Assembly (NCBI GenBank): GCA_049968235.1 | Contig: JBMFRC010000023.1 | Location: 1-52,411, forward strand | From: Candidatus Hydrogenedens sp. | GTDB taxonomy: Bacteria > Hydrogenedentota > Hydrogenedentia > Hydrogenedentales > Hydrogenedentaceae | Reading direction: 5' to 3' | DNA length: 52,411 nucleotides | Part shown: in pieces, positions 1-52,411 of the stretch | Layout of the letters: the number at the start of each line of letters is the position of its first letter | How positions within the stretch are numbered: position 1 is the first letter of the stretch | Translations under genes and position numbers: made by a program | The notes under the pieces: model-generated | Databases searched by the model: none | What the model saw: only the letters and a program-made list of their open reading frames with translations | What the model was told of the DNA's origin: nothing

Positions 1-2
1 GG

Positions 3-476
<474 letters not shown>

Positions 477-528
477 ATCGTTAATTAATTCACAAATTAT
501 ATTGTTTATTGTATATCAAAAAGTTAAG

Positions 529-558
529 TTGAAAATACAAATTTGTTTTTGATATAAT
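529..558 (+). promoter_or_regulatory. Sigma70-type promoter upstream of hydB (-35 TTGAAA, about 18-nt spacer, extended -10 TGaTATAAT)
   Basis: TTGAAA at 529-534 and TGATATAAT at 550-558, about 60 nt upstream of the hydB ATG. The spacer contains a 10-bp palindrome ACAAATTTGT. Confidence 0.5.
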
Positions 559-618
559 GAAATATAAAATTTTTGAAATTATAAACTATAAAAACAATTT
601 ATATGAGAAAGATGTTAT

Positions 619-2799
619 ATGAATAGTATTAACAATAATTATGAAGCACTTTTCAAGAAAGCCGAAGAATTTCGTAATTCTTTGGGTTATGGAGAAAAAA
701 TACGTATTCGCGTAGGGTCTGCTACATGTGAACATGCGGCGGGTTCTATGATTGTATATGAAGAGTTTCAAAAACATATTGATTCATCCGGAAGGCAGGA
801 TATTATTTTAGAAAAAACAGGATGCACAGGCAGGTGTAGTTGCGAACCGATAGTTGGTGTTTTTGTTCCGGGCAAATTACCTATCAAATATCAGTTGGTA
901 AGACGAGATACTGTTCATAAAATTTTTATGGAACATATCGTTGGCGGAAAAATTGTTCAGGAAAATCTTTTGGATAAAACTCCGGATTCCTGCAAGTATC
1001 ATGTTTTAATGTGTGATGGTTCTGGTTGTGGCGGAGCATTAGACGGGGGATTACGATTCCAATTTGAAATGAAACTTGCGGAATCAGGAATGAAACCTGA
1101 TGAGGTATGGCTGACCCATATTGGTTGTTTGGGATTTTGCACAATAAAGGATAAAAAAGAACAAACTGTTCAGGTAATGGTTAGACCTGATAATATTATT
1201 TATAAGATAAAAACAATTAAAGATATTGATGATATTATAGAGAATCACTTCAAAAAAGGTAAAGCGGTTCAGAGATTAATTGCAAAAGAAAGACCTATAA
1301 GTCAGAGATTTTATAATCTTTATGGTGATGTGGCGTTTTTTAATAAACAAACACGGATAGCCCTTAGAAATGCAGGTGTAGTAAATCCGGAGAATATATA
1401 TGATTACATCCACTACAAAGGTTTTTTAGCATTAAAGGATGTTTTAGAGAAAAATGACCCTGAATGGGTAGTGAAGCAGGTAACAGAATCGAAATTGAGA
1501 GGGAGAGGTGGAGGAGGTTTCTCCACAGGTATGAAGTGGGCAAGTGCACGGAAAGCAAAGGAAAAAATTCGATATATTATTTGTAATGCAGATGAAGGTG
1601 ACCCGGGCGCATTTATGGACCGTAGTATGTTAGAATCTGACCCATTTAGTATTGTGGAAGGAATGATAATCGGTGGTTTTGCTATTGGAGCACAAAAAGG
1701 TTATTTTTATATTCGAGCGGAGTATCCTTTAGCAGTAGAACGGATAAATCATGCTATTGAAGAGTGTAGAAAACATAATCTTTTGGGACAAAATATATTA
1801 GGTAGTGATTTTAGTTTTGACCTTGAAATTCGTTTAGGTGCCGGAGCCTTTGTATGTGGGGAAGAAACTGCTTTAATCCACTCTATAGAAGGGGAACGGG
1901 GACAACCTCGTGTTAGACCACCTTATCCTACGGAAAGCGGATTATGGGGAAAACCGACTGTAATTAATAATGTAGAAACCTTTGCAAATATTCCTCCGAT
2001 AATAGTTTATGGACCTGAATGGTTTGCACAGATAGGAACAAGTCGAAGTGGAGGCACAAAAGTATTTGCACTTGCAGGAAAAATCCAGAGAACAGGTCTT
2101 GTAGAGGTTCCAATGGGCACAACATTGAGAAATATAGTATATGGGATTGGTGGAGGCCCCGCAGGAGGTAAGAAAGCAAAAGCTATACAGACCGGTGGAC
2201 CTGCAGGTGGTTGTATACCTGAAAAATATTTTGATACACCGGTAGATTTTGATACATTGGGAAAATTAGGTTCCATCATGGGTAGTGGTGGAATGATTGT
2301 ATTGGACGAAGATGATTGTATGGTTGATGTAGCAAAATTCTATATGGAATTTTGTCAGGATGAATCCTGTGGTAAATGCACTCCCTGTAGAGAAGGGACC
2401 AAACGAATATTAGAGATTCTTGCCCGAATTACAGAAGGAAAAGGCACAGAAGAAGATTTGGAAAAGTTAGAGCGACTGGCGAATCTGGTAAAGAAATCAT
2501 CTTTATGCGGGTTGGGTAGAGCTGCTCCCAACCCTGTATTAAGTACTTTAACTTATTTTAAGGATGAATACTTATCTCATGTCAGAGATAAGAAATGCCC
2601 ATCAAAGAAGTGTCGGTCATTGATTCACTATGAAATAGACCCGGAGAAATGTGTAGGTTGTACCATGTGTTCTAAAAATTGTCCTGTGTCATGTATTGCA
2701 GGAGAGCGAAAAGGAGTCCATGTGATTGATACAGCAAGATGTATCAAATGTGGTAGATGTTTTGAAGTTTGTAGATTTAAAGCCGTTAAAAAACTTTAA
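619..2799 (+). CDS. hydB: [FeFe]-hydrogenase NADH-binding flavoprotein subunit (HydB/HndC; NuoF-like 51 kDa module with two N-terminal thioredoxin-like [2Fe-2S] domains and a C-terminal 2x[4Fe-4S] ferredoxin)
   Basis: GRGGGGF FMN/NADH-binding glycine-rich motif. N-terminal Cys clusters (CEH...CTGRCSCEP; CDGSGCGG...GCLGFC). C-terminal CVGCTMCSKNCP and CIKCGRCFEVC. NuoF-like core between these. Confidence 0.88.
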   Translation: MNSINNNYEALFKKAEEFRNSLGYGEKIRIRVGSATCEHAAGSMIVYEEFQKHIDSSGRQDIILEKTGCTGRCSCEPIVGVFVPGKLPIKYQLVRRDTVHKIFMEHIVGGKIVQENLLDKTPDSCKYHVLMCDGSGCGGALDGGLRFQFEMKLAESGMKPDEVWLTHIGCLGFCTIKDKKEQTVQVMVRPDNIIYKIKTIKDIDDIIENHFKKGKAVQRLIAKERPISQRFYNLYGDVAFFNKQTRIALRNAGVVNPENIYDYIHYKGFLALKDVLEKNDPEWVVKQVTESKLRGRGGGGFSTGMKWASARKAKEKIRYIICNADEGDPGAFMDRSMLESDPFSIVEGMIIGGFAIGAQKGYFYIRAEYPLAVERINHAIEECRKHNLLGQNILGSDFSFDLEIRLGAGAFVCGEETALIHSIEGERGQPRVRPPYPTESGLWGKPTVINNVETFANIPPIIVYGPEWFAQIGTSRSGGTKVFALAGKIQRTGLVEVPMGTTLRNIVYGIGGGPAGGKKAKAIQTGGPAGGCIPEKYFDTPVDFDTLGKLGSIMGSGGMIVLDEDDCMVDVAKFYMEFCQDESCGKCTPCREGTKRILEILARITEGKGTEEDLEKLERLANLVKKSSLCGLGRAAPNPVLSTLTYFKDEYLSHVRDKKCPSKKCRSLIHYEIDPEKCVGCTMCSKNCPVSCIAGERKGVHVIDTARCIKCGRCFEVCRFKAVKKL

Positions 2800-2824
2800 T
2801 TCAGAATAAATCAAGGAATTATAT

Positions 2825-4603
2825 ATGAATAAAAACAAGCCAACAGAAGTAAAAATGGTAAATATTAAGATTGATGATAGAGAAGTTTCGGTTCCCGAAG
2901 GAACAACAATAATGGAAGCGGCAGAGAAAATAGGTATTCAGATACCCCGCCTCTGTTATCATCCTGATTTGAGTTTGCAGGGTTCCTGTCGGGTATGTAT
3001 TGTTGAAGTAAAAGGTTTTGATTTTTACATGACATCCTGTAGCACAAAGGTATGGGAAGGAATGGAAATTAAGACGAACAGTCCTGCAATTCGTCAAGCG
3101 AGACGGGATATAGTTGAATTACTTTTAGACAATCATCCACAGGATTGCCAAACATGTGAACGGGATGGGAATTGTGAACTTCAGAATTTAGCCTATTCAT
3201 TAGGAGTTCGAGAAAGATTATTTTCAGGAGAGAGAAAACATTTTCCAGAAGATAAGAAAAGTAAATCTGTGGTTCGTATTCCTGATAAATGTATTTTATG
3301 CGGGCGTTGTGTTCGCGTATGTGCGGAAGTGCAGGGTGTCTATAATTTAAGTCAGCATGGGAGAGGTTTTCACACTCAGGTTATGCCTGCCCATGGTTCT
3401 GCTATGGATGAATCTGTATGTATTCAATGTGGACAATGTATTATGGTATGTCCTGTTGCGGCGTTTATAGAGCAATCCCATACAGAGAAGGTATGGAATG
3501 CATTGGCAGACCCGAAAAAACATGTTGTTATACAAACAGCACCATCCATTCGTGCAGCAATAGGGGAGGGCTTTGGAATGGAGCCGGGAACTCCTGCCAC
3601 CGGAAAAATGGTAACTGCACTACGATTACTCGGTTTTGATGCTATCTTTGATACCAATTTTGGAGCAGATTTGACAATCGTCGAAGAAGCCACAGAATTT
3701 TTGAAAAGGATACAGAAAAAAGAACGACTTCCACTCCTAACCAGTTGTTCGCCGGGCTGGATAAACTTTTTAGAGAAGTTTTACCCAGAAATGATTCCAT
3801 TTGCTTCTACCTGTAGAAGTCCTATGAGTATGACTTCTGTTTTGTTAAAAACTTACTATGCGGAAAAGATTAAAAAAGACCCGAAAGATATTTATGTTGT
3901 GGCAGTTATGCCCTGTGTAGCGAAGAAGTTTGAAGCAGATAGGGATGAACATAAAATGCCTGATGAGATACCTTACACCGATGCCGTATTAACCACTCGT
4001 GAATTAATCTGGATGATTAAATGTTATGGTATTGACTTAAAAGATTTGCCTGATAGCGAATTTGACAATCCCTTAGGAGAATCCAGTGGAGCGGCAGATA
4101 TTTTTGGTACAACGGGAGGAGTTATGGAGGCAGCGTTACGGATGGCTTGTGAAGTTCTTACGGGATTACCACCGGAGAAGATGGAATTTACAGATGTCCG
4201 TGCTGTAGAAGGTCTGAGAGAAACTGAGGTTAAATTTGGTAATTATAGGATTAATGTTGCGGTTTCCAATGGTTTAACAAATGCCAAAACAATTCTAAAC
4301 AGAATCATATCGGGGGAGAAACAATATCATATCGTGGAAATTATGGCATGTCCGGGTGGATGTATAGGAGGAGGAGGACAGCCATATCCGCCGGAGGGTT
4401 ATCATTTCCTTGATCCGGAATTGTTAGCCAAAAGGGCACAGGCTTTGTATAAGATTGACAGTGATAAGAAAATAAGAATTTCAAACCATAATCCATCAAT
4501 TCAACAGATATACAGAGAATTTTTGGGAGCTCCAGGAAGTGAAAGGGCTCACCAATTGTTACATACACACTATCACCCCAGACTACCGAGAGGAATACGA
4601 TAA
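2825..4603 (+). CDS. hydA: [FeFe]-hydrogenase catalytic subunit (M3-type: N-terminal [2Fe-2S] ferredoxin, His-ligated [4Fe-4S], 2x[4Fe-4S], H-cluster domain)
   Basis: All three H-cluster signature motifs are present: L1 TSCSPGW, L2 MPCVAKKFEADR, L3 EIMACPGGCIGGGGQP. Accessory clusters CILCGRCVRVC and CIQCGQCIMVCP are also present. The N-terminal domain is NuoG-like, with CYHPDL...CRVC. Confidence 0.93.
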   Translation: MNKNKPTEVKMVNIKIDDREVSVPEGTTIMEAAEKIGIQIPRLCYHPDLSLQGSCRVCIVEVKGFDFYMTSCSTKVWEGMEIKTNSPAIRQARRDIVELLLDNHPQDCQTCERDGNCELQNLAYSLGVRERLFSGERKHFPEDKKSKSVVRIPDKCILCGRCVRVCAEVQGVYNLSQHGRGFHTQVMPAHGSAMDESVCIQCGQCIMVCPVAAFIEQSHTEKVWNALADPKKHVVIQTAPSIRAAIGEGFGMEPGTPATGKMVTALRLLGFDAIFDTNFGADLTIVEEATEFLKRIQKKERLPLLTSCSPGWINFLEKFYPEMIPFASTCRSPMSMTSVLLKTYYAEKIKKDPKDIYVVAVMPCVAKKFEADRDEHKMPDEIPYTDAVLTTRELIWMIKCYGIDLKDLPDSEFDNPLGESSGAADIFGTTGGVMEAALRMACEVLTGLPPEKMEFTDVRAVEGLRETEVKFGNYRINVAVSNGLTNAKTILNRIISGEKQYHIVEIMACPGGCIGGGGQPYPPEGYHFLDPELLAKRAQALYKIDSDKKIRISNHNPSIQQIYREFLGAPGSERAHQLLHTHYHPRLPRGIR

Positions 4604-5154
4604 TGTGCGCAAATCAAAATATACAACAAAAAACAGATAATTGGCAGGAAGTAGAAGCATTTGCAAAGAAAACGCTTCCGGAACATATTGTAGATTTTAT
4701 TGAAAAATGCAAAAAGGAAGCCAATCCTGAAAGCAAATTAATTAAAGTACTTCAATTGGTTCAAGAGTATTATGGTTTTCTTGGGAAAACACAAATGGAC
4801 GCTGTTGCCCAATTATTGCAGGTACCTATGGCAAAAGTCTCCGGTGTGGCTACCTTTTACCACTTTTTCCGTCTTGTTCCACGGGGAAAGTATCTTATTC
4901 GTGTATGCCTGGGTACAGCATGTTATGTAAAAGGGGCAGAACGGGTTGTCGATAAATTAAAAGAAGAACTCGGAATTCAATTTGGAGAAACTACAAAAGA
5001 TGGATTATTTTCTCTTGAAGGAACGCGTTGCCTGGGATGTTGTGGTTTAGCACCTGTTGTTGAAATTAACGATGAAATATTTGGACAGGTAACGCCGGAT
5101 AAAATTCCTGCAATCCTTGAACATTATTCTGAAAAAGAAACCGAAGCACAATAG
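4603..5154 (+). CDS. hydC: [FeFe]-hydrogenase NuoE-like thioredoxin-fold [2Fe-2S] subunit (HydC/HndA)
   Basis: NuoE/24 kDa-family Cys pattern CLGTACYVKG...CLGCCGLAPVV. The start overlaps the hydA stop (TAATG). Confidence 0.85.
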   Translation: MCANQNIQQKTDNWQEVEAFAKKTLPEHIVDFIEKCKKEANPESKLIKVLQLVQEYYGFLGKTQMDAVAQLLQVPMAKVSGVATFYHFFRLVPRGKYLIRVCLGTACYVKGAERVVDKLKEELGIQFGETTKDGLFSLEGTRCLGCCGLAPVVEINDEIFGQVTPDKIPAILEHYSEKETEAQ

Positions 5155-5160
5155 ATTAAT

Positions 5161-5862
5161 ATGTTTAATATAAAAAAATATACTACATATGAAAAAGCAT
5201 GTAACGCTGCATTTAAAGAAGTAGTTTCGTTAGTTACTAAAAATCCTAAAGCATTAATTTGTATTGCAACAGGTGAAAGTCCTATTGGACTTTATCAATT
5301 ATTTCCTGAGCGTTCTGAATTGTTTAGAGATATAAAATTTCTTAAATTAGATGAATGGGGCGGAATAAAACCTGACGACCCATCTACATGTGAAACTTAT
5401 ATAAGAGAGAATATCATAGAACCCCTTAAACTCAATAGAAAACAATTATTGGGTTTTCGAAGTAATTCAAAAAATCCTGAAGATGAATGTAAGCGTATAA
5501 AAAATTTGATATGCCGATACAATGGTATTGATTTATGTATCTTAGGTATTGGAGCAGATGGGCATATTGGCTTAAATTTTCCTGCAGATACAATAATTCC
5601 AGAGATACATATTGTTCCATCACAATATTTAACTCATTCTATGTTGGATAAAGCCAAAGACAAACCTACTCACGGCTATACTCTTGGGTTCAAGGAAATA
5701 TTAAATTCAAAGGAAATTATTTTAATAGTAAAGGGAACATCAAAGAAAAATGCATTGAGATTATTGAGTAGAGGGAGAATAACTACCCATTTTCCTGCTT
5801 CATTACTATTATTATCGCGAAATCTTACTATTTATTGTGATATAGATGCTTATCTGGAATAA
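5161..5862 (+). CDS. Glucosamine-6-phosphate deaminase / 6-phosphogluconolactonase family protein (NagB-like)
   Basis: GIGADGHIGLNFP matches the NagB GxGxDGHxAFNEP signature. LDEW corresponds to MDEY. Only 6 nt downstream of hydC. Confidence 0.6.
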   Translation: MFNIKKYTTYEKACNAAFKEVVSLVTKNPKALICIATGESPIGLYQLFPERSELFRDIKFLKLDEWGGIKPDDPSTCETYIRENIIEPLKLNRKQLLGFRSNSKNPEDECKRIKNLICRYNGIDLCILGIGADGHIGLNFPADTIIPEIHIVPSQYLTHSMLDKAKDKPTHGYTLGFKEILNSKEIILIVKGTSKKNALRLLSRGRITTHFPASLLLLSRNLTIYCDIDAYLE

Positions 5863-5926
5863 TTTTTTATTGGGTGGATTAGCTAATCTTAACATGCCCG
5901 TCGGGGCGGACAGATTGTGTTTAAAT

Positions 5927-6979
5927 TTAATTATCAATGTTCCAGAGTTTTATATCAGGTAACTCTAATACAAGATTATAACCGTAAGCGAGGGAAGGTG
6001 TCTGGAAACCAGGTTTAAAATTATTGTTTAGTATTTTTTTAGCAATAAGAACACTTGAACATGCGGTTAAATCATATCCATCAGGTGTTTTCATTCCTGC
6101 CCTTTTATAAATACCTTTTTCATTTTTAACTTCCCCCCATAAGAGAGCAAAATTTTTTGCTCTTTCTTCTGGTGAAGGACCTCCTTCGGGAATGCGGTTT
6201 TTTAAGAAATTTTGTATGGGTTCTGTCCCTATAATGTTTTGAGTTATTTTAATTCCCTGCAACATAAAACTCATACCTTTAGATATAGCCATGTAAACTT
6301 CTATATTTGGGATTTGTGTGGAGTAATAAGCAGTGCTCACATCACCCCAGGGGATTGTTACACATAATTTTGTCTCTTCACCAAAATTAATCTTCATTCT
6401 TTTGGAGGCAGGTGGAACAGATTGTAGTATTCCTTCCTTTCTTATCTGTCCACCTTTTCCCATACTTTCAATTGCAGTTAACATCGTTCCGTGTGATGGA
6501 CGACCGTTAGTATAAAAGGCGAGAGATAAATGGGTTGCATCGGGTAGTAATGATTTTAAATATGAAGCGAGGCAATCACTGGGAACGACATCATAACCAC
6601 CACCAGGTAAAAGCATTATATTTTTATCTTTCGCTTTTGAGTCCTGAGTTGCAATCCATTCGAATACATCAATTTCACCGGTAATATCTATATAGTGTGT
6701 TCCTGTTTCAAGACATGCTAATACCATATTTTTAGCGGTATATTGAAAAGGTCCAGCGGAGTGAATAACGACACAGATGTTATCTAAATTATTTGCAATG
6801 TTGTTAACATCATCAAGAGAGAAGGTTCGATATTCGATACCATATTTTTGAGAAATTTCTTTTAATTTGGTCTCGTTTCTTCCCCCAATAATAACGGGTA
6901 GTTGCTGTGTCATACAGTTATCAAGAATTAACAAACCTGTGTATCCATAGGCACCATATATTAAGATTTTATTTTTCAT
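5927..6979 (-). CDS. Saccharopine dehydrogenase-like NAD(P)-binding domain protein
   Basis: N-terminal Rossmann motif ILIYGAYGYTG with ...IGGRN, and an overall 350-aa architecture typical of the saccharopine dehydrogenase NADP-binding family. Confidence 0.5.
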   Translation of the reverse strand: MKNKILIYGAYGYTGLLILDNCMTQQLPVIIGGRNETKLKEISQKYGIEYRTFSLDDVNNIANNLDNICVVIHSAGPFQYTAKNMVLACLETGTHYIDITGEIDVFEWIATQDSKAKDKNIMLLPGGGYDVVPSDCLASYLKSLLPDATHLSLAFYTNGRPSHGTMLTAIESMGKGGQIRKEGILQSVPPASKRMKINFGEETKLCVTIPWGDVSTAYYSTQIPNIEVYMAISKGMSFMLQGIKITQNIIGTEPIQNFLKNRIPEGGPSPEERAKNFALLWGEVKNEKGIYKRAGMKTPDGYDLTACSSVLIAKKILNNNFKPGFQTPSLAYGYNLVLELPDIKLWNIDN

Positions 6980-7060
6980 AAATTACCCTTTCTGATTTGA
7001 TATATAATAGTATCTATAATATAAAAAGAAGATTTCTAAATTCTTTTTTGGATTGCAAGC

Positions 7061-7852
7061 ATGGAAAAAATAAAGTATATTACATTGCTTACAGATTTTG
7101 GGAATAAAGACCCTTATGTGGCAGAAATAAAGGGTGTTCTTTATTCTACATTATCCAATGTATCTATAATAGATTTGTCTCATGAAATAAGTCCACAGAA
7201 TATAATGGAAGGGGCTTTGTTTTTAGAACGAATGTGGGATTACTGGCAGGTTCCATCCATACATATAGCGGTAATAGACCCGGGTGTAGGAATGGAACGA
7301 AGGATAGTAATAATACATGAAAGTCAAAAATTTTTAATATGTCCGGATAATGGTCTTGCAACATGTATTATAAAAAACAAGCATGTGGAAGCCCGACAAG
7401 TAAAGTATTTTGACACATTAACACAATTCATAAGCAATACATTTCATGGTAGAGATATAATGGCACCTCTTGCTGTGCAATTGGCAAAAGGTGGAAACTG
7501 GGAAGATTTTGGACCTATGGTGGACGATTTACAAGTGTTACATATCCCTGATATTCATATAAAGGATAACTGTATTTATGGTGAAGTTATCCATATAGAC
7601 CGATTTGGTAATGCAATTACAAATATAAGAAAAGAACAAATATTAGACTATCTACCTATATATGCAAAGATAAAAAGTAGTTTTCAAAAAATTCCTTTTT
7701 CATCGTGTTATGGTAAAGTAAGCGAGAAACAATCGTTGTGTCTCTTTGGTAGTGGTGGTCGTCTGGAAATTGCTGTCAATTGTGGTTCTGCGGAAAAACA
7801 ACTCAAAATAAAGATTGGAACAGAAGTCAGACTTTTTTTGAACAGATATTAA
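7061..7852 (+). CDS. S-adenosyl-L-methionine hydroxide adenosyltransferase (DUF62; fluorinase/chlorinase superfamily)
   Basis: N-terminal LTDFG...DPYVAEIKGV...IDLSHEI and C-terminal ...IDRFGN... blocks are characteristic of the SAM hydrolase/halogenase (DUF62) family. Length is about 260 aa. Confidence 0.65.
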   Translation: MEKIKYITLLTDFGNKDPYVAEIKGVLYSTLSNVSIIDLSHEISPQNIMEGALFLERMWDYWQVPSIHIAVIDPGVGMERRIVIIHESQKFLICPDNGLATCIIKNKHVEARQVKYFDTLTQFISNTFHGRDIMAPLAVQLAKGGNWEDFGPMVDDLQVLHIPDIHIKDNCIYGEVIHIDRFGNAITNIRKEQILDYLPIYAKIKSSFQKIPFSSCYGKVSEKQSLCLFGSGGRLEIAVNCGSAEKQLKIKIGTEVRLFLNRY

Positions 7853-7856
7853 CTTA

Positions 7857-8819
7857 TTAACTTCTCCATGGTCGTGTTCGGTTCACAGTTTCGACTGCTT
7901 TCTTCGCTATTTGAGCATCCTGTTCGATTTCAAAGTCAAACATTCCGGCTAAAATATGGTCCGCACCGTTGTTAAAAACATATGGGAAAGCATCCTCCGG
8001 AGGAATAGCACCTGCGGACATTACTTTGAAGGCTATCCATGGCACCTCCACATCTTTCATAACCTGGATGGTTTCTTCCGGGTCTTTGCACCAATAGCCG
8101 GGGATTTCTGCATAGGGTTCTACTAATTGCTCTTTTTTAGGACCTGTGGGATAATTGTGATGGTGGAATGTTTTAATATAAAAATCGGGTTCGATTTTTT
8201 CCTTTTCACATACTTTTATAACTTCGAGGTCATGTGCACCAATTCCGGAAGGAAGTGCATTTTCTTTTCCCAATTCTACTGCTTTTTTAATTACAGAGAT
8301 TTTTTTCTCACGAACTAACCTGTCTGCTGTTACCCCCCATAAATAGAGTGCATCCAGACCTATATCTATCAATTGTTTTACCTGTTCTTTATATAAATTA
8401 AAGTCTGCGTCTGGATATGCCGTTGGGCAGATAATCCATTGTATTTTTCCCCCTTTTTTAAAGCGATACTCTTCAAGGACTTTGAGTATTTCAGGAACAG
8501 TATGAATAACAAGAGTGTTTATACCCTGTTTTTCCGCTAATTGCATGGTTTCTACTATTTTTTCGGGTGTATTGTAGTGGGCACAGAGATTATAAACATA
8601 TTTTAAGTCGCGACTGTGGGTGAAATGAGTTAATAAATTGCCCCCTAAAAGTAGCCGACTTATCTGTAATCCTCGAATATTTCCACTGGGGAAAGAGGTT
8701 TCAATAGTATTTGGTGTTGCATCTTTTTCGTTATTTTGAGTAAAAGAAACAAGGGAAATCGTGGTTGTAGTTATGGATGTTCCTAAAAATGTTCTTCGGT
8801 TAATTTTGTTATATGACAT
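7857..8819 (-). CDS. Hypothetical Tat-exported protein
   Basis: Twin-arginine signal NRRTFLGTSITTTT at the N-terminus. No catalytic family recognised. Confidence 0.5.
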   Translation of the reverse strand: MSYNKINRRTFLGTSITTTTISLVSFTQNNEKDATPNTIETSFPSGNIRGLQISRLLLGGNLLTHFTHSRDLKYVYNLCAHYNTPEKIVETMQLAEKQGINTLVIHTVPEILKVLEEYRFKKGGKIQWIICPTAYPDADFNLYKEQVKQLIDIGLDALYLWGVTADRLVREKKISVIKKAVELGKENALPSGIGAHDLEVIKVCEKEKIEPDFYIKTFHHHNYPTGPKKEQLVEPYAEIPGYWCKDPEETIQVMKDVEVPWIAFKVMSAGAIPPEDAFPYVFNNGADHILAGMFDFEIEQDAQIAKKAVETVNRTRPWRS

Positions 8820-8903
8820 ATAATATCTCCAAAAATAACGATTAAGATATAATTACTATCTATCTATAATATAACAAAAATGTAAAAATAAAAAGGATTT
8901 TTC

Positions 8904-10259
8904 ATGGAAACAAAATACAGGATAGGTATCATAGGTAGTGGACCGAGTGGTTTTTTTTCTGCTGAGCATATTCTACGGCTTCATCCGGACTGTGAAATAG
9001 ATATGTATGAAAGATATCCGGACCCCTTTGGTTTAGTCCGTAAAGGAGTAGCACCCGATAACCCGAATATACGAAATGTTTCCAAAGCATTTGATATTAT
9101 AGCGGAGAATAAACGGTTTGCATATTTTGGGAATGTTGATGTAGGGATAGATATAACACTTGCCGAGTTACAAAATTATTATGATGCGATTATTATTGCA
9201 TGCGGTATGGAAACCAGCCAAAGGTTGGAAATTCCGGGTGAAGATTTGGCAGGTTCTTATACTGCCAGTTCTATTGTTGGTTGGTATAATTGTCATCCGG
9301 TTTACCATTCATTAGATATAAAACTCGAAGGGAAACGGGCTGTAATTATTGGGATGGGAAATGTAGCCTTAGATGTAGCAAGGATTTTATGTAGACCGGT
9401 CAGTGAATTATCTAAAACAGATATATCGAACCATGCGATAAAAGTTTTGGGAGAGAGTAAATTGAAAGAGGTGTATATTGTTGGTAGAAGAGGTCCCACA
9501 CAGGCTAAATTTAAAGAAAATGAACTTTTATCTTTGGAAGAGGTTGGAGATACAGATATTATTATAGAACCGTCCGAATTGGAGATAAATGAAAGCAGTC
9601 GGGAGGAAATGACAAACCATCCTTCTATACAGAGGATGTTCGAGTATTTTAAGAAATTTTCAATGAATAAAGTACAAAAGAATAGACAGATTTATTTTAC
9701 TTTTCTGCGTTCTCCTATTCGGATTGTAGGTGATGGGAAAGTAGAACAAATAATGTTTGAGAAAAATGTTCTTGAAGGTCTACCCTATAAACAAAGGGCG
9801 GTAGGAACAGGTATAATTGAGAAGATGGATTGTGATTATGTTATATCAAGTATTGGATATAGAGGGAATCGTTTTCCGGGACTTCCATATGATGAAACTA
9901 AGGGTGTAATCCCCAATAGAAACGGAAGGGTGGTAAAAAATGATGAAATTGTACCGGGTATATATGTTACAGGTTGGATAAAAAGAGGACCTGTTGGACT
10001 TATAGGACATAACAAACCGGATAGTTTAGAAACTGTTAAAAATCTTCTGGATGATTTATCCCAATTGAAGGAAAATAAACAGGGTTCGCGGGAGGATGTT
10101 ATTAAATTATTGAAATCCAAAAATATTCAATTTATAAATTATGATGATTGGAAAAGAATTGACAGTTCGGAAATAGAACGAGGGAAAATAATTAGAAAAA
10201 TACGAGAGCGTTTCTGTATGCCGAAAGATATGCTAAGAATAGTATCTGAAGATAAATAG
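8904..10259 (+). CDS. FprA/adrenodoxin-reductase-like NAD(P)H:ferredoxin (flavodoxin) oxidoreductase
   Basis: Two dinucleotide-binding motifs, IGIIGSGPSGFFSA (FAD) and VIIGMGNVALDVARIL (NADPH). Length of 451 aa is typical of FprA-type reductases. Confidence 0.65.
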   Translation: METKYRIGIIGSGPSGFFSAEHILRLHPDCEIDMYERYPDPFGLVRKGVAPDNPNIRNVSKAFDIIAENKRFAYFGNVDVGIDITLAELQNYYDAIIIACGMETSQRLEIPGEDLAGSYTASSIVGWYNCHPVYHSLDIKLEGKRAVIIGMGNVALDVARILCRPVSELSKTDISNHAIKVLGESKLKEVYIVGRRGPTQAKFKENELLSLEEVGDTDIIIEPSELEINESSREEMTNHPSIQRMFEYFKKFSMNKVQKNRQIYFTFLRSPIRIVGDGKVEQIMFEKNVLEGLPYKQRAVGTGIIEKMDCDYVISSIGYRGNRFPGLPYDETKGVIPNRNGRVVKNDEIVPGIYVTGWIKRGPVGLIGHNKPDSLETVKNLLDDLSQLKENKQGSREDVIKLLKSKNIQFINYDDWKRIDSSEIERGKIIRKIRERFCMPKDMLRIVSEDK

Positions 10260-10265
10260 AAGAAC

Positions 10266-10685
10266 TTATTTTTTAGAATGAAAAATATCACAAACAATTC
10301 TTATAAGTTCATCGGGATTGAATGGTTTCTCTATAAAACCTTCAGGAGGAGGTACTTGATATATTTCTGATATTTTTTCAGCAGACCAGGAGTTCCCCAA
10401 TTCATAGGTATTTACACCTGTAACAAAAACAACTGGTATATTATTAAGATAAAGGTGGTTTTTAAATTCAACAAACAACTGAATACCACTTTCATCAGGT
10501 AACATAACATCAAAGATACATAAATCAGGTAATTCTTTTTCGGCAATTTCTATAGCAATGGAGGCATATTCGGATTGAAATATTTTTGCTCCTTCCGCCT
10601 CAAAGAGAATCCTTAATGAACTTAAAATATCTACTTCATCCTCTATTATTAATATTTTTTTATCTTTTAATAAGTTGTTATCCAT
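10266..10685 (-). CDS. Stand-alone response regulator receiver domain protein (CheY-like)
   Basis: ILIIEDE ... phospho-acceptor Asp in CIFDVMLPDESG ... conserved K in the FIEKPF context. No output domain. Confidence 0.75.
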   Translation of the reverse strand: MDNNLLKDKKILIIEDEVDILSSLRILFEAEGAKIFQSEYASIAIEIAEKELPDLCIFDVMLPDESGIQLFVEFKNHLYLNNIPVVFVTGVNTYELGNSWSAEKISEIYQVPPPEGFIEKPFNPDELIRIVCDIFHSKK

Positions 10686-10783
10686 AGTAGTCTTTGTTAA
10701 TATATGTTTTGGTTGTTATTTTGAATAAATATATTATAGATTACAATTTATATCAAATTATAGCTGGCAATAAGGAGATAGGT

Positions 10784-11989
10784 ATGAAGGATAATGAATT
10801 ATTGAAAATTCGTATTGCTCTCATAAAGGCCTTTTTGAATTCCAAAGGATATAATGGAATTTTGTTATCACGAGTAGATAATTTTGCAATGGCAACAGGT
10901 GGGAAGCGGAATTATATATGGAAGTACACAGATTTGGGAGCCAACTCATTATTTGTGGATAAGAATGGTAAAGTATATTATGTGGGGAATAATATTGAAG
11001 AACCTCGTATTATGGATGAGGAACTTGCGAATTTCCCCTGTGAGAAACTTTCATTTTTATGGTTTGATTCCTCTCCTTCAGATGTTGTTAAAAAATATTT
11101 TAAGATAAAGGATGAATCGAAATGGGTATCTGATGATGGAAGTTTAGGTGTAAATGTAAACAATGAATTATCTGTAATAAGGGCATTATTAACAAAAATA
11201 GAATTGCAAAAATATAAGGAATTGGGACGACTTGCAAGTGAAGCAATGGTAAGCACATTAAAAGGAATACGGCTGGGTGATACAGAAACAGATATATCAG
11301 CAAGATTAGTATATGAAGGACATAAAAGGGGTTGTCTTGTACCTGTATCTTTGGTTGCGAGTGATGAACGAATTAAGAAATATAGACATCCATTACCAAC
11401 AGAAAAATTATTAATATCGAATAAAAATAGTAAAAAAGTAAAAAATATAGTTATGGTTGTTGGTTGTTTTTTGAAAGAGGGGTTAGTTGTTTCTCTCACA
11501 AGATTTAAGCAGGTAGGCAAAATTTCAGAAGAAACAAGAAATGCTTATAATAGGATATGTGGTGTAGATGCCTTGATATATGAAGCCACAGAACCTGGAA
11601 GAACCTTAGGGGATGTTTTTACAAAATGTATGGAAGCCTATAGATTAATGGGATTTCCTGATAATGAATGGCATAATCATCATCAAGGTGGAGCAACAGG
11701 TTATGCAGGAAGAACCTGTAAAGGAAGTCCCAAAGAAACATTTCCGGTCTTAGATACTTTTTATTCATCTCTGATAGAAAAGGAATTGGGAAAGCGTATT
11801 TCATTTGGAACTGCTTTTGCATGGAATCCTTCTGCGAAGGGTGTTAAATCTGAAGATACATTTATTTTATATCCTGATGGTAAAAAAGAAATCGTTACCA
11901 TTACTGATGAACTTCCTGTTGTTGATTTGCAAAGGGTCCTCAAGCGAGAGATAAATATTAAGAAATCAGGAATATATATTGACGGATAA
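10784..11989 (+). CDS. M24-family metalloenzyme-like protein (creatinase/prolidase N-domain plus pita-bread fold); peptidase activity uncertain
   Basis: Creatinase_N-like N-terminus and an M24-like C-terminal fold, but the usual HxxGHxxGxxxHE metal-ligand block is degenerate (WHNHHQGG). Start chosen at the ATG at 10784 with RBS AAGGAGA, not the ORF-track start at 10694. Confidence 0.4.
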   Translation: MKDNELLKIRIALIKAFLNSKGYNGILLSRVDNFAMATGGKRNYIWKYTDLGANSLFVDKNGKVYYVGNNIEEPRIMDEELANFPCEKLSFLWFDSSPSDVVKKYFKIKDESKWVSDDGSLGVNVNNELSVIRALLTKIELQKYKELGRLASEAMVSTLKGIRLGDTETDISARLVYEGHKRGCLVPVSLVASDERIKKYRHPLPTEKLLISNKNSKKVKNIVMVVGCFLKEGLVVSLTRFKQVGKISEETRNAYNRICGVDALIYEATEPGRTLGDVFTKCMEAYRLMGFPDNEWHNHHQGGATGYAGRTCKGSPKETFPVLDTFYSSLIEKELGKRISFGTAFAWNPSAKGVKSEDTFILYPDGKKEIVTITDELPVVDLQRVLKREINIKKSGIYIDG

Positions 11990-12045
11990 ATAATTTAAGC
12001 AATATATTTTCCCAAAAATTTGTTTTATGATTTGAGGTAAAAAAA

Positions 12046-12570
12046 GTGAAAATATTAATTGTATATGGAAGTAATACAGGAAATACTGCTTATGTTGCAG
12101 ATATAATATCTTCTGCATTTGTTAAGCATGAAGTAGAAATAATAAATGTTCTATCTGTTGATATAAATAAATTTGAACAATATGACTTGCTTATATTTGG
12201 TACATCTACATGGGGCAATGGTGAATCGCAAAAAGATTGGAAAGAAATATTAAAAAAATTGAATAAGAATGTAATTGGAGGAAAATTGATTGCATTGTTT
12301 TGTTTAGGGGATAGTGCTATGTTTCCTGAACAATTTGCCAGTGGGGTAAGAGATATTTATGATGTAGTTATTGAAAATGGTGGTATTGTTATTGGTTATT
12401 GGAAAAATGAAGGTTATAATTTTAATTTTTCGAGGGCTTTATTAGGGGATAATTTTTGTGGCTTGATTATTGACCAGGATAATGAGAGCAACTTATCAGT
12501 TCCAAGGGTTGTGGATTGGGTAAAAATGTTAGAGAAAGAAATTGTTAATTACAAATCTACGAATAGTTAA
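12046..12570 (+). CDS. fldA: Flavodoxin (long-chain type)
   Basis: ILIVYGSNTGNTAYVA FMN phosphate-binding loop. Length 174 aa. GTG start with GAGGT RBS. Confidence 0.8.
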   Translation: MKILIVYGSNTGNTAYVADIISSAFVKHEVEIINVLSVDINKFEQYDLLIFGTSTWGNGESQKDWKEILKKLNKNVIGGKLIALFCLGDSAMFPEQFASGVRDIYDVVIENGGIVIGYWKNEGYNFNFSRALLGDNFCGLIIDQDNESNLSVPRVVDWVKMLEKEIVNYKSTNS

Positions 12571-12989
12571 TTCTCTCCGAAATATTTTCTAAAAAGTTCA
12601 GGGTCGTCAATAGAATTGATTTCTTTTTCGATAAATAATTTTACTTCTTCAGCAGAGATAGGGGATGGTGAGTTCGTTACGAAAGATTGTTGATTGCTTC
12701 GTGGTTCGAATAAATTTTCTTTGTTTTCATCTTCTAATGATTCTTTTTTTTCATCAATATTTATTTCGGGCATAGCAAGGTCGAGAAACATTTCTACTAT
12801 GCTTGCCAAATGTTCTATTCTTTCTTTTCGGGAACCTTTTTCGATAATGCGTCTGTTAATTGGAATTGCTTTGTTTCTGAATACGATACTAAATTCATGA
12901 CAAGAAGGGCAGGGAAGAATCATGACAACATCTGGAGGTAATTTGCCTGAACCGATTTTTTGCTGATTACAATGAGGGCATATAATCAT
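12567..12989 (-). CDS. Hypothetical zinc-ribbon protein
   Basis: N-terminal CPHC...CPSC zinc ribbon followed by an acidic low-complexity tail. No family recognised. Confidence 0.4.
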   Translation of the reverse strand: MIICPHCNQQKIGSGKLPPDVVMILPCPSCHEFSIVFRNKAIPINRRIIEKGSRKERIEHLASIVEMFLDLAMPEINIDEKKESLEDENKENLFEPRSNQQSFVTNSPSPISAEEVKLFIEKEINSIDDPELFRKYFGEN

Positions 12990-13057
12990 AAAATTTCCTC
13001 ATCTCTTTTTTATAATAATAGCAAAGAATAGATAGTATTAGCAAAAAGGGGAGTAAA

Positions 13058-14689
13058 TCAGTATAGGGGCGTACCCCATTTTTCAGCCCAATCAGGATTC
13101 AGTCGTATTTGCACTTCCCATATGTCCAGTAGTGTTAGTGCTGTCATACTTTCTATAACAGGAATGGCTCTTGGTACAATACAGGGGTCATGTCGTCCAT
13201 GAACTTTTAATTCGCAATTATTAGAAAAAATATCTATTGTTTTTTGTGGTTTTGCAATAGAAGAAGTTGGTTTTACGACGAGGCGAGCAATAATTGGTTG
13301 TCCAGTACTTATACCGCCTAAAATACCACCGGCATGATTGCTCAAGAATGTTCCATTTTCCATAGGGTCATTGGATTGGCTTCCTCTCAGTCGTGCTAAC
13401 TCAAATCCATCTCCGAATTCGATACCTTTCACCGCACCGATACTCAAAAGGGCTTCTGCTAAACGTGCATCTAATTTAGCAAAGATTGGGTCACCAAGAC
13501 CGGGGGGTATTCCATGTATTTCAAGTTGTATTATTCCTCCGACAGAATCGCCCTCTTTTCTTGCTTTTAAAATTTCTTCTTCCATGACTTTTGCTGTGTT
13601 TGAATCTTTACATCTTACCGGATTGGCCTCGATGTTTTCGTAAGACCCTTCGGAAGTAGTAGATATCCCAGCAATTTCAACGGAATGGGCAATTATTTTT
13701 ACACCTTTTCTTTCAAGAATTTTTTTGGCAATAGCCCCACAGGCTACTCTACATGCTGTTTCACGGCCGGAAGCCCTTCCTCCACCTCTATGGTCACGAA
13801 TTCCGTATTTTGTATAAAATGTGAAATCCGCATGACCGGGACGGAAAAGATATTTTAGTTCGTCATAATGATGTGATTTTTGGTCCTCGTTATAGATAAT
13901 TAATCCAATAGGTGCACCGGTAGTTTTTCCTTCAAAAATACCTGAAAGAATGTGAACTGTGTCTGATTCTTTCCTTTTTGTAGTAATGGAACTTTGACCG
14001 GGCTTGCGACGGTCTAATTCTTTTTGTATATCTTCTTCCGATATTTCAATGCCTGGTCGAACTCCATCCATAATGGCTCCGATTGCAGGTCCATGGCTTT
14101 CTCCAAATGTGGTAATGCGAATAATTTCTCCAAATGTATTTGCAGACCTCGTGTGTATAGCGAGTTCTTCACCTATGCGATTTACAACTAATTGTGCAAT
14201 ATCATCAGGAGCACCTGTTGATGTATCAACCAAAACATCAGCAAAAGGTTGTAGTATTTCTTCGCGTAGAGATAATTCGTCATAATATTTCTGTTGGGGA
14301 TTGTCCACATCTAATAGCCATGGGGGAATTCCGTGTTGAGAAACTCTATGCCATAAAATTTCTTTGTTGGCGGTCAGATATATAAGCAAAGAATTGTTTC
14401 TAATTTTTCGGCGATTGGGGGGATATAACATTATGGAGCCACCTGTGATAATAAGACACCAGTCCATATAGGCAACTTCTTGTGCTACTTTTTTTTCTAA
14501 TTCACGAAAATAGTTCTCCCCTTTATCGACGAAAATTTGCCTGCAAGTTTTTTTTTCGCCGGTGTTTTCAAAGTAAAGGTTTTCAATCATTTCATCTGTT
14601 TCAAAATATGTCAGGTTTGTAATTTCAGCGACAAGTTTTCCAATGGTTGTTTTTCCAGCCCCTTTGGGACCCATAATTACTAATTTCAA
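13058..14689 (-). CDS. aroKC: Bifunctional shikimate kinase / chorismate synthase (AroK-AroC fusion)
   Basis: The N-terminal 170 aa have the P-loop GPKGAGKTT and AroK-like layout. The remainder is chorismate synthase (RITTFGESHGPAIGAIMDGVRPG..., GGRSSARETA-like RGGGRASGRETACRV). It is a single uninterrupted ORF. Confidence 0.85.
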   Translation of the reverse strand: MKLVIMGPKGAGKTTIGKLVAEITNLTYFETDEMIENLYFENTGEKKTCRQIFVDKGENYFRELEKKVAQEVAYMDWCLIITGGSIMLYPPNRRKIRNNSLLIYLTANKEILWHRVSQHGIPPWLLDVDNPQQKYYDELSLREEILQPFADVLVDTSTGAPDDIAQLVVNRIGEELAIHTRSANTFGEIIRITTFGESHGPAIGAIMDGVRPGIEISEEDIQKELDRRKPGQSSITTKRKESDTVHILSGIFEGKTTGAPIGLIIYNEDQKSHHYDELKYLFRPGHADFTFYTKYGIRDHRGGGRASGRETACRVACGAIAKKILERKGVKIIAHSVEIAGISTTSEGSYENIEANPVRCKDSNTAKVMEEEILKARKEGDSVGGIIQLEIHGIPPGLGDPIFAKLDARLAEALLSIGAVKGIEFGDGFELARLRGSQSNDPMENGTFLSNHAGGILGGISTGQPIIARLVVKPTSSIAKPQKTIDIFSNNCELKVHGRHDPCIVPRAIPVIESMTALTLLDIWEVQIRLNPDWAEKWGTPLY

Positions 14690-14730
14690 ACTTATTCTCC
14701 TTATAGTTTATTATTGATTATAATATATAT

Positions 14731-16008
14731 TTATTCAACTACATGAGCGTTTCCGCCTATAGATTTCAGGGATTCAAGAAAGGTTGGGAAAGTAACATCT
14801 ACTGCTTCGTAGTCATCAATAATAGTTGTTCCATCAAGCATAGTCCCTACAATTGCGAGAGCCATTACTACACGGTGGTCACCATGTCCACTAACATGTC
14901 CGGAGTGCATGTGGGATTCTTCAATTTCTAATCCATCTGGTAACTCTCTGATTTTCGCTCCTAACTTAGATAGTTCTTCTTTCATTACGGATATACGGTC
15001 TGTTTCTTTAAGTCTTGCCTGGGGAACATTGTATAATCGTGTTTTACCGGAAGCAAAACATGATAGACCTGCCATCATCGGTAGTGCGTCCGGGGTTGCG
15101 TTCAGGTCAATTTCGGCACCTATCAATTGTCTGGAACTAACTTGTATGCCATTATCTTTAATGTTTATATTTGCTCCCATCCGTTTTAAATACTCTAGAA
15201 CAAGTTTATCTCCTTGTGTATCGTTAATATCCAGACCCAAACAAAGAACCTCATTATTCGGTAAAGCACCTGCGGAAAGAAAGAAAGTAGCGGAAGAGAA
15301 ATCTCCGGGAATGTGTTTGTTAACTGTTTTATATTTTTGCTTTCCTGGAATTACAAAATTTTTGAACTCTGCATCGTAAATTATTTGTATTCCATGTTCT
15401 TTAAGCCATGCCAATGTCATTTCAACATAGGGTCTTTCATAAAGTAAAGGGACATCTACAATGGTTTCGGTATCTGCCATAGGGGCATTAATTAAAATGG
15501 AGGTTAAATACTGACTTGAGATGGCTTTTACTGATGTTTTCCCTCCTTTAATCCTTCCTTGAATCACTATCGGTGGGAGGTTGTTATTTCGTGTGGACAT
15601 TACATTTGCACCCAGTTCATTTAAGGCATTTATTAATGGACCTAATGGTCTTCTTCGAATTTGATGGTCCCCTGTTAAAACAACTGTCCCTTTTTGAATA
15701 AGTGCAGAGCTACCCATTGCAATACACATGGTTGTTCCAGAATTGCCCACATCAACCACATCATCGGGAATATCCCATAAACCGCCAGGTCCTTCTACAA
15801 TCCATCTATCCTCCTCAAAAGAAATTTGAACTCCCAGAGAACGATAAACTTTAACAGATGACAATGTGTCTGATGAAAATAGGGGAGATTTTATTATGCT
15901 TTTGCCTTCAGCAAGAGAAGCAATCGCTACAGCACGAATTGTATGTGATTTGGAACCGGGTATTTTTACGGAACCTTTTAAATTACTACCTTCGACAACT
16001 AACTTCAT
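14731..16008 (-). CDS. aroA: 3-phosphoshikimate 1-carboxyvinyltransferase (EPSP synthase)
   Basis: IPGSKSHTIRA N-terminal signature and overall EPSP synthase length and pattern. Confidence 0.9.
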   Translation of the reverse strand: MKLVVEGSNLKGSVKIPGSKSHTIRAVAIASLAEGKSIIKSPLFSSDTLSSVKVYRSLGVQISFEEDRWIVEGPGGLWDIPDDVVDVGNSGTTMCIAMGSSALIQKGTVVLTGDHQIRRRPLGPLINALNELGANVMSTRNNNLPPIVIQGRIKGGKTSVKAISSQYLTSILINAPMADTETIVDVPLLYERPYVEMTLAWLKEHGIQIIYDAEFKNFVIPGKQKYKTVNKHIPGDFSSATFFLSAGALPNNEVLCLGLDINDTQGDKLVLEYLKRMGANINIKDNGIQVSSRQLIGAEIDLNATPDALPMMAGLSCFASGKTRLYNVPQARLKETDRISVMKEELSKLGAKIRELPDGLEIEESHMHSGHVSGHGDHRVVMALAIVGTMLDGTTIIDDYEAVDVTFPTFLESLKSIGGNAHVVE

Positions 16009-16175
16009 AATTATCCCCTTTATGGTTGTTAAATGAATTTATATTATAGAACAATTATATTTTTCTTATCATTTCATATTTGGGTGTGAAGGCAAAAAGT
16101 TTTTTATTATTCATTTTTTATATAATTTTATGCATATAATCGTATGTAGGCAAAATAAACAAAAAGGATTTTATT

Positions 16176-17573
16176 ATGAGAAGATATAGCCGTAGATGTT
16201 TTTTAGGTAATATCCTCACAACGGGAGTTGCATTAAACCTTTTAAATAGAGAAAGCATGACAGAAGAACAGGAGGAAAAGCCTAATTTTATTATTATACT
16301 TGCAGATGATTTGGGTTATGGTGATGTTGGATGTTATGGACAGGAATATATACTTACACCGAACATAGACCGTATGGCAAGGGAAGGAATGGTTTTTACA
16401 GATGGATACGCAGGAAGTACTGTATGTGCTCCATCACGGTGTTGCCTAATGACGGGATACCATACTGGACATGCAAGAATAAGAGGTAATGGTGCGGTTC
16501 CTCTTGCTCCTGAAGATGTTACACTTGCAGAAGTATTGAAATCTCAGGGTTATGTTACAGGTTTAGTGGGGAAGTGGGGATTGGGAGAAACGGAAACTTC
16601 GGGAATTCCCATACTGCAAGGTTTTGATGAATTTTATGGTTATTTAAATCAACTGCATGCTCACAATTATTATCCTGATTTCTTGTGGAGAGGAACCAAA
16701 AAAGAAAAAATAGAAGGGAATGTAATATCAGATGTTCCGGGAGTATGTAGTAGTTGTGAACAGTATAGTCATGATTTGTTTACAAAGGAAGCGGTAGATT
16801 TTATTAGAAGAAATAAAGATAAAAACTTTTTTCTTTATTTAGCATTAACTATCCCACATGCAAATAATGAATTGGGAAATGCCAAAGGAAATGGTATGGA
16901 GGTCCCTAATGATGAACCATATTCGGATAGACCGTGGCCACAAATTCAGAAAAATCATGCAGGGATGATTACACGGTTAGATGATACTGTCGGTAGGGTA
17001 TTGGATTTGCTAAAGGAATTAGGATTGGAAGAAAGAACAGTAGTAATGTTTTCAAGCGATAATGGACCCCATAAAGAAGGAGGTGCGGACCCGGAATTTT
17101 TCAAGAGTTCGGGACCTTTTAAGGGATATAAAAGAGCCCTTTATGAAGGAGGAATACGAGTACCTTTTATAGTAAGGTGGAAAGGAAAGGTGGCATCGGG
17201 AAGTAAATGCGATGTGCCATGCGCTTTCTGGGATGTTTTGCCTACTTTTGCAGAATTATCTGGTGCACAAACACCTAAAGGAATAGATGGGGTATCATTT
17301 GTTCCTTTGTTGTTAGGAAATGAAACTCCTTCCTTTAAGAATAGGGCATTATACTGGGAGTTTTATGAGCAGGGATTTAAACAGGCTTTAAGAATTGAAA
17401 ATTGGAAATTAGTAAATATTTATGGGACTGCACCTGAATTATATGATTTAAATAATGATAAAGGGGAAAACAATAATCTTGCATCGACTTATCCTGATAA
17501 ATGCACTGAATTGTTGAACATGTTAAAAGAATTGCGAGTACCTTCGCCGGATTGGAAATCTCCTGTTGATTAG
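16176..17573 (+). CDS. Tat-exported Cys-type sulfatase (arylsulfatase / N-acetylgalactosamine-6-sulfatase-like)
   Basis: Twin-arginine signal RRYSRRCFLG. Formylglycine motif CAPSRCCLMTG (C-x-P-x-R). Sulfatase metal-binding DDLGYGD. Confidence 0.85.
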   Translation: MRRYSRRCFLGNILTTGVALNLLNRESMTEEQEEKPNFIIILADDLGYGDVGCYGQEYILTPNIDRMAREGMVFTDGYAGSTVCAPSRCCLMTGYHTGHARIRGNGAVPLAPEDVTLAEVLKSQGYVTGLVGKWGLGETETSGIPILQGFDEFYGYLNQLHAHNYYPDFLWRGTKKEKIEGNVISDVPGVCSSCEQYSHDLFTKEAVDFIRRNKDKNFFLYLALTIPHANNELGNAKGNGMEVPNDEPYSDRPWPQIQKNHAGMITRLDDTVGRVLDLLKELGLEERTVVMFSSDNGPHKEGGADPEFFKSSGPFKGYKRALYEGGIRVPFIVRWKGKVASGSKCDVPCAFWDVLPTFAELSGAQTPKGIDGVSFVPLLLGNETPSFKNRALYWEFYEQGFKQALRIENWKLVNIYGTAPELYDLNNDKGENNNLASTYPDKCTELLNMLKELRVPSPDWKSPVD

Positions 17574-18376
17574 TCATTTCGTAATGATAGTTCGCTTTCT
17601 ATTTTTATTTTCTGTTGTATTTGCTTGAAATTGTGAATTAAAAAATCAGTAGGGGATTTTGAACAGATAAAATCGATACGAACGGTTTTTGAATCAATGT
17701 GGTCCCATGTATGAGCATCTACACAGGCTAATAAAGTAAGTTCGGCTTCTTTAATTGCTTCCCGATAAACTTGTAATGGATATATTTTCTGTCTTACTAC
17801 GGACCAACCTTTTCCCTGTATTAAGATACTTAATGTGGCTGTTTGTGTTGAGGGATTATATGAAGATTCCCAGACTGTTCTGAAATCTTTATAATTTTCT
17901 TTCCACTGACTATTGTTATAGTATTGTTTGACCATTTGTTCTGTAACACAGTCAAAGTAGATAATCCCGTTTTCTTTTAGTGATGTTGCCATAGAATAAA
18001 TAGAACGGTATATATCTTCTTCATCTAAAAGAAAGTTAATAGAATCGAAAAGACACGATATTATATGAAATGAATTTTTAAAAGGCAGGGAACACATATT
18101 TCCTGTTAAAACATGGATATTGGGATATAATTGTTTTGCGGTATAAAGCATAGCAGGGGATATATCAACCCCTATGGAATTCCAACCATGTTTTTTTAAT
18201 TTTTGTATCAAAGTCCCCGTTCCGCATGCTACATCAAGATGATTGATTATACACTTATTTTTGTCCTGTATTATTTTTTGTAAATCCAGAAGTCTGCTTT
18301 CCCATCGGTCATAACGGACACGGGTCATAATACGGTCGTAATATGGGGCTAATATATGGAAGGTATCATTCTGCAT
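17570..18376 (-). CDS. Class I SAM-dependent methyltransferase
   Basis: Motif I LDVACGTGTL. Length 268 aa. Confidence 0.7.
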   Translation of the reverse strand: MQNDTFHILAPYYDRIMTRVRYDRWESRLLDLQKIIQDKNKCIINHLDVACGTGTLIQKLKKHGWNSIGVDISPAMLYTAKQLYPNIHVLTGNMCSLPFKNSFHIISCLFDSINFLLDEEDIYRSIYSMATSLKENGIIYFDCVTEQMVKQYYNNSQWKENYKDFRTVWESSYNPSTQTATLSILIQGKGWSVVRQKIYPLQVYREAIKEAELTLLACVDAHTWDHIDSKTVRIDFICSKSPTDFLIHNFKQIQQKIKIESELSLRND

Positions 18377-18995
18377 TTACAAGTAAATCCTTTTTACTTT
18401 TTAACCAATTTATAAATTCTAAAGAGTAAGGAGAAGGGTCTCTTTTTTTTAAACTCAACATGTATCTTTCATTTGCAGAGTAAAAGAGAGCATCAAAAAA
18501 ACCATATTGCATTAAAATTTCATGTGTTTTTTGGGCTTGTGGATAGTTTCGGAGAGGTTCGCTAAAATCGGAGAGGTAAAGTATTTGTCCTGCAAGTCCT
18601 AAATTTGCTTTTCCTGTGGTATGCCAATAAATAGCCTCATATATGTCTGTATCATGAATATCCAATTCCTGGATAATCATATTAGCAGATAGAGGACCGT
18701 GTAATAAGACGGGATATTTTTTTTCATATTGGGTGATTTCAATATTAAATTCTTTTGCTTTTTTTATAATATCTTCTGTTTTCCATTCCCTACATAGGTC
18801 ATGTAATATGCCAGAAAGTATTACTTTATGTTCATTTACTTCAATTCCTTTCGTTCGAACAATATAGAGAGCATAAGTTGATGTAGAGACACAATGGTTA
18901 ATTTTTTCTTTACTTAAATAATTATTTAAATAATCTATATAATAAGAGTAGTTATTTGTTATTTCATTTTTTATCTTTATAAATTCCGTGTTCAT
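18366..18995 (-). CDS. yqeK: HD-domain hydrolase YqeK (bis(5'-nucleosyl)-tetraphosphatase family)
   Basis: HD motif H...LHDLCRE and conserved synteny directly downstream of nadD. Start placed at the internal Met; the ORF-track start at 19025 overlaps nadD by 62 nt. Confidence 0.7.
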   Translation of the reverse strand: MNTEFIKIKNEITNNYSYYIDYLNNYLSKEKINHCVSTSTYALYIVRTKGIEVNEHKVILSGILHDLCREWKTEDIIKKAKEFNIEITQYEKKYPVLLHGPLSANMIIQELDIHDTDIYEAIYWHTTGKANLGLAGQILYLSDFSEPLRNYPQAQKTHEILMQYGFFDALFYSANERYMLSLKKRDPSPYSLEFINWLKSKKDLLVNAE

Positions 18996-19578
18996 AAATA
19001 TATCTTTCAACTGCTGGAGGAACAAAATCTTTAATCTCTTTACCTTGTTGTATTAATAAACGTATCTGATGGGATGCAATATTTTGGGGTTCAAAAGGTA
19101 GCCAAACAGTTTTTGATAATAATTGAGGGGATATTTTTTTTATAGAAGAATTGGGACGATTAGCCACAAGAAAAGAATGTATTTTTTTTATAAGTTCATC
19201 AGCATGATACCAATTAGGGATATCTACCAGTGTATCCAAACCTACGATTAAATATATTTTAGCATTCTGATAAATTTTTGAAATATGTTCTATAGTATTT
19301 ATTGTAAAGGATGGATTTTTGCTGTCTATTTCAAATCTCAAAACAGAAAATTTAGGTTCATTTTGGGTAGCAAGGAGTAGCATGTTATATCTATCTTCGG
19401 GTGAAGCGAAGACAAGCCCCCTTTTATGTGGGGGTATTCCGGCAGGGACAAAAATAATAGTAGATAAATCAGCATGCCGTAGTGCAGAATATGCTAATTT
19501 AATGTGAACATTATGAACGGGGTCAAAAGTACCACCGAATAGACCTATATCTACAGAACTAACCACGGATTTGACCAT
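18964..19578 (-). CDS. nadD: Nicotinate-nucleotide adenylyltransferase
   Basis: GLFGGTFDPVHNVH nucleotidyltransferase (H/T)xGH motif. Size about 200 aa. Confidence 0.85.
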   Translation of the reverse strand: MVKSVVSSVDIGLFGGTFDPVHNVHIKLAYSALRHADLSTIIFVPAGIPPHKRGLVFASPEDRYNMLLLATQNEPKFSVLRFEIDSKNPSFTINTIEHISKIYQNAKIYLIVGLDTLVDIPNWYHADELIKKIHSFLVANRPNSSIKKISPQLLSKTVWLPFEPQNIASHQIRLLIQQGKEIKDFVPPAVERYIYEHGIYKDKK

Positions 19579-20812
19579 TTCCTCGAACAACAAATTTAAA
19601 TGTGGTTAATCCTTCAAGAGCCATAGGACCACGCCAATGTAGTTTGTTTGTACTTATTCCAATTTCTGCACCCATTCCGAATTCAAAACCATCTGTAAAA
19701 CGGGTAGAAGCATTCACATAAACTGTGGCACTGTCTACTTCTTCTAAAAATTTTTCAGCCATAAAATAATCATTTGTGATTATTGCATCCGAATGGTGGG
19801 AGCCATAGTAATTTATATGGTGAATGGCTTCTTCTATGGAAGATACAACTTTTATTGATAGAATTTTATCTAAATATTCGGTATACCAATCCTCTTCAGT
19901 TGCGGGTTTACAATCAATTAACATTTGCGTTCTGGGGCAACCTCTTAATTCACAACCGCCTTGAATTAATTCTTTTGCAATAGGAGGAAGAAGTAGAGGA
20001 GCAGAATTTTCATGAACGAGTAGAGTCTCCATTGCATTGCAAACACCTGGCCTTTGTAATTTTGCGTTCATAACAATTTTGAGGGACATATCTAAATCTG
20101 CATCCGCATGTAGATATGTGTGACAAACACCGTCCAGATGAGCAATAACAGGTATTCGAGATTCATCATATATTCGAGCAATAAGGCTTTTCCCACCTCT
20201 GGGAATAATAACATCAATATATTGGTCTAATTTAAGTAGTTCCCCGACAGCAGAACGGTCAGTAGTAGATATCATTTGAACAGCATTTTCAGGAATACCC
20301 CATTTTGTTGCGGTATCGTTAAAAATTTTTGCCAGAGCAAGGTTTGAATGAATTGCTTCTGAACCTCCCCGGAGGATGCATGTATTAGCGGATTTTAAGC
20401 ATAAGGAAGCAGCATCAATAGTAACATTAGGGCGACTTTCATAAATAATCCCTACAACGCCTATTGGCTGGCGTACTTTTGCAATTTTTAGTCCATTGGG
20501 ATGAATATATTGGTTTTCTATATTGCCAACAGGGTCGGGAAGGGAAGCCACTACTCGAACACTCTCTGCCATACTTTGTATTCTTTTGGGAGTTAATTCA
20601 AGTCTATCAAGAAAGGCTTTTGTTTGTCCCATTTCTTTGGCATTTTTCAGGTCTTTTTTGTTCTCCTTAATAATCCAGTTTGTATGGAGTTCTAATTCAT
20701 CGGCTATTTTGAGTAAAGATTCGTTTTTAATATTTTTAGGGATATTTTGTAGTTTATAAAATGCTTCTTTTGCTCTTTGAGCAATTTGTGTAATTTCATC
20801 TTTGATGTTCAT
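19559..20812 (-). CDS. proA: Glutamate-5-semialdehyde dehydrogenase (gamma-glutamyl phosphate reductase)
   Basis: ALDH-fold with ProA-specific blocks. Classic position after proB. Confidence 0.85.
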   Translation of the reverse strand: MNIKDEITQIAQRAKEAFYKLQNIPKNIKNESLLKIADELELHTNWIIKENKKDLKNAKEMGQTKAFLDRLELTPKRIQSMAESVRVVASLPDPVGNIENQYIHPNGLKIAKVRQPIGVVGIIYESRPNVTIDAASLCLKSANTCILRGGSEAIHSNLALAKIFNDTATKWGIPENAVQMISTTDRSAVGELLKLDQYIDVIIPRGGKSLIARIYDESRIPVIAHLDGVCHTYLHADADLDMSLKIVMNAKLQRPGVCNAMETLLVHENSAPLLLPPIAKELIQGGCELRGCPRTQMLIDCKPATEEDWYTEYLDKILSIKVVSSIEEAIHHINYYGSHHSDAIITNDYFMAEKFLEEVDSATVYVNASTRFTDGFEFGMGAEIGISTNKLHWRGPMALEGLTTFKFVVRGNGQIRG

Positions 20813-21945
20813 GTTTTTTCCTCCATATTGTTGTTCTGGAATAAAAACATATTATCTCTGTGAATTACTTCCTCATATTGCCAATCTAAAAGTGTTTTTT
20901 TTATCTCTGTAGATTTTTTGCCGGCTACTTTTTCGAGTTCTTCTTTATTTAAATTTATAATACCTCTACCTAATTCTAACCCATTAAGAGTTGTTATTGA
21001 AACACAATCACCTCTTTTGAAATTCCCTTCAGCATGTTTTACACCTACTGGTAAAAGGCTACTTCCTCTTTTGAGGAGGGCTTGAACAGCACCTTCATCG
21101 ATAATAATTTTCCCTTTGATTGTTCTTCCGAAGGCTATCCACGATTTTTTTTGAGAAATTTTGTTTTGAGGTGGAAGAAAACTTGTATAGGTTCCTTTAT
21201 TATTAATAATGTTTTTTAATATATTTTGTGTATTTCCATTGGCAATCACTGAAGGAATACCTGCATGCCATGCGATTTTAATTGCTTCTAATTTTGTAAG
21301 CATACCACCTACTGATGTATTACTTGTTGTATCATGGGCACAAGAAAATATTTCCGGAGTTAGATTATTTACAATAGGGATAAATTGTGCATTGGTATTT
21401 CTTTGTGGGTTATCGGTATATAGACCGTCCACATTGGTAAGTAAAATAAGTAAATTTGCGTTTACACGAACCGCAATTCGTGCGGATAGTGTATCATTAT
21501 CTCCGAACTGGAGTTCTTCAATAGCGGTAGTATCATTTTCATTAATAATAGGGACAACATTTTTTAAAGCAAGAAGTTCTCGTAAGGTGTTTAAAACATT
21601 GATATAAGAAGTCCGATTATCTAAATCTGCTCGAGTAATTAAAATTTGGGAGGGAATAAATTGTTTTTTGCTGTGTAATTGAAATAGTTTCGTATATCTT
21701 CTCATTAATTCGACCTGACCAATAGAAGCCAAAGCCTGTTTTTCAGATAAACGTTCCGGTTTTTTTTCTTTTCCGACTAAAGACATCCCACAGCCTACGG
21801 CTCCGGAACTTACAATGATGAAATTTGCATTATGTTGTTTTTTTATTTCACAAATTTGTTTGACCAGTTGAGATATAGGTTGTATTTTTTGTTTAGAATT
21901 GACTAAGTCGGTGCCTATTTTAATAACAATAATCTTTTTATTCAT
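20809..21945 (-). CDS. proB: Glutamate 5-kinase with C-terminal PUA domain
   Basis: Amino-acid kinase fold beginning IVIKIGTDLV and a C-terminal PUA domain. Start set at the Met preceding KKIIVIKIGT, which gives an 8-nt overlap with obg. Confidence 0.85.
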   Translation of the reverse strand: MNKKIIVIKIGTDLVNSKQKIQPISQLVKQICEIKKQHNANFIIVSSGAVGCGMSLVGKEKKPERLSEKQALASIGQVELMRRYTKLFQLHSKKQFIPSQILITRADLDNRTSYINVLNTLRELLALKNVVPIINENDTTAIEELQFGDNDTLSARIAVRVNANLLILLTNVDGLYTDNPQRNTNAQFIPIVNNLTPEIFSCAHDTTSNTSVGGMLTKLEAIKIAWHAGIPSVIANGNTQNILKNIINNKGTYTSFLPPQNKISQKKSWIAFGRTIKGKIIIDEGAVQALLKRGSSLLPVGVKHAEGNFKRGDCVSITTLNGLELGRGIINLNKEELEKVAGKKSTEIKKTLLDWQYEEVIHRDNMFLFQNNNMEEKT

Positions 21946-23269
21946 GTTTTTTCTTATTCCTGTATTCAGAAGTATCTTTTGAAATAATATCACCTGAATA
22001 AGTAAATTCATAATCATCCATATATATTAAATCTCCATCTTTTGCTTTTGCTCTTTTTAATGCGCGAAATAATCCCATATGAGCAAGTACCCTCTGTAAA
22101 TATTGAACTGCTTCTTCATTCTCAAAATCAGTCATTTGTAGTACGCGGGAAATTCTTTTACCTTCAATACGGAAGCCGTCAGGTTCTTTATATATTTTAA
22201 ATGGTGCTTCATAAACATATCTTGTTTCTATAGGAATAGGCTCTTCTTTTTCATTGTTTCGTGCTTCTTCTACAATTTGATAAATAGTATCTAATAATGG
22301 TTTGACTCCTTTACCTGTAACAGCAGAAATGCCAAATATGGGGACTTTCCATTTTTTATTTTTTATTTTTTTATTGAAATAATTGTCGTTTTCTGTAATA
22401 TCTAATTTATTAAACACATATACTTTTGGTTTTTCATTAAAAACGGGGCTATATGCTTCTAATTCGTGTTCAAGAATTTCAATAGTATTTTCAGGTTCCG
22501 GGTCACCGGTATCAATCAGAAAAAGCAAAACACGAGTCCTTTCGATATGTTTTAAGAAATCATATCCTAAACCTTTACCTTCAGAAGCCCCTTCGATAAT
22601 ACCTGGAATGTCGGCTACAGTAATTGTTCTATATTCTGATAAAGAAACAACACCAAGGTTGGGAGTAAGTGTTGTAAAGGGATAATCGGCAATTTTAGGT
22701 TTTGCTGAGGTTATACTGGCTAGCAGTGTTGATTTTCCAGCATTGGGAAGTCCAACAAAACCGACATCAGCTATAAGTTTTAATTCAAGGAGGAATTCTT
22801 TTTCTTCTCCTTTTTCCCCTTTTTCCGCAAAACGTGGTGTTTGGTAGGTAGAGCTTACAAATCGTGCATTTCCTTTTCCACCTTTTCCACCTTTTACGGC
22901 TAAAAATAATTGTTTGTCTTCTTTTAAATCTACAAGGATTTCACCCGTTTCCCAGTCTCGGATAATAGTGCCACAGGGAACATATATTATAAGGTCTTTA
23001 CCGTTTTTTCCATGTCTATTGTTTCCACTTCCATGGGTTCCTTTTGGGGCAATCCAATGAGCATGATATTTAAGGTCAATGAGTGTGTGTAGTTTCGTTG
23101 TTGCCTGAAAATAAATATTACCTCCATTTCCACCATCACCTCCGTCTGGACCACCTTTGGGGACATATTTTTCTCTACGGAAACTTACACAACCGTTTCC
23201 TCCGTCTCCAGCGGTTAATTTTACACGGACTTCATCAATAAATAGCCTATTTTTTCCTTGTTGTTTCAT
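21938..23269 (-). CDS. obg: GTPase Obg/CgtA
   Basis: Glycine-rich Obg fold (GGDGGNGCVSFRREKYVPKGGPDGGDGGNGG), G1 motif GLPNAGKST, and a C-terminal OCT-like domain. Confidence 0.92.
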   Translation of the reverse strand: MKQQGKNRLFIDEVRVKLTAGDGGNGCVSFRREKYVPKGGPDGGDGGNGGNIYFQATTKLHTLIDLKYHAHWIAPKGTHGSGNNRHGKNGKDLIIYVPCGTIIRDWETGEILVDLKEDKQLFLAVKGGKGGKGNARFVSSTYQTPRFAEKGEKGEEKEFLLELKLIADVGFVGLPNAGKSTLLASITSAKPKIADYPFTTLTPNLGVVSLSEYRTITVADIPGIIEGASEGKGLGYDFLKHIERTRVLLFLIDTGDPEPENTIEILEHELEAYSPVFNEKPKVYVFNKLDITENDNYFNKKIKNKKWKVPIFGISAVTGKGVKPLLDTIYQIVEEARNNEKEEPIPIETRYVYEAPFKIYKEPDGFRIEGKRISRVLQMTDFENEEAVQYLQRVLAHMGLFRALKRAKAKDGDLIYMDDYEFTYSGDIISKDTSEYRNKKKHE

Positions 23270-23291
23270 ATATAATAAACGAGCATAAGAT

Positions 23292-23328
23292 AAAAACTGG
23301 CACGTTATTATACCGTGCCAGTTTTTAT
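23292..23328 (-). terminator. Rho-independent terminator/attenuator between rpmA and obg (perfect hairpin flanked by A-run and T-run; formally bidirectional)
   Basis: CTGGCACG (23297-23304) and CGTGCCAG (23314-23321) form an 8-bp perfect stem (extendable with A:U pairs) around a 9-nt loop. AAAA lies 5' and TTTTTAT lies 3' on both strands. Confidence 0.7.
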
Positions 23329-23345
23329 CTTGTTATATAAAAATA

Positions 23346-23618
23346 TTAATTTTGATTTTCTGCATTTAAGGGAATCACATCAACACATTTTTTCCCGCCT
23401 ATAGTATAACGGAATTTTACAATTCCATTTACCATAGCGAAAATGGTATGGTCTCTTCCCAAGCCGACATTTTTACCGGGTTTGATTTTTGTTCCGCGCT
23501 GGCGGACCAAAATATTTCCTGAAAGGACTTGTTCGCCTTCATATCTTTTTACACCCAACATTTTGGGATTGCTATCTCTTCCATTTCTGGCGCTTCCACC
23601 ACTTTTTTTATGTGCCAT
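23346..23618 (-). CDS. rpmA: 50S ribosomal protein L27
   Basis: [28 protein letters not shown] ... canonical L27. Confidence 0.95.
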
Positions 23619-23643
23619 TGCTTATTCCTCCTTATACTGGAAA

Positions 23644-23955
23644 CTATTTTTTTATTTCTTTAACTAAAATTTCTGTAAATAACTGTCTATGTCCGTAAGT
23701 ACGATGGTAGTTCTTTCTTCTCTTATATTTAAAAACACGTATTTTCTTTGATTTTCCATGTGTAAGGACCTGAACAGTAACCGATGATGATTTTAATTTA
23801 TCCGGTTCAACTATTAATTGATTATCAATAGATAAAAGATGGACTTTATTGATTTCAATCAAGTCACCTTCTTTCGCATTCAATTTTTCAACGCGAATTT
23901 TGTCATTGGGTTGAACCCTGTATTGTTTTCCTCCACAAGTGATAATAGCAAACAT
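23644..23955 (-). CDS. rplU: 50S ribosomal protein L21
   Basis: [25 protein letters not shown] ... canonical L21. Confidence 0.95.
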
Positions 23956-24003
23956 TTTACTTATATCCTTTCTTTTAATCTTTTTATTTTGGGCAATATT
24001 ATA

Positions 24004-24855
24004 TCATAAATTATTTTCGTTTTTCGATTTTCTCTCTGGACAGTAAAGGCAGTGTGTGACATAATCTTCCGCCATGGCTCTTAATTCCGCTATAGCGGAA
24101 AGTGATGCAAGATAACTACTTTTAATATTTCTCGGTGAGGGTAGATTTATTGTTGTTGTCTGTAATCTACCAAATGCTCCTTCTGCGTAAACCTCGTGCA
24201 TATTTTCTTTAATGTTCGGATCTGCGATTATACGAACAATTGTGTCGCGGGGTCCAATCCCATATAAACTCAAAGCACATGCAACATTGATATTAGCGGG
24301 GAATGCTTTCGCCGCATCAAAAGCATTTCCTTCAAAAATGGTTACTGGTTCTTTAATATCTGTTAAATCGATATTTTTTTCTATAAGATAAGGAGCACCT
24401 TTGAGTGCTTGAGGAGATTTTCTTGTAGTTAAAATTACGCGGTGCAAACCTGCTTCCATAGCACTACGAATTCCATCAAGCCCACAAATCGCACCGGATG
24501 GAATTTTTATTCTAATGCAATTTTTTTTTGCTTCATCTATGAGATGTAAGTTGTATAATAGTCCGCTTAAACTCATAATAAGGCAATCTTTTTTGTTTTT
24601 AATACAGGATTTTATCACAGGTTCGACAACATTAGATGTAGCAGATTCAATAACAAAATCTGCTAAAGAAACCGCTTTGTCTAAATCGCATATTTCAGCA
24701 TCTAAATGAAAAGTTCGTTTTAATAGTTGTGCCTTTTTTTCTTCTATATCATGTAGAGACACAATTTTTGCGGGTATATCCCCTTTTTGTAGTGCAATGC
24801 AGATATCTGCACCAATGTTTCCACAACCTATAATGGCTACTTTATATTTAGACAT
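24004..24855 (-). CDS. nadX: L-aspartate dehydrogenase
   Basis: Close to the Thermotoga-type NadX blocks: N-terminal IIGCGNIG, PSGAICGLDGI, FEGNAFDAAKAFPANINVA, and H...INLPSPRNIKSS. ATG start chosen at 24855. Confidence 0.7.
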   Translation of the reverse strand: MSKYKVAIIGCGNIGADICIALQKGDIPAKIVSLHDIEEKKAQLLKRTFHLDAEICDLDKAVSLADFVIESATSNVVEPVIKSCIKNKKDCLIMSLSGLLYNLHLIDEAKKNCIRIKIPSGAICGLDGIRSAMEAGLHRVILTTRKSPQALKGAPYLIEKNIDLTDIKEPVTIFEGNAFDAAKAFPANINVACALSLYGIGPRDTIVRIIADPNIKENMHEVYAEGAFGRLQTTTINLPSPRNIKSSYLASLSAIAELRAMAEDYVTHCLYCPERKSKNENNL

Positions 24856-25046
24856 AATTAACAATCCAAATTAGAGATTTTTTTAAGAACGGGAGAAGAA
24901 CAAGTTAATACATAACGAATTGCGTGTTTATAATTATAACAAGGATAAGTAATGATACTCAATATTTTACTTAATAAAAAATGTTTTTCAGGATAAATAT
25001 TTTATTTTTGTTAAAATATATTTCAAAATAAGTGAAAGGATTGTTT

Positions 25047-25460
25047 ATGAAAAGTTATACAGAATATTTATATTTTTGCACACAAAAACATCGTGAATAT
25101 ATTAATATAACAGATAAAGTGGAAGAAGTAGTCAAGAAAAGCCAGATTATGGAAGGGTTGGTTCTTGTATCTGCAATGCATATCACAGCAGGAGTTTATG
25201 TAAATGATGCGGAAGATGGATTAATACAAGATATTGATGAATGGCTTGAGAAATTAGCACCGTTCAAAAGAGATTATAGGCATCATGCCACTGGGGAAAT
25301 GAATGGAGATGCTCATTTAAAGAGTTTATTAGTACACCATGAGGTAATTGTGCCAATAACAAAAGGGGAATTGGATTTAGGTCCATGGCAACAAATATAT
25401 TATGCAGAATTTGACGGTCAAAGAAGGAAACGGTTAATCATAAAAGTGTTAGGGGAGTAA
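25047..25460 (+). CDS. yjbQ: YjbQ/UPF0047-family protein (secondary thiamine-phosphate synthase-like)
   Basis: YjbQ-family size and blocks (ITD...[14 protein letters not shown]..., ...[12 protein letters not shown]...). ATG at 25047 with AAAGGA RBS. Confidence 0.6.
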
Positions 25461-25463
25461 AAT

Positions 25464-26618
25464 ATGACATTGAATGATAAAACCTTTCAAGATTTTCACT
25501 ATCTAATGCCGACAAAGATTATTTTTAAGATAGGTGGTATATCTGAATTAACCTCTCTCTCAATTCAACTTGGTAAAAAACCATTTATTGTTACAGGAAA
25601 ACAAAGTTCAAAAAAAAATGGGGCTTTAGAAAAAATAAGTAAAACTTTCCCTAATGCGGTTGTTTTTGACAATGTTGAGGAAAATCCGACCATTGAAACT
25701 TGTGATAAAGCAGGAGAATTATGTAGAAAGAATCGATGTGATTGGATTATTGGGGTGGGTGGAGGTAGTTCTCTGGATGTTGCAAAAGTAGTTGCAGGTC
25801 TTGCTACAAATACAGGGAAATGCGAGCAGTACTTTGGGAGAGATTTGTTTCTGAATATGCCTTTACCCATTCTTGCGATACCGACCACAGCCGGCACTGG
25901 AAGTGAAGTAACTCCCTATGCGGTAATAACGAACACAAAGAACAACACGAAACAAACGGTGGCTGATTATCGTATCTTTCCTACAATTGCCTTGCTGGAC
26001 CCGCTTTTAACACTAACGCTTCCTTATCAAATTACTCTTTCTACCGCTTTGGATGCTTTAAGTCAATCTATGGAAGGAATGGTATCCAAACGAGCCACAC
26101 CGATTACAGATTGTCTTGCAATTGAATCATGTAAATTAATATTTCAGTGGTTACCTAAGGTGTTAAATAATCTTGAAGATATTGATGGAAGGTATTGGCT
26201 TTTGTATGCGTCTTTACTGTCGGGAATTGTTATTGCACAAACGGGGACTACTTTAGTTCATGCTTTGGGCTATTATTACACCCTGTATTATAAAGTCCCA
26301 CATGGGATAGCAAATGCACTGTTTCTGATACCTATGTTTAAAAGGAATATTTTATTTTTTCCTGAAAAGTTAAAGTTTATAATTAATATATTGCAAGAGA
26401 AATATGATAATCAGCACCTGGAATTATCTATAGAAAATGCACTGAATCGCTTTTTTAAGGAAATAAATTTTTCGCGGAGTGCAAGTAAATGGGGGGTTTT
26501 AGATAATCAATTTGATTTGTTCGCAAGACAATTGTATGCGGATTCTTACCGTTTTCGAAACCAGTATGGAGAATTCTCTATTGAAGAAATATGCCGTATA
26601 TTCAAAGAATCCTTATGA
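25464..26618 (+). CDS. Iron-containing (group III) alcohol dehydrogenase family protein
   Basis: GGGSSLDVAK glycine-rich NAD-binding motif and Fe-ADH length and His-containing blocks. Confidence 0.8.
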   Translation: MTLNDKTFQDFHYLMPTKIIFKIGGISELTSLSIQLGKKPFIVTGKQSSKKNGALEKISKTFPNAVVFDNVEENPTIETCDKAGELCRKNRCDWIIGVGGGSSLDVAKVVAGLATNTGKCEQYFGRDLFLNMPLPILAIPTTAGTGSEVTPYAVITNTKNNTKQTVADYRIFPTIALLDPLLTLTLPYQITLSTALDALSQSMEGMVSKRATPITDCLAIESCKLIFQWLPKVLNNLEDIDGRYWLLYASLLSGIVIAQTGTTLVHALGYYYTLYYKVPHGIANALFLIPMFKRNILFFPEKLKFIINILQEKYDNQHLELSIENALNRFFKEINFSRSASKWGVLDNQFDLFARQLYADSYRFRNQYGEFSIEEICRIFKESL

Positions 26619-26638
26619 CTTTGGTTCAATAAAACGCA

Positions 26639-28750
26639 ATGAAATTAACATCTAAAATAGTCGTTATTTTACTTATATTTTGGATTTTTTTATTGTCTGG
26701 ATATATTTTCCTCTATGATTGGGTTGTTAAACCTACATTATCACAATTTGAAAGAGAACTGGCTATTAATGAATTAGAACGGTTTCAGAAATCTTTTGAA
26801 AAAGACTTATTGTATTTAAATAGAACTTGTGCAGATTATTCTTGGTGGGATGATACTTATGAATTTGTTATCAACAAAAATGAGAATTTCAAACGAATTA
26901 ATCTTTTGCCCCAAACATATAAAGAAAATAATATAAACATGATTTTAATAATTAATGCATTGGGAGAGGTTGTGTATGGTGAGTGGTATAACCTGGATAA
27001 GAAACAAAAAGAAAAATTACCCACAGAGTTTTCCATGCCTAAAATTGCTCTTACCCATCCTTTATTAACCTTTGATAATCCGAAATCTGGAAAATATGGG
27101 ATTATTTCAACAAATTATGGTAATGTGGCAGTGGCATCCAACCCAATACTAAAAAGTAACTTAGAGGGGGAACCACGAGGTGTATTTATCATGGGGAAAT
27201 TATTAGATGATGATTTTTGGGAAAATATAAAGAACCAAATCATGTTGGATATAAGTATTTTTCCTTATATAGAAAAAGACAAATTAATACGCAATGCTTT
27301 GAATTATCCAATAAACGAACGAAAAACAATACAAATCTATGAAAGTAAAGATGGCAAACTTTTTTTATGGGATATAATTAATGATATATATGGACACCCA
27401 ATAATACTAATACGGTTAACACATAATCAAAATATTCTTTCTTTAAGTGAAAGTATGCAAATACAAGGAGTTACGGGTTTTATTTTAATAATGGTCTTTG
27501 GAATTATTTCACTCTGGATTGCTATTAAAAAACAAATTATTTCACCTTTGCAAGATTTAACCCAAAATATAAGAAATTCTACATATCGTGAATCTATAAC
27601 TTTTCTGCCTACAATAGAAAAAAACGATGAAATTGCTTTGCTTATTGTTCATTTTAATCGAATGGCTTATAAAATTAACAAACTGTTAGAAGAAAAATCT
27701 AAATTGGTCAAGGAAATTGCTGAACGCGAGCGGTATCTGAGATTTATTATTAATTCTGTCCCTTGTGTAATAGTTGAATTTGATAATAACGGTACTATAA
27801 GAACAACTAACTCGGCAATTAAAGAAATAGTAGGACTTTCCCCCCAAGAGGTAGAAAACAGAAATATTGGCGATATTTTTTCTACAAAAAGTATTTATGA
27901 TTTTCTTAAACAGATAAAAGAAAATAAAGAAAAGACAAATCATTTTGAATTTGAGGAAAGTGTGTGCATCAATGATAAGAAGAAATATCTCCATATTTAT
28001 TTTAATAAGAATAAAAGAAATGGGGAGGTATTTTGTATCGGTGTAATATGGGATATAACAGTTTTGAGAGAAATACAGGAGAAATATAATGAACAAAAAC
28101 AATTGGCTATTTTGGGTGAAGCAAGTGCAAGTTTAGCCCACGAATTACGAAATATGATAACTGCTATTCAGAGTGGTTTTGAACTTATGCGAGTAGAAAA
28201 AAATGTAAGGCAAAGAGAAGAAATTACCAGCGAGTTATATGTGTCCATTGCACGATTAGAGGAAACATTAAGAAAATTGTTGGAATTTACAAAAAAATAT
28301 AAGTTACAAAAAATAGAAGTTTCTATTAAAGAGTTGATTGAAGAACAATTTAAACAATGTATAATACAATATAATAATGCATCTTTTATTGAATTTAACA
28401 TAAAAGGAGATGCTATTATAAAAGTGGATGTAAATCTCTTTTCAAGAGCAATCATAAATATCTTAAATAATAGTATTGAGTCTATATCTAATCAAGGGAA
28501 AATATATGTAGAAATCTATGATAAAAACGATTCACACTATATAGAAATAAAAGATAATGGAATAGGTATAGAGAAAGAGAATCTGGGAAAGATTGGAAAA
28601 CCTTTTTTTACGACAAAAGCAAAGGGAACAGGATTAGGATTGACAATAACAAAGAAAATTATTGAGAGTCATGGAGGGAAAATAGAAATACAGAGTGAGA
28701 AAGGTGTTGGAACAAATGTTTTAATTATATTACCCTTAGAAAAAGGATAG
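26639..28750 (+). CDS. Sensor histidine kinase (two TM helices flanking a large extracytoplasmic sensing domain, HAMP, PAS, HisKA, HATPase_c)
   Basis: TM1 residues about 7-27, a roughly 250-aa periplasmic domain, and TM2 around GFILIMVFGIISLWIA. H-box LAHELRNMITAI. G1/G2 boxes DNGIGI and GTGLGL. Confidence 0.85.
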   Translation: MKLTSKIVVILLIFWIFLLSGYIFLYDWVVKPTLSQFERELAINELERFQKSFEKDLLYLNRTCADYSWWDDTYEFVINKNENFKRINLLPQTYKENNINMILIINALGEVVYGEWYNLDKKQKEKLPTEFSMPKIALTHPLLTFDNPKSGKYGIISTNYGNVAVASNPILKSNLEGEPRGVFIMGKLLDDDFWENIKNQIMLDISIFPYIEKDKLIRNALNYPINERKTIQIYESKDGKLFLWDIINDIYGHPIILIRLTHNQNILSLSESMQIQGVTGFILIMVFGIISLWIAIKKQIISPLQDLTQNIRNSTYRESITFLPTIEKNDEIALLIVHFNRMAYKINKLLEEKSKLVKEIAERERYLRFIINSVPCVIVEFDNNGTIRTTNSAIKEIVGLSPQEVENRNIGDIFSTKSIYDFLKQIKENKEKTNHFEFEESVCINDKKKYLHIYFNKNKRNGEVFCIGVIWDITVLREIQEKYNEQKQLAILGEASASLAHELRNMITAIQSGFELMRVEKNVRQREEITSELYVSIARLEETLRKLLEFTKKYKLQKIEVSIKELIEEQFKQCIIQYNNASFIEFNIKGDAIIKVDVNLFSRAIINILNNSIESISNQGKIYVEIYDKNDSHYIEIKDNGIGIEKENLGKIGKPFFTTKAKGTGLGLTITKKIIESHGGKIEIQSEKGVGTNVLIILPLEKG

Positions 28751-28754
28751 ATTT

Positions 28755-30137
28755 ATGGAAGGAAGAGTATTTGTTGTAGATGATGAAAAATTAATTCGAT
28801 GGAATATTATTGAGAAACTTAATCAGATGGGATTTATAACAGAAGAGGCGGGGAATGTCGCAGAAGCAAAGCAAATTGTGCATAAAAAAATGTTAGATAT
28901 TGCCATCGTTGATTTAAGACTTCCTGATGGAAATGGTATGGATATATTAAAAGAAATAACCACAAAACAACCTGGTGTGCCTGTGATTATGATTACGGCT
29001 TATTCAAGTGTATCTAATGCTGTTGAAGCCATGAAGAATGGTGCCTTTGATTATATTAGCAAACCTTTTGAAATTGATGAACTTATACTTAGAATCCAGA
29101 GGGCGATAGAACAATCTCATTTACGAAACTCTATTCAGGCGGGATTACAACAAAGTAAACGTATTTTTAATCTTGACCATATTATCGGTAAAAGCCCAAA
29201 AATTCAAGAGGTAAAACAAATTATAAAAAAAGTAGCGGAATCTCCGAGTACTACAATTTTACTTTTAGGAGAAAGTGGAACAGGTAAAGATATAGCCGGT
29301 AGGGTAATACATTACGAATCAGAAAGGGCTATATATCCGTTTATGAATATTACCTGCACGGCATTACCGGAAAATCTATTAGAGTCAGAATTGTTTGGGT
29401 ATGAACAAGGTTCTTTTACAGGGGCTGACCATCTTAAAAAAGGATTGTTTGAACTTGCCAATTATGGGACAGTGTTCATGGATGAAATAGGGGATACGCC
29501 GTTATCTGTTCAATCAAAGATTCTTCGAGTGCTTGAGGAAAAAGCATTTAAAAGGATTGGGGGGACTACGGATATTCATGTGGATGTCCGTGTAATTGCA
29601 GCAACAAATAAGGACCTTGAGGAAATGGTACAAGCAGGTACTTTTCGTGAAGATTTATATTATAGATTAAATGTCGTTCCAATTGTTTTACCACCACTAA
29701 GAGAAAGATATGAAGATATACCTTTATTAGCGGAACATTTTTTGGATTTATTTAATAAAGAATTTAGAAGAAATCGCAAAAGTTTTTCAGATGAAGCAAT
29801 GAATAAATTACTTTCTTACCACTGGCCTGGGAATGTTCGAGAACTTAGAAATGTCATAGAACGGGCTGTGTTATTGGGCAAAGATGAGATAATACAGGGA
29901 GATGAAATTATACTGGGACGGGTAAGTTTCGGAGGAGTAAGGACTATGAATAGTGATTTTGTATTATTACCTCCATCTGGATGCTCTCTCGATGATGTTG
30001 AAAAGTCATTAATTCGTCAGGCTTTAGAAAGGACAAACTGGAATTTAACACGTGCAGGTGCTTTGCTAAATATATCAAGAGACCAGGTCCGATATAAAGC
30101 AGAGAAATATGGGTTAAGACAAGAAAACAATAAGTAA
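28755..30137 (+). CDS. Sigma-54-dependent response regulator (NtrC family: receiver, AAA+ sigma54-interaction domain, Fis-type HTH)
   Basis: Receiver Asp in IAIVDLRLPDGNG. Walker A GESGTGKD. GAFTGA-equivalent GSFTGA. C-terminal HTH ...LTRAGALLNISRDQV... Confidence 0.9.
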   Translation: MEGRVFVVDDEKLIRWNIIEKLNQMGFITEEAGNVAEAKQIVHKKMLDIAIVDLRLPDGNGMDILKEITTKQPGVPVIMITAYSSVSNAVEAMKNGAFDYISKPFEIDELILRIQRAIEQSHLRNSIQAGLQQSKRIFNLDHIIGKSPKIQEVKQIIKKVAESPSTTILLLGESGTGKDIAGRVIHYESERAIYPFMNITCTALPENLLESELFGYEQGSFTGADHLKKGLFELANYGTVFMDEIGDTPLSVQSKILRVLEEKAFKRIGGTTDIHVDVRVIAATNKDLEEMVQAGTFREDLYYRLNVVPIVLPPLRERYEDIPLLAEHFLDLFNKEFRRNRKSFSDEAMNKLLSYHWPGNVRELRNVIERAVLLGKDEIIQGDEIILGRVSFGGVRTMNSDFVLLPPSGCSLDDVEKSLIRQALERTNWNLTRAGALLNISRDQVRYKAEKYGLRQENNK

Positions 30138-30143
30138 TATTAT

Positions 30144-30176
30144 AAAAAAGCGGTAGTTTTTATAATACCGCTTTTA
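30144..30176. terminator. Bidirectional rho-independent terminator between convergent genes
   Basis: GCGGTA (30150-30155) and TACCGC (30166-30171) form a stem. A-run upstream and T-run downstream on both strands. Confidence 0.65.
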
Positions 30177-30195
30177 GCAATCATTTTAGTATATT

Positions 30196-33100
30196 TTAGT
30201 TTTTGCCTACACAATAATTATCTTCACTTTCACCCGGACATATATGATACCCATTACTATTAAAGAATTGTATTAACCTTAATAATTCTGTAAGAGATAT
30301 TGTCCAATCTTGTGGATTATAATCACTTCCATGCGGTTTACATGACTTATCACCATTATAACCTGGGACGTATCCATCTTCTGAACTTTCAGAAGGCATA
30401 GCACAATGATATCCCCCTGAATTAAAGAATTGTATAACCCGCAATAATTCACCTAATTCAATAATATGATTTCCGTTTTGGTCGGCAGAATGCTCAGCAG
30501 GGATTTCACCTTCTGTTGTACCTTCTCCTTCTGTTACACCTTCACCTTCCATAGTGCCTTCAGTTATTCCCTCAGGTGTGCCTTCTGTTGTGCCTTCCGG
30601 AGTACCTTCTTGTGAACCTTCGACAGTGCCTTCCGGTGCACCTTCAGGAGTACCTTCGATAGTACCTTCATTTACTCCCTCAGGTGTGCCTTCTGAAATA
30701 CCTTCTCCCTCCGGGATAATCTCAACAAAGTTTGCAGTGATATTTCTATTTTTTGTCATATTTAATTGAAGGATTGGAGAATTAGCATCTTTTGTTTGTA
30801 TATCCCCTGACCAATTCTGGAAAGCCCATCCTTCTGCTGGGATTGCAGTAATTGTAACCGTTTCTCCATCCCAATATGGATATGTTCCGGGAGATGGGTC
30901 GGTTGTTCCTGAACCGCTTACAAATACCGTTAATTTCCATTGTGTGGTCATCAATTGTAATTGTCCGCGGATTTCTCCATTGGGATAATTTTGAGAAGTT
31001 ATCAGGAAGTAATACAGTCCCATGGCTATTTCAGCTGCCTGGCTATTTTCAATTTCAGAATAGAATGAAAGATTGGGAGGATTTCCTATATCGAAAACAA
31101 TGGGACCATTTGTTCCTGGTAAACCTTTATTAATAGTCATTCCTGTAGGGTTCAATACTGAGTGTGAACCCGATAAAGATATGGTATAGTTATCGCTACC
31201 GGGGACAGGTTGCAATACTCCAAATGCCTGTCCGTATGCTCCTGTGGATATTGGTGGAACAATCTGGAATCCTGTCATAGGATTCGCTGTAATGAAGATG
31301 CCTTCAGGAGGAATTGGTCTTAGAACGGTAACTTTTGCAATAGCAGATGCAGTTGTTTTCACTGAATCCGTTGCTGTGCACCAATATTCTCCTGCAGAGT
31401 CGTAGGTTACATCCGGAATATTTAGAACATTTGAAGATGAGCCAACGGGAATTCCATCTTTATACCATTGGTATGTAATAGTTCCTAATCCTCCCGCTGT
31501 TGTTACTTGAAAATGTAAATCACCTCCAACAAATAAATATGTATCTGCTGGATTTTGTATAAAACTGAGAGCATCCACCACTGTAAGAGTTGCAATGTTT
31601 GATGTGATAGTTTCAAAATTGTCCTGTACCTCGCAGAAATAGTTCCCTGCTGTTTCCGTCTGAACATTGGAAAGAACTAATTGCGGAGAGTTTACACCTA
31701 AGTTGATACTAAGACCACCTGCTAATTTCTTATACCAGCGGTATTCAACATTTCCTAGACCTCCGTCAATCACTACAGAGAATGTATGCGTTGTTCCTTT
31801 GTAAACTGTGGCAGATTGAGGATGTTGAATAAAGGACATCCAATTGGCAACTTGTAAAACAGCAGGAGCACTTGTTGCACCAGCATTTTGGTCAGAGACA
31901 AAACATGTGTATGTCCCCGAATCAGAAGGTTGCAAGTTCTCTAAAACTAAGACAGAGTCAGTATATGGGATATCTACACCATTTTTCCTCCATTGGTATC
32001 TATACGGTGGATATCCACCCGATATTGCGACCTCAAAAGTATGGCTTTCACCGGTGTGTTTTAATGCTCCTTGAGGTTGAATATCGAAGTTAAACGGAGG
32101 GAAAACTTGCAATGTTACTTGTTCTGAAGTAAGCATTTCTCTTGCATCAGTTACGATACACCAATATGTACCTTCATCGGTTTCTTGTAATGGATATAAA
32201 AGAAATGTAGCGGAGTTTGGTCCGACATATTCTCCGTCATGAACCCATTGATAATGCACTCCACCTAAACCACCTGTTATTCCAATAGTGAACGTAAAAT
32301 CGTAGCCAAGAATACCTGAACCGGAAACAGGTTGCTGGACAATTTGCATGTGTTCTGCCACTTCAAGGAAAGCTGGAGTTGATTGAATAGTATAAACATC
32401 ATCATAAATAACACAGGTATAATAGCCCATATTTTCAATTTGAGCATCTTCTATTGTCAAAGTAGAACCTTCTTCACCTTCGATAGTCTCACCATTAAAT
32501 TTCCATAAATATCGAAGTGTTCCATTAGGTTCACCTGCTATCACAGGGATAAATGTAAATGTTTCACCTATATATACACCCCCTCCCTGCAAGGGTTGTT
32601 CAAATCGTATACGATTTAGTATCGTTATTTCTGCTGACTGTGAAGCAACTTGTTCTGTACCACTGGTAACAACACAGCGATATGAACCGCCATCTGATAA
32701 CTGGATAGGGTTAAATGATATTGTTTTTTGTGTTTCACCTGATAAATCAGCCCAATTTGCACCATCCCACTTTTGCCATTGGTAAGTAGGAAGGTTATTT
32801 CCTCCACGAACATCAATGGACATGGTGTGACTGTTTTCTCCGGGAACAAGATTTTGTGCTCCAACAGGCTGTTCTGTAATCACTAATGGTGTATATTGCA
32901 CCTCTAATTTTGCAGGGGCTGAACGGCGTGTCCATAGGCTATCGCATATTGTTACTGTAAAGTAACGAGGTTTCGTTGTAGGTAGGGGATAAGCAATCGT
33001 TAAGTCTTCTGAATAAACAGGACTTCCAATAGGAGAAAAGTCATCAATCTTTATTTCTTCCCATTTATATACCTGCGGTATTCCATTATTCTCTCCACCT

Positions 33101-34164
33101 ACCTGGTCAATAGAGAAAGTAACTGGCGTTCCTGATGTTACTGTTTGTGATTCAGGTTGAGCAGTTATTTGTAAAGGTGGATTTTGAATGGATTCATTGA
33201 CCATCCATGCCTGACGATTTCCACTTGCCAATACATATGAATCATAATTGTTCCGAGAGTCATGGTTTAAATTGCCTGTAGATGCTAATAGTTCAGGATG
33301 GCAACGGAATTTTGAGCAATTAAAATTACCAACAAATTCTTCAACGGTCCGGTCAATTTCTGAACCATAAATCTTAATTGTAATCTCTGTTCCATTTGCG
33401 TTAACAGTAACTTCAATATCATCTGTCTTTAATTCACTTAAAATACCCGGCAAAACATCTCTCAACACAGTATAAATAATAACTCGGAATACACTTTTCA
33501 AATGGTCTATCCCTGTAGCCTCACCTACAGTCATGTAACCTGCAATTAAATTGACCATAGCATTTTTAAATAATGGACTTTGCTGTTCTAATAATTGCCA
33601 GAGGGTAGGAACGCCTTCAAAATTACTAACAAATTGACTCACACATAGAGTTGTAATACCCAGTTTTACACATACATCTTTGTCACCTGTCGTTATTGTG
33701 GTACTACCTGTTAATCCATAGGCTTTTACCTGAACATTTCGAATAGTAATTTGTAAAGTTTCTACGACTGCTCTGTTATAAGCAAAGTCATTTCGTATTG
33801 TCTGAATTTCGCTGGGGTTGAGGTTTCCTAAAACGCGTGTCATATCCCCATTTAAGATAGCACCTAACAAATCAAAATGGTCATTATCATTTATACCATT
33901 GCAATCATTATCTGCATTGGAAAAATAAGGACTTGTTTGACACTGAACCTGTCTCCATGCTCCGGGCTGTGGTTGCCCATATTCATCAATGTAATCATAC
34001 CAGGTAGGCAAAAAATCTGCCAAGGCACTGTCTAATGTGTTAAAAATAAAATCAATATCGTATTGTTCCTGGAAACACTGAGAAAATGCAGGTGAAACTG
34101 TCAAAAATAACAGAATTAAACTTAAAATACTTATAATTGCCTTGTAGTGATAATTTTTTATCAT
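30196..34164 (-). CDS. Giant secreted multidomain protein: signal peptide, unknown N-domain, about six Ig-like (I-set type) domains, InlB-type B-repeat (Listeria-Bacteroides repeat) domain, (T/P)EG tandem-repeat linker, duplicated dockerin/EF-hand-like C-terminal module
   Basis: Signal peptide MIKNYHYKAIISILSLILLFLTVSPAFSQ. Six occurrences of the Ig I-set core GxYxCxVxD (GSYRCVVTS, GYYTCVIYD, GTYWCIVTD, GTYTCFVSD, GNYFCEVQD, GEYWCTATD), each preceded by a W about 35-40 aa upstream. WKLTVFVSGSGTTDP...GWAFQNWSGD matches the InlB B-repeat. The (T/P)EG tandem-repeat linker lies at 30505-30711. Two C-terminal segments: DQNGNHIIELGELLRVIQFF and NPQDWTISLTELLRLIQFF. Confidence 0.7.
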   Translation of the reverse strand: MIKNYHYKAIISILSLILLFLTVSPAFSQCFQEQYDIDFIFNTLDSALADFLPTWYDYIDEYGQPQPGAWRQVQCQTSPYFSNADNDCNGINDNDHFDLLGAILNGDMTRVLGNLNPSEIQTIRNDFAYNRAVVETLQITIRNVQVKAYGLTGSTTITTGDKDVCVKLGITTLCVSQFVSNFEGVPTLWQLLEQQSPLFKNAMVNLIAGYMTVGEATGIDHLKSVFRVIIYTVLRDVLPGILSELKTDDIEVTVNANGTEITIKIYGSEIDRTVEEFVGNFNCSKFRCHPELLASTGNLNHDSRNNYDSYVLASGNRQAWMVNESIQNPPLQITAQPESQTVTSGTPVTFSIDQVGGENNGIPQVYKWEEIKIDDFSPIGSPVYSEDLTIAYPLPTTKPRYFTVTICDSLWTRRSAPAKLEVQYTPLVITEQPVGAQNLVPGENSHTMSIDVRGGNNLPTYQWQKWDGANWADLSGETQKTISFNPIQLSDGGSYRCVVTSGTEQVASQSAEITILNRIRFEQPLQGGGVYIGETFTFIPVIAGEPNGTLRYLWKFNGETIEGEEGSTLTIEDAQIENMGYYTCVIYDDVYTIQSTPAFLEVAEHMQIVQQPVSGSGILGYDFTFTIGITGGLGGVHYQWVHDGEYVGPNSATFLLYPLQETDEGTYWCIVTDAREMLTSEQVTLQVFPPFNFDIQPQGALKHTGESHTFEVAISGGYPPYRYQWRKNGVDIPYTDSVLVLENLQPSDSGTYTCFVSDQNAGATSAPAVLQVANWMSFIQHPQSATVYKGTTHTFSVVIDGGLGNVEYRWYKKLAGGLSINLGVNSPQLVLSNVQTETAGNYFCEVQDNFETITSNIATLTVVDALSFIQNPADTYLFVGGDLHFQVTTAGGLGTITYQWYKDGIPVGSSSNVLNIPDVTYDSAGEYWCTATDSVKTTASAIAKVTVLRPIPPEGIFITANPMTGFQIVPPISTGAYGQAFGVLQPVPGSDNYTISLSGSHSVLNPTGMTINKGLPGTNGPIVFDIGNPPNLSFYSEIENSQAAEIAMGLYYFLITSQNYPNGEIRGQLQLMTTQWKLTVFVSGSGTTDPSPGTYPYWDGETVTITAIPAEGWAFQNWSGDIQTKDANSPILQLNMTKNRNITANFVEIIPEGEGISEGTPEGVNEGTIEGTPEGAPEGTVEGSQEGTPEGTTEGTPEGITEGTMEGEGVTEGEGTTEGEIPAEHSADQNGNHIIELGELLRVIQFFNSGGYHCAMPSESSEDGYVPGYNGDKSCKPHGSDYNPQDWTISLTELLRLIQFFNSNGYHICPGESEDNYCVGKN
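30505..30711 (-). repeat. In-frame tandem 12-nt-periodic repeat encoding (T/P)EG-x units inside the giant protein gene
   Basis: About 17 imperfect copies of ccttc-NNNN-gtNcc on the + strand, encoding EGTPEGVNEGTIEGTPEGAPEGTVEG... on the minus strand. Confidence 0.8.
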
Positions 34165-34333
34165 AACATACTCTCCTAAAATATTTTTTTCTATTTTCTA
34201 TTCTAATAACATTTTATCATATAAAATTAATATATTAAAACAAAAATAGCATTTCTTTTTTTACTTTTTTTATAGATTGTTTTTGAAATATTCGGAAGGG
34301 AAGGAAGAAGATATGGAAGGGAAATAAAAATAA

Positions 34334-34409
<76 letters not shown>

Positions 34410-34454
34410 ACACGGAATATAATTTTAGCATAGAATAATAGAAAAAATAAAGTT

Positions 34455-35021
34455 TTATGATATTTTGCGTTGTAACAAATCAAGGAATTCTTTTCGTGTA
34501 ATATCATCGTTATGAAAACTTCCTAAGACGGAAGATGTAGTCATAACAGAATTTTGTTTTTCAACACCTCGCATCATGCAACAGAGATGTTTACATTCCA
34601 TTACAACTCCTACACCTTCTGCATGTGTATAATCCATAATAGCTCTTGCAATTTGTGCTGTTAGTCGTTCTTGAATTTGGAGACGGCGAGCATAAAAATC
34701 AACGATACGGGCAATTTTGCTTAATCCAATTACTTTTTTTTGTGCAATGTAACCGACATGACATCGACCAAAAAAGGGGAGCATATGATGCTCACATAGG
34801 CTATATACCTCTATATCTCTTGATATTATCATATTATTGCTTTCTGCCTGAAAAATAGCATTATTAATTATACTCTGCAAGTCTTTTCGATAACCGGAAG
34901 TCAGAAATTCATAGGCTTTTGCCACACGATAGGGAGTTTTTTTCAGTCCTTCTCTATTCGGGTCTTCTCCAATTTCAATTAAAATTTCACGGACCAGTTC
35001 GGCAATTCGGTCAATATTCAT
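34455..35021 (-). CDS. folE: GTP cyclohydrolase I
   Basis: [10 protein letters not shown]...CHVGYI zinc and active-site signature. Confidence 0.92.
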
Positions 35022-35562
35022 TTAAAAATTCCTTCCATAATTTTTCTGTAAAATTACAGTTGATTTTTAATTTATCTATTTTATACTCGGAAACAAATGA
35101 TAGCAAAGGAATATTTTTTGGGTAAATTATAAGGTTTGGATTGAGATATAACAAACCTGCAAATAAAAAATCTCTTAGAAATATATCTGTGTCAGGAATT
35201 ACTAAATTCTCAGTATTTTCTATTACATTTTTAAATAGTAATATGTCTAAATCTATTGTTCTCGGTGCATATTTGTCAATCGAATGAATTCTCTTCAGTT
35301 GTTTCTCAATATCTTTTAGTATATTAAACTTTAATTCAAACGGTGTTATTTCTTTTTTAAGTTCTGTCTCAATTACGCCATTGAAGAAATCCGGTTGCTT
35401 TTCTTTACCACCTATTGGCTGAGTGATAAAAATAGGAGAGATATTATTAATAATTAAATGTTTTTTTAGTAAATACAAAGATTTGGGTATGTTTATTTCG
35501 GGTTCAATATTAGAACCTATTCCTATGTAAATATATTCATTTAGAAGATTTGCTTGTGTCAT
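35011..35562 (-). CDS. folK: 6-hydroxymethyl-7,8-dihydropterin pyrophosphokinase (HPPK)
   Basis: [10 protein letters not shown]-terminal HPPK motif. 183 aa. Confidence 0.8.
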
Positions 35563-35924
35563 TTTTTCATTCGAGTAATTTCTACGGCAACACTTTTAGC
35601 AAATCGAAGCACACCGGGTTTATCTATTGTTACAGTTACTCCTTTTACTTTGTCAAACGATAAGCATATATTTGCAATTTCCTCAGCCATTCGTTCTATA
35701 AGGAAAAAAGAGGTATTTTCTATTGATTTTAAGATAGTTTTCTTTACTTTTTTATAATCTAATGCATCTTCAATATTGTCTGATATTCCAGCCGGTTTAC
35801 AGTCTGTATAAAGAATTATGTTTATCAGGATGTCTTGTTTTTCTCTTCTTTCATCTGGCTCAATCCCGATAATACAACGGACTTGTAAATCACGAATATA
35901 AATCTTATCAAATAATTCCATCAT
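35559..35924 (-). CDS. folB: Dihydroneopterin aldolase
   Basis: IYIRDLQVRCIIGIEPDER ... 121 aa, typical FolB. Confidence 0.85.
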   Translation of the reverse strand: MMELFDKIYIRDLQVRCIIGIEPDERREKQDILINIILYTDCKPAGISDNIEDALDYKKVKKTILKSIENTSFFLIERMAEEIANICLSFDKVKGVTVTIDKPGVLRFAKSVAVEITRMKK

Positions 35925-36672
35925 TTACACTCCCTAATAAAAATCGCCCACCATCTATAAATATGACCTGACCTGTGATGAATTTTGCTTTTAGCAAAAA
36001 AACTACAGCGTCAGAGACATCATTTTCATTACCAAATGTTTGGAGTGGATTTGTTTTACTCATTTTTTTAAGGTATTCATGTGTTTCACCCGGAGGTGGA
36101 AGTATTAGTCCCGGAGCAATAGCATTTACCCTTATTTTGGGGGCAAATTCTATTGCTAAAGTGCGGGTAATATAACGGAGTAATTGCTTGCCTAAATAAT
36201 AAGAGGAATGTCGTAAATCATAATCCCAAAGACGGGTATCTAAAATATTAATAATAATACCTTGTTCACATTGGGAATAGAGGCATCGAGATAATTGTAA
36301 TGGTGCCCATGCATGGATGTTTATTGATGTGATTAAATCTTCATAAGAAAAAGTTTTTATGTCGTGTTCAGGAAAGATGCTTGCATTATTTATAACAATA
36401 TCTATTTTCCCTAATTTATTTATTGCTGATTCAAACAGTATTTCTCCTGCATTTGTTATATTAAGGTCTTGCTTTATAAGTGTTGTTTTTATTGGATAAT
36501 TTTCTAAAGCTTTTTGTAATTGTTTTGCATCTTTATCTGAAGAGTTGTAATGTAAAGCAAGGTTTATGCCCTCCTGTGCTAAACGAAGAGATAAGTGTTT
36601 GCCAATTCGTTTTGCACTACCTGTGATAATAGCATTCATTCCTTTCAAGGGTAGCATCTTCTTAAATTCCAC
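35908..36672 (-). CDS. SDR-family oxidoreductase, likely pteridine/dihydromonapterin reductase (FolM/PTR1-like) by context
   Basis: TGSAKRIG cofactor motif, SDR catalytic Y-xxx-K (SSYYLGK). Co-oriented with folEKB with overlapping ends. Confidence 0.55.
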   Translation of the reverse strand: MEFKKMLPLKGMNAIITGSAKRIGKHLSLRLAQEGINLALHYNSSDKDAKQLQKALENYPIKTTLIKQDLNITNAGEILFESAINKLGKIDIVINNASIFPEHDIKTFSYEDLITSINIHAWAPLQLSRCLYSQCEQGIIINILDTRLWDYDLRHSSYYLGKQLLRYITRTLAIEFAPKIRVNAIAPGLILPPPGETHEYLKKMSKTNPLQTFGNENDVSDAVVFLLKAKFITGQVIFIDGGRFLLGSVNDGII

Positions 36673-36686
36673 TTAAACCTACATTG

Positions 36687-38729
36687 TTATTTTATTTTCA
36701 TTTTAACAAAATATTTTTGTATCCCTCTCTGGATTTCAAAAACAAAATTGTTCTTATTTTGCTGTTTAATAGTATTCAATTTTTCTTTAAAATCCTTAAT
36801 ATTTTCTATAGGGTCATTCTGTAGAGATAGAATAATATCTCCTTGTTCTAATTTAGCAATACTTGCCCAACCTCCGGAAATCACCTGTTCAATAAATACG
36901 CCCTTTACATCTTCTTTCAAATTCATATCAACTCTATCGTAAAAACATATATCTCTTACAGTAAATTCCAGCCATTCGTCTTGATATTTCTCGACCATAT
37001 TTCGTGAGATAGGTTCTTTAATAAGTTGTATAGGAATTTGTTTGACTTCATTTTCTCGGATAATGGAGATTGTAATTTCCTGGTCAATAGAAAAGCCACG
37101 AACTTTTTCCTTCCATTCTTCATAATCTTCTACTTTGGTAGCATGGAATTTTTCGTTCTCAATTTCTTTAATAATATCGCCGACTCGCAATTCTTCCAGT
37201 CCTTTTTCTTTTATGGGATAAATTCGTGTTATGATAAAACCACCTCCTTCTAAGTTCTTTTTTTCTGCCATTTCTTTTGTCAGAACCTGAACTTCCACGC
37301 CTATCCAGGGTTTACTGGCTTCTCTAATCGGTTCCACAGTTTGAGCATCCCCAACTTTTACCATTGAATAAATCCTGTTTCGATTTCTTTCTGCGATTAT
37401 AAGGACTTTTTCTTTCTTTTCTTGTAATAGAGAATTTGTTTTCTTTTCTAAATCTTCCAATGAAGATATTTTTTCATTCTCAATTTCTAATATTACATCT
37501 CCAGCCTGTAAGGGCGGTTTTGCCTGTGCTGAATTACCGCCCATTCGTAGCGACGTAATGAGGACACCGTTTGTATTATCTCTATTTTTATTAAGAGCAA
37601 AGAACCAGTTAAGATTTTTGGCGGTAAAGCCCCATGCTTGAAATTCTTTTTCTTCTGTTTGAGGGAAATCATATAAAATAGGTATAACGGGAATGTCTAA
37701 TTTAACAGAATTACGAATAATAGAAAAGTTAACGGGCTTATCTGTTGGTAAGGAGCATAAAATGTTGTTAATTAATGGAATTTGTTCCATATACTTGACA
37801 TCAATAGGTTCATCATTTATTTTTATTAAAATATCACCTATTTTTATACCTGATTTATCCGCCGGGGAATCTGGATATACATATCTGACGAGAGCACCTG
37901 TATCTAATTTCTCTGCTTCGGTAATAGGTTGTATTTCAAGTCCTGTCCATGACCTTTTAACTTTACCATTTTGTATAATATCGTTTACGACTTTTTTAAC
38001 TAAGTTGGAAGGGATAGCCCCGCCGAGAGCATATTTAATTTCATTTATACCTATAATTTCTCCTTGAAGGTTAACAAGAGGACCTCCTGAACTACCTGGG
38101 CTAATTTCTGCATTGTGTCCTAACCAACATACCAAACTCCCAATATTTTCTCCTTCTTCTGACAATATTTCAAAACTGTTCAATTTATAGGGTAATATCA
38201 TTCGTTGATTGCTAATAATCCCCAGAGTAACAGATGGATTTAAAGCCATAGGAGAACCCATTGCTAAAACATAATCTCCTACTTTTGTATAATCAGAATC
38301 TCCAAAAGACCCAAACACAAAATTTTGGGGCTCGTCGGTAACAATTTTAAGAACGCTTATATCCGTCAGGGCATCTGTTCCAATCAGTTTTAGTGGATAG
38401 TTTTTTAAATTTGAAAAGGAACAATCTGCAAAATATGCTTTGCCTGCTACATGGTGATTTGTTACAATGTAACCATCTGCAGAAATAACTATTCCACTAC
38501 CATATTTTTCCTGTTTTAACTCCCTTCCTTCTGAATAATATTTTTCAATAACATGTATTCGAACAAGGGCAGGTTGCAGTTTGTTCACAGTACGGATAAT
38601 AGAATCTTGAATTTGTTCGGGAAGGGTTCCCATATTCGATGGAGCGATATTTTCTCCTGAATATATTGTTGAAATGGTAGAAGAAAACAGGAAAAGAAAG
38701 AGAGGAATCATTTTTGTAAGAAGTTGCAT
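36687..38729 (-). CDS. HtrA/DegP-family periplasmic serine protease with four PDZ domains
   Basis: Signal peptide. Catalytic triad context TNHHV (His) ... D ... GSSGGPLV (Ser). Four successive GD(I/V)I(L)-type PDZ cores at residues about 250-340, 360-450, 470-560 and 590-680. Confidence 0.8.
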   Translation of the reverse strand: MQLLTKMIPLFLFLFSSTISTIYSGENIAPSNMGTLPEQIQDSIIRTVNKLQPALVRIHVIEKYYSEGRELKQEKYGSGIVISADGYIVTNHHVAGKAYFADCSFSNLKNYPLKLIGTDALTDISVLKIVTDEPQNFVFGSFGDSDYTKVGDYVLAMGSPMALNPSVTLGIISNQRMILPYKLNSFEILSEEGENIGSLVCWLGHNAEISPGSSGGPLVNLQGEIIGINEIKYALGGAIPSNLVKKVVNDIIQNGKVKRSWTGLEIQPITEAEKLDTGALVRYVYPDSPADKSGIKIGDILIKINDEPIDVKYMEQIPLINNILCSLPTDKPVNFSIIRNSVKLDIPVIPILYDFPQTEEKEFQAWGFTAKNLNWFFALNKNRDNTNGVLITSLRMGGNSAQAKPPLQAGDVILEIENEKISSLEDLEKKTNSLLQEKKEKVLIIAERNRNRIYSMVKVGDAQTVEPIREASKPWIGVEVQVLTKEMAEKKNLEGGGFIITRIYPIKEKGLEELRVGDIIKEIENEKFHATKVEDYEEWKEKVRGFSIDQEITISIIRENEVKQIPIQLIKEPISRNMVEKYQDEWLEFTVRDICFYDRVDMNLKEDVKGVFIEQVISGGWASIAKLEQGDIILSLQNDPIENIKDFKEKLNTIKQQNKNNFVFEIQRGIQKYFVKMKIK

Positions 38730-38868
38730 ATTCGGTCTTTCTAAGTATAAAAAATAGGAATTATATTTTTGGGTTGTTTATAATATAAACCTTACATAAT
38801 ACATATAAAGAACTTGTGGTTTCTATATTTTATATAAAAATTTTATAAAAAGGAAAGTAGTCTTTGTA

Positions 38869-40014
38869 ATGAAAAATGTAATACATATTGATTCTTTACA
38901 TATTTTCTTCATAATCATAAGTGGCATGTTTGGTGCAGTGTTTGGTAGTTTTTGCAATGTTTGTATTTATAGATTTCCTCGTGGAGAATCCATAATAAAA
39001 CCTGCTTCTCACTGTCCCAAATGCCAGAATCCTATTGCCTGGTATGATAATATTCCCCTAATTAGTTGGGTTATGTTACTCGGCAAATGTAGACATTGTA
39101 AAACAAATATTAGTATTCAATATCCACTCATAGAACTAATTACCGCTCTTTTATTTGTTATTGTGTATTTAAAATTCCGTTTTTCTCTGGCTACAGTAGT
39201 GTATTCTTTTTTAAGTGCAGGATTAGTAATTGTTATTGTTCAGGACTTGCAAACATGGACTATTCCTGATGAAATAACTTTAACAGGAATATTGTTAGGT
39301 GTAGGTGTATCTGTATTGAGTATGTTTTTCCCTGAACAAGGGTTGCGGGTTCACAATCCATTCGAAGCAATTGATGGAGTTGCTCTTGGGGCTCTACTTA
39401 TTTGTCTGATGGATTTGATAGTCATTTTGTTAATGAAGAAACCTGGAATGGGGTTTGGCGATGTAAAACTGTTAAGTATGTTAGGGGCATTTTTAGGATG
39501 GCGTGGCGTTTTAGGAAGTTTAATGATTGGTTCTATGGCAGGAAGTATAATTGGTTTTTTTGTTATTTTTTATTATCGATATATAAAAAAGATAGAGGAT
39601 ACAGATGATGGAGAAAGTGAAGAAAATGATACAAGTTTCTATCCTATTGACCCTATTGCAAGTATATTTTTAGGATTATCTTCCGTTTATTTAACAATAA
39701 GATTATTATTATCCCTAAAACATCATATATCTTCAAGCATTCCCAATGAAATTATACAGGGTTTTTCTTATCTGGCTATTGCTTTTATGGTATTTTCATT
39801 TCTCATTTCACTTATATCTATTTTTATATGGAGAAGACAAACTTCAATAGATAGTAAGGCAACTATGGACATAAATGAGGAAGAAATGGAAATAACTTTA
39901 AAGGCACACTATATTCCTTTTGGTCCTTATCTTTCTCTGGGAGGTTTTATTTTTCTGTTATTTGGACCGGAATTAATTTCTAGATATTTACAAGTTCTTA
40001 CAATTACACAATAA
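38869..40014 (+). CDS. pilD: Prepilin peptidase (A24 family) with N-terminal zinc-binding domain and an about 120-aa insert before the last TM helix
   Basis: CPKC...CRHC zinc tetrad. Catalytic Asp contexts VQDLQTW and GFGDVKLL. Terminal IPFGPYLSLG helix. An acidic/TM insert lies between them. Confidence 0.75.
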   Translation: MKNVIHIDSLHIFFIIISGMFGAVFGSFCNVCIYRFPRGESIIKPASHCPKCQNPIAWYDNIPLISWVMLLGKCRHCKTNISIQYPLIELITALLFVIVYLKFRFSLATVVYSFLSAGLVIVIVQDLQTWTIPDEITLTGILLGVGVSVLSMFFPEQGLRVHNPFEAIDGVALGALLICLMDLIVILLMKKPGMGFGDVKLLSMLGAFLGWRGVLGSLMIGSMAGSIIGFFVIFYYRYIKKIEDTDDGESEENDTSFYPIDPIASIFLGLSSVYLTIRLLLSLKHHISSSIPNEIIQGFSYLAIAFMVFSFLISLISIFIWRRQTSIDSKATMDINEEEMEITLKAHYIPFGPYLSLGGFIFLLFGPELISRYLQVLTITQ

Positions 40015-40027
40015 TAAGATAGCCTAT

Positions 40028-41029
40028 ATGAACGAAAAATATAATATAAATGAAATAAATCCTTATTTTATTTTCGATGAGGGGTATTTCCCAAAACCGT
40101 GGGGAAACTTTCGTTTTAAAGAAAAATTGAATAAAAACATATTAGGTGTGGAGCCTATTGGAGAAGCATGGCTAATTTCAGATAGGGAAGAGTATCAGAG
40201 TTCTATTATGCGGGGTCCACTAAAAGGGAAAAAAATTAATGAAGTGATAAATACATTTCCAGAATTTATTTTTGGAACAGAGAAAATAAGCCCTTTTCCT
40301 AAAAAATTCCCTTTATTATTAAAGTTAATAGATGCTAATGAATTATTGTCTGTTCAGGTTCATCCTGATGACCAAAAAGCAAAAAAGTTTGGGGAACATG
40401 ACTCGGGCAAAACAGAAATGTGGTACATACTCGATGCAAAACCAAATAGTTTTATATATCTCGGTCTAAAAAAGAATGTAAGAAAAGAACATTTAATAAA
40501 TGAAATACAACACCACGGAGATGTTGATAGATTACTTAATAAAATTTATGTAAAAACGGGGGACCATTACCTGATTCCTGCGGGAACGGTTCATGCAATT
40601 GGTCCTGGTATATTATTAGCAGAAATACAACAAAATAGTAATGTTACATATCGTTTATATGATTGGAATCGAGTAGATTCTACCGGTAAACCGCGATTAT
40701 TACATATTGATAAAGCAATGGAAACAATTCAGGAAGAACCTATAATTGTTCGTGCAAGAAAAATAGAAAAAAAACATATATTTGGGGTTGAAAAATATCT
40801 ATGTTCCTGTCCCTATTTTATAGCAAAATATTGGGAAATAAAAAAAGAATGTCAAATATGGGATAATAATTACAGTTTTCATATAGTTTTATCGTTGAGT
40901 GATACAAATATAAATATTTTTGATGAAGATATTAATTTGAGAAGTGGAGAATCTTTATTGATACCTGCAAAGTCAAATAATTATGTTATATTTAGAGAGG
41001 GGATATTTTTAGATTATTACCAGTTGTAA
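40028..41029 (+). CDS. manA: Type I phosphomannose isomerase (cupin)
   Basis: LSVQVHPDD, GKTEMWYIL, HAIGPG metal-ligand blocks of class I PMI. Confidence 0.75.
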   Translation: MNEKYNINEINPYFIFDEGYFPKPWGNFRFKEKLNKNILGVEPIGEAWLISDREEYQSSIMRGPLKGKKINEVINTFPEFIFGTEKISPFPKKFPLLLKLIDANELLSVQVHPDDQKAKKFGEHDSGKTEMWYILDAKPNSFIYLGLKKNVRKEHLINEIQHHGDVDRLLNKIYVKTGDHYLIPAGTVHAIGPGILLAEIQQNSNVTYRLYDWNRVDSTGKPRLLHIDKAMETIQEEPIIVRARKIEKKHIFGVEKYLCSCPYFIAKYWEIKKECQIWDNNYSFHIVLSLSDTNINIFDEDINLRSGESLLIPAKSNNYVIFREGIFLDYYQL

Positions 41030-41092
41030 TTGTTCCATATTGGAACATTCTAATCTATTTGAGGGATTTTTATAATCATATTAGTAAATTTT

Positions 41093-41668
41093 ATGGAAGA
41101 AATTAATAAAGAAATAAAGTTAATTAATGAATGTCTGAACGGGAATGCTGAGGCATTTCGGGATTTAGTTATGACTTATCAAACAGCAGTATATGCAACT
41201 GCATTTTACTATGTGAAGAATTCAAATATAGCAAAGGAAATTGTTCAGGAAACGTTCATTAATGCATATAAGAATCTTTACCAACTCCGTGATTTAACAA
41301 AATTTGGAAGTTGGTTAAAGGAAATTACAATTCGTATTTCTTTCCAATATATCCAGAAAAAGAAAGAAATTAGTACTGATATACAAGATGAGAGAATCAT
41401 CCCGATTAATTCCCAAAAGATAACAGGAAAGGGAGTTTCTTTATCATTTGAAGAGATAAAATTTGCTATACAACAATTACCGGAAAGATACAGACTTCCT
41501 GTAGTATTAAAATACTTAGAAGGAATGACTTACGAAGAAATCAGCAGATTTACAGGAGAATCTCCGGGCGAGATTAAAGGGATATTACAAAGAGCAGTAA
41601 AACAGTTACAGCAGATATTTGATAGTAGAGATGGAGAGACAAAGCAATGGCACGATGTTCACAAATAG
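41093..41668 (+). CDS. ECF (sigma-24 type) RNA polymerase sigma factor
   Basis: Region 2 (...VYATAFYYVKNSNIAKEIVQETFINAYKN...) and region 4 (LPERYRLPVVLKYLEGMTYEEISRFTG). Confidence 0.85.
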   Translation: MEEINKEIKLINECLNGNAEAFRDLVMTYQTAVYATAFYYVKNSNIAKEIVQETFINAYKNLYQLRDLTKFGSWLKEITIRISFQYIQKKKEISTDIQDERIIPINSQKITGKGVSLSFEEIKFAIQQLPERYRLPVVLKYLEGMTYEEISRFTGESPGEIKGILQRAVKQLQQIFDSRDGETKQWHDVHK

Positions 41669-42918
41669 AGCCTGAATTACAGGCATACATTGATGGTGAA
41701 TTAAGCAGGTCTAAAGAGTTAATTGTAGAAGAGCATTTATCTGCCTGTATGCATTGTAAACAGGAATTTGAAATCTTACGGAAAAGTAACGCATATCTGT
41801 ATGAATCTCTCAGTCCCTACAAGTTAAATGAGTCGTTAGATGAACAAATAATGAAAAAACTTCCGGAGATAGATATTAGTTACAATCAAACACATCAAAT
41901 CACACTGCGAGTTAAGCATCAAGATGAAAGCCCTTATTCATTTTCCAACATATTTCCTTATCTTGCTTTGACAGCAATGACTGTTCTGGGTGTTTTTATA
42001 TTTGTAAGTTGGCCCCATCGGGAAATTTCCGAATCACAAAAAGTTGGAATAGCGATTAATATGTCAGGTAATAGTTCGATAATTAACAATAACATAAACA
42101 ACATAATGAAAGAAGAGGACCTGACACCCATTAAAACTGATAATTATATAGAGACAAAAGAAGATTCAATAGTTTATACCTATCTAAAAGGTAATTCTAT
42201 TTTGAAGTTAGCCGAAAAGACAAGAATACGAATTTTAGATGAACGAACCGTAAATTTGGAAAAAGGGAAAGTTTTATTTGATATTGGTAAAGATAAAAAA
42301 GTGTTTCGAGTGAATACCCCGCAGGGGATTGTAACAGTATTTGGCACACAATTCCAGGTAGAAGTTGATTCTACACAAATATTAACAACAGTTCATAGGG
42401 GAGAGGTGACAGTAGAAACCGCACATCAATTTGTTGTGCTAAAGCAAAATCAACAGGTTTTATTGAAAGGCAATACTTTTGCATCGGAAGTAAAAACTTG
42501 TGATTCGAATGAAATAATTGCCTGGTCTCGTAATATAGAACCTTCGGAACGAATATTACAAAAGATATCCAATATTTTCGGGAATTCCGAATCAATACTT
42601 ATAGCGACACCTGCTTCGCAAGTATTTGTAGTTCCCACACAAATGAAAGAAATTTCGAGCCTTGTATTGTTCTGGGATAAGCAAAAGATTATTAGTAATT
42701 CTAATTTTACAATTTATGCATCTGATGATGAGTTAAAACCTTTATTCCGTTATAAGTTAACGAATAACTTACTGGAATCGTTTGATGGAGAGATTAATAT
42801 CCCTATTCCCTCAGATATATCTCTCAGAAATGTAAAAATTTTACATATAGAAATAATTTCAGATGATATAGATGCATCTTCTACAATGCCATTTACAAAG
42901 GTTTATGCAAAGAATTGA
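41647..42918 (+). CDS. Anti-sigma factor, zinc-finger (HLSACMHCK) plus TM plus FecR-like periplasmic domain with a C-terminal extension
   Basis: Overlaps the sigma gene end. Zf-HC2-like HxxxCxxC. One TM (LALTAMTVLGVFIFVSW). FecR-like beta-rich block (NTPQGIVTVFGTQFQVEV). Confidence 0.75.
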   Translation: MARCSQIEPELQAYIDGELSRSKELIVEEHLSACMHCKQEFEILRKSNAYLYESLSPYKLNESLDEQIMKKLPEIDISYNQTHQITLRVKHQDESPYSFSNIFPYLALTAMTVLGVFIFVSWPHREISESQKVGIAINMSGNSSIINNNINNIMKEEDLTPIKTDNYIETKEDSIVYTYLKGNSILKLAEKTRIRILDERTVNLEKGKVLFDIGKDKKVFRVNTPQGIVTVFGTQFQVEVDSTQILTTVHRGEVTVETAHQFVVLKQNQQVLLKGNTFASEVKTCDSNEIIAWSRNIEPSERILQKISNIFGNSESILIATPASQVFVVPTQMKEISSLVLFWDKQKIISNSNFTIYASDDELKPLFRYKLTNNLLESFDGEINIPIPSDISLRNVKILHIEIISDDIDASSTMPFTKVYAKN

Positions 42919-42959
42919 TATGAATATTCGTTTTGACATAAATAGGAATAAAAATAAAG

Positions 42960-43211
42960 CCCACCCTGTCGGGAGGCATGATGAAGCAAAAAACAAAGTC
43001 AAATTTCTGCCTCACATCACTCCTTCCCCAGAAATACCTGCAGCCAAAATAACTGCTTTCATGCATGCCTCCCGCTTAGAAATATTGATTATTCTCAGTA
43101 AAGTGGGCTCGATGATATATACGGCGAAACAACTGTCTCCTCTCTCCACTCCTTCCTCAAGAGTACCAGCCTAACAAAAAAGCCGCATCGAGCCCCTTCT
43201 CTTTTTTTCGC
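42960..43211 (+). ncRNA. Candidate structured non-coding RNA or cis-regulatory leader (unknown class) ending in an intrinsic terminator
   Basis: No plausible ORF. Local GC is visibly higher than the surroundings. Nested long-range perfect complements: GGGAGGCATG at 42972-42981 with CATGCCTCCC at 43065-43074, flanking ATGAAGCA/TGCTTTCAT. GGGCTCGATG at 43105-43114 pairs with CATCGAGCCC at 43186-43195, followed by CTTCTCTTTTTTTCGC. Two CU-rich ACTCCTTCC motifs sit in predicted loops. A TTGACA -35-like hexamer lies at 42933-42938. Confidence 0.45.
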
Positions 43212-43265
43212 TTTCTTTCGTTGTTATAATAAACAAAAAAATAAAATTTCAATAGGGGAAAATAA

Positions 43266-46172
43266 TTGAAGGGATTCAATAAAAAAATCTATATTATTTC
43301 TTTAATGTGGATATATTCTTTTTCTATTTGTTCTGTGATTTATGCACAGGGCTGGACAGAAACCTATTGGGAACAACTTGAAATATATAAAGATGATTAT
43401 GGAATTCCGCATATATTTTCTAAGGATATACGTGCGTTAGGTTTCGGTTTTGGCTATGTTCAGGCTCAGGACCACTGGGAATCGATGCTTTTATCATACC
43501 GTTTAGCTAATGGAAAATTATCCGAAGTTTTAGGAGCAGGTGAGGAAGCATCCGACCGTTTCTCTATACAGGCCGGACATAGATATTATGGGATGTTAGC
43601 CTATAATAATTGTGATTCCACAACAAGAGAATTATGCGATGGTTTTGCTGAAGGAGTAAATTCATGGATTTTAGAAAATCGTGATAAGTTACCGGAATGG
43701 GTAGATGGAATACAACCCCAAGATATTTTTTCTTTATGGCATGCGTTTATTGTTTCCCTTGCTCCAATAGATATACCTAACTTTCCCAAAAGACCTCCTG
43801 GCATAAAGACAGGATTCGCCTTTTCAATAGCTTCTGAGAAAAGCAGAGCCAATACGCCCATATTTGCCTTGAGTAGTCATCAATTTTATCAGGGACCATT
43901 TCGCTGGTATGAAGCACACCTTATATGTGGAGACTATAATGTATATGGATGCACTCTCTATGGACTGCCGATACTTATACAGGGACATTCTCTCAAACAT
44001 GCATGGGCATTAACACCCAACCAATCCGATTTTGCAGATGTTTTTATAGAGAATCCTCTATCTAATTCTGCTAGGAATACCAAATCTATGTTAAATATGT
44101 CCAATAGATCAGATGAAAAATCAATGCTATTACTTCAATATATGTCTCAAAGTGATGTTTACTATGTAAAAACTCTAAATGGATTAGAACAACGATTTGT
44201 TCCTGTACATATAACATCCAGAGGTCCACTTCTGGTTGGACCGGGAAATGAATTTTTCACATGGAAAATTGGAGGCTATGAGGATATTGGGGCGTTTTTT
44301 CAATTATGGGAAATGGGGCGTAGTAGTTCGTTAGAAAAGTTCAAACAGGCAGTATATCTTCATCAACTTCCTTGTTTTCATATTTTATATATGGATAATT
44401 CAAATCAGTCTTATTATTTTTATTCAACAAAAGTAGGATTGAGAGAACCTCCTCCCGGTTTTCCTTCTGGGGAGATGGAACAGATTCGGGATATAAACTG
44501 GACAACGCCTGTTCCATCAAAGTTTTATCCTGTGGGATGGAGATATCTGGTTTCGCCAGAATTACTCCCACACATACAAAATCCTGTAACAGGTTATATG
44601 CAAATATGTGGAGGACCACCGGATTCGATAACGGATGATATAAAAATTTCTAATCAAGATTTTTCGGCAAAGTATATAAAAGATATTGAAAATGTAGTAA
44701 GTAGGAGGATAAGAAGTGTTTTAAGAACAGATAAAAGGTCTTTAAGAGAAGTACAATCTCTGTTATTAGAGGACCTATCCTGTCTGGCTGTAGAAGTAGT
44801 ACCCCGAATATTGAATATTGCGAATAGTCATGGGCAAGAACTATCTTCATTTCATCCAGATTTACCCCTTGCTGTTCAATTATTGAATAACTGGAACTTA
44901 CGGATGACAACTGAAGGTTCTGCACCTGTTGTTTTCAATCTATGGTCTCATTTTTTTAGTAAACAATCCGGGATTATTCCAAGTATCGAAATTGAACCTT
45001 TTTACTCACTAATGAATAAAAATAAAGAAATGGAAGGACCTTGTTTAGAGGCATTAGTAAACGCGGTTCGTTATCTTAAGAATAACCGAAATAGTATAAA
45101 TATAAATTGGGGAGAAGTTCACCGTTTACAAAGAGGTGCGGAAGAGTATTCATTAGGGGGTAGTGAAATAGGAGGAAGTACTTTTTTACTATCTGAAATT
45201 CCTCCTGATACAGAACGATGGGGGCAGATTACCTATGGGATTGGTTTTGCCCTTGTAGCGAAATTAGGTAATACAATTGAATCCTATTCTGTTCAACCTT
45301 TTGGGAATTCTGAGTCTGTTCAATCTATACATTATAAAGACCAATGGGATTTATTTCGTAATCGGCAAATGAAAAGAACCCGGTTTTACCCGGAAGATAT
45401 ATACCGATTTGCTGAGCAAGGTATAGGAAGACGGTTGGTCTTTATTCCACCGGGAGGTGTGGGCGAAATTCGTTGTATAAGTAGTTCGCGAATCTTTGTA
45501 TCCATGAAAGCAATGATAGAGCCTCCTATAGAAATTCCTGAAGGTATGTTTCCTTTTTCTGTATTTATAAAACCACAATGTGTTCCTAAAGAAGCAAATG
45601 TACAGTTTGCTATCAGATTATATATTCCTAATGATATATGTGCCCCAGAAAATATTTCACAACTTTCACTTTATTATTACGATGATAGTTCTGGATGGGT
45701 TCGTTCTGAAAATCAAAATTCGGACAGTATAGGTGGTTTTATTGAGGGTATTCTTGAGAGGGCTTTTCTTTTTGTAATTTTAGGACCTAAAGAAGTAGCA
45801 ATATTAAATCCTGAAGAAACATCTGTAAGGCTGGACGGAAAACAAACAAATACGATAGGTCAAGGAATATTTTCTCCGGGATTGCCCGGTGAAATACCCA
45901 CAGCATTGAAGAAAAAGGGAAACTTCTTTTTCTCTATTCAAGGAGAGCAAAAAAATAATACATTACCTAAACCCATTGATTTACCTGTAATAAGAGATAA
46001 AAACACTTCTGATCAATTAGAACAAACAAACAACGGAGATAAAATATCCGAATCCGAAAAGCAAAAAGATAACACGAATAGAACTACAGAAAAAGACAAA
46101 AAGAAAGGTAAAATCACATCAAAAGATATTCAACCTAAACAAATCAAAAAGAATTTTTCGATAAAAAAGTAA
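43266..46172 (+). CDS. Secreted penicillin-amidase (S45, Ntn-hydrolase) family protein with a long C-terminal extension and Lys-rich tail
   Basis: Signal peptide (TTG start; alternative ATG at 43305). N-terminal DDYGIPHIF...GFGYVQAQDHWESM...RLANGKLSEVLG...ASDRF and ...DGFAEGVNSWI match the S45 alpha-subunit blocks. GPFRWYEAH...GLPILIQGHS matches the beta-subunit block after a putative Ser nucleophile. The 250-aa C-terminal extension ends KDKKKGKITSKDIQPKQIKK. Confidence 0.65.
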   Translation: MKGFNKKIYIISLMWIYSFSICSVIYAQGWTETYWEQLEIYKDDYGIPHIFSKDIRALGFGFGYVQAQDHWESMLLSYRLANGKLSEVLGAGEEASDRFSIQAGHRYYGMLAYNNCDSTTRELCDGFAEGVNSWILENRDKLPEWVDGIQPQDIFSLWHAFIVSLAPIDIPNFPKRPPGIKTGFAFSIASEKSRANTPIFALSSHQFYQGPFRWYEAHLICGDYNVYGCTLYGLPILIQGHSLKHAWALTPNQSDFADVFIENPLSNSARNTKSMLNMSNRSDEKSMLLLQYMSQSDVYYVKTLNGLEQRFVPVHITSRGPLLVGPGNEFFTWKIGGYEDIGAFFQLWEMGRSSSLEKFKQAVYLHQLPCFHILYMDNSNQSYYFYSTKVGLREPPPGFPSGEMEQIRDINWTTPVPSKFYPVGWRYLVSPELLPHIQNPVTGYMQICGGPPDSITDDIKISNQDFSAKYIKDIENVVSRRIRSVLRTDKRSLREVQSLLLEDLSCLAVEVVPRILNIANSHGQELSSFHPDLPLAVQLLNNWNLRMTTEGSAPVVFNLWSHFFSKQSGIIPSIEIEPFYSLMNKNKEMEGPCLEALVNAVRYLKNNRNSININWGEVHRLQRGAEEYSLGGSEIGGSTFLLSEIPPDTERWGQITYGIGFALVAKLGNTIESYSVQPFGNSESVQSIHYKDQWDLFRNRQMKRTRFYPEDIYRFAEQGIGRRLVFIPPGGVGEIRCISSSRIFVSMKAMIEPPIEIPEGMFPFSVFIKPQCVPKEANVQFAIRLYIPNDICAPENISQLSLYYYDDSSGWVRSENQNSDSIGGFIEGILERAFLFVILGPKEVAILNPEETSVRLDGKQTNTIGQGIFSPGLPGEIPTALKKKGNFFFSIQGEQKNNTLPKPIDLPVIRDKNTSDQLEQTNNGDKISESEKQKDNTNRTTEKDKKKGKITSKDIQPKQIKKNFSIKK

Positions 46173-46181
46173 TCACCATTA

Positions 46182-48014
46182 TTATAGAATTGTTCCTAAC
46201 CATTCTTCGATAATTTTTTTATAGTCTGCCATACTTCCATCAGACTCACGATATTGTGTGACATTATTCCGTTCAGCAACTTCAAAAAAGCGTTTGGCTC
46301 GAGGTATCATTGTAGGGTCTTCATTTTTCTTCTTCAAGTCGGTATCTCTTTTTCTGGCTCTTTCCATGATTGCATAATCAATACTCAATCTTGCTACCTT
46401 TACTCGTTCTAATACCTCAGGTTTACCTGCTACTGCATTTTCTGCTTTATCAAAGAGCGTTTCTGCCTGTTTTAACATTTCAGGTGTTATATGTTTAGCA
46501 TTATTAGGACCGACCCAGAGATACATGTGGATTTCTCTTTTTTGTGTCGGTTTATGTATCAGTTGCAGGTATTCCATGATATAAGGTCCTGCCTCTTCAT
46601 AGAAAGCATCTACAAATTCACTGATTGCCAATTTATCATCATAGGCAGGGTCCCATAATAATTTAGCATTCAAATATGCGCTGAGTTCATTAAATTCTCC
46701 ATGTAAAGTTGTATATGTATCCTGTTCAAAGATGCCTGTAACATTATGCTTTACAAAAAATCGAATATTGGGTGCACGAACTTCAAGATTCGGGAAAGGA
46801 ACCAGGTAATGGCTGAAAGATGTTACATAGTCCCAAACCCATAAACGATTACATATTTGGGACCAGCCTTCTATATCTTTTACAAAATCACGATTCTGCT
46901 TAGAAACACAACTTTCTAAAGGATGAGCAAAGCAACATTCGATACTACAAAGACGAATGATAACATTGGGTTCGGGACGCATTGTTTTTGGAGGTTTCCG
47001 GGACCATTGATAGGCAAGGGTATCTATAACTTTATCTGGAAATTCATCATGCACGGCTCGAGCCACACTATTTACAAGGTATAACAAAGGACCCATTTGA
47101 GAATCTTCGGCGGTTGCTAATGCGGAACATTTCGGGCATTGACAGAAGTTATACCAGTCGTTCTGAGAAACAGAAAATACTTTTGCTCCAGGATGTTCCC
47201 GCATCCATTTTTTTACTTCCTCTGTGACTAATTGTATAACTTCTTCGTTTGTGCAACAGAGTTGTGTCTTTTCCTTGATTCTTTTTCCATCCACCATAGA
47301 GAAATACTCCGGGTGGGTATCAAAATATTTTTCCGGTGGCAAAAGTGAATTGAAAGTATGAACAAAACCATAATACACAATTTTACCTCCGTGTTTTTCT
47401 TCTAGTCGGCATGCATTTCCATTGGCACGATTACGGGCGCACCAATCTCCATCAATAAAACCATCCATTGTAAAGGGTTCGCGATATTCTAAGGGAGGGA
47501 CAAAGATTTCATTCATGGCAGGTAATGCAATGGTCTCCATCTTTGGTATTCTACTCACCGTGGATGTAAACCAGCGACAACCTAAATGGTCATCGAGAAC
47601 ACCATATACTCCGTATAAAGTACCTCTTGGGTCTCCCCCTGCGATAATAATATTGTCCTTCGTAACTCGCAGGTTATATCCTTCCTCTCCTAAATTTTCC
47701 CAATCAATTTTATAGTCAATATTTTCCAACCGTTTACTTTTTCCTAATATTATTTCCTTGCCCTGAATGGGTATGGAATCTGTAATAATGGGTAATTCTG
47801 CACCACTCATTTCTTTGATAAATCGCTGCAATTCCTCACTTGCATATCTGATAGAGGGGATACAATTTTCCGGGATAACGATACTACATTGGGGAGTGCC
47901 ATTCTTTACAATTATGAAATAATCTCCCATAATAAAAGAAGGTTTTTTAGCACAACCCGAAGATAGAATTACCAATACAATTATTGTTATCAGAAAGTTT
48001 TTTGAAAATTGCAT
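46182..48014 (-). CDS. Lipoprotein, possibly DUF4838 / glycoside-hydrolase-like (GH20/GH67-type N-domain plus barrel); function unknown
   Basis: Lipobox LSSGC. The TLYGVYGVLDDHLGCRWF block resembles the N-terminal domain of DUF4838/alpha-glucuronidase-like proteins. Assignment is by memory of the motif only. Confidence 0.35.
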   Translation of the reverse strand: MQFSKNFLITIIVLVILSSGCAKKPSFIMGDYFIIVKNGTPQCSIVIPENCIPSIRYASEELQRFIKEMSGAELPIITDSIPIQGKEIILGKSKRLENIDYKIDWENLGEEGYNLRVTKDNIIIAGGDPRGTLYGVYGVLDDHLGCRWFTSTVSRIPKMETIALPAMNEIFVPPLEYREPFTMDGFIDGDWCARNRANGNACRLEEKHGGKIVYYGFVHTFNSLLPPEKYFDTHPEYFSMVDGKRIKEKTQLCCTNEEVIQLVTEEVKKWMREHPGAKVFSVSQNDWYNFCQCPKCSALATAEDSQMGPLLYLVNSVARAVHDEFPDKVIDTLAYQWSRKPPKTMRPEPNVIIRLCSIECCFAHPLESCVSKQNRDFVKDIEGWSQICNRLWVWDYVTSFSHYLVPFPNLEVRAPNIRFFVKHNVTGIFEQDTYTTLHGEFNELSAYLNAKLLWDPAYDDKLAISEFVDAFYEEAGPYIMEYLQLIHKPTQKREIHMYLWVGPNNAKHITPEMLKQAETLFDKAENAVAGKPEVLERVKVARLSIDYAIMERARKRDTDLKKKNEDPTMIPRAKRFFEVAERNNVTQYRESDGSMADYKKIIEEWLGTIL

Positions 48015-48100
48015 ATTAAATCTCCTATCTATTAATTTTAATCACACTGTTACTATGATATATAAAATAATATAAATAACCTTAATATTACGAATTCAAA

Positions 48101-51100
48101 ATGTCTATGTTTGAAAAAAAAATCTTTTGTGCTTGCTTCATTATTATCTTCTTTCTTTTAGATTATCAAGTTTATTCATTAAATTTGTTCAAAAAAGAAG
48201 ATAGAAAATCCCCTATTTATTCCTTTTCAGATTATACGACTCCTGTTATATGGGGAAAGCCATTGGAATATGGGTCATTAAAAATACTTGCCATTGCTCC
48301 TAATTACTGTTTTCTGGATTTTATAGAATTAGAAAAACGATTGGATTGTTCTGTCCAATTAATAACAACGGAAGATGCTCTCCATGTAGGTTGTGACCCG
48401 CTATGGGGTATATGGTGTAGGGAAGAACAAAAAAAGGAAAACATTATCAGACAGATTCGGGATAGTATAGAAAAAAAGTGGGATTTAATTATTATTGCAG
48501 GTATCGTGTTGGATATACTTCCAAAGGAAATTTATGAATCACTCATTACGAAAGTATCAAAAGGATGTGGTTTATTTATAATTCCGGCTATACCTTTAAT
48601 CCCCTCTTTACCTCACCCCATAGAGGAATTTATTAATACCCTTGAACCGAATACAGAACCTTCAGAACGATGGAAAAACTTATTTTCAGGTGGAAATGTT
48701 CGTGTAAACGATACAACGAATAGTATTAAAGTTATATGTGCAGAATTTAAAAAGGGGAGAATTGTTTACTCCCCGAACTATTTAAGCGGTGTAATGAATC
48801 ATGCTCTATTACCTGAAAAAGCAGTTATAGAAGAGATGAGTTATTTTGAAAATGCCTGGGCCGGTATTATTTCATTGATTTTATGGAGTAGCCAGATATC
48901 AGAGGATTGTAAAATAGTAAATATATCTGATGCTAAACCTGCTGGTCCTGTTGAAGAAGAAATTCCTCCCGAATTGCCGATAATGGCTATTAAAAATTTA
49001 AATCAATCTCTATTGGGTCCCGGAACTTATCCTTTTCTTATTGAAATAAAAAGAAACGATAAACAAAAAATTGATGAAATAAAAGTTCAAATACGTAGGG
49101 AAAATGAACTTTTTTCATATCAGCAATATGAATTTAAGCCTAATATCCAGAAAAAAGGACGAATCTTTACACAGGTAGAATTGCCGATTGGTGCTGGGAA
49201 CTATTTTTTTGATATATGGCTTCTCCGAAAGAAGAAAGTATTGGATTTTTTTACCAAACAAATTACTTTTAATTCCTGGCCTGATATTGTATCTGTAGAA
49301 CCAAATAAAAATTTTGTTTTTCCCAATGATTCTATTACTCTTAAAATTAATGTTTCCTCCAATATAATGGAAAGTAGAGAAGGAACAATTATTATTCAAG
49401 GAATTGATAATTATCCATATTTGAAAAATACAGAGGGTAATTTGGTTTGTGAGCAAAGCCAACCTATTACAGGGAAAGGGGGAGAGGTTCGAATACCACT
49501 AAACTTTGCAGACCTTTCCGGAAATTACTTAAAAATTAATATATGGGGAGCCCCTATGCGATTAACTTCATTAGGGGTAAATTATTCTACTTTGTTTTCT
49601 TACCGTTCTCTATATATCCCTATTCAAAGGAAAATATTTAAAAGAGGGTGGAAAGATATTGTTCAACTGAATAATATTCGTGAATATAATCAATTACAAA
49701 TAGCAAAATTTTTAATGGATAATTTTAATTGTGGAAACTATCTTTCTTTAGACCAGTATAAAATGCCGGGCGTTACAAAACTTTACCAGTCCTGTATTGT
49801 TCAAATGGCAGAGGAGACAGTTTCCAAAGCAACAAATAAAATCCAAAGAGAACCCTGTATAAATGATGAAAATTATCTGGATAAAGTTAAAAATAATTTA
49901 AATCAGGCGGTTACCTCTACGATTATTCCAACACCTTTCGCTATTTCATTAGGCATGAATAATTGTCTGGTTCAAACCGAAGAATGGGTTTGCTTTTGTG
50001 AGAATTGCATAAGCAAATTTATGCAGTTTCGGCATTTCAATGAATACTTAGATACAATACCTGAATTAGCTAATAAATTTGAACACGAGAATATTGAATT
50101 GTTAAGAGAGGATATTATAAACAAGAATTTTCCTGCTTATTTATCTTTTTATAAAAAGTTTATGGAAAATAGTTTTATAAATTTTGAAATAGATATAAAA
50201 AACAAATTAAAGACTTCTTTTTCTGATATTCCTATGGGATTTCGCTATTACAGTGATAAGAATACGATAAAAGATATTGATTGGATTGAATATATTAATT
50301 CTATGGATTGGGTTGTTATAGAACCAGAAGATTTTGCATATTCACTTGTCTCTTATATTAAATCAAAGGGAAAATCATTTTGGGTGTGTATAGATTTTGC
50401 CAATCCACAACAAACACCTCAGGGATTAATATGGAACTACTGGAATGCGATATTTAATCAAGCAAATGGAGTATGGCTGAAAAATATAAATGGAGATATG
50501 TATAGTTCATTGCCTATTAAATTATTCGATAAATATGGAAGTATAACACCCGAAATAAGTTCACTTTTTCATATATCTGAAAAGATTGGAGAAGGGATGA
50601 AAAATTTCATCTCTCAATTAAAACCTGATTTTAACGAGGAAGTAGGTATTTATTTGTCGACGGAAAATCTCTTTTTAACAAACAATATTCCAGAATTTAG
50701 TCATAAAAATTCTTTCACTTACTTTACGCGATTGTTAAATGGATATGGGATAAACCCAATTGTTATTACAAAAGAGGATATTTTACGAAGTAAAAATATG
50801 AAAGTTTTAATTCTACCCTGTTGTCTGTGGCTATCGGAAGAAGAGATAGAAAATTTATCCGAATTTTTAATTAATGGGACAATTATTGCAGATATTTCTC
50901 CTGGAATTATAAATAACGCAGATTTAACGAAGGAGTTACAGGATATCCTTAGTAGTCAGGATATTAATCAAGAGAAGATTAGGAATGATAATGTATATTT
51001 ATTAAATAAAAGCCTATCTAAAAAAATAGAAAATGAACCCTTAGAAAATGTGAAAAAGGAAATAAGGTTTATACAGGATATTTTAATAAGAAATAAGGTT

Positions 51101-51664
51101 CACAGTCCTTACTTGAATGAGAATGAATGGATAGATGGAAAATTTTATTCATTTAACAATAAAAGAATTATAGTCTGGTTACCTAATCTTACGCCTGTTA
51201 TTGTGAATAACGAATGTAAAATTAATTCGGAATTATTTAAATACAATAGTAAATTATGGGATGTGTTTAATGATAAAAGAATTAAAGCAGGAAAGAATAT
51301 ATCTTTAAATATACATAATTTACAGCCGTTATTTATTTGTTCTAATCCATATTTTTTAAAAGAGATGAAACTTACTGCTCCTGATGTCATAAAATCGAGT
51401 AGTCATCTGCCTGTTCAAATAGAATTAAAACAAAAAGGGAAAGAAAAAACATTTCTTGACCATTGGGTAAATATCGAATTAAAGGCAAAAGGTAATAAAA
51501 AGGAAATTACGATTAACTCTCAGATTATACAAACCAATCAAGAAGGTAAAGGGGAAACTTATATTTCTATCCCTAAAAATCAGCCTTCAGGGTGGTATGT
51601 CATAGTAGCAAAAGAAATAATAACTGGAACTACAATTGAAAAGGTGATAAAAATAAATAATTAG
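48101..51664 (+). CDS. Large (1187 aa) secreted or membrane-anchored hypothetical protein
   Basis: N-terminal hydrophobic signal/anchor. No recognised catalytic motif. Asn/Ile/Lys-rich. Confidence 0.6.
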   Translation: MSMFEKKIFCACFIIIFFLLDYQVYSLNLFKKEDRKSPIYSFSDYTTPVIWGKPLEYGSLKILAIAPNYCFLDFIELEKRLDCSVQLITTEDALHVGCDPLWGIWCREEQKKENIIRQIRDSIEKKWDLIIIAGIVLDILPKEIYESLITKVSKGCGLFIIPAIPLIPSLPHPIEEFINTLEPNTEPSERWKNLFSGGNVRVNDTTNSIKVICAEFKKGRIVYSPNYLSGVMNHALLPEKAVIEEMSYFENAWAGIISLILWSSQISEDCKIVNISDAKPAGPVEEEIPPELPIMAIKNLNQSLLGPGTYPFLIEIKRNDKQKIDEIKVQIRRENELFSYQQYEFKPNIQKKGRIFTQVELPIGAGNYFFDIWLLRKKKVLDFFTKQITFNSWPDIVSVEPNKNFVFPNDSITLKINVSSNIMESREGTIIIQGIDNYPYLKNTEGNLVCEQSQPITGKGGEVRIPLNFADLSGNYLKINIWGAPMRLTSLGVNYSTLFSYRSLYIPIQRKIFKRGWKDIVQLNNIREYNQLQIAKFLMDNFNCGNYLSLDQYKMPGVTKLYQSCIVQMAEETVSKATNKIQREPCINDENYLDKVKNNLNQAVTSTIIPTPFAISLGMNNCLVQTEEWVCFCENCISKFMQFRHFNEYLDTIPELANKFEHENIELLREDIINKNFPAYLSFYKKFMENSFINFEIDIKNKLKTSFSDIPMGFRYYSDKNTIKDIDWIEYINSMDWVVIEPEDFAYSLVSYIKSKGKSFWVCIDFANPQQTPQGLIWNYWNAIFNQANGVWLKNINGDMYSSLPIKLFDKYGSITPEISSLFHISEKIGEGMKNFISQLKPDFNEEVGIYLSTENLFLTNNIPEFSHKNSFTYFTRLLNGYGINPIVITKEDILRSKNMKVLILPCCLWLSEEEIENLSEFLINGTIIADISPGIINNADLTKELQDILSSQDINQEKIRNDNVYLLNKSLSKKIENEPLENVKKEIRFIQDILIRNKVHSPYLNENEWIDGKFYSFNNKRIIVWLPNLTPVIVNNECKINSELFKYNSKLWDVFNDKRIKAGKNISLNIHNLQPLFICSNPYFLKEMKLTAPDVIKSSSHLPVQIELKQKGKEKTFLDHWVNIELKAKGNKKEITINSQIIQTNQEGKGETYISIPKNQPSGWYVIVAKEIITGTTIEKVIKINN

Positions 51665-51976
51665 ATTGTTATTAATGTGGGATTTTAAGAAATCATTTTA
51701 TCGATACCTTTGAACAATCTGTGTAAGAGGTAATAGATAATAGAAATCCTTTATAATGTGTATTTATGAATGCGTAGAAAAACAGGGTCAAATGTGTTGG
51801 ATGTAAATATCGATACTGATTATGAAATATATGATGAAATATTGTCAGTAACTATTAATATTGTCTTTTTAAACTATTTTTTTTTATAAAAAATTGTTTA
51901 TACCGCATATTAGTTATTTATTGCATATGTTTAATATATTGTATATACCAAATATTAAATATTGTTATAAAATTAT

Positions 51977-52014
51977 TTGACAATAAATGTAAAAATGTTA
52001 TATAACATTTTTAC
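51977..52014 (+). promoter_or_regulatory. Strong sigma70-type promoter (-35 TTGACA, 16-nt spacer, extended -10 TGtTATATA) overlapped by a 26-bp perfect palindrome (candidate operator)
   Basis: TTGACA at 51977-51982 and TGTTATATA at 51996-52004. GTAAAAATGTTATATAACATTTTTAC at 51989-52014 is its own reverse complement. Confidence 0.55.
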
Positions 52015-52056
52015 TGTCCAATTAAAACTTTTAACATTAAAATAAGGAATTGGGTT

Positions 52057-52411
52057 ATGAAAAAGCAAATGACTATCGGGAAAAGATTATTTTTAGGATT
52101 CGGTTTTTCACTCGTTATCTCAATTATACTCGGGATTATTGCAGTATTTTCTTTAAATAGGATTGACAGTGATTTGGAACATGTTTTAAAGAAATATTCC
52201 CCATTTATTCAAAATCTTTTACAGATCAGAATATATTTTACAAGAATAGATTCTGCTGAAAATTCTCTATTATCTATGGATATATCAACAAAAGAACGTG
52301 AAGAGAAAATAAAACAAATTGCTAAAAAGATATACGGTGCTGATGATGTTGAGTTTTCAGCAAAAGCAATAAAAGATTTAGAAACAATAAAAAGATTGGA
52401 GAAATCTCACT
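52057..52411 (+). CDS. Methyl-accepting chemotaxis protein, N-terminal part (runs off window end)
   Basis: RBS AAGGAA, then MKKQMTIGKRLFLGFGFSLVISIILGIIAVFSLNRI, a typical MCP N-terminus (TM1 then ligand-binding domain). No stop before the window end. Confidence 0.6.
   Translation, partial: MKKQMTIGKRLFLGFGFSLVISIILGIIAVFSLNRIDSDLEHVLKKYSPFIQNLLQIRIYFTRIDSAENSLLSMDISTKEREEKIKQIAKKIYGADDVEFSAKAIKDLETIKRLEKSH

What the first reader, a model, noticed from the sequence alone, without database searches (positions are those of the whole stretch)
30196..34164. Giant secreted protein with eukaryote-like Ig I-set repeats, InlB B-repeat, and a duplicated dockerin/EF-hand-like C-terminal module
Six repeats carry the classical Ig core W...GxYxCxVxD. 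This is followed by a Listeria-Bacteroides-type B-repeat, a (T/P)EG low-complexity linker, and two C-terminal segments. Segment 1 (D-Q-N-G-N-H-I-I-E-L-G-E then LLRVIQFF) fits the 12-residue calcium-binding loop plus helix of dockerin/EF-hand segments (D1, N3, N5, hydrophobic 8, E12). Segment 2 is NPQDWTISLTELLRLIQFF. Each is followed by a Cys-containing Gly/Tyr stretch. A dockerin-like anchor on an Ig-domain adhesin implies a cohesin-like partner elsewhere and a modular surface assembly. The gene sits right beside a tRNA gene, a classical island insertion point.
Basis: partly seen in the sequence, partly recalled or inferred. Interest (0 to 1): 0.6.

Follow-up and report, generated by a model that had tools for sequence, protein, structure and literature searches.

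The report
Shared dockerin-like tail on surface protein
A giant secreted protein of an uncultured Hydrogenedens bacterium ends in a small, confidently folded, calcium-loop module that is in no domain database searched here yet is attached to dozens of different secreted proteins per genome across this phylum, so it most likely acts as a common docking handle whose receptor is still unknown.

Summary

It belongs to a family of about 3000 clusters at 50% identity, almost all Hydrogenedentota. There are up to 23 or more carriers per MAG, nearly always at the extreme C-terminus behind an EG linker, on very different passenger domains. No description was found in Pfam, NCBIfam or the searchable literature.

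The best reading is a dockerin-like, probably Ca2+-dependent docking handle. No cohesin-like partner was found. The tRNA-island idea is not supported: two related genomes are collinear, codon usage is native, and there is no integrase or att repeat.

The parts
30196..34164 (-). Complete CDS, 1322 aa plus stop: a modular secreted surface protein
   Evidence: ORF listing; Shine-Dalgarno AGGAG upstream of the ATG; orthologs of 1321 and 1327 aa in L001 and L002
34081..34164 (-). Signal peptide, aa 1-28 (MIKNYHYKAIISILSLILLFLTVSPAFS|QC), Sec/SPase I type by inspection
   Evidence: Read from the sequence. 49 of 58 full-length carriers have a comparable uncharged N-terminal stretch. No predictor was run.
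33169..34080 (-). N-terminal head domain, aa 29-332, unassigned. It has 6 Cys and D/N-rich loops
   Evidence: No Pfam or NCBIfam hit. About 92% identical in L001 and L002, 40% in P0253, 28-29% in P0191 and P0152. The AF2 model is unusable at pLDDT 50.
31318..33168 (-). Seven tandem Ig-like repeats, aa 333-949 (Ig_3/I-set class; the first is degenerate)
   Evidence: Pfam Ig_3 1.4e-46 and I-set 4.4e-34; repeat alignment; PDB relatives 9ncf_S 9.5e-28 and titin 1.5e-17
30958..31281 (-). CHRD domain, aa 962-1069
   Evidence: Pfam PF07452, 1.7e-12, 48.7 bits against a cutoff of 24.1; found in 6 of 49 carriers
30721..30933 (-). Flg_new_2 (divergent InlB B-repeat) domain, aa 1078-1148
   Evidence: Pfam PF18998, 2.1e-13; found in 14 of 49 carriers
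30505..30720 (-). Acidic (E-G-x)n low-complexity linker, aa 1149-1220
   Evidence: Sequence. The same EG-rich linker precedes the module in the carrier consensus. It causes spurious TrAA12 and FliH hits.
30199..30498 (-). C-terminal double F-hand (dockerin-like) module, aa 1223-1322: two copies of Ca-type loop, 12-residue helix ELLRxIQFFN, and a GGYHC...EDGY beta-hairpin, with Cys 1254, 1275, 1309 and 1318
30448..30483 (-). Loop 1, aa 1228-1239 (DQNGNHIIELGE): a canonical 12-residue EF-hand-type loop
   Evidence: Regex match. Family profile D97-x-[ND]93-x-[DN]97-x-x-[IV]99-x-x-x-E100. Calmodulin and troponin C loops are the best PDB sequence matches.
30286..30324 (-). Loop 2, aa 1281-1293 (DYNPQDWTISLTE): a conserved non-canonical 13-residue variant loop
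   Evidence: Family profile D92-Y90-N67-P76-Q75-D81-W98-x-I88-x-L96-x-E100
34334..34409 (-). tRNA-Ala(CGC), upstream neighbour on the same strand. It is not an island junction
   Evidence: ARAGORN; conserved position in L001; no repeat of its 3' end in the window

Best explanation
This is a native chromosomal gene of a Candidatus Hydrogenedens-like bacterium. It encodes a Sec-exported, adhesin-type surface protein with an unknown head domain, a stalk of seven Ig_3/I-set repeats, a CHRD domain and an InlB-B-repeat-like domain, then a flexible acidic (EGx)n spacer.

It ends in a roughly 100-aa module that is a tandem duplication of loop, helix and beta-hairpin. The module most likely binds Ca2+ at least in loop 1, is probably braced by two disulfides, and has a dockerin-like two-F-hand core.

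The same module, strongly conserved, is fused behind the same kind of spacer to dozens of unrelated secreted passenger proteins per genome throughout Hydrogenedentota. The most likely mechanism is that it is a common docking handle. It would bind one conserved receptor on the cell envelope, either a protein or a glycan, and so tether many different binding and enzyme domains to the cell surface, with the spacer projecting them outward.

Shown here: the domain architecture, the fold confidence, loop and Cys conservation, family size, terminal placement, and the diversity of passengers.

Inferred: Ca2+ binding, the disulfides, the docking function, and the existence and identity of a receptor.
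For: Architecture.

Module fold: AF2 pLDDT 94.1, pTM 0.84, helices at residues 20-31 and 74-85, each followed by a hairpin.

EF-type loop: in 294 members, D97, N/D93, D/N97, I/V99, E100 at loop positions 1, 3, 5, 8 and 12. The module profile hits calmodulin and troponin C loops at E 8e-4 to 0.03. At E <= 1, 46 of 66 members hit EF-hand_6 (best 4e-8) and 15 of 66 hit Dockerin_1 (best 4.4e-6). P0121 exceeds Pfam's EF-hand cutoffs.

Duplication: the two halves are 55% identical, E = 3e-12.

Family: 133 close hits. 3035 representatives at 50% identity with E <= 1e-3, and 1483 with E <= 1e-30.

Copy number: at least 23 carrier ORFs in CAZLII01 and 15 in JAKQEQ01, counted within the best 80 loci only.

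Placement: the tail after the second helix motif is 19-28 aa in nearly all carriers.

Passengers are diverse: Flg_new_2, PASTA, Bact_surface_Ig-like, CHRD, GLUG, LRR, P_proprotein, Ig_3, beta-helix.

Export: 49 of 58 full-length carriers have signal-peptide-like N-termini, and four Cys are invariant.

Autonomy: the module also occurs right after a signal peptide (P0194), in tandem on membrane-anchored proteins (P0124, P0131) and internally (P0121-P0123). That fits a self-contained binding domain better than a terminal sorting signal.

Conservation: 55-83% identity across genomes with GC from 0.35 to 0.65.
Against: No receptor was identified. There is no Cohesin hit in the window or among the most frequent families of the 49 carriers, and no gene recurs next to carriers.

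The window copy does not reach any Pfam EF-hand or dockerin threshold.

Loop 2 lacks canonical ligands at positions 1 and 3.

A near-universal C-terminal position is also what a sorting tag would show.
Confidence: 0.55

Rival explanations
1. The module is a C-terminal secretion or sorting tag. A dedicated export or attachment machinery would recognise it and possibly cleave it off, by analogy with the T9SS C-terminal domain or the sortase and exosortase signals. On this reading it is not a docking domain.
For: It sits at the extreme C-terminus in almost all of about 3000 representatives, and there are dozens of carriers per genome with unrelated passengers. This is the classic signature of cargo tags.
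Against: Carriers already have N-terminal Sec-type signals. There is no hydrophobic or TM segment and no basic tail; the protein ends ...EDNYCVGKN. The fold is helical with EF-type loops, not the beta-sandwich of T9SS CTDs. The module also works in N-terminal, tandem and internal positions (P0194, P0124, P0131, P0121-P0123). No NCBIfam sorting-domain model matches.
Confidence: 0.2
2. The module is a Ca2+-dependent self-association or matrix-forming domain. Modules on different proteins would bind each other, or bind an extracellular polysaccharide, and cross-link secreted proteins into a surface coat or biofilm matrix with no dedicated receptor protein.
For: The helices are nearly invariant in all carriers, which is compatible with homotypic contacts. 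Multi-module proteins could act as cross-linkers: P0121 has 4 copies, P0124 and P0131 have 3, P0126 has 2. No separate receptor gene was found.
Against: There is no direct evidence of oligomerisation. The closest folds, dockerins, act heterotypically. Multi-copy proteins are a small minority: about a dozen of the best 150 representatives have two or more matched stretches, and some of those may be split matches of a single module.
Confidence: 0.15
3. This is an ordinary Ig-repeat adhesin acquired as part of a tRNA-linked genomic island, with a fortuitous EF-hand-like motif in a disordered tail.
For: A tRNA-Ala gene lies 170 nt upstream. The gene's overall GC (0.388) is above the window average. 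The window copy of the module is sub-threshold for Pfam.
Against: The tail is confidently folded (pLDDT 94) and belongs to a family with 1483 representatives at E <= 1e-30. The locus is collinear in L001 and L002, including the tRNA and both flanks. GC3 is 0.251 against 0.245 +/- 0.032, and the RSCU distance of 0.051 is among the lowest in the window. There is no integrase or transposase and no att-like repeat.
Confidence: 0.03

Closest known systems
Type I dockerin modules of cellulosomal proteins (Pfam PF00404; for example PDB 2vn5_B, 4dh2_D, 2ccl_B)
   Same: Both are small modules, usually C-terminal, built by tandem duplication of a Ca-type loop plus exit helix (an F-hand with no entering helix). 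Both are appended behind a linker to many different secreted proteins in one genome. Dockerins are the best structural matches. 15 of 66 family members touch the Dockerin_1 profile.
   Different: The repeat unit here is about 50 aa, not about 22, because each helix is followed by a conserved GGYHC...EDGYxPG beta-hairpin. There are four invariant Cys. Position 12 of loop 1 is Glu, as in EF-hands, not Asp. Loop 2 is a 13-residue variant. The helix sequence ELLRxIQFFN is almost invariant across the phylum, rather than varying between species as dockerin contact residues do. No cohesin was found. The window copy gives no Dockerin_1 hit. The passengers are mostly binding and adhesin repeats, not glycoside hydrolases.
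Canonical EF-hand Ca2+-binding motifs (calmodulin and troponin C; Pfam EF-hand_1, _5, _6, _7; PROSITE PS00018)
   Same: Loop 1 fits the 12-residue pattern D-x-[DN]-x-[DN]-G-x-[ILV]-x-x-x-E, followed by a helix. Calmodulin and troponin C are the best PDB sequence matches to the family profile. Many members pass or approach Pfam's EF-hand cutoffs.
   Different: There is no entering helix in the model. The second loop is non-canonical. The context is extracytoplasmic and Cys-containing. The window copy scores 13.3 bits against a cutoff of 25.
Cargo-tagging C-terminal domains such as the T9SS CTD of Bacteroidota
   Same: One conserved domain of about 100 aa sits at the C-terminus of dozens of otherwise unrelated secreted proteins per genome, and is restricted to a lineage.
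   Different: T9SS CTDs are beta-sandwiches and are strictly C-terminal. This module is helix-loop based with EF-type loops, and it also occurs N-terminally, in tandem and internally.
Prokaryotic and phage Ig-like (I-set/Ig_3-type) repeat proteins, for example PDB 9ncf_S and 9c2d_S
   Same: The seven repeats share the YQWxKxG...GxYxCxV signature. They match these proteins best (E = 9.5e-28 and 4.5e-21) and then eukaryotic I-set proteins (titin at 1.5e-17).
   Different: Each repeat has only one Cys, so there is no B-F disulfide. Here the repeats form the stalk of a protein that carries the Hydrogenedentota module.

Membership tests
Type I dockerin (PF00404) | Match to the Dockerin_1 profile above Pfam's gathering threshold | tested here: not met
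   No Dockerin_1 hit for the window module even at E <= 10. Only 15 of 66 family members hit at E <= 1, best 4.4e-6.
Type I dockerin (PF00404) | Tandem duplication of a Ca-loop plus helix segment (two F-hands, no entering helices) | tested here: met
   The halves are 55% identical, E = 3e-12. The model has two loop-helix units with coil before each loop. The unit is about 50 aa because of an added hairpin.
Type I dockerin (PF00404) | Fold superposable on solved dockerins at significant scores | tested here: inconclusive
Type I dockerin (PF00404) | Both loops carry the D-x-[ND]-x-D-G...D12 ligand pattern | tested here: not met
   Loop 1 has E at position 12. Loop 2 is the 13-residue D-Y-N-P-Q-D-W-x-I-x-L-x-E.
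Type I dockerin (PF00404) | Binds a cohesin module encoded in the same genome | not testable with these tools
   No Cohesin Pfam hit in the window ORFs or among the top families of 49 carriers. The whole genome is not available. Binding needs an experiment.
EF-hand (PF13405, PF00036, PS00018) | Canonical 12-residue loop with ligands at positions 1, 3, 5 and 12 and a hydrophobic residue at 8 | tested here: met
   DQNGNHIIELGE at aa 1228-1239 matches the regex. Family conservation is 93-100% at these positions.
EF-hand (PF13405, PF00036, PS00018) | Pfam profile score above the gathering threshold | tested here: not met
   The window copy scores 13.3 bits on EF-hand_6 against a cutoff of 25. Some relatives pass, for example P0121 at 49.9 bits, and the best member of alignment A1 reaches 4e-8.
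EF-hand (PF13405, PF00036, PS00018) | Helix-loop-helix with an entering helix | tested here: not met
   DSSP on the model shows coil before both loops.
EF-hand (PF13405, PF00036, PS00018) | Ca2+ binding | not testable with these tools
It needs ITC, DSF or a crystal structure.
Ig I-set / Ig_3 (PF07679, PF13927) | Profile match above threshold, with a C-strand Trp and an F-strand Y-x-C | tested here: met
   Ig_3 scores 157.3 bits against 30, and I-set 116.8 against 23.7. YxW and GxYxC are present in repeats 2-7.
Ig I-set / Ig_3 (PF07679, PF13927) | Conserved B-strand and F-strand cysteine pair (the intradomain disulfide) | tested here: not met
   There is exactly one Cys per repeat: positions 407, 497, 584, 669, 754, 844 and 929.
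Flg_new_2 / InlB B-repeat (PF18998) | Profile match above threshold | tested here: met
   50.5 bits against 23.6, E = 2.1e-13, aa 1078-1148.
CHRD (PF07452) | Profile match above threshold | tested here: met
   48.7 bits against 24.1, aa 962-1069, covering profile positions 4-117 of 117.
C-terminal sorting signals (T9SS CTD, LPXTG, PEP-CTERM and similar) | Obligately C-terminal, and either a beta-sandwich CTD or a motif plus TM helix plus basic tail | tested here: not met
   The fold is helical with EF-type loops. The sequence shows no TM segment or basic tail. N-terminal, tandem and internal occurrences exist. No NCBIfam sorting model hits.
tRNA-linked genomic island | Integrase or other mobility genes, an att repeat of the tRNA 3' end, atypical composition, and absence from related genomes | tested here: not met
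   Collinear in L001 and L002. GC3 and RSCU are typical. The neighbours are housekeeping genes. There is no repeat of the tRNA 3' end.

The most novel reading that the evidence does not exclude
The module and a still-unidentified conserved receptor together form a phylum-wide surface-display system in Hydrogenedentota that does not use classical cohesins. Dozens of adhesin-like and enzyme-like clients per cell would be plugged into the envelope through one disulfide-braced, Ca2+-dependent double F-hand handle. The uncatalogued ~120-aa 'LPxGW' beta-domain, which sits next to internal modules in proteins such as P0121-P0123 and P0219, would be the cohesin-equivalent receptor or adaptor. That would make some of these proteins scaffoldin-like.
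Probability: 0.25. Interest if true: 0.75.

Novelty: new variant of a known kind. Interest (0 to 1): 0.58.

Why it matters
Hydrogenedentota are uncultured but common in anaerobic digesters and sediments, and nothing is known about how they build their cell surface. One module tags dozens of secreted proteins per genome and has about 3000 distinct clusters in public data. It has no Pfam or NCBIfam model and gets mis-named in some annotations, for example as "YbcJ S4-like". That makes it a clear gap in the domain catalogues.

If it is a docking handle, it defines the surface proteome of a whole phylum from sequence alone. It would extend the dockerin principle beyond cellulosomes to a diderm-like candidate phylum. 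It would also give a concrete bait for finding the receptor, and potentially a new orthogonal Ca2+-dependent protein-assembly pair.

The Ig repeats, CHRD and B-repeat parts of the protein are ordinary.

Tried and rejected
1. Exact look-up of the window protein in the contig collection: not on record.
2. Word-indexed homologue searches with the LPxGW beta-domain and with the N-terminal head: no hits.
3. AF2 of the N-terminal head with a 4-sequence alignment: pLDDT 50, unusable, so no fold search was run on it.
4. The afdb50 fold library was unavailable.
5. Clustering of all ORFs in the 80 loci to find a gene that recurs beside carriers. The only large non-carrier cluster turned out to be antisense frames of the conserved module DNA. 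A smaller 11-member family (for example L026:8870-9943) has no Pfam hit and occurs in only 5 loci.
6. The "TrAA12" hits in 16 of 49 carriers are a low-complexity artefact of the EG linker. The FliH and serine-rich NCBIfam hits are the same kind of artefact.
7. The short ~100-aa hits on long contigs are fragments of frameshifted long genes, not stand-alone modules.
8. Beta-domain profile against PDB sequences: nothing significant.
9. Viral contigs: no module.
10. Literature searches (Hydrogenedent* with dockerin, EF-hand or surface protein; the string LLRVIQ): no description found.
11. Promoter and terminator scan: counts are no higher than in shuffled sequence.

Full report
**The observation.** Pfam confirms the Ig assignment (Ig_3 1.4e-46 with six stretches; I-set 4.4e-34) and the divergent InlB B-repeat (Flg_new_2, 2.1e-13, aa 1078-1148).

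My repeat alignment shows seven Ig-like units, aa 333-949, of which the first is degenerate. Each has the C-strand YxW and the F-strand GxYxC. Each has only one cysteine, so the classical B-F disulfide is absent. Their closest solved relatives are a prokaryotic or viral "Ig-like domain protein" (9ncf_S, 9.5e-28) and a putative tail protein (9c2d_S, 4.5e-21) with the same YQWxKxG...GSYTCVV signature. Titin, Robo, CEA, DCC and DSCAM follow at 1e-17 to 1e-13. The repeats are therefore truly I-set/Ig_3-class, not PKD or Big, but they belong to a subtype already seen in prokaryotes and phages.

The N-terminal 28 residues look like a Sec/SPase I signal by inspection. Residues 29-332 have no Pfam or NCBIfam assignment.

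**The C-terminal module in the window.** Residues 1149-1220 are an acidic (E-G-x)n linker.

It is not disordered, however. With a 66-sequence alignment, AlphaFold2 gives pLDDT 94.1 and pTM 0.84 for a compact domain made of two copies of loop, 12-residue helix and small beta-hairpin. The two halves are 55% identical (E = 3e-12), so the module is an internal duplication, as dockerins are. No helix precedes either loop, which is the F-hand arrangement of dockerins and not the helix-loop-helix of calmodulin-type EF-hands.

At the sequence level the family profile matches calmodulin and troponin C loops at borderline E-values (8e-4 to 0.03) and matches no dockerin. Scanning the 66 aligned members one by one, 46 touch EF-hand_6 (best 4e-8) and 15 touch Dockerin_1 (best 4.4e-6) at E <= 1. 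The multi-copy protein P0121 exceeds Pfam's EF-hand cutoffs.

Across 294 members, loop 1 is a textbook EF-hand loop: D97-x-[ND]93-x-[DN]97-[GN]-x-[IV]99-[SNED]-L-[ST]-E100. Loop 2 is a conserved 13-residue variant, D-Y-N-P-Q-D-W-x-I-x-L-x-E. The window's DQNGNHIIELGEL is the only match in the protein to an EF-hand regex I wrote from memory of PS00018. Four cysteines, the two ELLRxIQxxN helices and the EDG and SDY motifs are invariant in 49 full-length carriers.

So the module works like a dockerin or EF-hand hybrid, but it is not a member of either Pfam family. It has an added Cys-containing hairpin after each helix and Glu rather than Asp at position 12 of the loop.

**The family.** This is the main new result.
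- The 105-aa query found 133 close relatives at 52-76% identity, mostly in Candidatus Hydrogenedentes MAGs, several per genome, and many of them contig-end fragments.
The best 80 come from 17 assemblies with GC from 0.35 to 0.65. There are at least 23 carrier ORFs in CAZLII01 and 15 in JAKQEQ01, counted only within those 80 loci.
- An exhaustive profile search of 1.84 billion representatives found 3035 clusters with E <= 1e-3 and 1483 with E <= 1e-30.
- In nearly every carrier the module is at the extreme C-terminus, with a tail of 19-28 aa after the second helix motif, usually behind an EG-rich linker.
- The passengers are very heterogeneous: Flg_new_2, PASTA, Bact_surface_Ig-like, CHRD, GLUG, LRR, proprotein-convertase P domain, Ig_3 and beta-helix.
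- 49 of 58 full-length carriers have signal-peptide-like N-termini.
- The short ~100-aa "proteins" on long contigs are tail fragments of frameshifted long genes.

I found no Pfam or NCBIfam model and no paper describing the module. Some JGI records name fragments "YbcJ S4-like", which is a spurious S4_2 hit on the helix.

**Exceptions that inform the mechanism.** A minority of proteins carry the module elsewhere. It follows a signal peptide directly and precedes an EG linker and LRRs in P0194. It occurs three times in tandem on membrane-anchored proteins (P0124, P0131), twice in a 243-aa secreted protein (P0126), and internally in P0121-P0123. P0121 and P0123 come from a Hydrogenedentes MAG (locus-tag prefix PLI09_) that also has ordinary carriers.

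These placements argue that the module is an autonomous binding domain and not an obligately terminal sorting peptide.

Internal modules are flanked by a ~120-aa beta-rich "LPxGW" domain. That domain has no Pfam or PDB sequence match and recurs in at least nine module proteins. It could be a companion or even a receptor-type domain.

**Mechanism.** I commit to the docking-handle model at confidence 0.55. After Sec export, the module folds in an oxidising, Ca2+-containing compartment. It binds one conserved envelope receptor and so tethers the head, Ig stalk, CHRD and B-repeat passenger through the acidic spacer. The other carriers in the genome would be tethered in the same way.

Shown: architecture, fold confidence, loop and Cys conservation, family expansion, placement, and passenger diversity. 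Inferred: Ca2+ binding, disulfides, docking, and the receptor.

The rivals are a secretion or sorting tag (0.2), a self-associating or matrix-forming module (0.15), and an ordinary island-borne adhesin with a fortuitous motif (0.03, effectively refuted).

**The partner and the island.** No cohesin-like protein was found in the window, among the carriers' common families, or as a recurrent neighbour. The partner therefore remains hypothetical.

The island reading is not supported:
- The loci of Ca. Hydrogenedens terephthalaticus (L001) and of a second MAG (L002) are collinear with the window across the gene. L001 also covers folE and the tRNA upstream, and L002 covers the sigma-54 regulator downstream. 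The L001 ortholog is about 91% identical over 1153 aa.
- GC3 is 0.251 against 0.245 +/- 0.032, and the RSCU distance of 0.051 is among the lowest in the window. The raised overall GC comes from amino-acid composition.
- The neighbours are housekeeping genes: folE, folK, folB, an SDR, HtrA, a prepilin peptidase, a CHASE4 kinase with a sigma-54 regulator, Fe-ADH, shikimate-pathway genes and an [FeFe]-hydrogenase. None is a mobility gene.
- The tRNA 3' end is not repeated anywhere in the window.

**Verdict.** The protein as a whole is a new member of a known kind, a modular bacterial surface protein. Its C-terminal module is a new variant of the dockerin and EF-hand theme. It is large in family size, lineage-specific and uncatalogued, and by its distribution it is probably the key to how Hydrogenedentota display surface proteins. 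Interest is 0.58. The most novel reading that the evidence does not exclude is a dedicated phylum-wide docking system with its own receptor, possibly the LPxGW domain. I put that at probability 0.25, with interest 0.75 if true.

Noticed in passing
window 48101-51664 (+): An 1187-aa ORF with a hydrophobic, signal-like N-terminus and no Pfam match even at E <= 0.01. It is a large secreted protein of unknown function.
   Followed up: partly
P0121 aa 1022-1159 and 2133-2269; P0122 654-781 and 973-1134; P0123 404-530, 846-967 and 1098-1233; also P0219, P0156, P0125, P0214, P0243: A ~120-aa beta-rich 'LPxGW' domain with no Pfam or PDB sequence match lies directly next to internal or terminal copies of the module. 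It is a candidate companion or receptor (cohesin-equivalent) domain. I could not model it.
   Followed up: partly
window 33865-33915 (aa 84-100) and 33235-33279 (aa 296-310), minus strand: The unassigned N-terminal head contains D/N-rich, Ca-loop-like stretches (ADNDCNGINDNDHFDLL; TGNLNHDSRNNYDSY). They are conserved in P0253 and P0152.
   Followed up: no
One search hits P0018, P0036, P0070: JGI annotates some module fragments as 'ribosome-associated protein YbcJ (S4-like RNA binding protein)'. This traces to a spurious weak S4_2 hit on the ELLRVIQFF helix, so it is a propagating mis-annotation.
   Followed up: partly
L003, L005-L009, L011-L014 and others (CAZZMK01, CAZLII01, CAYXPO01, CAZJTZ01, CAYMLC01, CAYYRW01): Six GTDB representative MAGs that carry many copies of the module are titled 'uncultured Nitrospirales' (binchicken assemblies). 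Their carriers closely resemble those of MAGs labelled Hydrogenedens; compare L029 with L055. The taxonomic label looks doubtful.
   Followed up: no
window 619-4603 (+): A NuoF-like flavoprotein (Complex1_51K) lies next to an [FeFe]-hydrogenase large subunit. This fits an electron-bifurcating-type hydrogenase and the Hydrogenedens affiliation.
   Followed up: no
L081 2718-8321 (GCA_017880035.1, JAEDZT010000482.1): A long GLUG/PASTA carrier gene is split into about ten consecutive same-strand gene calls. This is probably frameshift error in the assembly, and it explains many of the 'short' family hits.
   Followed up: partly
window 26639-30137 (+): A CHASE4-PAS histidine kinase and a sigma-54-dependent response regulator are convergent with the giant gene. 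The stop codons are 58 nt apart and no terminator-like hairpin was detected between them.
   Followed up: no

What the first reader, a model, noticed from the sequence alone, without database searches (positions are those of the whole stretch)
41093..51664. ECF sigma / FecR-type anti-sigma module heading a block of three large secreted proteins (S45 acylase-like, GH-like lipoprotein, 1187-aa orphan)
ECF sigma plus FecR-domain anti-sigma pairs typically control cell-surface uptake or degradation loci (established for Fec-type and Bacteroidetes PUL systems). Here the pair is followed by the structured non-coding element and then three large exported proteins. None is a TonB-dependent transporter. 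The arrangement suggests a surface-signalling-controlled secreted-enzyme module of a kind not familiar to me. The anti-sigma has about 150 extra C-terminal residues beyond the FecR block.
Basis: inference. Interest (0 to 1): 0.55.

Follow-up and report, generated by a model that had tools for sequence, protein, structure and literature searches.

The report
Sigma-factor operon with attached RNA array
An alternative sigma factor and its membrane anti-sigma factor are real, but across the phylum Hydrogenedentota their constant partner is a previously undescribed tandem array of folded RNA modules just after the anti-sigma gene, not the three exported enzymes next door, which occur only in this one lineage.

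Summary
The genes exist as described (ECF sigma 41093-41668; zinc-finger/FecR anti-sigma 41647-42918; S45 acylase-like 43266-46172; DUF4838 lipoprotein 46182-48014; 1187-aa protein 48101-51664). But the DUF4838 gene is on the minus strand, and the "orphan" is distantly GH42-like. The organism is a Candidatus Hydrogenedens relative.

Comparison of about 40 Hydrogenedentota loci shows that the three enzymes follow the sigma/anti-sigma pair only in the Hydrogenedens-like clade. Elsewhere unrelated genes follow (HtrA, Dtd, RhaT, ZnuA and others). No shared ECF-type promoter was found.

What is always present, 25-60 nt after the anti-sigma stop and on the same strand, is an array of 1-4 RNA modules of about 110 nt. 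The window has two (42969-43079, 43095-43209). Each is a roughly 20-bp stem with strong covariation (87% of cells paired against 62% in shuffles; 20/20 pairs with compensatory changes). The stem encloses a nearly invariant CU-rich core, UUCUGCCUCAcgUCACUCCUUCCCCA. It matches no Rfam family.

In 20 of 21 GC-rich lineages the core is complementary to the sigma gene's own ribosome-binding site (CUUGGGGAAGGA). This suggests a co-transcribed antisense feedback RNA, analogous to cuckoo/CcsR RNAs. That complementarity is absent in the window's own clade, so the array's target here is unknown.

The parts
41032..41046 (.). Perfect palindrome GTTCCATATTGGAAC, 46 nt upstream of the sigma start codon and directly after the PMI stop codon. 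It is the candidate operator or promoter element of the sigma operon.
   Evidence: It is the only exact match in the window. GTTCCA-N3-TGGAAC, or a close variant, lies upstream of the sigma gene in nearly all Hydrogenedentota loci. Its function is not resolved: TGGAAC could be an ECF -35 element, or a sigma-54-like -24 element where TGC follows after about 7 nt.
41093..41668 (+). ECF-type sigma factor, 191 aa.
   Evidence: Sigma70_r2 and Sigma70_r4_2. TIGR02937 scores 75.9 bits against a cut-off of 42.9, and no equivalog cut-off is reached. Orthologues of 39-88% identity occur in about 30 loci.
41647..42918 (+). Single-pass anti-sigma factor, 423 aa, overlapping the sigma gene by 22 nt. Domain order: N-terminal zinc-binding anti-sigma domain, TM helix about 102-121, periplasmic FecR fold 132-275, helical linker, C-terminal beta-sandwich 324-422.
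   Evidence: zf-HC2 + FecR. C4, H30, C34 and C37 are invariant in 19 homologues. AF2 model with pLDDT 79. Foldseek matches to 4m0h/4m0n (Parabacteroides anti-sigma) and 6ovk_R (PupR), rmsd 2-2.5 A over about 135 residues.
42969..43079 (+). RNA module 1. A long stem (arms about 42969-42987 and 43057-43075) encloses the conserved core UUUCUGCCUCACAUCACUCCUUCCCCAGAAAUACCUGCAGCC.
   Evidence: Inverted repeat I1. Covariance-model hit of 58 bits, E 8e-11. Compensatory changes against L006/L007. Family-wide covariation.
43095..43209 (+). RNA module 2. A stem (arms about 43102-43114 and 43186-43197) encloses the core CUGUCUCCUCUCUCCACUCCUUCCUCAAGAGUACC and is followed by CUUCUCUUUUUUU.
   Evidence: Inverted repeat I2 and direct repeat D1. 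Covariance-model hit of 37.5 bits, E 7e-6. U-rich tails are typical of the family.
43266..46172 (+). Exported S45 (penicillin/cephalosporin/AHL acylase family) Ntn-hydrolase-like protein, 968 aa, TTG start, with a low-complexity K/E/T-rich C-terminal tail.
   Evidence: PF01804 over residues 39-712. Best solved relatives are glutaryl-7-ACA/cephalosporin acylases, E 1e-29. A conserved Ser/Thr lies one residue from the aligned nucleophile position.
46182..48014 (-). Lipoprotein with a DUF4838 catalytic-type domain (the domain of GH163 and GH185 hexosaminidase-like enzymes), 610 aa, on the opposite strand.
   Evidence: PF16126, E 4e-105, plus GH67N/GH20b-like N-terminal domain. DUF4838 is the catalytic domain of BT1035 (GH163) and Sp_0475 (GH185) (PMC10570127).
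48101..51664 (+). 1187-aa exported or membrane-anchored multidomain protein. Domain order: N-terminal alpha/beta domain, two beta-sandwiches, then a distant GH42-like region (about 580-945) with a CxCxxC motif, then a C-terminal beta-sandwich.
   Evidence: Only 13 homologues. PF08532 in 7 of the 13 sequences scanned. Profile hits to GH42 beta-galactosidases 9ta3, 6lvw, 4oif and 3tts. The AF2 model has pLDDT of only 56, and its fold search was uninformative.

Best explanation
The locus is an ECF sigma / anti-sigma operon (a zinc-finger + FecR single-pass sensor). Its evolutionarily fixed third component is a tandem array of structured RNA modules encoded immediately 3' of the anti-sigma gene on the same strand.

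Shown:
- The array (two modules in the window, 1-4 elsewhere) is present once per genome in Hydrogenedentota.
- It lies behind the anti-sigma gene in every locus that has upstream sequence.
- Each module is a long stem maintained by compensatory substitutions, and the stem presents a nearly invariant CU-rich core of about 40 nt (anti-Shine-Dalgarno-like CACUCCUUCCCC).
- It belongs to no Rfam family.
- In most lineages the core is complementary to the sigma gene's own leader and ribosome-binding site.

Inferred:
- The array is co-transcribed with sigma/anti-sigma as a 3'-UTR-type RNA, possibly processed into single modules.
- It base-pairs, in trans or by 5'-3' contact within the same mRNA, with the sigma translation-initiation region and probably with other mRNAs.
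- This gives the self-activating ECF circuit an RNA-level feedback arm.

In the window's own AT-rich Hydrogenedens clade the sigma leader has lost that complementarity, yet the cores stay invariant. The array must therefore have at least one other, still unknown, target or partner here.

The S45 acylase-like protein, the DUF4838 (GH163/185-type) lipoprotein and the GH42-like 1187-aa protein are a clade-specific set of exported hydrolase-like genes located after the array. In four other lineages (L012, L014, L031, L037) HtrA is the next gene after the array. Their dependence on this sigma factor is possible but unsupported.
For: Array and anti-sigma adjacency:
- A core-pattern scan of 185,579 species genomes gave 40 loci. 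Nearly all are labelled Hydrogenedentota.
- tblastn shows sigma + anti-sigma directly upstream on the same strand wherever upstream DNA is held.
- The covariance model finds 89 modules, all in one orientation per locus, and none in the one hit judged to be chance.

Structure:
- 87.4% of cells are paired, against 62.3% in shuffles (0/500) and 39-48% when the partner is slid.
- 20/20 pairs have double changes, in 424 cells. The covariation score is 0.577 against 0.196.

Strand:
- G-U/U-G 160 against A-C/C-A 62.
- The 14 nt after the stem are 41% T. A run of four or more T occurs in 23/82 modules, against 3/82 for the mirror feature.

Not a leader of the next gene:
- Downstream genes are heterogeneous, and several are convergent.

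Not a known family:
- No Rfam match at E <= 10 in the window or E <= 1 in L026.

Complementarity to the sigma leader:
- GGGGAAG lies at -11 to -22 of the sigma ATG in 19 of the 29 loci tested. None of the 10 without it has a close variant except L038; 8 of the 10 belong to the window's clade.
- About 21 of the 63 non-module occurrences of the heptamer in 206 kb are at the sigma ribosome-binding site.
- Complementarity of at least 7 nt covers 9-24 nt of the 100-nt leader, against control means of 1-3. Empirical p <= 0.05 in 20 of 21 GC-rich loci.

Spacing:
- The spacer between the anti-sigma stop and module 1 is only about 25-60 nt and holds no conserved promoter-like motif.

Precedent:
- Cuckoo/CcsR RNAs are tandem hairpin modules with an anti-SD loop and variable stems. 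They are made from the 3' UTR of an upstream gene under RpoHI/HII control (PMC8034643, PMC4615179).
- UdsC is a 3'-UTR sRNA that binds the rpoHII 5' UTR (PMC9779115).
Against: - No transcript data: co-transcription, processing and 3' ends are all inferred.
- In the window's clade the sigma leader shows no complementarity, and no convincing target exists in the 52-kb window. The mechanism is therefore not demonstrated for this very sequence.
- The complementary leader segments are not colinear with one antiparallel duplex. Their order in the leader is C-A-B, against A'-B'-C' in the core.
- The main site overlaps a Shine-Dalgarno sequence, so a CU-rich loop would pair with many ribosome-binding sites.
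- RNAduplex z-scores against mononucleotide shuffles are only about -2.
- The fold of the invariant core could not be established, because it does not vary. Such invariance over about 40 nt would also fit a protein- or ligand-binding RNA.
- The summed MFE is lower for the antisense strand.
Confidence: 0.55

Rival explanations
1. The ECF sigma / FecR-type anti-sigma pair senses an extracytoplasmic cue and directly switches on the adjacent exported hydrolase-like genes (S45 acylase-like, DUF4838, GH42-like). The non-coding element would be an incidental leader.
For: - Adjacency is kept in all nine or ten distinct Hydrogenedens-clade loci, even at 33-35% identity of the 1187-aa protein.
- All three products carry export signals.
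- The anti-sigma factor has a periplasmic FecR/PupR-like fold plus an extra conserved beta-sandwich that could bind a ligand.
- The 1187-aa family has been found at no other locus.
Against: - The same clade also conserves HtrA, PilD and PMI upstream, so this is general synteny.
- The orthologous sigma/anti-sigma/RNA unit in about 25 other lineages has unrelated neighbours.
- The DUF4838 gene is on the other strand.
- There is no shared GGAAC-type motif upstream of 43266 or 48101.
- A U-tract after module 2, and a conserved TGTTATAAT, suggest that the amidase gene has its own housekeeping-type promoter.
Confidence: 0.25
2. The modules are a cis-acting 5' leader (riboswitch, attenuator or thermometer) that controls the gene downstream of them. 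In the window that gene is the amidase.
For: - The array ends 30-60 nt before the amidase start in the Hydrogenedens clade.
- The tandem arrangement and the invariant core resemble tandem riboswitches.
- The stem plus U-tract could act as a terminator.
Against: - Downstream genes differ completely between lineages: FGE-sulfatase, GT2, Dtd, RhaT, aldo-keto reductase, ZnuA, DtxR, HtrA and others.
- Several downstream genes are convergent (CarB, a 964-aa ORF in L046).
- The only constant neighbour is the anti-sigma gene upstream.
Confidence: 0.07
3. The modules are a protein- or ligand-binding structured RNA rather than a base-pairing RNA. For example, they could be a decoy or scaffold for an RNA-binding protein, or for a component of the sigma/anti-sigma system. 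The complementarity to the sigma leader would then be secondary.
For: - About 40 nt are nearly invariant across a phylum, which is more than a seed region needs.
- The core is retained unchanged in the window's clade, where leader complementarity is lost.
- A non-Watson-Crick covariation (C,C to A,A at two core positions) hints at tertiary or partner contacts.
Against: - No partner can be named.
- The enrichment of complementary sites in the sigma leaders is strong and lineage-wide.
- The CU-rich loop on a variable stem is the classic layout of anti-SD sRNAs.
Confidence: 0.13

Closest known systems
Cuckoo / CcsR1-4 RNAs of Alphaproteobacteria (Rfam ar14 / RSs0680 group)
   Same: - Two to four adjacent hairpin modules.
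- Stems differ freely through compensatory changes while a pyrimidine-rich anti-Shine-Dalgarno-like motif is conserved.
- Encoded next to, and in Rhodobacter co-transcribed from the 3' UTR of, one particular upstream gene.
- Tied to an alternative sigma factor response (PMC8034643, PMC4615179).
   Different: - The motif is CACUCCUUCCCC inside a conserved core of about 40 nt, not the 9-nt CCUCCUCCC.
- The stems are about 20 bp and enclose a 60-70-nt interior, not small hairpins.
- The upstream partner is an ECF sigma/anti-sigma operon, not a DUF1127 protein gene.
- The predicted conserved target is the sigma mRNA itself.
- The phylum is Hydrogenedentota.
- There is no Rfam match.
SigmaE-dependent envelope-stress sRNAs (MicA, RybB, MicL; FoxI/FoxJ in Fusobacterium), and UTR-derived sRNAs in sigma-factor circuits (UdsC-rpoHII; sigma28-dependent UTR sRNAs)
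   Same: - An alternative sigma factor response with an sRNA arm that feeds back on the circuit.
- Use of 3'-UTR-derived RNAs (PMC5736990, PMC11005410, PMC9779115, PMC10578931).
   Different: - Those sRNAs have their own sigma-dependent promoters or come from other operons, and they mostly act on porin or other mRNAs.
- Here the RNA is physically part of the sigma/anti-sigma operon, is repeated in tandem, and is complementary to the sigma ribosome-binding site.
FecI/FecR/FecA-type and PupI/PupR/PupB-type cell-surface signalling
   Same: - An ECF sigma factor plus a single-pass anti-sigma factor.
- The periplasmic part of the anti-sigma factor has the FecR fold (PF04773; Foldseek match to PupR 6ovk and to Bacteroidetes 4m0h).
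   Different: - The N-terminal domain is a zinc-finger (HxxxCxxC) anti-sigma domain.
- No TonB-dependent transducer is nearby.
- The C-terminal 100-residue beta-sandwich is not matched by the PupR C-terminal part.
icaR-type 5'-3' UTR pairing in Staphylococcus aureus (recalled from my own knowledge, not checked here)
   Same: A C-rich anti-SD motif in the 3' UTR pairs with the Shine-Dalgarno region of the same mRNA and represses translation.
   Different: That is a single short motif, in a monocistronic mRNA with no tandem structured modules. Whether the pairing here is in cis or in trans is unknown.

Membership tests
ECF (group 4) sigma-70 family | Only the sigma-2 and sigma-4 domains, small size, and a match to the family model above its cut-off. 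| tested here: met
   191 aa. Sigma70_r2 + r4_2. TIGR02937 scores 75.9 bits against a cut-off of 42.9.
ECF (group 4) sigma-70 family | A cognate anti-sigma gene co-transcribed directly downstream. | tested here: met
   The genes overlap by 22 nt (41647-41668). The pair is conserved in about 35 loci.
ECF (group 4) sigma-70 family | A self-regulated promoter with an AAC-type -35 element and a CGT-type -10 element. | tested here: inconclusive
   A conserved TGGAAC lies within the palindrome at 41032-41046. No conserved -10 element follows at 16-17 nt. In GC-rich lineages a TGC follows after about 7 nt, which is sigma-54-like.
Zinc-binding (ZAS) anti-sigma domain | The H-x3-C-x2-C motif in the N-terminal helical domain. 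| tested here: met
   PF13490 over residues 4-37. H30, C34, C37 and C4 are invariant in 19 sequences.
FecR/PupR cell-surface signalling system | A periplasmic FecR-fold domain. | tested here: met
   PF04773, E 3e-15. Foldseek match to 6ovk_R and 4m0h, rmsd about 2-2.5 A over about 135 residues.
FecR/PupR cell-surface signalling system | A partner TonB-dependent transducer with an N-terminal signalling domain encoded nearby. | tested here: not met
   No TonB_dep_Rec, Plug or STN hit in the 19 larger ORFs scanned. None was listed in the related loci.
S45 Ntn-hydrolases (penicillin/cephalosporin/AHL acylases) | A full-length match to the family. | tested here: met
   PF01804 over residues 39-712, 268 bits. 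Cephalosporin acylase 4e56, E 1e-29.
S45 Ntn-hydrolases (penicillin/cephalosporin/AHL acylases) | A Ser/Thr/Cys nucleophile at the N-terminus of the beta chain. | tested here: inconclusive
   The aligned position is Gly in the window protein. A Ser/Thr one residue earlier, in K-[ST]-[GS]-F-A-F, is conserved in 9 orthologues.
GH163 / GH185 (DUF4838 glycoside hydrolases) | The PF16126 catalytic domain. | tested here: met
   E 4e-105 over the full-length profile. The family assignment of the domain is from PMC10570127.
GH163 / GH185 (DUF4838 glycoside hydrolases) | The catalytic residues of the substrate-assisted mechanism. | not tested
   No alignment to BT1035 or Sp_0475 was made.
GH42 beta-galactosidases | A TIM-barrel catalytic domain and a trimerisation domain recognisable by sequence. 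| tested here: inconclusive
   The window protein alone gives no Pfam hit. PF08532 hits 7 of the 13 sequences scanned, and PF02449 hits 2 weakly. The profile matches GH42 chains at E 2e-5 to 8e-4.
GH42 beta-galactosidases | The acid/base Glu of the N-E motif. | tested here: not met
   In the alignment to 6lvw the N-E of DNEF falls on N621-C622. The alignment is weak, so a shift cannot be excluded.
Cuckoo/CcsR RNA family | The CCUCCUCCC motif in each hairpin loop, and a match to the Rfam models. | tested here: not met
   The core is CACUCCUUCCCC. No Rfam match at permissive thresholds.
Cuckoo/CcsR RNA family | Modular adjacent hairpins with variable, compensated stems. | tested here: met
   1-4 modules per locus. 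20/20 stem pairs have compensatory changes.

The most novel reading that the evidence does not exclude
A previously undescribed, phylum-wide RNA family is a hard-wired third component of an ECF sigma/anti-sigma module. It consists of 1-4 tandem modules of about 110 nt in the operon's 3' end, and their invariant anti-SD-like core pairs with the sigma gene's own translation-initiation region. ECF signalling in Hydrogenedentota would then carry a built-in RNA feedback loop. In the Hydrogenedens clade the loop would have been rewired to other, unknown targets.
Probability: 0.4. Interest if true: 0.7.

Novelty: new variant of a known kind. Interest (0 to 1): 0.55.

Why it matters
ECF sigma factors are the largest class of bacterial signal-responsive sigma factors. 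They are usually described as two-protein switches (sigma and anti-sigma), sometimes with separately encoded sRNAs in their regulon.

Here the operon itself carries a conserved structured RNA array that in most lineages is complementary to the sigma ribosome-binding site. This gives a testable example of RNA-level autoregulation built into the module, in a candidate phylum for which no papers on regulatory RNAs were found in the searches run here. It also supplies a new RNA family (seed alignment, covariance model, 89 members) for databases.

It also flags a recurrent mis-annotation: public gene callers place an 84-102-aa ORF over the RNA.

For the three exported proteins the result is more modest. 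They are a lineage-specific set of hydrolase-like genes (S45, GH163/185-like, GH42-like), not demonstrably an ECF regulon.

Tried and rejected
1. Exact look-up of the 1187-aa protein found nothing on record.
2. The AF2 model of the 1187-aa protein had pLDDT 56. Its Foldseek/PDB search gave only Ig/FN3-like beta-sandwich hits with TM <= 0.11, which is uninformative.
3. The generic sigma-70 promoter and terminator scan of 40900-48200 showed no enrichment over shuffles.
4. MAFFT + RNAalifold on 67 modules recovered only 8 pairs because the stems were out of register. This was solved by building a covariance model from a gap-free subset.
5. The comparison of summed MFE on the two strands favoured the antisense strand and was judged not decisive. 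G-U counts and U-tails were used instead.
6. The small-protein reading of ORF 42872-43174 was rejected. Blocks of about 40 nt are invariant at every codon position, the stems covary, and the indels are not multiples of three.
7. The reading of the sigma leader as an inverted copy of a module was rejected. The model gives no opposite-strand hits, and the segment order differs.
8. HtrA ribosome-binding sites were checked as targets, and no complementarity was found.
9. A target search in the window gave only weak leads: the folB TIR at -23.5 kcal/mol and the anti-sigma TIR with module 2 at -20.6 kcal/mol.
10. A search for a shared promoter motif upstream of the amidase gene and in the DUF4838/1187-aa intergenic region found none.
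11. Inner helices of the core (CUGC/GCAG, ACUC/GAGU, UUCUG/CAGAA) were considered. They are not conserved between module types and cannot be tested, because the core does not vary.

Full report
**What is in the window**

Pfam assigns them as follows.
- 41093-41668 (+): Sigma70_r2 + r4_2.
- 41647-42918 (+): zf-HC2 (residues 4-37) + FecR (168-254).
- 43266-46172 (+): Penicil_amidase, E 3e-79.
- 46182-48014 (minus strand): DUF4838 plus a GH67N/GH20b-like N-terminal domain.
- 48101-51664 (+): no hit.

NCBIfam places the sigma factor only in the ECF superfamily: TIGR02937 scores 75.9 bits against a cut-off of 42.9. The window is AT-rich, about 27-40% G+C. The 1187-aa protein is 100% identical to a partial NCBI protein from a Candidatus Hydrogenedens MAG.

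The rest of the window encodes an [FeFe]-hydrogenase, a sulfatase, Obg, a CHASE4 kinase with a sigma-54 activator, and an Ig-repeat protein. There is no TonB-dependent receptor.

The DUF4838 gene is on the opposite strand. The "orphan" has a detectable, if distant, relationship.

**The proteins**

*Anti-sigma factor.* It has only 20 database homologues, all from Hydrogenedens/Hydrogenedentes assemblies and all with the same two Pfam domains. C4, H30, C34 and C37 are invariant, which is the zinc-binding HxxxCxxC motif. An AlphaFold model (pLDDT 79) shows this order:
- a helical N-terminal domain;
- a TM helix at 102-121;
- a beta-rich FecR domain at 132-275;
- a helical linker;
- a separate beta-sandwich at 324-422.

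Foldseek matches the FecR part to a Parabacteroides anti-sigma factor (4m0h/4m0n) and to the PupR cell-surface-signalling domain (6ovk). The C-terminal sandwich is unmatched.

*Amidase.* It aligns best with glutaryl-7-ACA/cephalosporin acylases. The position aligned with the Ser nucleophile is Gly, but a Ser/Thr one residue earlier is conserved in nine orthologues. Catalytic competence is therefore plausible but unproven.

*DUF4838.* This is the catalytic domain of GH163 (BT1035) and GH185 (Sp_0475, a 6-sulfo-GlcNAcase) (PMC10570127).

*1187-aa protein.*
- It has 13 homologues.
- PF08532 (GH42 trimerisation domain) hits 7 of the 13 sequences scanned.
- A profile of the family matches GH42 beta-galactosidases over residues about 580-745 and 847-943, including the CxCxxC motif.
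- The GH42 acid/base Glu aligns with N621-C622.
- Its AF2 model was poor (pLDDT 56) and the fold search uninformative.

**Gene-order conservation**

All loci that encode homologues of the 1187-aa protein carry the same block: HtrA(-) / prepilin peptidase / PMI / sigma / anti-sigma / an intergenic region of about 340 bp / amidase / DUF4838(-) / 1187-aa. This holds down to 33-35% identity of the 1187-aa protein. The genes beyond the block differ: a Che cluster in some loci, an Ig-repeat protein plus AlaRS in others.

This is co-conservation, but of a block that also includes housekeeping genes upstream of the sigma gene. It does not single out a sigma-enzyme link.

**The intergenic region is the most conserved part of the locus**

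I aligned the intergenic region from six loci.
- Two blocks of about 40 nt are invariant, although the flanking proteins are only 33-55% identical.
- Each block is enclosed by a long inverted repeat whose arms differ between loci in a compensatory way. For example CGGGAGGCAUG/CAUGCCUCCCG in the window corresponds to GGGAGAUGCGAGG/CCUCGUAUCUCCC in L006.
- The two blocks are related to each other: CCUCNCNNCACUCCUUCC.

A degenerate pattern of this core was scanned over one genome of each of 185,579 species.
- It returned 40 stretches. Nearly all are from MAGs labelled Hydrogenedentota. Some are labelled "uncultured Nitrospirales". Two carry archaeal labels: L010, judged a chance hit, and L017, a near copy of a Hydrogenedentota locus.
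- The exact pattern occurs 1-4 times per locus.

**A structured RNA family**

Every module folds into an outer stem of 15-25 bp whose sequence is unrelated between lineages. I built a covariance model from 25 gap-free modules, with only that stem annotated.
- It finds 89 modules in 44 sources.
- All are on one strand per locus, and none is in the chance hit.
- It recovers additional diverged modules.

On the resulting alignment:
- 87.4% of cells form standard pairs, against 62.3% in column shuffles (0/500 reach it) and 39-48% when the 3' partner is slid;
- all 20 pairs show changes on both sides, in 424 cells;
- the covariation score is 0.577, against 0.196 in shuffles and 0.08-0.11 when slid.

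Three observations point to the strand of the sigma operon.
- G-U/U-G pairs outnumber A-C/C-A mismatches 160 to 62.
- The 14 nt after the stem are 41% T, with a run of four or more T in 23 of 82 modules. The mirror feature occurs in 3 of 82.
- The total MFE comparison pointed the other way and was not considered decisive.

The consensus core is uUCUgCCUCacgUCACUCCUUCCcCAagAgUacCUGCAgCC. Its internal fold could not be settled, because it hardly varies. Two core positions covary as C,C to A,A. No Rfam family matches, even at permissive thresholds, in the window or in a GC-rich array.

The 84-102-aa ORF that some public gene callers place here (window 42872-43174) is best explained as an artefact.

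**What the array is linked to**

tblastn with the window proteins shows sigma + anti-sigma orthologues immediately upstream on the same strand wherever a locus contains upstream DNA. The anti-sigma orthologues are only 25-32% identical in most lineages. Three apparent exceptions also carry the anti-sigma C-terminus at the locus edge. The spacer from the anti-sigma stop codon to the first module is about 25-60 nt and has no conserved promoter-like motif.

Apparent second loci in one genome are the two halves of one locus, split by an assembly break or by the fetch window.

Downstream the picture is different. The amidase, DUF4838 and 1187-aa genes follow only in the Hydrogenedens-like clade. 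Elsewhere the next genes are:
- HtrA (L012, L014, L031, L037);
- an FGE-sulfatase-domain protein, a GT2-methyltransferase fusion and a DHDPS-like protein;
- D-Tyr-tRNA deacylase, RhaT, an aldo-keto reductase, ZnuA and a DtxR-type repressor;
- a response regulator and a xylose-isomerase-like protein;
- convergent genes.

The array is therefore not the leader of a particular downstream gene. The three enzymes are not the conserved partners of the sigma/anti-sigma pair.

**A likely target**

The regions upstream of the sigma genes show a conserved palindrome, GTTCCA-N3-TGGAAC. In the window it lies at 41032-41046 and is the only exact match.

In the GC-rich lineages a leader of about 100 nt follows. 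Its ribosome-binding site reads (CU)UGGGGAAGGA(G). This is the exact complement of the invariant UCCUUCCCCAAG of the modules. A second block, GAGGCA(GAA), is complementary to (UUC)UGCCUC.

- The heptamer GGGGAAG sits 11-22 nt before the sigma ATG in 19 of the 29 loci tested. Eight of the 10 without it belong to the window's clade.
- In 206 kb it occurs 127 times. 64 occurrences are the antisense of modules. Of the other 63, about 21 are the sigma ribosome-binding site, where about 0.06 would be expected.
- Complementarity of at least 7 nt to a locus's own module cores covers 9-24 nt of the 100-nt sigma leader. Control windows of the same loci average 1-3 nt. Empirical p <= 0.05 in 20 of 21 GC-rich loci.
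- HtrA ribosome-binding sites show nothing comparable.

Caveats:
- The site overlaps a Shine-Dalgarno sequence.
- Duplex-energy z-scores against mononucleotide shuffles are only about -2.
- The complementary segments are not arranged as one colinear duplex.
- In the window's own clade (window, L001, L003, L004, L006, L007, L022) the sigma leader is short and AT-rich and has no such complementarity.
- No convincing alternative target lies within the 52-kb window.

**Mechanism proposed**

*Shown:* a conserved, structured, single-copy RNA array is fixed to the 3' end of an ECF sigma/anti-sigma operon throughout a phylum. In most lineages its invariant CU-rich core is complementary to the sigma translation-initiation region.

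*Inferred:* the array is transcribed with the operon. It acts, as a whole or after processing, as an anti-Shine-Dalgarno-type antisense RNA on the sigma mRNA (in trans or through a 5'-3' contact) and probably on other mRNAs. This adds an RNA feedback to a circuit that usually activates itself.

The closest described analogues are the cuckoo/CcsR RNAs. They are tandem hairpin modules with a CCUCCUCCC loop and freely varying stems. [quoted passage not shown] Other analogues are UTR-derived sRNAs that act on sigma-factor mRNAs or circuits (PMC9779115, PMC10578931).

The present family fails the defining sequence and model tests for cuckoo RNAs, so it is an analogue, not a member.

Control of the three exported proteins by this sigma factor is not excluded for the Hydrogenedens clade. 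Several points speak against giving it priority:
- the opposite strand of the DUF4838 gene;
- the absence of any shared motif upstream of 43266 or in the 48015-48100 intergenic region;
- the terminator-like end of module 2, followed by a conserved TGTTATAAT;
- the lack of co-conservation outside the clade.

The classical FecR-type surface-signalling arrangement is not met, because no TonB-dependent transducer is present.

**Verdict**

The finding as written is an ordinary ECF sigma/anti-sigma pair next to lineage-specific hydrolase-like genes. The unusual feature is the RNA array between them. It is a new RNA family and a new variant of the "alternative-sigma operon with anti-SD sRNA modules" theme.

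My confidence is:
- high (about 0.9) that it is a real structured RNA tied to the sigma/anti-sigma pair;
- moderate (about 0.5) that it works by pairing with the sigma leader in most lineages;
- low for any specific function in the window's own clade.

Noticed in passing
window 41032-41046; upstream of the sigma gene in L004, L006-L008, L012, L013, L021, L022, L024, L026, L028, L030, L034-L036, L038, L044, L047: A perfect palindrome, GTTCCATATTGGAAC, lies directly after the PMI stop codon. The GTTCCA-N3-TGGAAC motif is conserved phylum-wide upstream of the sigma gene. In GC-rich lineages a TGC follows TGGAAC after about 7 nt, which resembles a sigma-54 -24/-12 promoter. A sigma-54 activator is encoded at 28755-30137. 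Whether this is an operator, an ECF -35 element or a sigma-54 promoter is unresolved.
   Followed up: partly
window 42872-43174 (+); L002 4831-5085, L003 4770-5078, L004 4786-5049, L006 4860-5117: Public gene callers annotate an 84-102-aa ORF across the RNA modules. Nucleotide-level invariance, stem covariation and indels that break the reading frame indicate a spurious gene call.
   Followed up: yes
alignment A5 of the modules, core columns about 60 and 86 (e.g. L012 5988-6094, L032 4801-4909, L008 2953-3063): Two unpaired core positions change together: CACG...UACC in most modules, CAAG...UAAC in one group of lineages. This is a non-Watson-Crick C,C to A,A covariation. It suggests a tertiary contact or a shared external partner.
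   Followed up: no
L012, L014, L031, L037 (+L044); window 36687-38729 (-): In several lineages a multi-PDZ HtrA protease gene directly follows the RNA array on the same strand. In the window's clade HtrA lies upstream of prepilin peptidase on the other strand. The ancestral order may have been PilD-PMI-sigma-anti-sigma-RNA-HtrA, with the three hydrolase-like genes inserted later.
   Followed up: partly
L012, L019-L023, L031, L032, L043, L045, L047 (labelled uncultured Nitrospirales/Nitrospiraceae); L017 (labelled Bathyarchaeia): MAG records with non-Hydrogenedentota labels carry this Hydrogenedentota-type locus. L017 is nearly identical to L008. These are probably placeholder labels or mis-binned contigs.
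   Followed up: no
window about 43222-43231: TGTTATAAT (extended -10-like) lies between module 2 and the TTG start of the amidase gene. It is conserved as TATAAT, TAAAAT or TAGAAT in the related loci of alignment A1, and suggests that the amidase gene has its own housekeeping-type promoter.
   Followed up: partly
window 41620-41650 and 35925-35965 (-): Within the window, the best predicted duplexes of the module cores with translation-initiation regions are with folB (35559-35924, -23.5 kcal/mol) and with the anti-sigma start region (GAUGGAGAGAC pairing with module 2, -20.6 kcal/mol). These are weak leads, and conservation was not checked.
   Followed up: no
window 48101-51664, residues 586, 631, 633, 636: The 1187-aa family keeps an invariant Cys cluster (C...CxCxxC) that aligns with the CxCxxC of GH42 beta-galactosidases. 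The GH42 acid/base Glu position is Cys or absent. This may be a non-catalytic or re-purposed GH42-like domain.
   Followed up: partly
window 52058-52411; L001 14131-23561: A methyl-accepting chemotaxis protein gene starts at the window's end. In related loci a full Che cluster follows (CheA, CheW, CheX, CheY, CheD, CheR, HDOD). It is replaced by an Ig-repeat protein and AlaRS in L004/L005.
   Followed up: no

What the first reader, a model, noticed from the sequence alone, without database searches (positions are those of the whole stretch)
42919..43265. Relatively GC-rich, highly self-complementary roughly 250-nt non-coding element between the ECF-sigma/anti-sigma pair and a secreted acylase: candidate novel structured RNA or riboswitch-like leader
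The 347-nt gap has no credible ORF. The only one called (42872..43174) is low-complexity and spans the anti-sigma stop. It contains two independent long-range perfect 10-bp complements: GGGAGGCATG/CATGCCTCCC, extended by ATGAAGCA/TGCTTTCAT, and GGGCTCGATG/CATCGAGCCC. The second helix is followed immediately by a U-tract (CTTCTCTTTTTTTCGC), which is intrinsic-terminator geometry. Inside it sits a CGGC/GCCG sub-stem and a 56-nt pyrimidine-rich loop. A TTGACA -35-like hexamer lies about 25 nt upstream of the first helix. Two CU-rich ACTCCTTCC motifs resembling anti-Shine-Dalgarno sequence occupy predicted loops. I could not match it to SRP RNA, RNase P, tmRNA or 6S signatures. It could be a trans-acting sRNA under the adjacent ECF sigma, or a cis-acting attenuator controlling the acylase gene.
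Basis: seen in the sequence. Interest (0 to 1): 0.7.

Follow-up and report, generated by a model that had tools for sequence, protein, structure and literature searches.

The report
Tandem RNA hairpins behind sigma operon
The gap holds two copies of a folded RNA unit that matches no Rfam family, is very strongly conserved, follows the same stress sigma/anti-sigma operon in every Hydrogenedentota locus examined, and most likely acts by base-pairing through a CU-rich loop.

Summary
Window 42970-43074 (unit A) and 43105-43195 (unit B) are two tandem copies of one about 100-nt hairpin unit.

The unit is not a one-off. The same unit occurs in 2-4 tandem copies immediately 3' of the orthologous ECF sigma/anti-sigma operon, on the same strand, in every Hydrogenedentota locus examined. 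That includes 12 loci retrieved through the anti-sigma protein alone.

A 40-nt apical core (UCUGCCUCACGUCACUCCUUCCCCAAGAGUACCUGCAGCC) is nearly invariant while the anti-sigma protein falls to 26% identity. The outer stem covaries strongly. G.U pairs place the RNA on the + strand. No Rfam 15 family matches.

The downstream genes differ between lineages, and canonical terminators follow the arrays. So this is the 3' end of the sigma operon, not a leader for the acylase.

In most GC-rich lineages the sigma gene's own ribosome-binding region carries two conserved motifs, GAGGCAGA and UUGGGGAAGGA. These are exact complements of the core. This suggests RNA-level feedback on sigma translation.

That leader is absent in the window's AT-rich genus, so the target here is unknown. 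Function is inferred, not shown.

The parts
42970..43074 (+). Unit A: outer stem P1 (42970-42988 with 43055-43074) enclosing the conserved core.
   Evidence: Perfect 11-nt arms. CM R1 hit 42969-43084, 50.8 bits, E 7e-11. P1 covaries with L011/L012 (GGGAGAUGCGAGG/CCUCGUAUCUCCC).
43006..43045 (+). Unit A apical core TCTGCCTCACATCACTCCTTCCCCAGAAATACCTGCAGCC. It is the genus-specific version of the phylum-wide 40-nt core.
   Evidence: Near-invariant in alignments A4 and A5 and in 68 distinct units.
43105..43195 (+). Unit B: P1 (43105-43114 with 43186-43195), sub-stem CGGC/GCCG, and a diverged core CTGTCTCCTCTCTCCACTCCTTCCTCAAGAGTACCAGCC (43133-43171).
   Evidence: Perfect 10-nt arms. CM R1 hit 43095-43214, 33.6 bits, E 4e-6. 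P1 covaries in L011/L012.
43018..43027 (+). CACTCCTTCC motif of unit A (anti-Shine-Dalgarno-like, apical).
   Evidence: Exact, and one of only two copies in the window. Universal in the family.
43147..43156 (+). CACTCCTTCC motif of unit B.
43197..43208 (+). T-rich run directly after unit B P1. Probably the terminator tail of the sigma operon in this species.
   Evidence: Read from the sequence. Present in window, L002, L004 and L009, but not in L006, L013, L011 or L012.
41093..41668 (+). ECF sigma factor gene, the first gene of the linked pair.
   Evidence: Pfam Sigma70_r2 and r4_2. An orthologue sits upstream of the array wherever the fetched sequence reaches that far.
41647..42918 (+). Anti-sigma gene (zf-HC2 + FecR). 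Its stop codon lies 51 nt before unit A.
   Evidence: Pfam. In every locus with upstream sequence the array follows this gene on the same strand.
43217..43234 (+). Conserved block TTCGTTGTTATAATAAAC. Probably the acylase gene's own promoter (-10 at 43225-43230). It lies outside the RNA element.
   Evidence: Conserved in the relatives' alignment A4. Its function is inferred.

Best explanation
The gap encodes two units of a Hydrogenedentota-specific structured RNA that matches no Rfam family. The RNA is made as the 3' part of the ECF sigma/anti-sigma operon transcript. Each unit is a long hairpin. A variable, covarying outer stem holds up a nearly invariant apical module that displays pyrimidine-rich single strands (UCUGCCUCAC and CUCCUUCCCCAA). 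The units most likely act as antisense regulators, possibly after processing into separate small RNAs. They would pair with purine-rich ribosome-binding regions. In most lineages the clearest partner is the sigma gene's own ribosome-binding region, which would give RNA-level feedback on sigma/anti-sigma synthesis. Shown: the structure, the strand, the conservation, the synteny and the complementarity. Inferred: co-transcription, pairing in vivo, and the direction of the effect (repression). In the window's AT-rich genus the sigma mRNA is nearly leaderless and lacks these sites. Here the partner is unknown, and unit B's stem plus T-run probably also ends the operon transcript.
For: Structure. 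Cognate P1 arms pair at -39.7 kcal/mol against -25.7 for non-cognate arms (p 8e-27). RNAalifold finds 29 pairs, 13 with compensatory changes. On 89 units 89.5% of cells are paired, 24 of 29 pairs show double changes, and there are 362 compensated cells against 104 in shuffles and 36-77 in slid controls.

Strand. The + strand is more stable in 57 of 73 units (p 1.7e-8). All 89 CM hits are co-oriented with the anti-sigma gene.

Family and synteny. The 40-nt core is invariant in GC-rich lineages while the anti-sigma protein is 25-32% identical. Twelve loci fetched through the anti-sigma protein alone all carry the array 40-90 nt after the stop codon.

Not a leader. Downstream genes differ, and terminators follow the arrays.

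Target. GGGGAAG lies in the sigma leader in 18 of 22 lineages, against 0.8% of background windows. GAGGCA lies there in 14 of 22, against 1.8%. These motifs are the conserved islands of the leader alignment. Predicted duplexes are 7-10 bp and 9-12 bp, -13.6 to -24 kcal/mol, and the second covers the Shine-Dalgarno region 1-8 nt before AUG. In L041 unit 1 the stem under the loop is rebuilt (CGC/GCG) while the loop UUCCCCAA is kept.
Against: There are no expression data, so co-transcription, processing and pairing are all inferred. The sigma-leader sites are absent in the window's whole AT-rich clade. They are weak or absent in L041 and L148 and degraded in L044. Yet the core stays conserved in those lineages, so sigma-leader pairing cannot be the only constraint. 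An invariant 40-nt block is more than a normal sRNA seed needs and would also fit a protein partner. The two leader sites are co-linear with their complements, so a simple continuous duplex is impossible and a pseudoknot-like or two-unit complex must be assumed. The only loop/leader co-change found (L146-L148) is energetically marginal. No conserved target was found in the window.
Confidence: 0.5

Rival explanations
1. Protein-binding or sponge RNA. The repeated invariant 40-nt modules are binding sites for a conserved protein, such as an RNA-binding regulator or the sigma/RNA-polymerase machinery, and the array titrates or scaffolds it. This would resemble CsrB/RsmZ or 6S RNA.
For: The whole 40-nt core, not just a short seed, is invariant from 33% to 65% GC genomes. 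The copy number of 2-4 resembles multivalent decoys. The core stays conserved in clades that lack the sigma-leader sites.
Against: No candidate RNA-binding protein is encoded in the conserved neighbourhood (PilD, mannose-6-phosphate isomerase, sigma, anti-sigma). This model does not explain the exact two-site complementarity to the sigma ribosome-binding region.
Confidence: 0.25
2. Purely cis-acting 3' element. The hairpins serve only as the transcription terminator or insulator and as a 3' stabiliser of the sigma operon, or, as an attenuator or riboswitch gating read-through into the acylase.
For: In the window unit B's GC-rich P1 is followed at once by a T-run. The last units in L027 and L035 are also followed by T-runs. 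The acylase is downstream on the same strand throughout the AT-rich clade.
Against: A terminator or stabiliser does not need an invariant 40-nt loop sequence. The T-run is not conserved in L006, L013, L011 or L012. Several genomes have a separate canonical terminator after the array. Downstream genes are unrelated or on the opposite strand. A conserved TATAAT block separates the array from the acylase. No Rfam riboswitch matches.
Confidence: 0.12
3. A small protein gene. The ORF from ATG 42920 to TAA 43174 (85 codons; called as 82-102 aa genes in several assemblies) is translated, and the conservation is protein-coding.
For: The frame stays open in all eight AT-rich relatives, and an ATG directly follows the anti-sigma stop codon in six of them.
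Against: Substitutions fall 78/81/101 on codon positions 1/2/3, which shows no coding bias. Unit spacing is not a multiple of 3 in L009, L011/L012 and about half of the GC-rich arrays, so the frame of later units shifts. Forty nucleotides including all would-be wobble sites are invariant while neighbouring proteins are 26% identical. Compensatory stem changes are an RNA signature. There is no Pfam match.
Confidence: 0.04
4. A DNA-level repeat (a REP- or MITE-like or recombination element), or an RNA from the minus strand.
For: The minus strand has a lower absolute folding energy because it is G-rich. One other assembly of the same organism breaks inside unit A.
Against: There is a single locus per window or locus, always at the same syntenic place and orientation, and nothing resembling dispersal. 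G.U pairs favour the + strand in 57 of 73 units. Terminators lie on the + strand. No transposase or integrase lies nearby.
Confidence: 0.04

Closest known systems
CcsR1-4 / 'cuckoo' RNAs (Rfam ar14 group) of Alphaproteobacteria
   Same: Both are several homologous hairpin units in tandem, made from the 3' UTR of an upstream gene under a stress sigma factor. Their loops carry a C/U-rich anti-Shine-Dalgarno-like motif. CcsR units are released by RNase E (PMC8034643).
   Different: The sequence and fold differ: CACUCCUUCCCC in one long hairpin here, against CCUCCUCCC in two short hairpins. There is no Rfam hit. The upstream gene is an ECF sigma/anti-sigma pair, not a DUF1127 protein. The phylum differs. 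The 40-nt invariant core and the complementarity to the operon's own ribosome-binding region have no counterpart among the cuckoo features listed above.
icaR mRNA 5'-3' UTR pairing in Staphylococcus aureus
   Same: A C-rich motif (UCCCC) in the 3' UTR pairs with the Shine-Dalgarno region of the same mRNA and controls its translation (PMC3868564). This is the same logic as proposed here for GC-rich lineages.
   Different: icaR has a single site, no repeated structured units and no phylum-wide conservation. Here there are two co-linear sites, 2-4 units, and about 1.9 kb holding two genes between the partners. The interaction here is only predicted.
LhrC1-5 of Listeria and the UCCC-loop sRNAs of Staphylococcus (RsaE and others)
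   Same: These are multicopy or sibling sRNAs induced by envelope stress. They use C/U-rich loops to occlude ribosome-binding sites (own knowledge).
   Different: They are independent genes with their own promoters and short seeds. They are unrelated in sequence and not tied to a sigma operon.
Sigma-E and Cpx envelope-stress sRNAs (MicA, RybB, MicL, CpxQ) of enterobacteria
   Same: They form the RNA arm of an envelope-stress ECF or two-component response. MicL and CpxQ derive from within or at the 3' end of mRNAs (own knowledge).
   Different: They are single copy, Hfq-dependent and target outer-membrane or envelope protein mRNAs, and they are not encoded in the sigma operon itself. Nothing here shows Hfq or such targets.
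CsrB/RsmX-Z and 6S RNA (protein-sequestering RNAs)
   Same: Both have repeated binding modules on one RNA, and copy number varies between lineages.
   Different: Their motifs are GGA loops or an open-promoter mimic. The + strand units here are pyrimidine-rich. No Rfam match.

Membership tests
Any Rfam 15 family (riboswitches, 6S, SRP, tmRNA, RNase P, known sRNAs) | Covariance-model score at or above the family's gathering threshold. | tested here: not met
   The whole window gives only a tRNA at 34337-34409. The permissive scan of 42700-43500 gives only chance-level snoRNA/miRNA hits with E >= 2. GC-rich members L047, L036, L053, L059 and L027 give none.
Cuckoo / CcsR (ar14) RNAs | CCUCCUCCC motif in the loops of two short hairpins per unit. 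| tested here: not met
   The motif here is CACUCCUUCC(C)C, in one long hairpin of about 100 nt. There is no Rfam ar14 hit.
Cuckoo / CcsR (ar14) RNAs | Adjacency to a DUF1127 gene (CIN1 context). | tested here: not met
   The upstream genes are an ECF sigma and a FecR/zf-HC2 anti-sigma.
Cuckoo / CcsR (ar14) RNAs | Tandem homologous units in the 3' UTR of the upstream gene. | tested here: met
   There are 2-4 units starting 30-100 nt after the anti-sigma stop codon on the same strand. Co-transcription itself was not tested.
Intrinsic (Rho-independent) terminator | GC-rich stem, short loop (3-8 nt), then a U-tract, conserved in orthologues. | tested here: inconclusive
   Unit B has a 10-bp GC-rich stem followed by a T-run. 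But the 'loop' is 71 nt, the scan does not call it, and the T-run is missing in 4 of 7 relatives.
Riboswitch / cis-regulatory leader | A conserved aptamer upstream of, and co-oriented with, a functionally coherent set of regulated genes. | tested here: not met
   The downstream genes are unrelated, and one lies on the opposite strand. Terminators follow the array. What stays constant is the upstream operon.
3'UTR-5'UTR antisense control (icaR type) | A 3' UTR motif complementary to the Shine-Dalgarno region of the same transcript. | tested here: inconclusive
   Met in most GC-rich lineages (18 of 22 leaders carry GGGGAAG). Not met in the window's clade, where the sigma mRNA is nearly leaderless. 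Pairing in vivo cannot be tested with these tools.
The family defined here (CM R1: Hydrogenedentota sigma-operon 3' hairpin array) | Covarying P1, the apical core with CACUCCUUCC, tandem copies, and a position 3' of the orthologous anti-sigma gene on the same strand. | tested here: met
   Window hits score 50.8 and 33.6 bits. Covariation is shown, and synteny.

The most novel reading that the evidence does not exclude
A phylum-wide RNA feedback module built into an ECF sigma/anti-sigma operon. Tandem 3'-UTR hairpins would capture the sigma gene's ribosome-binding region through two co-linear sites (UCUGCCUC:GAGGCAGA and UCCUUCCCCAA:UUGGGGAAGGA). The complex would have the topology of an intermolecular H-type pseudoknot. 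Each operon transcript would then carry 2-4 copies of its own translational repressor. Additional trans targets would explain why the array is retained in clades, including the window's, that have lost the sigma leader.
Probability: 0.3. Interest if true: 0.8.

Novelty: new variant of a known kind. Interest (0 to 1): 0.68.

Why it matters
Hydrogenedentota are an uncultured phylum for which two full-text literature searches found no described regulatory RNA. This element would be a phylum-wide structured RNA family for them.

It is conserved far more strongly than the proteins around it. A 40-nt core stays the same while the neighbouring anti-sigma protein drops to 26% identity. That level of constraint usually marks an important molecular interaction.

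Its fixed position behind one ECF sigma/anti-sigma operon, together with its exact complementarity to that sigma's ribosome-binding region, yields a concrete and testable model. In this model an extracytoplasmic-stress sigma factor is restrained at the RNA level, in addition to the protein-level restraint by its anti-sigma.

It also corrects annotation. Several assemblies call a hypothetical 82-102 aa protein across this RNA.

Tried and rejected
1. Rfam at gathering and permissive thresholds, on the window and on GC-rich members: nothing.

2. Minus-strand RNA. It has a lower raw folding energy, but G.U statistics, synteny and terminators favour the + strand.

3. RNAalifold on a mixed MAFFT alignment of 72 units gave no structure, because the stem registers were misaligned. 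This was solved with a homogeneous subset and a covariance model.

4. The TTGACA promoter: no -10 partner and not conserved.

5. A long-range alternative pairing GCCCAC (42959)/GTGGGC (43103), which could compete with unit B's P1. It is not conserved in L011/L012 and was dropped.

6. A trans target in the [FeFe]-hydrogenase gene (window 4099-4134, duplex -36.2 kcal/mol, better than all 28 shuffles). Orthologues L133-L135 vary freely at synonymous sites and the pairing collapses to -18 to -23 kcal/mol. Rejected as chance on purine-rich codons.

7. Recurrent predicted sites in the PilD and anti-sigma coding regions. These are conserved protein motifs that are not conserved at the nucleotide level.

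8. The small-ORF reading: rejected.

9. The anti-sigma ribosome-binding site as target: only generic GGAG.

10. The first protein-alignment scan of metagenomes failed because the alignment was too divergent. It worked with a narrower alignment.

11. Literature search for Hydrogenedentes RNA motifs: none found.

Full report
**1. The observation**

The 347-nt gap lies between a FecR/zf-HC2 anti-sigma gene (41647-42918) and a penicillin-amidase gene (43266-46172).
- Perfect inverted repeats at 42970-42980/43064-43074 and at 43105-43114/43186-43195.
- The inner CGGC/GCCG pair, and a T-run after the second helix.
- Two exact CACTCCTTCC motifs, the only two in 52 kb.
- A local GC rise to 0.42-0.50.
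- Folding energies beyond all or nearly all shuffles.

A 32-nt core is shared at a spacing of 129 nt (alignment).

**2. Organism and orthologous loci**

The acylase identifies the organism as Candidatus Hydrogenedens sp.. Orthologous loci were fetched through acylase homologues of 81% to 52% identity.
- All keep the order PilD, mannose-6-phosphate isomerase, ECF sigma, anti-sigma, a gap of about 340 nt, acylase.
- The gap is better conserved than the proteins.
- Both cores are nearly invariant. The outer stems change by compensatory substitutions, for example GGGAGGCAUG/CAUGCCUCCC in the window against GGGAGAUGCGAGG/CCUCGUAUCUCCC in L011/L012.

**3. A phylum-wide family**

An exact-pattern scan of one genome per species found the motif in many Hydrogenedentota genomes. 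It occurs in two, three or four tandem copies at a spacing of 108-151 nt. The single matches in other phyla lack the flanking core and are chance.

The consensus core UCUGCCUCACGUCACUCCUUCCCCAAGAGUACCUGCAGCC is identical in dozens of units, from genomes of about 50-67% GC. The window's AT-rich genus carries two derived versions.

In every locus with enough upstream sequence, the array starts 30-100 nt after the stop codon of the orthologous anti-sigma gene, on the same strand. The anti-sigma protein there is only 25-32% identical to the window's.

An independent check used loci fetched from metagenomes through the anti-sigma protein only. All 12 with downstream sequence carry the array in the same place.

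**4. Structure and strand**

- Cognate 5' and 3' arms pair much better than arms taken from different units (-39.7 against -25.7 kcal/mol, p 8e-27). The + strand is the more stable in 57 of 73 units (p 1.7e-8), because of G.U pairs.
- RNAalifold on 25 homogeneous units gives a long P1, a GG/CC step, P2 (CUGC/GCAG) and P3 (GU-ACUC/GAGUAC) closing a 9-nt loop CUUCCCCAA. Thirteen pairs have compensatory changes.
- A covariance model built from this alignment finds 89 units in 41 sources, all co-oriented with the anti-sigma gene. In the window it finds only the two units: 42969-43084 at 50.8 bits and 43095-43214 at 33.6 bits.
- On that alignment 89.5% of cells pair and 24 of 29 pairs show double changes. 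There are 362 compensated cells, against 104 in shuffles and 36-77 when partners are slid. The alignment is fitted to the model, so these counts lean towards the structure. One search is free of that bias.
- P2 and P3 are almost invariant, so covariation can neither support nor reject them. One diverged unit (L041) has rebuilt the stem under the loop as CGC/GCG while keeping UUCCCCAA.
- No Rfam 15 family matches the window or the GC-rich members. Two literature searches found nothing for this phylum.

**5. What it is not**

*Not a leader for the downstream gene.* The gene after the array differs between lineages: an HtrA-like protease, a PASTA protein, ZnuA, D-Tyr-tRNA deacylase, RhaT, DUF6298, FGE-sulfatase, or an ORF on the opposite strand. 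Strong canonical terminators follow the last unit in L114 and L042. T-runs follow the last unit in L027 and L035. In the window's clade a conserved TTCGTT..TATAAT block (43217-43234) lies between unit B and the acylase, and the T-run after unit B is missing in four of seven relatives.

*Not a protein gene.* An 85-codon frame (42920-43174) stays open and is annotated in several assemblies. However:
- substitutions show no codon-position bias (78/81/101);
- the frame of unit B shifts in L009, L011 and L012;
- unit spacing is a multiple of three in only about half of the arrays.

*Not a dispersed repeat.* There is one locus per window or locus, always at the same place.

**6. How it may work**

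The space between the anti-sigma stop codon and the first unit is too short for an obvious promoter, and terminators follow the array. The array is therefore most simply the 3' part of the sigma/anti-sigma transcript. This is inference.

A search for complements of the core gave an unexpected result.
- In most GC-rich lineages the sigma gene's own 5' leader contains GAGGCAGA (or GUGAGGCA). Then, 5-45 nt further on and 1-8 nt before the AUG, it contains UUGGGGAAGGA.
- GGGGAAG is in 18 of 22 leaders against 0.8% of background windows. GAGGCA is in 14 of 22 against 1.8%.
- Together with an ACAGUUGAAU block, these are the only conserved islands of an otherwise variable leader.
- They are exact complements of the unit's UCUGCCUC(AC) and of the apical UCCUUCCCCAA. 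Predicted duplexes are 7-10 bp and 9-12 bp, -13.6 to -24 kcal/mol.
- In the clade L021/L038/L049/L114/L042 the conserved piece is just UUGGGGAAG. That is the precise complement of the 9-nt loop and a poor Shine-Dalgarno sequence. This argues that the motif is kept for pairing rather than for the ribosome.

The two sites are co-linear with their complements. One unit binding both would give an H-type-pseudoknot topology; alternatively, two neighbouring units could each bind one site. Both arrangements are inference. The sigma and anti-sigma frames overlap by 22 nt, so blocking the sigma ribosome-binding site would lower both proteins.

This logic resembles the icaR 5'-3' UTR pairing (PMC3868564). 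The architecture resembles the tandem, 3'-UTR-derived CcsR/cuckoo RNAs with their anti-Shine-Dalgarno loops (PMC8034643).

**7. Limits**

- In the window's AT-rich clade the sigma gene has a palindrome GTTCCATATTGGAAC (41032-41046) and a TATAAT box 16 nt before the ATG. The mRNA is nearly leaderless and has no such sites. Yet both units remain strongly conserved within the clade.
- L041 and L148 also lack good sites, and L044's are degraded.
- The one lineage with a changed loop (CUUUCCCCAA, L146-L148) has a changed leader (GGGAAAG) that fits it slightly better. The energy difference is marginal.
- Pairing with the sigma leader is therefore a well-supported feature of most of the family, but it cannot be the only function. 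Other RNA targets or a protein partner must exist.
- My searches for a target in the window found only non-conserved matches on purine-rich codons of the hydrogenase and PilD genes.

**8. Verdict**

The finding is a real member, in derived form, of a phylum-wide structured RNA family that matches no Rfam family. The family forms the 3' end of a conserved ECF sigma/anti-sigma operon. The acylase-attenuator and riboswitch readings do not. The mechanism is a reasoned hypothesis that needs transcript mapping and binding or reporter tests.

Noticed in passing
window 41032-41046 and 41071-41076: A unique perfect palindrome GTTCCATATTGGAAC lies 47 nt upstream of the ECF sigma start. It is conserved as ATGTTCCAnnnTGGAACAT in most AT-rich relatives, and TGGAAC also occurs upstream of sigma in several GC-rich loci. 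It is probably the autoregulated ECF -35 element or an operator. A TATAAT box 16 nt before the ATG makes the sigma mRNA nearly leaderless in this genus.
   Followed up: partly
window 43217-43234: A conserved block TTCGTTGTTATAATAAAC (TGT-TATAAT in the window) lies between unit B and the acylase. It is probably the acylase's own promoter.
   Followed up: partly
window 42920-43174: An 85-codon ORF starts one base after the anti-sigma stop codon and runs through both RNA units. It is annotated as a hypothetical protein of 82-102 aa in several public assemblies. There is no coding signature, so it is probably a mis-annotation.
   Followed up: yes
L001 4418-4498 (equivalent to the window after 43063): A second assembly of the same organism (GCA_049969095.1, contig JBMFPN010000247) is identical up to window 43063, inside unit A. 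It is then unrelated for 80 nt until the contig ends. This could be a misassembly at the tandem repeat or a real variant.
   Followed up: no
window 4099-4134: The [FeFe]-hydrogenase large-subunit gene, at the motif FGTTGGVMEAA, is complementary to unit A's core over about 19 of 21 positions (-36.2 kcal/mol, beyond 28 shuffles). The match is not conserved in three orthologues, so it is probably chance.
   Followed up: yes
L053, L088, L126 and other sigma leaders; L027, L031, L037, L044 between the anti-sigma stop codon and unit 1: A conserved block ACAGTTGAAT marks the 5' part of GC-rich sigma leaders. In one clade it recurs just upstream of the RNA array. It could be a processing site, a transcription start region or a binding site.
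   Followed up: no
L045-L049, L080: Genomes labelled 'uncultured Nitrospirales' carry the complete Hydrogenedentota-type locus, with orthologous sigma and anti-sigma genes (plus acylase in L045) and the RNA array. Their taxonomic labels are probably wrong.
   Followed up: no
L027 895-2928 and L035 917-2956 (array-oriented coordinates): In two lineages the gene right after the array is an HtrA/DegP-like protease (trypsin plus PDZ domains), a classic envelope-stress gene. This fits an envelope-stress role for this sigma factor.
   Followed up: partly
window 41647-41668: The sigma and anti-sigma reading frames overlap by 22 nt, which suggests translational coupling. A similar overlap (about 20 nt) is seen in most related loci.
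   Followed up: no
window 34337-34409 (- strand): A tRNA gene is the only Rfam match in the whole window.
   Followed up: no

What the first reader, a model, noticed from the sequence alone, without database searches (positions are those of the whole stretch)
43266..46172. S45 penicillin-amidase-family homologue with a 250-aa C-terminal extension and a poly-Lys tail
The alpha-subunit signature blocks and the beta-subunit GP(F/Q)xWY...G(L/Y)P(I/L)xxGH(S/N) block of Ntn-hydrolase acylases (PGA, cephalosporin acylase, AHL acylases PvdQ/QuiP) are recognisable. The putative nucleophile context is S-I-A-S rather than the canonical S-N. The protein carries an extra beta-rich C-terminal domain and a Lys-rich tail (DKKKGKITSKDIQPKQIKKNFSIKK). 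This could be an AHL or other N-acyl-amide acylase anchored to the negatively charged cell surface. The family assignment is secure; the substrate is not.
Basis: partly seen in the sequence, partly recalled or inferred. Interest (0 to 1): 0.5.

Follow-up and report, generated by a model that had tools for sequence, protein, structure and literature searches.

The report
Acylase look-alike lacking its catalytic residues
This gene encodes an exported protein with the full fold of penicillin/AHL acylases but with glycine in place of both key catalytic residues and an added ZU5-like domain, so it is most likely a non-catalytic binding protein specific to the Hydrogenedentota phylum.

Summary

The losses are not a one-off. 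They define a monophyletic clade, mostly labelled Hydrogenedentota, of more than 90 sequences. Beta1 is Gly or Ala in all but five, and no member has both Ser and Asn. Canonical-length S45 genes in the same phylum keep every catalytic residue.

All clade members carry a C-terminal beta-sandwich (716-845) found nowhere else by sequence. By fold it resembles ZU5/GAIN domains. A disordered tail follows. Its Lys-richness is limited to the low-GC subclade.

Best reading: an exported, unprocessed pseudo-acylase that binds rather than cleaves, possibly in lipid scavenging (a GDPD gene lies directly downstream in 5 of 13 distant members). Residual non-canonical activity cannot be excluded.

Side finding: a conserved structured RNA, unknown to Rfam, lies just upstream.

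The parts
43222..43230 (+). Candidate extended -10 promoter box TGTTATAAT for the S45-like gene
   Evidence: Sequence located. An ATAAT/ATAAG-like box is conserved at this place in the 10 relatives whose sequence reaches it. It lies downstream of the U-run that ends the upstream RNA. Inference only: a consensus match, with no transcript data.
43254..43259 (+). Ribosome-binding site AGGGGA, 6 nt before the TTG start
   Evidence: direct reading of the sequence.
43266..46172 (+). S45-fold pseudo-acylase gene (968 aa plus stop), TTG start
   Evidence: ORF. Pfam PF01804 E=3.2e-79. 100% identical to an NCBI 'penicillin acylase family protein' of Candidatus Hydrogenedens sp., which NCBI starts at Met14 (955 aa). 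Homologues keep the basic N-terminal n-region, which supports the TTG start.
43266..43346 (+). Sec-type signal peptide, residues 1-27 (MKGFNKK / hydrophobic core / IYA|QG)
   Evidence: Read directly from the sequence. Most complete clade members have an equivalent N-terminus ending ...A-x-A|Q. No signal-peptide predictor was available, so the cleavage site is inferred.
43380..45401 (+). Complete acylase (alpha-beta-beta-alpha Ntn) body, residues 39-712
43764..43811 (+). Alpha-beta connector, residues 167-182 (PIDIPNFPKRPPGIKT). It occupies the place of the excised spacer of true acylases.
   Evidence: Fixed length of 16 residues in 44 of 45 clade members, against 5-39 in canonical relatives. 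Modelled as ordered, block pLDDT 84-91. That it stays uncleaved is inferred.
43812..43817 (+). Former nucleophile position: Gly183 (beta1, Ser in true acylases) and Phe184 (beta2, Asn in true acylases)
   Evidence: PDB alignments. Column counts: canonical S in 74 of 75, clade G 37 / S 5 / A 3. 41 further diverged members: G 28 / A 13 / S 0. Seven genome loci: G or A.
44610..44612 (+). Former oxyanion-hole position: Gly449 (aligned with Asn244beta of cephalosporin acylase)
   Evidence: Alignment, residue counted by hand and offset cross-checked against 1ghd_B. Canonical N in 75 of 75; clade G in 44 of 45. G or D in 42 of 44 further members. The role of this Asn is stated in PMC6712217.
44697..44699 (+). 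Val478, at a column that is Arg in 74 of 75 canonical acylases and in the rest of the clade
   Evidence: V or I in all 13 members of the query's subclade, R in the other 32. The equivalence to PGA Arg263beta rests on my own knowledge and was not tested here.
45411..45800 (+). Clade-specific C-terminal beta-sandwich, residues 716-845, with a ZU5/GAIN-like fold
45801..46169 (+). Mostly disordered, low-complexity tail, residues 846-968 (K/N-rich here)
   Evidence: pLDDT below 50 for 854-894 and 922-968. Composition and charge across the clade.
45864..45899 (+). Tail motif GIFSPGLPGEIP
   Evidence: Conserved in the subclade and in P0014/P0016 (GIFAPGMPG). Related G[FM][VI]FGP repeats occur in other members.
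45918..45944 (+). Tail motif GNFFFSIQG (strand-like F-x-[FL]-x-[VIL] motif, first copy)
   Evidence: Aligns with 'TFTFEVL', 'LFHLERH' and 'KFQFEVL' in distant members.
45963..45998 (+). Tail island LPKPIDLPVIRD, predicted to dock on the beta-sandwich
   Evidence: Block pLDDT 89 in the full model and 79 in the extension-only model, inside an otherwise disordered tail. Docking is inferred because no coordinates were available.
46146..46169 (+). C-terminal motif KKNFSIKK (second copy of the F-x-[ILF] motif)
   Evidence: [KR]NF[ST][IV][KR]K is conserved in 12 of the 13 subclade members. Related motifs at or near the C-terminus (RNFNLDLL, RMFNFEVLG, RTFKLETLE, RVFNIKRMD) occur in distant members.

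Best explanation
The gene encodes an exported, single-chain pseudo-acylase. It keeps the entire S45 Ntn-hydrolase fold, but it cannot perform the family's defining chemistry.

That chemistry is autoproteolysis at Gly|Ser, which exposes Ser1beta, followed by acyl-enzyme catalysis with an Asn oxyanion hole. Here Ser1beta is Gly183 and the oxyanion Asn is Gly449. In this subclade Asn2beta is Phe184 and a near-invariant Arg is Val478.

The polypeptide therefore most likely stays uncleaved, with the short conserved 16-residue connector permanently in place. The former active-site region, which is still among the most conserved parts of the protein, would then serve to bind a ligand rather than cleave it. 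The ligand is probably acylated or lipid-like.

A clade-specific ZU5/GAIN-like beta-sandwich and a disordered tail with short conserved motifs supply protein-protein or surface contacts.

Shown: the fold, the residue losses, clade-wide conservation, monophyly, the export signal and the novelty of the extension. Inferred: the lack of processing, the binding function, and a role in scavenging lipid debris.
For: Family and fold:
- Pfam PF01804 E=3.2e-79 over the whole profile.
- AF2 pLDDT 85.9, pTM 0.86.

Loss of catalytic residues:
- Beta1 is Gly183 by the cephalosporin acylase and PvdQ alignments.
- Column counts: S in 74 of 75 canonical sequences against G 37 / A 3 / S 5 in the clade. Oxyanion Asn: 75 of 75 canonical against G in 44 of 45.
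- Replicated in 7 genome loci.
- Replicated in further members from a 50%-identity library: beta1 G 28 / A 13 / S 0 in 41 with that region; oxyanion column G or D in 42 of 44.
- No sequence seen has both Ser and Asn.
- The mechanism requiring Ser1beta and this Asn is stated in PMC6712217.
- Engineered equivalents exist in the PDB: 'Inactive S1A/N269D-cpPvdQ mutant in complex with the pyoverdine precursor' (5ubk) shows that such a double mutant still binds ligand. The PGA S1G mutant (4pem) carries the same beta1 substitution.

Not a decaying gene:
- Intact ORFs persist down to 31-38% identity.
- The clade is monophyletic.
- The active-site-proximal segments are more conserved than the domain average (entropy 0.85-1.04 against 1.60).
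- Canonical-length S45 paralogues in Hydrogenedentota keep S-N/H/N/R. One MAG (SJ204) carries both forms.

Export: signal peptides are present in most complete members.

Lipid link:
- A signal-peptide-bearing GDPD gene lies 4-10 bp downstream in L005-L008 and overlaps the stop by 4 bp in L014, in otherwise unrelated neighbourhoods. That is 5 of 13 distant loci.
- Cephalosporin acylase's glutarate-binding Arg57beta aligns with Ile238, the hydrophobic state also seen in the AHL-acylase-like relatives.
- Hydrogenedentota are described as degraders of lipids, fatty acids and glycerol from detritus (PMC10866078).
Against: - No biochemical data exist for any member.
- In MacQ, an uncleaved S1betaA mutant lost penicillin G hydrolysis but still scored positive on C8-C12 AHLs in a bioassay (PMC5566955). 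Loss of Ser1beta alone does not prove inactivity.
- His205 (His23beta) and many pocket-flanking residues are retained, and Arg478 is retained outside this subclade. An altered catalytic site is therefore conceivable.
- High conservation near the old active site may only reflect the buried core of the fold.
- The GDPD neighbour is absent from the query's own subclade and from the whole 52-kb window. The lipid-scavenging link is indirect for this gene.
- No model coordinates were available, so pocket shape and accessibility were not examined.
Confidence: 0.55

Rival explanations
1. The protein is still an amidase or esterase that works by a non-canonical mechanism. It would need neither autoproteolysis nor Ser1beta, for example by using water activated by His205 or another residue in the retained pocket.
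For: The MacQ S210A (S1betaA) mutant and the spacer-shortened mutant are uncleaved yet reported active on several AHLs (PMC5566955). His205 is kept in 44 of 45 members and in 36 of 41 further members. The old active-site region is strongly conserved. The clade has acquired invariant or near-invariant residues, Cys124, His159 and Trp214, which could in principle form a new site.
Against: Two catalytic elements are lost together, not one: Ser1beta and the oxyanion Asn. The engineered PvdQ S1A/N269D double mutant is described as inactive in its PDB title. Beta1 drifts among G, A and S. The query's subclade has additionally lost Asn2beta and the conserved Arg. The MacQ result came from a qualitative AHL-inactivation bioassay. 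It is my inference that such an assay might not separate sequestration from hydrolysis.
Confidence: 0.2
2. The nucleophile has moved one residue upstream. The conserved Ser/Thr at position -1 (Thr182 here) becomes a new N-terminal nucleophile after cleavage one bond earlier, and the two Gly substitutions make room for it.
For: Position -1 is Ser or Thr in 44 of the first 45 members and in all 7 genome loci. Both neighbouring catalytic positions became Gly, the smallest residue.
Against: In the broader sample, 6 of 41 members have A, K, L, G or R at -1 together with G or A at beta1. P0037 reads G-A-N. Those proteins have no hydroxyl residue at either position. Thr at -1 is already present in a group of the closest canonical relatives by E-value, P0046-P0053 ('T-S-N'). 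Its retention therefore needs no new function. Ser and Thr interchange freely, which is unusual for an Ntn nucleophile (my own knowledge).
Confidence: 0.05
3. The acylase body is only an inert scaffold. The function lies in the ZU5-like domain and the motif-bearing tail, for example adhesion to a partner protein, the envelope or the extracellular matrix.
For: The beta-sandwich and tail are the clade's defining gain. The sandwich is duplicated in P0031 and P0036, and HMMER reports 2 or more matched stretches in most full-length hits. ZU5 domains of ankyrin are protein-binding modules (PDB titles). The tail carries repeated short motifs typical of docking peptides.
Against: A 680-residue scaffold would not be expected to keep its former active-site segments as its most conserved parts. 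Nor would it be expected to keep invariant clade-specific residues in the body: C124 and W214 are invariant and H159 is near-invariant. Within the clade the acylase body is more conserved than the extension (entropy 1.60 against 2.11).
Confidence: 0.15
4. One reading: an active AHL or N-acyl-amide acylase with Ser187 ('S-I-A-S') as nucleophile, held at the cell surface by a polycationic tail.
For: Family homology and a signal peptide. The tail of this particular protein is mildly basic, net +8.
Against: Ser187 is beta5, not beta1. It is S/T/A in close homologues. Beta1 and the oxyanion residue are Gly. The PvdQ equivalog model scores 63.7 against a cutoff of 950. The tail is net negative and Pro-rich in most of the clade.
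Confidence: 0.03

Closest known systems
Class I cephalosporin (glutaryl-7-ACA) acylase, e.g. PDB 4e57 / 1or0 / 1keh (MEROPS S45, Pfam PF01804)
   Different: Only 20% identity. Ser1beta is Gly, Asn244beta is Gly, and the glutarate-binding Arg57beta is Ile. There is a fixed 16-residue connector where a cleavable spacer would be. About 250 extra C-terminal residues follow the acylase domain.
AHL acylases PvdQ and MacQ
   Different: It fails the NCBIfam PvdQ equivalog model (63.7 bits against a cutoff of 950). It lacks the Ser1beta on which these enzymes form their covalent acyl intermediate (PMC5566955) and the Asn that is mutated in the inactive PvdQ variant (5ubk title).
Engineered inactive acylases: PvdQ S1A/N269D (PDB 5ubk) and PGA S1G (PDB 4pem)
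   Same: They carry the same kind of substitutions that this clade carries naturally: beta1 Ser to a small residue, and loss of the oxyanion Asn. 5ubk shows that such a protein still binds its ligand (PDB titles).
   Different: Those are laboratory mutants of active enzymes. Here the state is ancestral to a whole natural clade, has been maintained by selection, and is combined with new domains.
ZU5 domains (ankyrin, UNC5, FIIND of NLRP1/CARD8) and the beta-sandwich of GAIN domains of adhesion GPCRs
   Different: There is no detectable sequence similarity: no Pfam ZU5 or GPS hit and no PDB sequence hit. There is no H-[FL]-[ST] autoproteolysis motif at the domain's C-terminal end; it ends in FVILGP (consensus YAVLGP). 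It is an exported bacterial domain fused to an acylase fold.

Membership tests
Peptidase S45 / Penicil_amidase (PF01804), as a homologous family | Significant profile match over the whole domain | tested here: met
   E=3.2e-79, 268 bits against a cutoff of 21.3; residues 39-712 match profile positions 3-673 of 675.
Peptidase S45 / Penicil_amidase (PF01804), as a homologous family | Alpha-beta-beta-alpha Ntn-hydrolase fold with alpha- and beta-regions | tested here: met
Peptidase S45, as an active Ntn hydrolase | Ser (or Thr/Cys) nucleophile at the first residue of the beta-chain | tested here: not met
   Gly183 aligns with beta1 of cephalosporin acylase and PvdQ. The column is S in 74 of 75 canonical sequences. 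In the clade it is G or A in 40 of 45, 41 of 41 and 7 of 7.
Peptidase S45, as an active Ntn hydrolase | Asn side chain forming the oxyanion hole (CA Asn244beta, N176 Asn242beta, PvdQ Asn269beta) | tested here: not met
   Gly449. The column is N in 75 of 75 canonical sequences and G in 44 of 45 in the clade. The role of this Asn is stated in PMC6712217.
Peptidase S45, as an active Ntn hydrolase | Autoproteolytic removal of a spacer to give alpha and beta chains | not testable with these tools
   Predicted absent, because the nucleophile is missing and the connector has a fixed length and is modelled as ordered. Protein chemistry is needed.
Peptidase S45, as an active Ntn hydrolase | Export to the periplasm or outside through a signal peptide | tested here: met
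   The N-terminus has a K-rich n-region, a hydrophobic core and IYA|Q. Equivalent N-termini occur in most complete clade members. This was read by eye; no predictor was run.
Bifunctional AHL acylase PvdQ (NCBIfam NF051460, equivalog) | Score at or above the curated equivalog cutoff | tested here: not met
   63.7 bits against a cutoff of 950; only residues 21-158 match.
ZU5 / GAIN-type beta-sandwich | Fold similarity of the C-terminal domain | tested here: met
ZU5 / GAIN-type beta-sandwich | Sequence-profile membership (Pfam ZU5 or GPS/GAIN models) | tested here: not met
   No Pfam family at E<=0.01 for residues 715-968. No PDB sequence hit better than E=0.2 with a profile of the domain.
ZU5 / GAIN-type beta-sandwich | Autoproteolysis motif H-[FL]-[ST] near the C-terminal end of the domain | tested here: not met
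   The domain ends in FVILGP (consensus YAVLGP), with no His-Phe/Leu-Ser/Thr there. A conserved [FY]-[ST] pair (F764-S765) lies mid-domain and is not preceded by His. Its structural equivalence to the motif could not be checked without coordinates.
Pseudoenzyme (non-catalytic homologue of an enzyme family) | Clear homology to an enzyme family, loss of residues essential for its chemistry, and maintenance by purifying selection | tested here: met
   Homology. Loss of Ser1beta and the oxyanion Asn across a monophyletic clade. Intact ORFs down to 31-38% identity, with conserved core segments. Actual lack of activity was not tested.

The most novel reading that the evidence does not exclude
This clade is a natural experiment of an S45 Ntn-hydrolase fold repurposed without its N-terminal nucleophile. 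One possibility is a dedicated receptor or chaperone for acylated lipids. It would hand substrates to partner enzymes such as the co-transcribed exported GDPD during scavenging of membrane debris, tethered through a bacterial ZU5/GAIN-like module. The other possibility is an enzyme that has evolved a second, Ntn-independent catalytic mechanism of the kind hinted at by the unexplained activity of uncleaved MacQ S1A.
Probability: 0.2. Interest if true: 0.75.

Novelty: new variant of a known kind. Interest (0 to 1): 0.55.

Why it matters
S45 acylases are defined by self-cleavage and an N-terminal serine, and they are annotated automatically as "penicillin acylase" or "AHL acylase / quorum quenching". 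This work shows that a whole phylum-level clade carries the fold without that chemistry. Such annotations, and any quorum-quenching inference drawn from them, are unsafe for these genes.

If the protein is a binding module, it would to my knowledge be the first described natural pseudoenzyme of this industrially important family. My literature searches found none. It would also provide a scaffold that binds acyl ligands without turning them over.

If it is still active, it would give an evolutionary handle on the puzzling Ser-independent activity reported for MacQ.

The fusion to a ZU5/GAIN-like sandwich adds an exported bacterial example of a fold mainly known from animal signalling proteins.

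The function remains inferred, and the clade is confined to uncultured organisms.

Tried and rejected
1. Ser187 ('S-I-A-S') as nucleophile. Rejected: it is beta5 and is not conserved.

2. Nucleophile shifted to the -1 Ser/Thr. It looked plausible in the first 45 sequences. It was then weakened by six members with no hydroxyl residue at -1 or beta1, plus P0037.

3. Lipoprotein anchoring. There is no lipobox; Cys22 is preceded by F-S-I, and the other members lack a conserved Cys.

4. Polycationic tail anchor. Rejected as a conserved feature.

5. Regulation by the adjacent ECF sigma / anti-sigma pair. The synteny holds only inside the query's subclade and is absent in distant members. No ECF-type promoter is conserved upstream. 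Left open, not supported.

6. The 100-aa ORF at 42872-43174, called as a gene in relatives. Rejected in favour of a structured RNA.

7. The upstream RNA as an RBS-sequestering leader of this gene. Its UUCCCC could pair with AGGGGAA, but the RBS is not conserved in L003/L091. A U-run and a -10 box also lie between the RNA and the gene. Not supported.

8. Rfam search of the RNA: no hit.

9. The AFDB Foldseek library was unavailable.

10. Cys124-Cys792 disulfide between the body and the sandwich. Both residues are clade-specific, but P0025 and P0027 lack Cys792 while keeping Cys124, and no coordinates were available. Left open.

11. Literature searches for an S45 pseudoenzyme found nothing. PMC1413634 and PMC2818923 are not held.
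Full report
**1. The observation**

The ORF listing gives a 968-aa ORF at 43266..46172 on the + strand, starting at TTG. AGGGGA lies 6 nt upstream. The N-terminus, MKGFNKK followed by a hydrophobic core and IYA|QG, reads as a Sec signal peptide. Homologues keep an equivalent basic n-region. The TTG start is therefore preferable to the Met14 start of the identical NCBI protein (955 aa, 'penicillin acylase family protein', Candidatus Hydrogenedens sp.).

Pfam Penicil_amidase (PF01804) matches residues 39-712 over essentially the entire profile, E=3.2e-79. The ORF, the family homology, the extra C-terminal residues and the basic tail are all real.

**2.

phmmer alignments to solved structures place beta-chain residue 1 of cephalosporin acylase (CA) and of PvdQ on Gly183, in K-T-G-F-A-F-S-I-A-S (PvdQ beta 3-76 aligns with query 185-257). 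The Ser in 'S-I-A-S' is Ser187, which is beta5.

The same alignment puts CA Asn244beta on Gly449. That Asn forms the oxyanion hole (mechanism as stated in PMC6712217).

I aligned the query with 120 homologues by MAFFT.

| Column | 75 ordinary acylases | 45 long-form sequences |
|---|---|---|
| beta1 | Ser in 74 | Gly 37, Ala 3, Ser 5 |
| Oxyanion Asn | Asn in 75 | Gly 44, Glu 1 |

The query's own subclade (P0001-P0013, 52-100% identity) has two further losses. Asn2beta is Phe in 13 of 13, and a column that is Arg in 74 of 75 canonical sequences is Val or Ile in 13 of 13. His23beta (His205) is kept.

**3. Replication and evolutionary status**

- Seven further long-form loci from species-representative genomes show Gly or Ala at beta1 and Gly or Asp at the oxyanion column.
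- Forty-four further long members from a library clustered at 50% identity were examined. Of the 41 that cover the region, beta1 is Gly in 28, Ala in 13 and Ser in none. The oxyanion column is Gly or Asp in 42 of 44.
- No sequence seen has both Ser and Asn.
- The 45-member clade is monophyletic in a neighbour-joining tree of the acylase domain.
- It is separated from ordinary acylases by a jump in E-value from 1e-145 to 1e-75.
- Source names and record titles are mostly Hydrogenedentes or Hydrogenedentota. Three are labelled FCB group, Bathyarchaeia and Nitrospiraceae; I suspect mis-binning for the last two.
- Canonical-length S45 genes from Hydrogenedentota genomes keep S-N, His, Asn and Arg and have no extension. 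One MAG (SJ204) carries both forms.

The long form is therefore a diverged paralogue, not a replacement. It is also not decaying. ORFs are intact down to 31-38% identity. The segments around the former active site are more conserved than the domain average (column entropy 0.85-1.04 against 1.60).

**4. Structure**

The stretch that corresponds to the excised spacer of true acylases is a 16-residue connector here. Its length is fixed in 44 of 45 members, against 5-39 residues in canonical relatives. It is modelled as ordered. This fits a protein that stays in one chain.

The PDB contains engineered equivalents of this natural state: a PGA S1G mutant (4pem) and an 'inactive S1A/N269D' PvdQ crystallised with its ligand (5ubk).

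**5. The C-terminal extension**

Every clade member has at least 156 residues after the acylase domain. Ordinary relatives have at most 46. The extension has three parts.

- **A beta-sandwich, residues 716-845.** It folds confidently alone (pLDDT about 95). It has no Pfam match and no sequence relative in the PDB. A profile search of 1.84 billion representatives finds only 110 hits, almost all at position 650-950 of proteins of 850-1350 aa. Six short hits that I checked are fragments that still carry the C-terminal end of Penicil_amidase. The domain is therefore exclusive to this clade.
  - Foldseek's first 17 hits are all ZU5 or GAIN (probability 0.98-1.00).
  - I call it ZU5/GAIN-like at fold level only. 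The H-[FL]-[ST] autoproteolysis motif is absent from the domain's C-terminal end.
- **A disordered, low-complexity linker.**
- **Short conserved motifs.** These are GIFSPGLPGEIP, GNFFFSIQG, an island LPKPIDLPVIRD, and the terminal KKNFSIKK. The island keeps pLDDT 79-89 with or without the acylase body, so it probably docks on the sandwich. Related F-x-[FL]-x-[VIL] and G[FM][VI]FGP motifs recur in distant members, sometimes several times.

The tail is net +6 to +14 only in the query's low-GC subclade. Elsewhere it is Pro-rich and usually net negative, down to -24. The proposed polycationic anchor is therefore not a family property.

**6. Genomic context**

Within the query's subclade the gene order is conserved:

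HtrA(-) / A24 prepilin peptidase / mannose-6-P isomerase / ECF sigma / anti-sigma (zf-HC2+FecR) / [RNA] / S45-like / DUF4838(-) / ~1190-aa protein without Pfam domains

The anti-sigma / RNA / S45-like part is also conserved in 11 further metagenomic loci.

Distant members lack this context. Instead, a GDPD (glycerophosphodiester phosphodiesterase) gene with a signal-peptide-like N-terminus lies immediately downstream on the same strand in 5 of 13 loci. The gap is 4-10 bp in L005-L008, and there is a 4-bp overlap in L014. The surrounding neighbourhoods are otherwise unrelated. BrkB-family genes follow in two others. There is no GDPD in the 52-kb window.

Published genome reconstructions describe Hydrogenedentota as degraders of lipids, fatty acids and glycerol from detritus (PMC10866078).

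**7. Mechanism**

The best-supported reading is an exported, uncleaved pseudo-acylase. Its conserved former active-site region would bind rather than hydrolyse an acylated, probably lipid-like ligand. The ZU5-like sandwich and the tail motifs would provide contacts to partners or surfaces.

- **Shown:** homology, fold, loss of the two catalytic elements, clade-wide conservation, monophyly, the export signal, and the uniqueness of the extension.
- **Inferred:** absence of processing, ligand binding, and a link to lipid scavenging.

The main caveat comes from MacQ. An uncleaved S1betaA mutant lost penicillin G hydrolysis but still scored positive on C8-C12 AHLs in a bioassay (PMC5566955). A non-canonical residual activity cannot be ruled out.

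The idea that the nucleophile moved to the conserved Ser/Thr at -1 is weakened. Six of 41 members, plus P0037, have no hydroxyl residue at -1 or at beta1. Thr at -1 is also already present in a group of the closest canonical relatives, P0046-P0053.

**8. Comparison and novelty**

As a homologous family this protein is a member of S45 / PF01804. As an active Ntn hydrolase it fails two defining features that I tested. It also fails the PvdQ equivalog model (63.7 bits against a cutoff of 950).

Full-text searches found no description of a natural S45 pseudoenzyme. Databases simply call these proteins 'penicillin acylase family protein' or 'AHL acylase PvdQ'.

I rate it a new variant of a known kind, of moderate interest. 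It corrects a systematic annotation error, offers a natural counterpart to engineered dead acylases, and carries an unexpected ZU5/GAIN-like module. Its function remains inferred.

**9. Side finding: a structured RNA upstream**

The 350 bp between the anti-sigma stop (42918) and the gene start contain DNA blocks that are better conserved than the flanking coding sequence. Across 11 distinct copies:

- Two long helices, 42970-42980 with 43064-43074 and 43105-43113 with 43187-43195, are base-paired in 100% of cells. Slid controls give 34-51%.
- Six pairs carry compensatory changes. None of 500 shuffles reaches the observed covariation score.
- Several G.U pairs fit only the + strand.
- Each helix encloses a near-invariant stretch of about 30-40 nt containing CACUCCUUCC. 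That 10-mer occurs twice in the window, against 0.03 expected by chance.
- Rfam 15 has no match.
- All 11 exact matches to the first block in metagenomes lie in this same locus, directly after an anti-sigma gene. All 10 whose contig reaches far enough also have an S45-like gene downstream.
- A U-run (43197-43208) and then TGTTATAAT (43222-43230) follow the second helix.

I therefore read it as a separately terminated sRNA or 3'-UTR element rather than as the leader of the S45-like gene. This was not tested.

Noticed in passing
window 42959-43208 (+): A conserved structured RNA candidate lies between the anti-sigma gene and the S45-like gene. It has two long helices with compensatory changes: 100% of 375 cells are paired, 6 pairs covary, and 0 of 500 shuffles reach the score. 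Each helix encloses a near-invariant 30-40-nt stretch with CACUCCUUCC. It ends in a U-run. Rfam 15 has no match. All 11 metagenomic copies of the first block lie in this same locus. The C-rich, anti-Shine-Dalgarno-like stretches suggest an sRNA that pairs with ribosome-binding sites; that is speculation.
   Followed up: partly
window 42872-43174 (+): A 100-aa ORF overlaps the RNA element, and equivalents of 85-102 aa are called as genes in relatives (L001, L002, L003, L090). The conservation pattern (paired helices, G.U pairs) points to RNA rather than protein, so the gene call is probably spurious.
   Followed up: partly
window 43266-43304 (+): The identical NCBI protein (P0001) starts at Met14 (955 aa). 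The TTG at 43266, with AGGGGA upstream, restores the basic n-region of the signal peptide that homologues share. The deposited start is probably 13 codons too short.
   Followed up: yes
L005 12567-13430; L006 12597-13526; L007 10588-11457; L008 10949-11896; L014 7205-8059: A GDPD (PF03009) gene with a signal-peptide-like N-terminus lies directly downstream of the long-form S45-like gene in 5 of 13 distant loci, in otherwise unrelated neighbourhoods. The gap is 4-10 bp, or a 4-bp overlap in L014. This looks like a conserved gene pair. It is absent from the query's subclade and from the window.
   Followed up: partly
window 48101-51664 (+) and 46182-48014 (-): An 1187-aa protein with no Pfam domain and a convergent DUF4838 / GH67N / GH20b-like protein are syntenic with the S45-like gene throughout the subclade. 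One orthologue of the large protein has a weak Glyco_hydro_42M hit. Several distant members also sit next to glycoside-hydrolase genes (GH42, melibiase, arabinofuranosidase).
   Followed up: no
window 41093-41668 and 41647-42918 (+): An ECF sigma factor and an overlapping anti-sigma factor (zf-HC2 + FecR, with about 170 C-terminal residues lacking any Pfam match) lie directly upstream. They are conserved with the RNA and the S45-like gene in all subclade loci that reach far enough.
   Followed up: partly
P0031, P0036 and most full-length hits: The clade-specific beta-sandwich is duplicated in some members. A second copy is visible at the C-terminus of P0031 and P0036, and HMMER reports 2-3 matched stretches in most long hits.
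   Followed up: no
L015 (DATKVG010000046.1) and L016 (JAACEL010000009.1): Long-form genes sit on contigs of MAGs labelled Bathyarchaeia archaeon and Nitrospiraceae bacterium. Given the otherwise strict Hydrogenedentota distribution, these are probably mis-binned contigs.
   Followed up: no
window 34337-34409 (-): One tRNA gene, the only Rfam gathering-threshold hit in the window.
   Followed up: no
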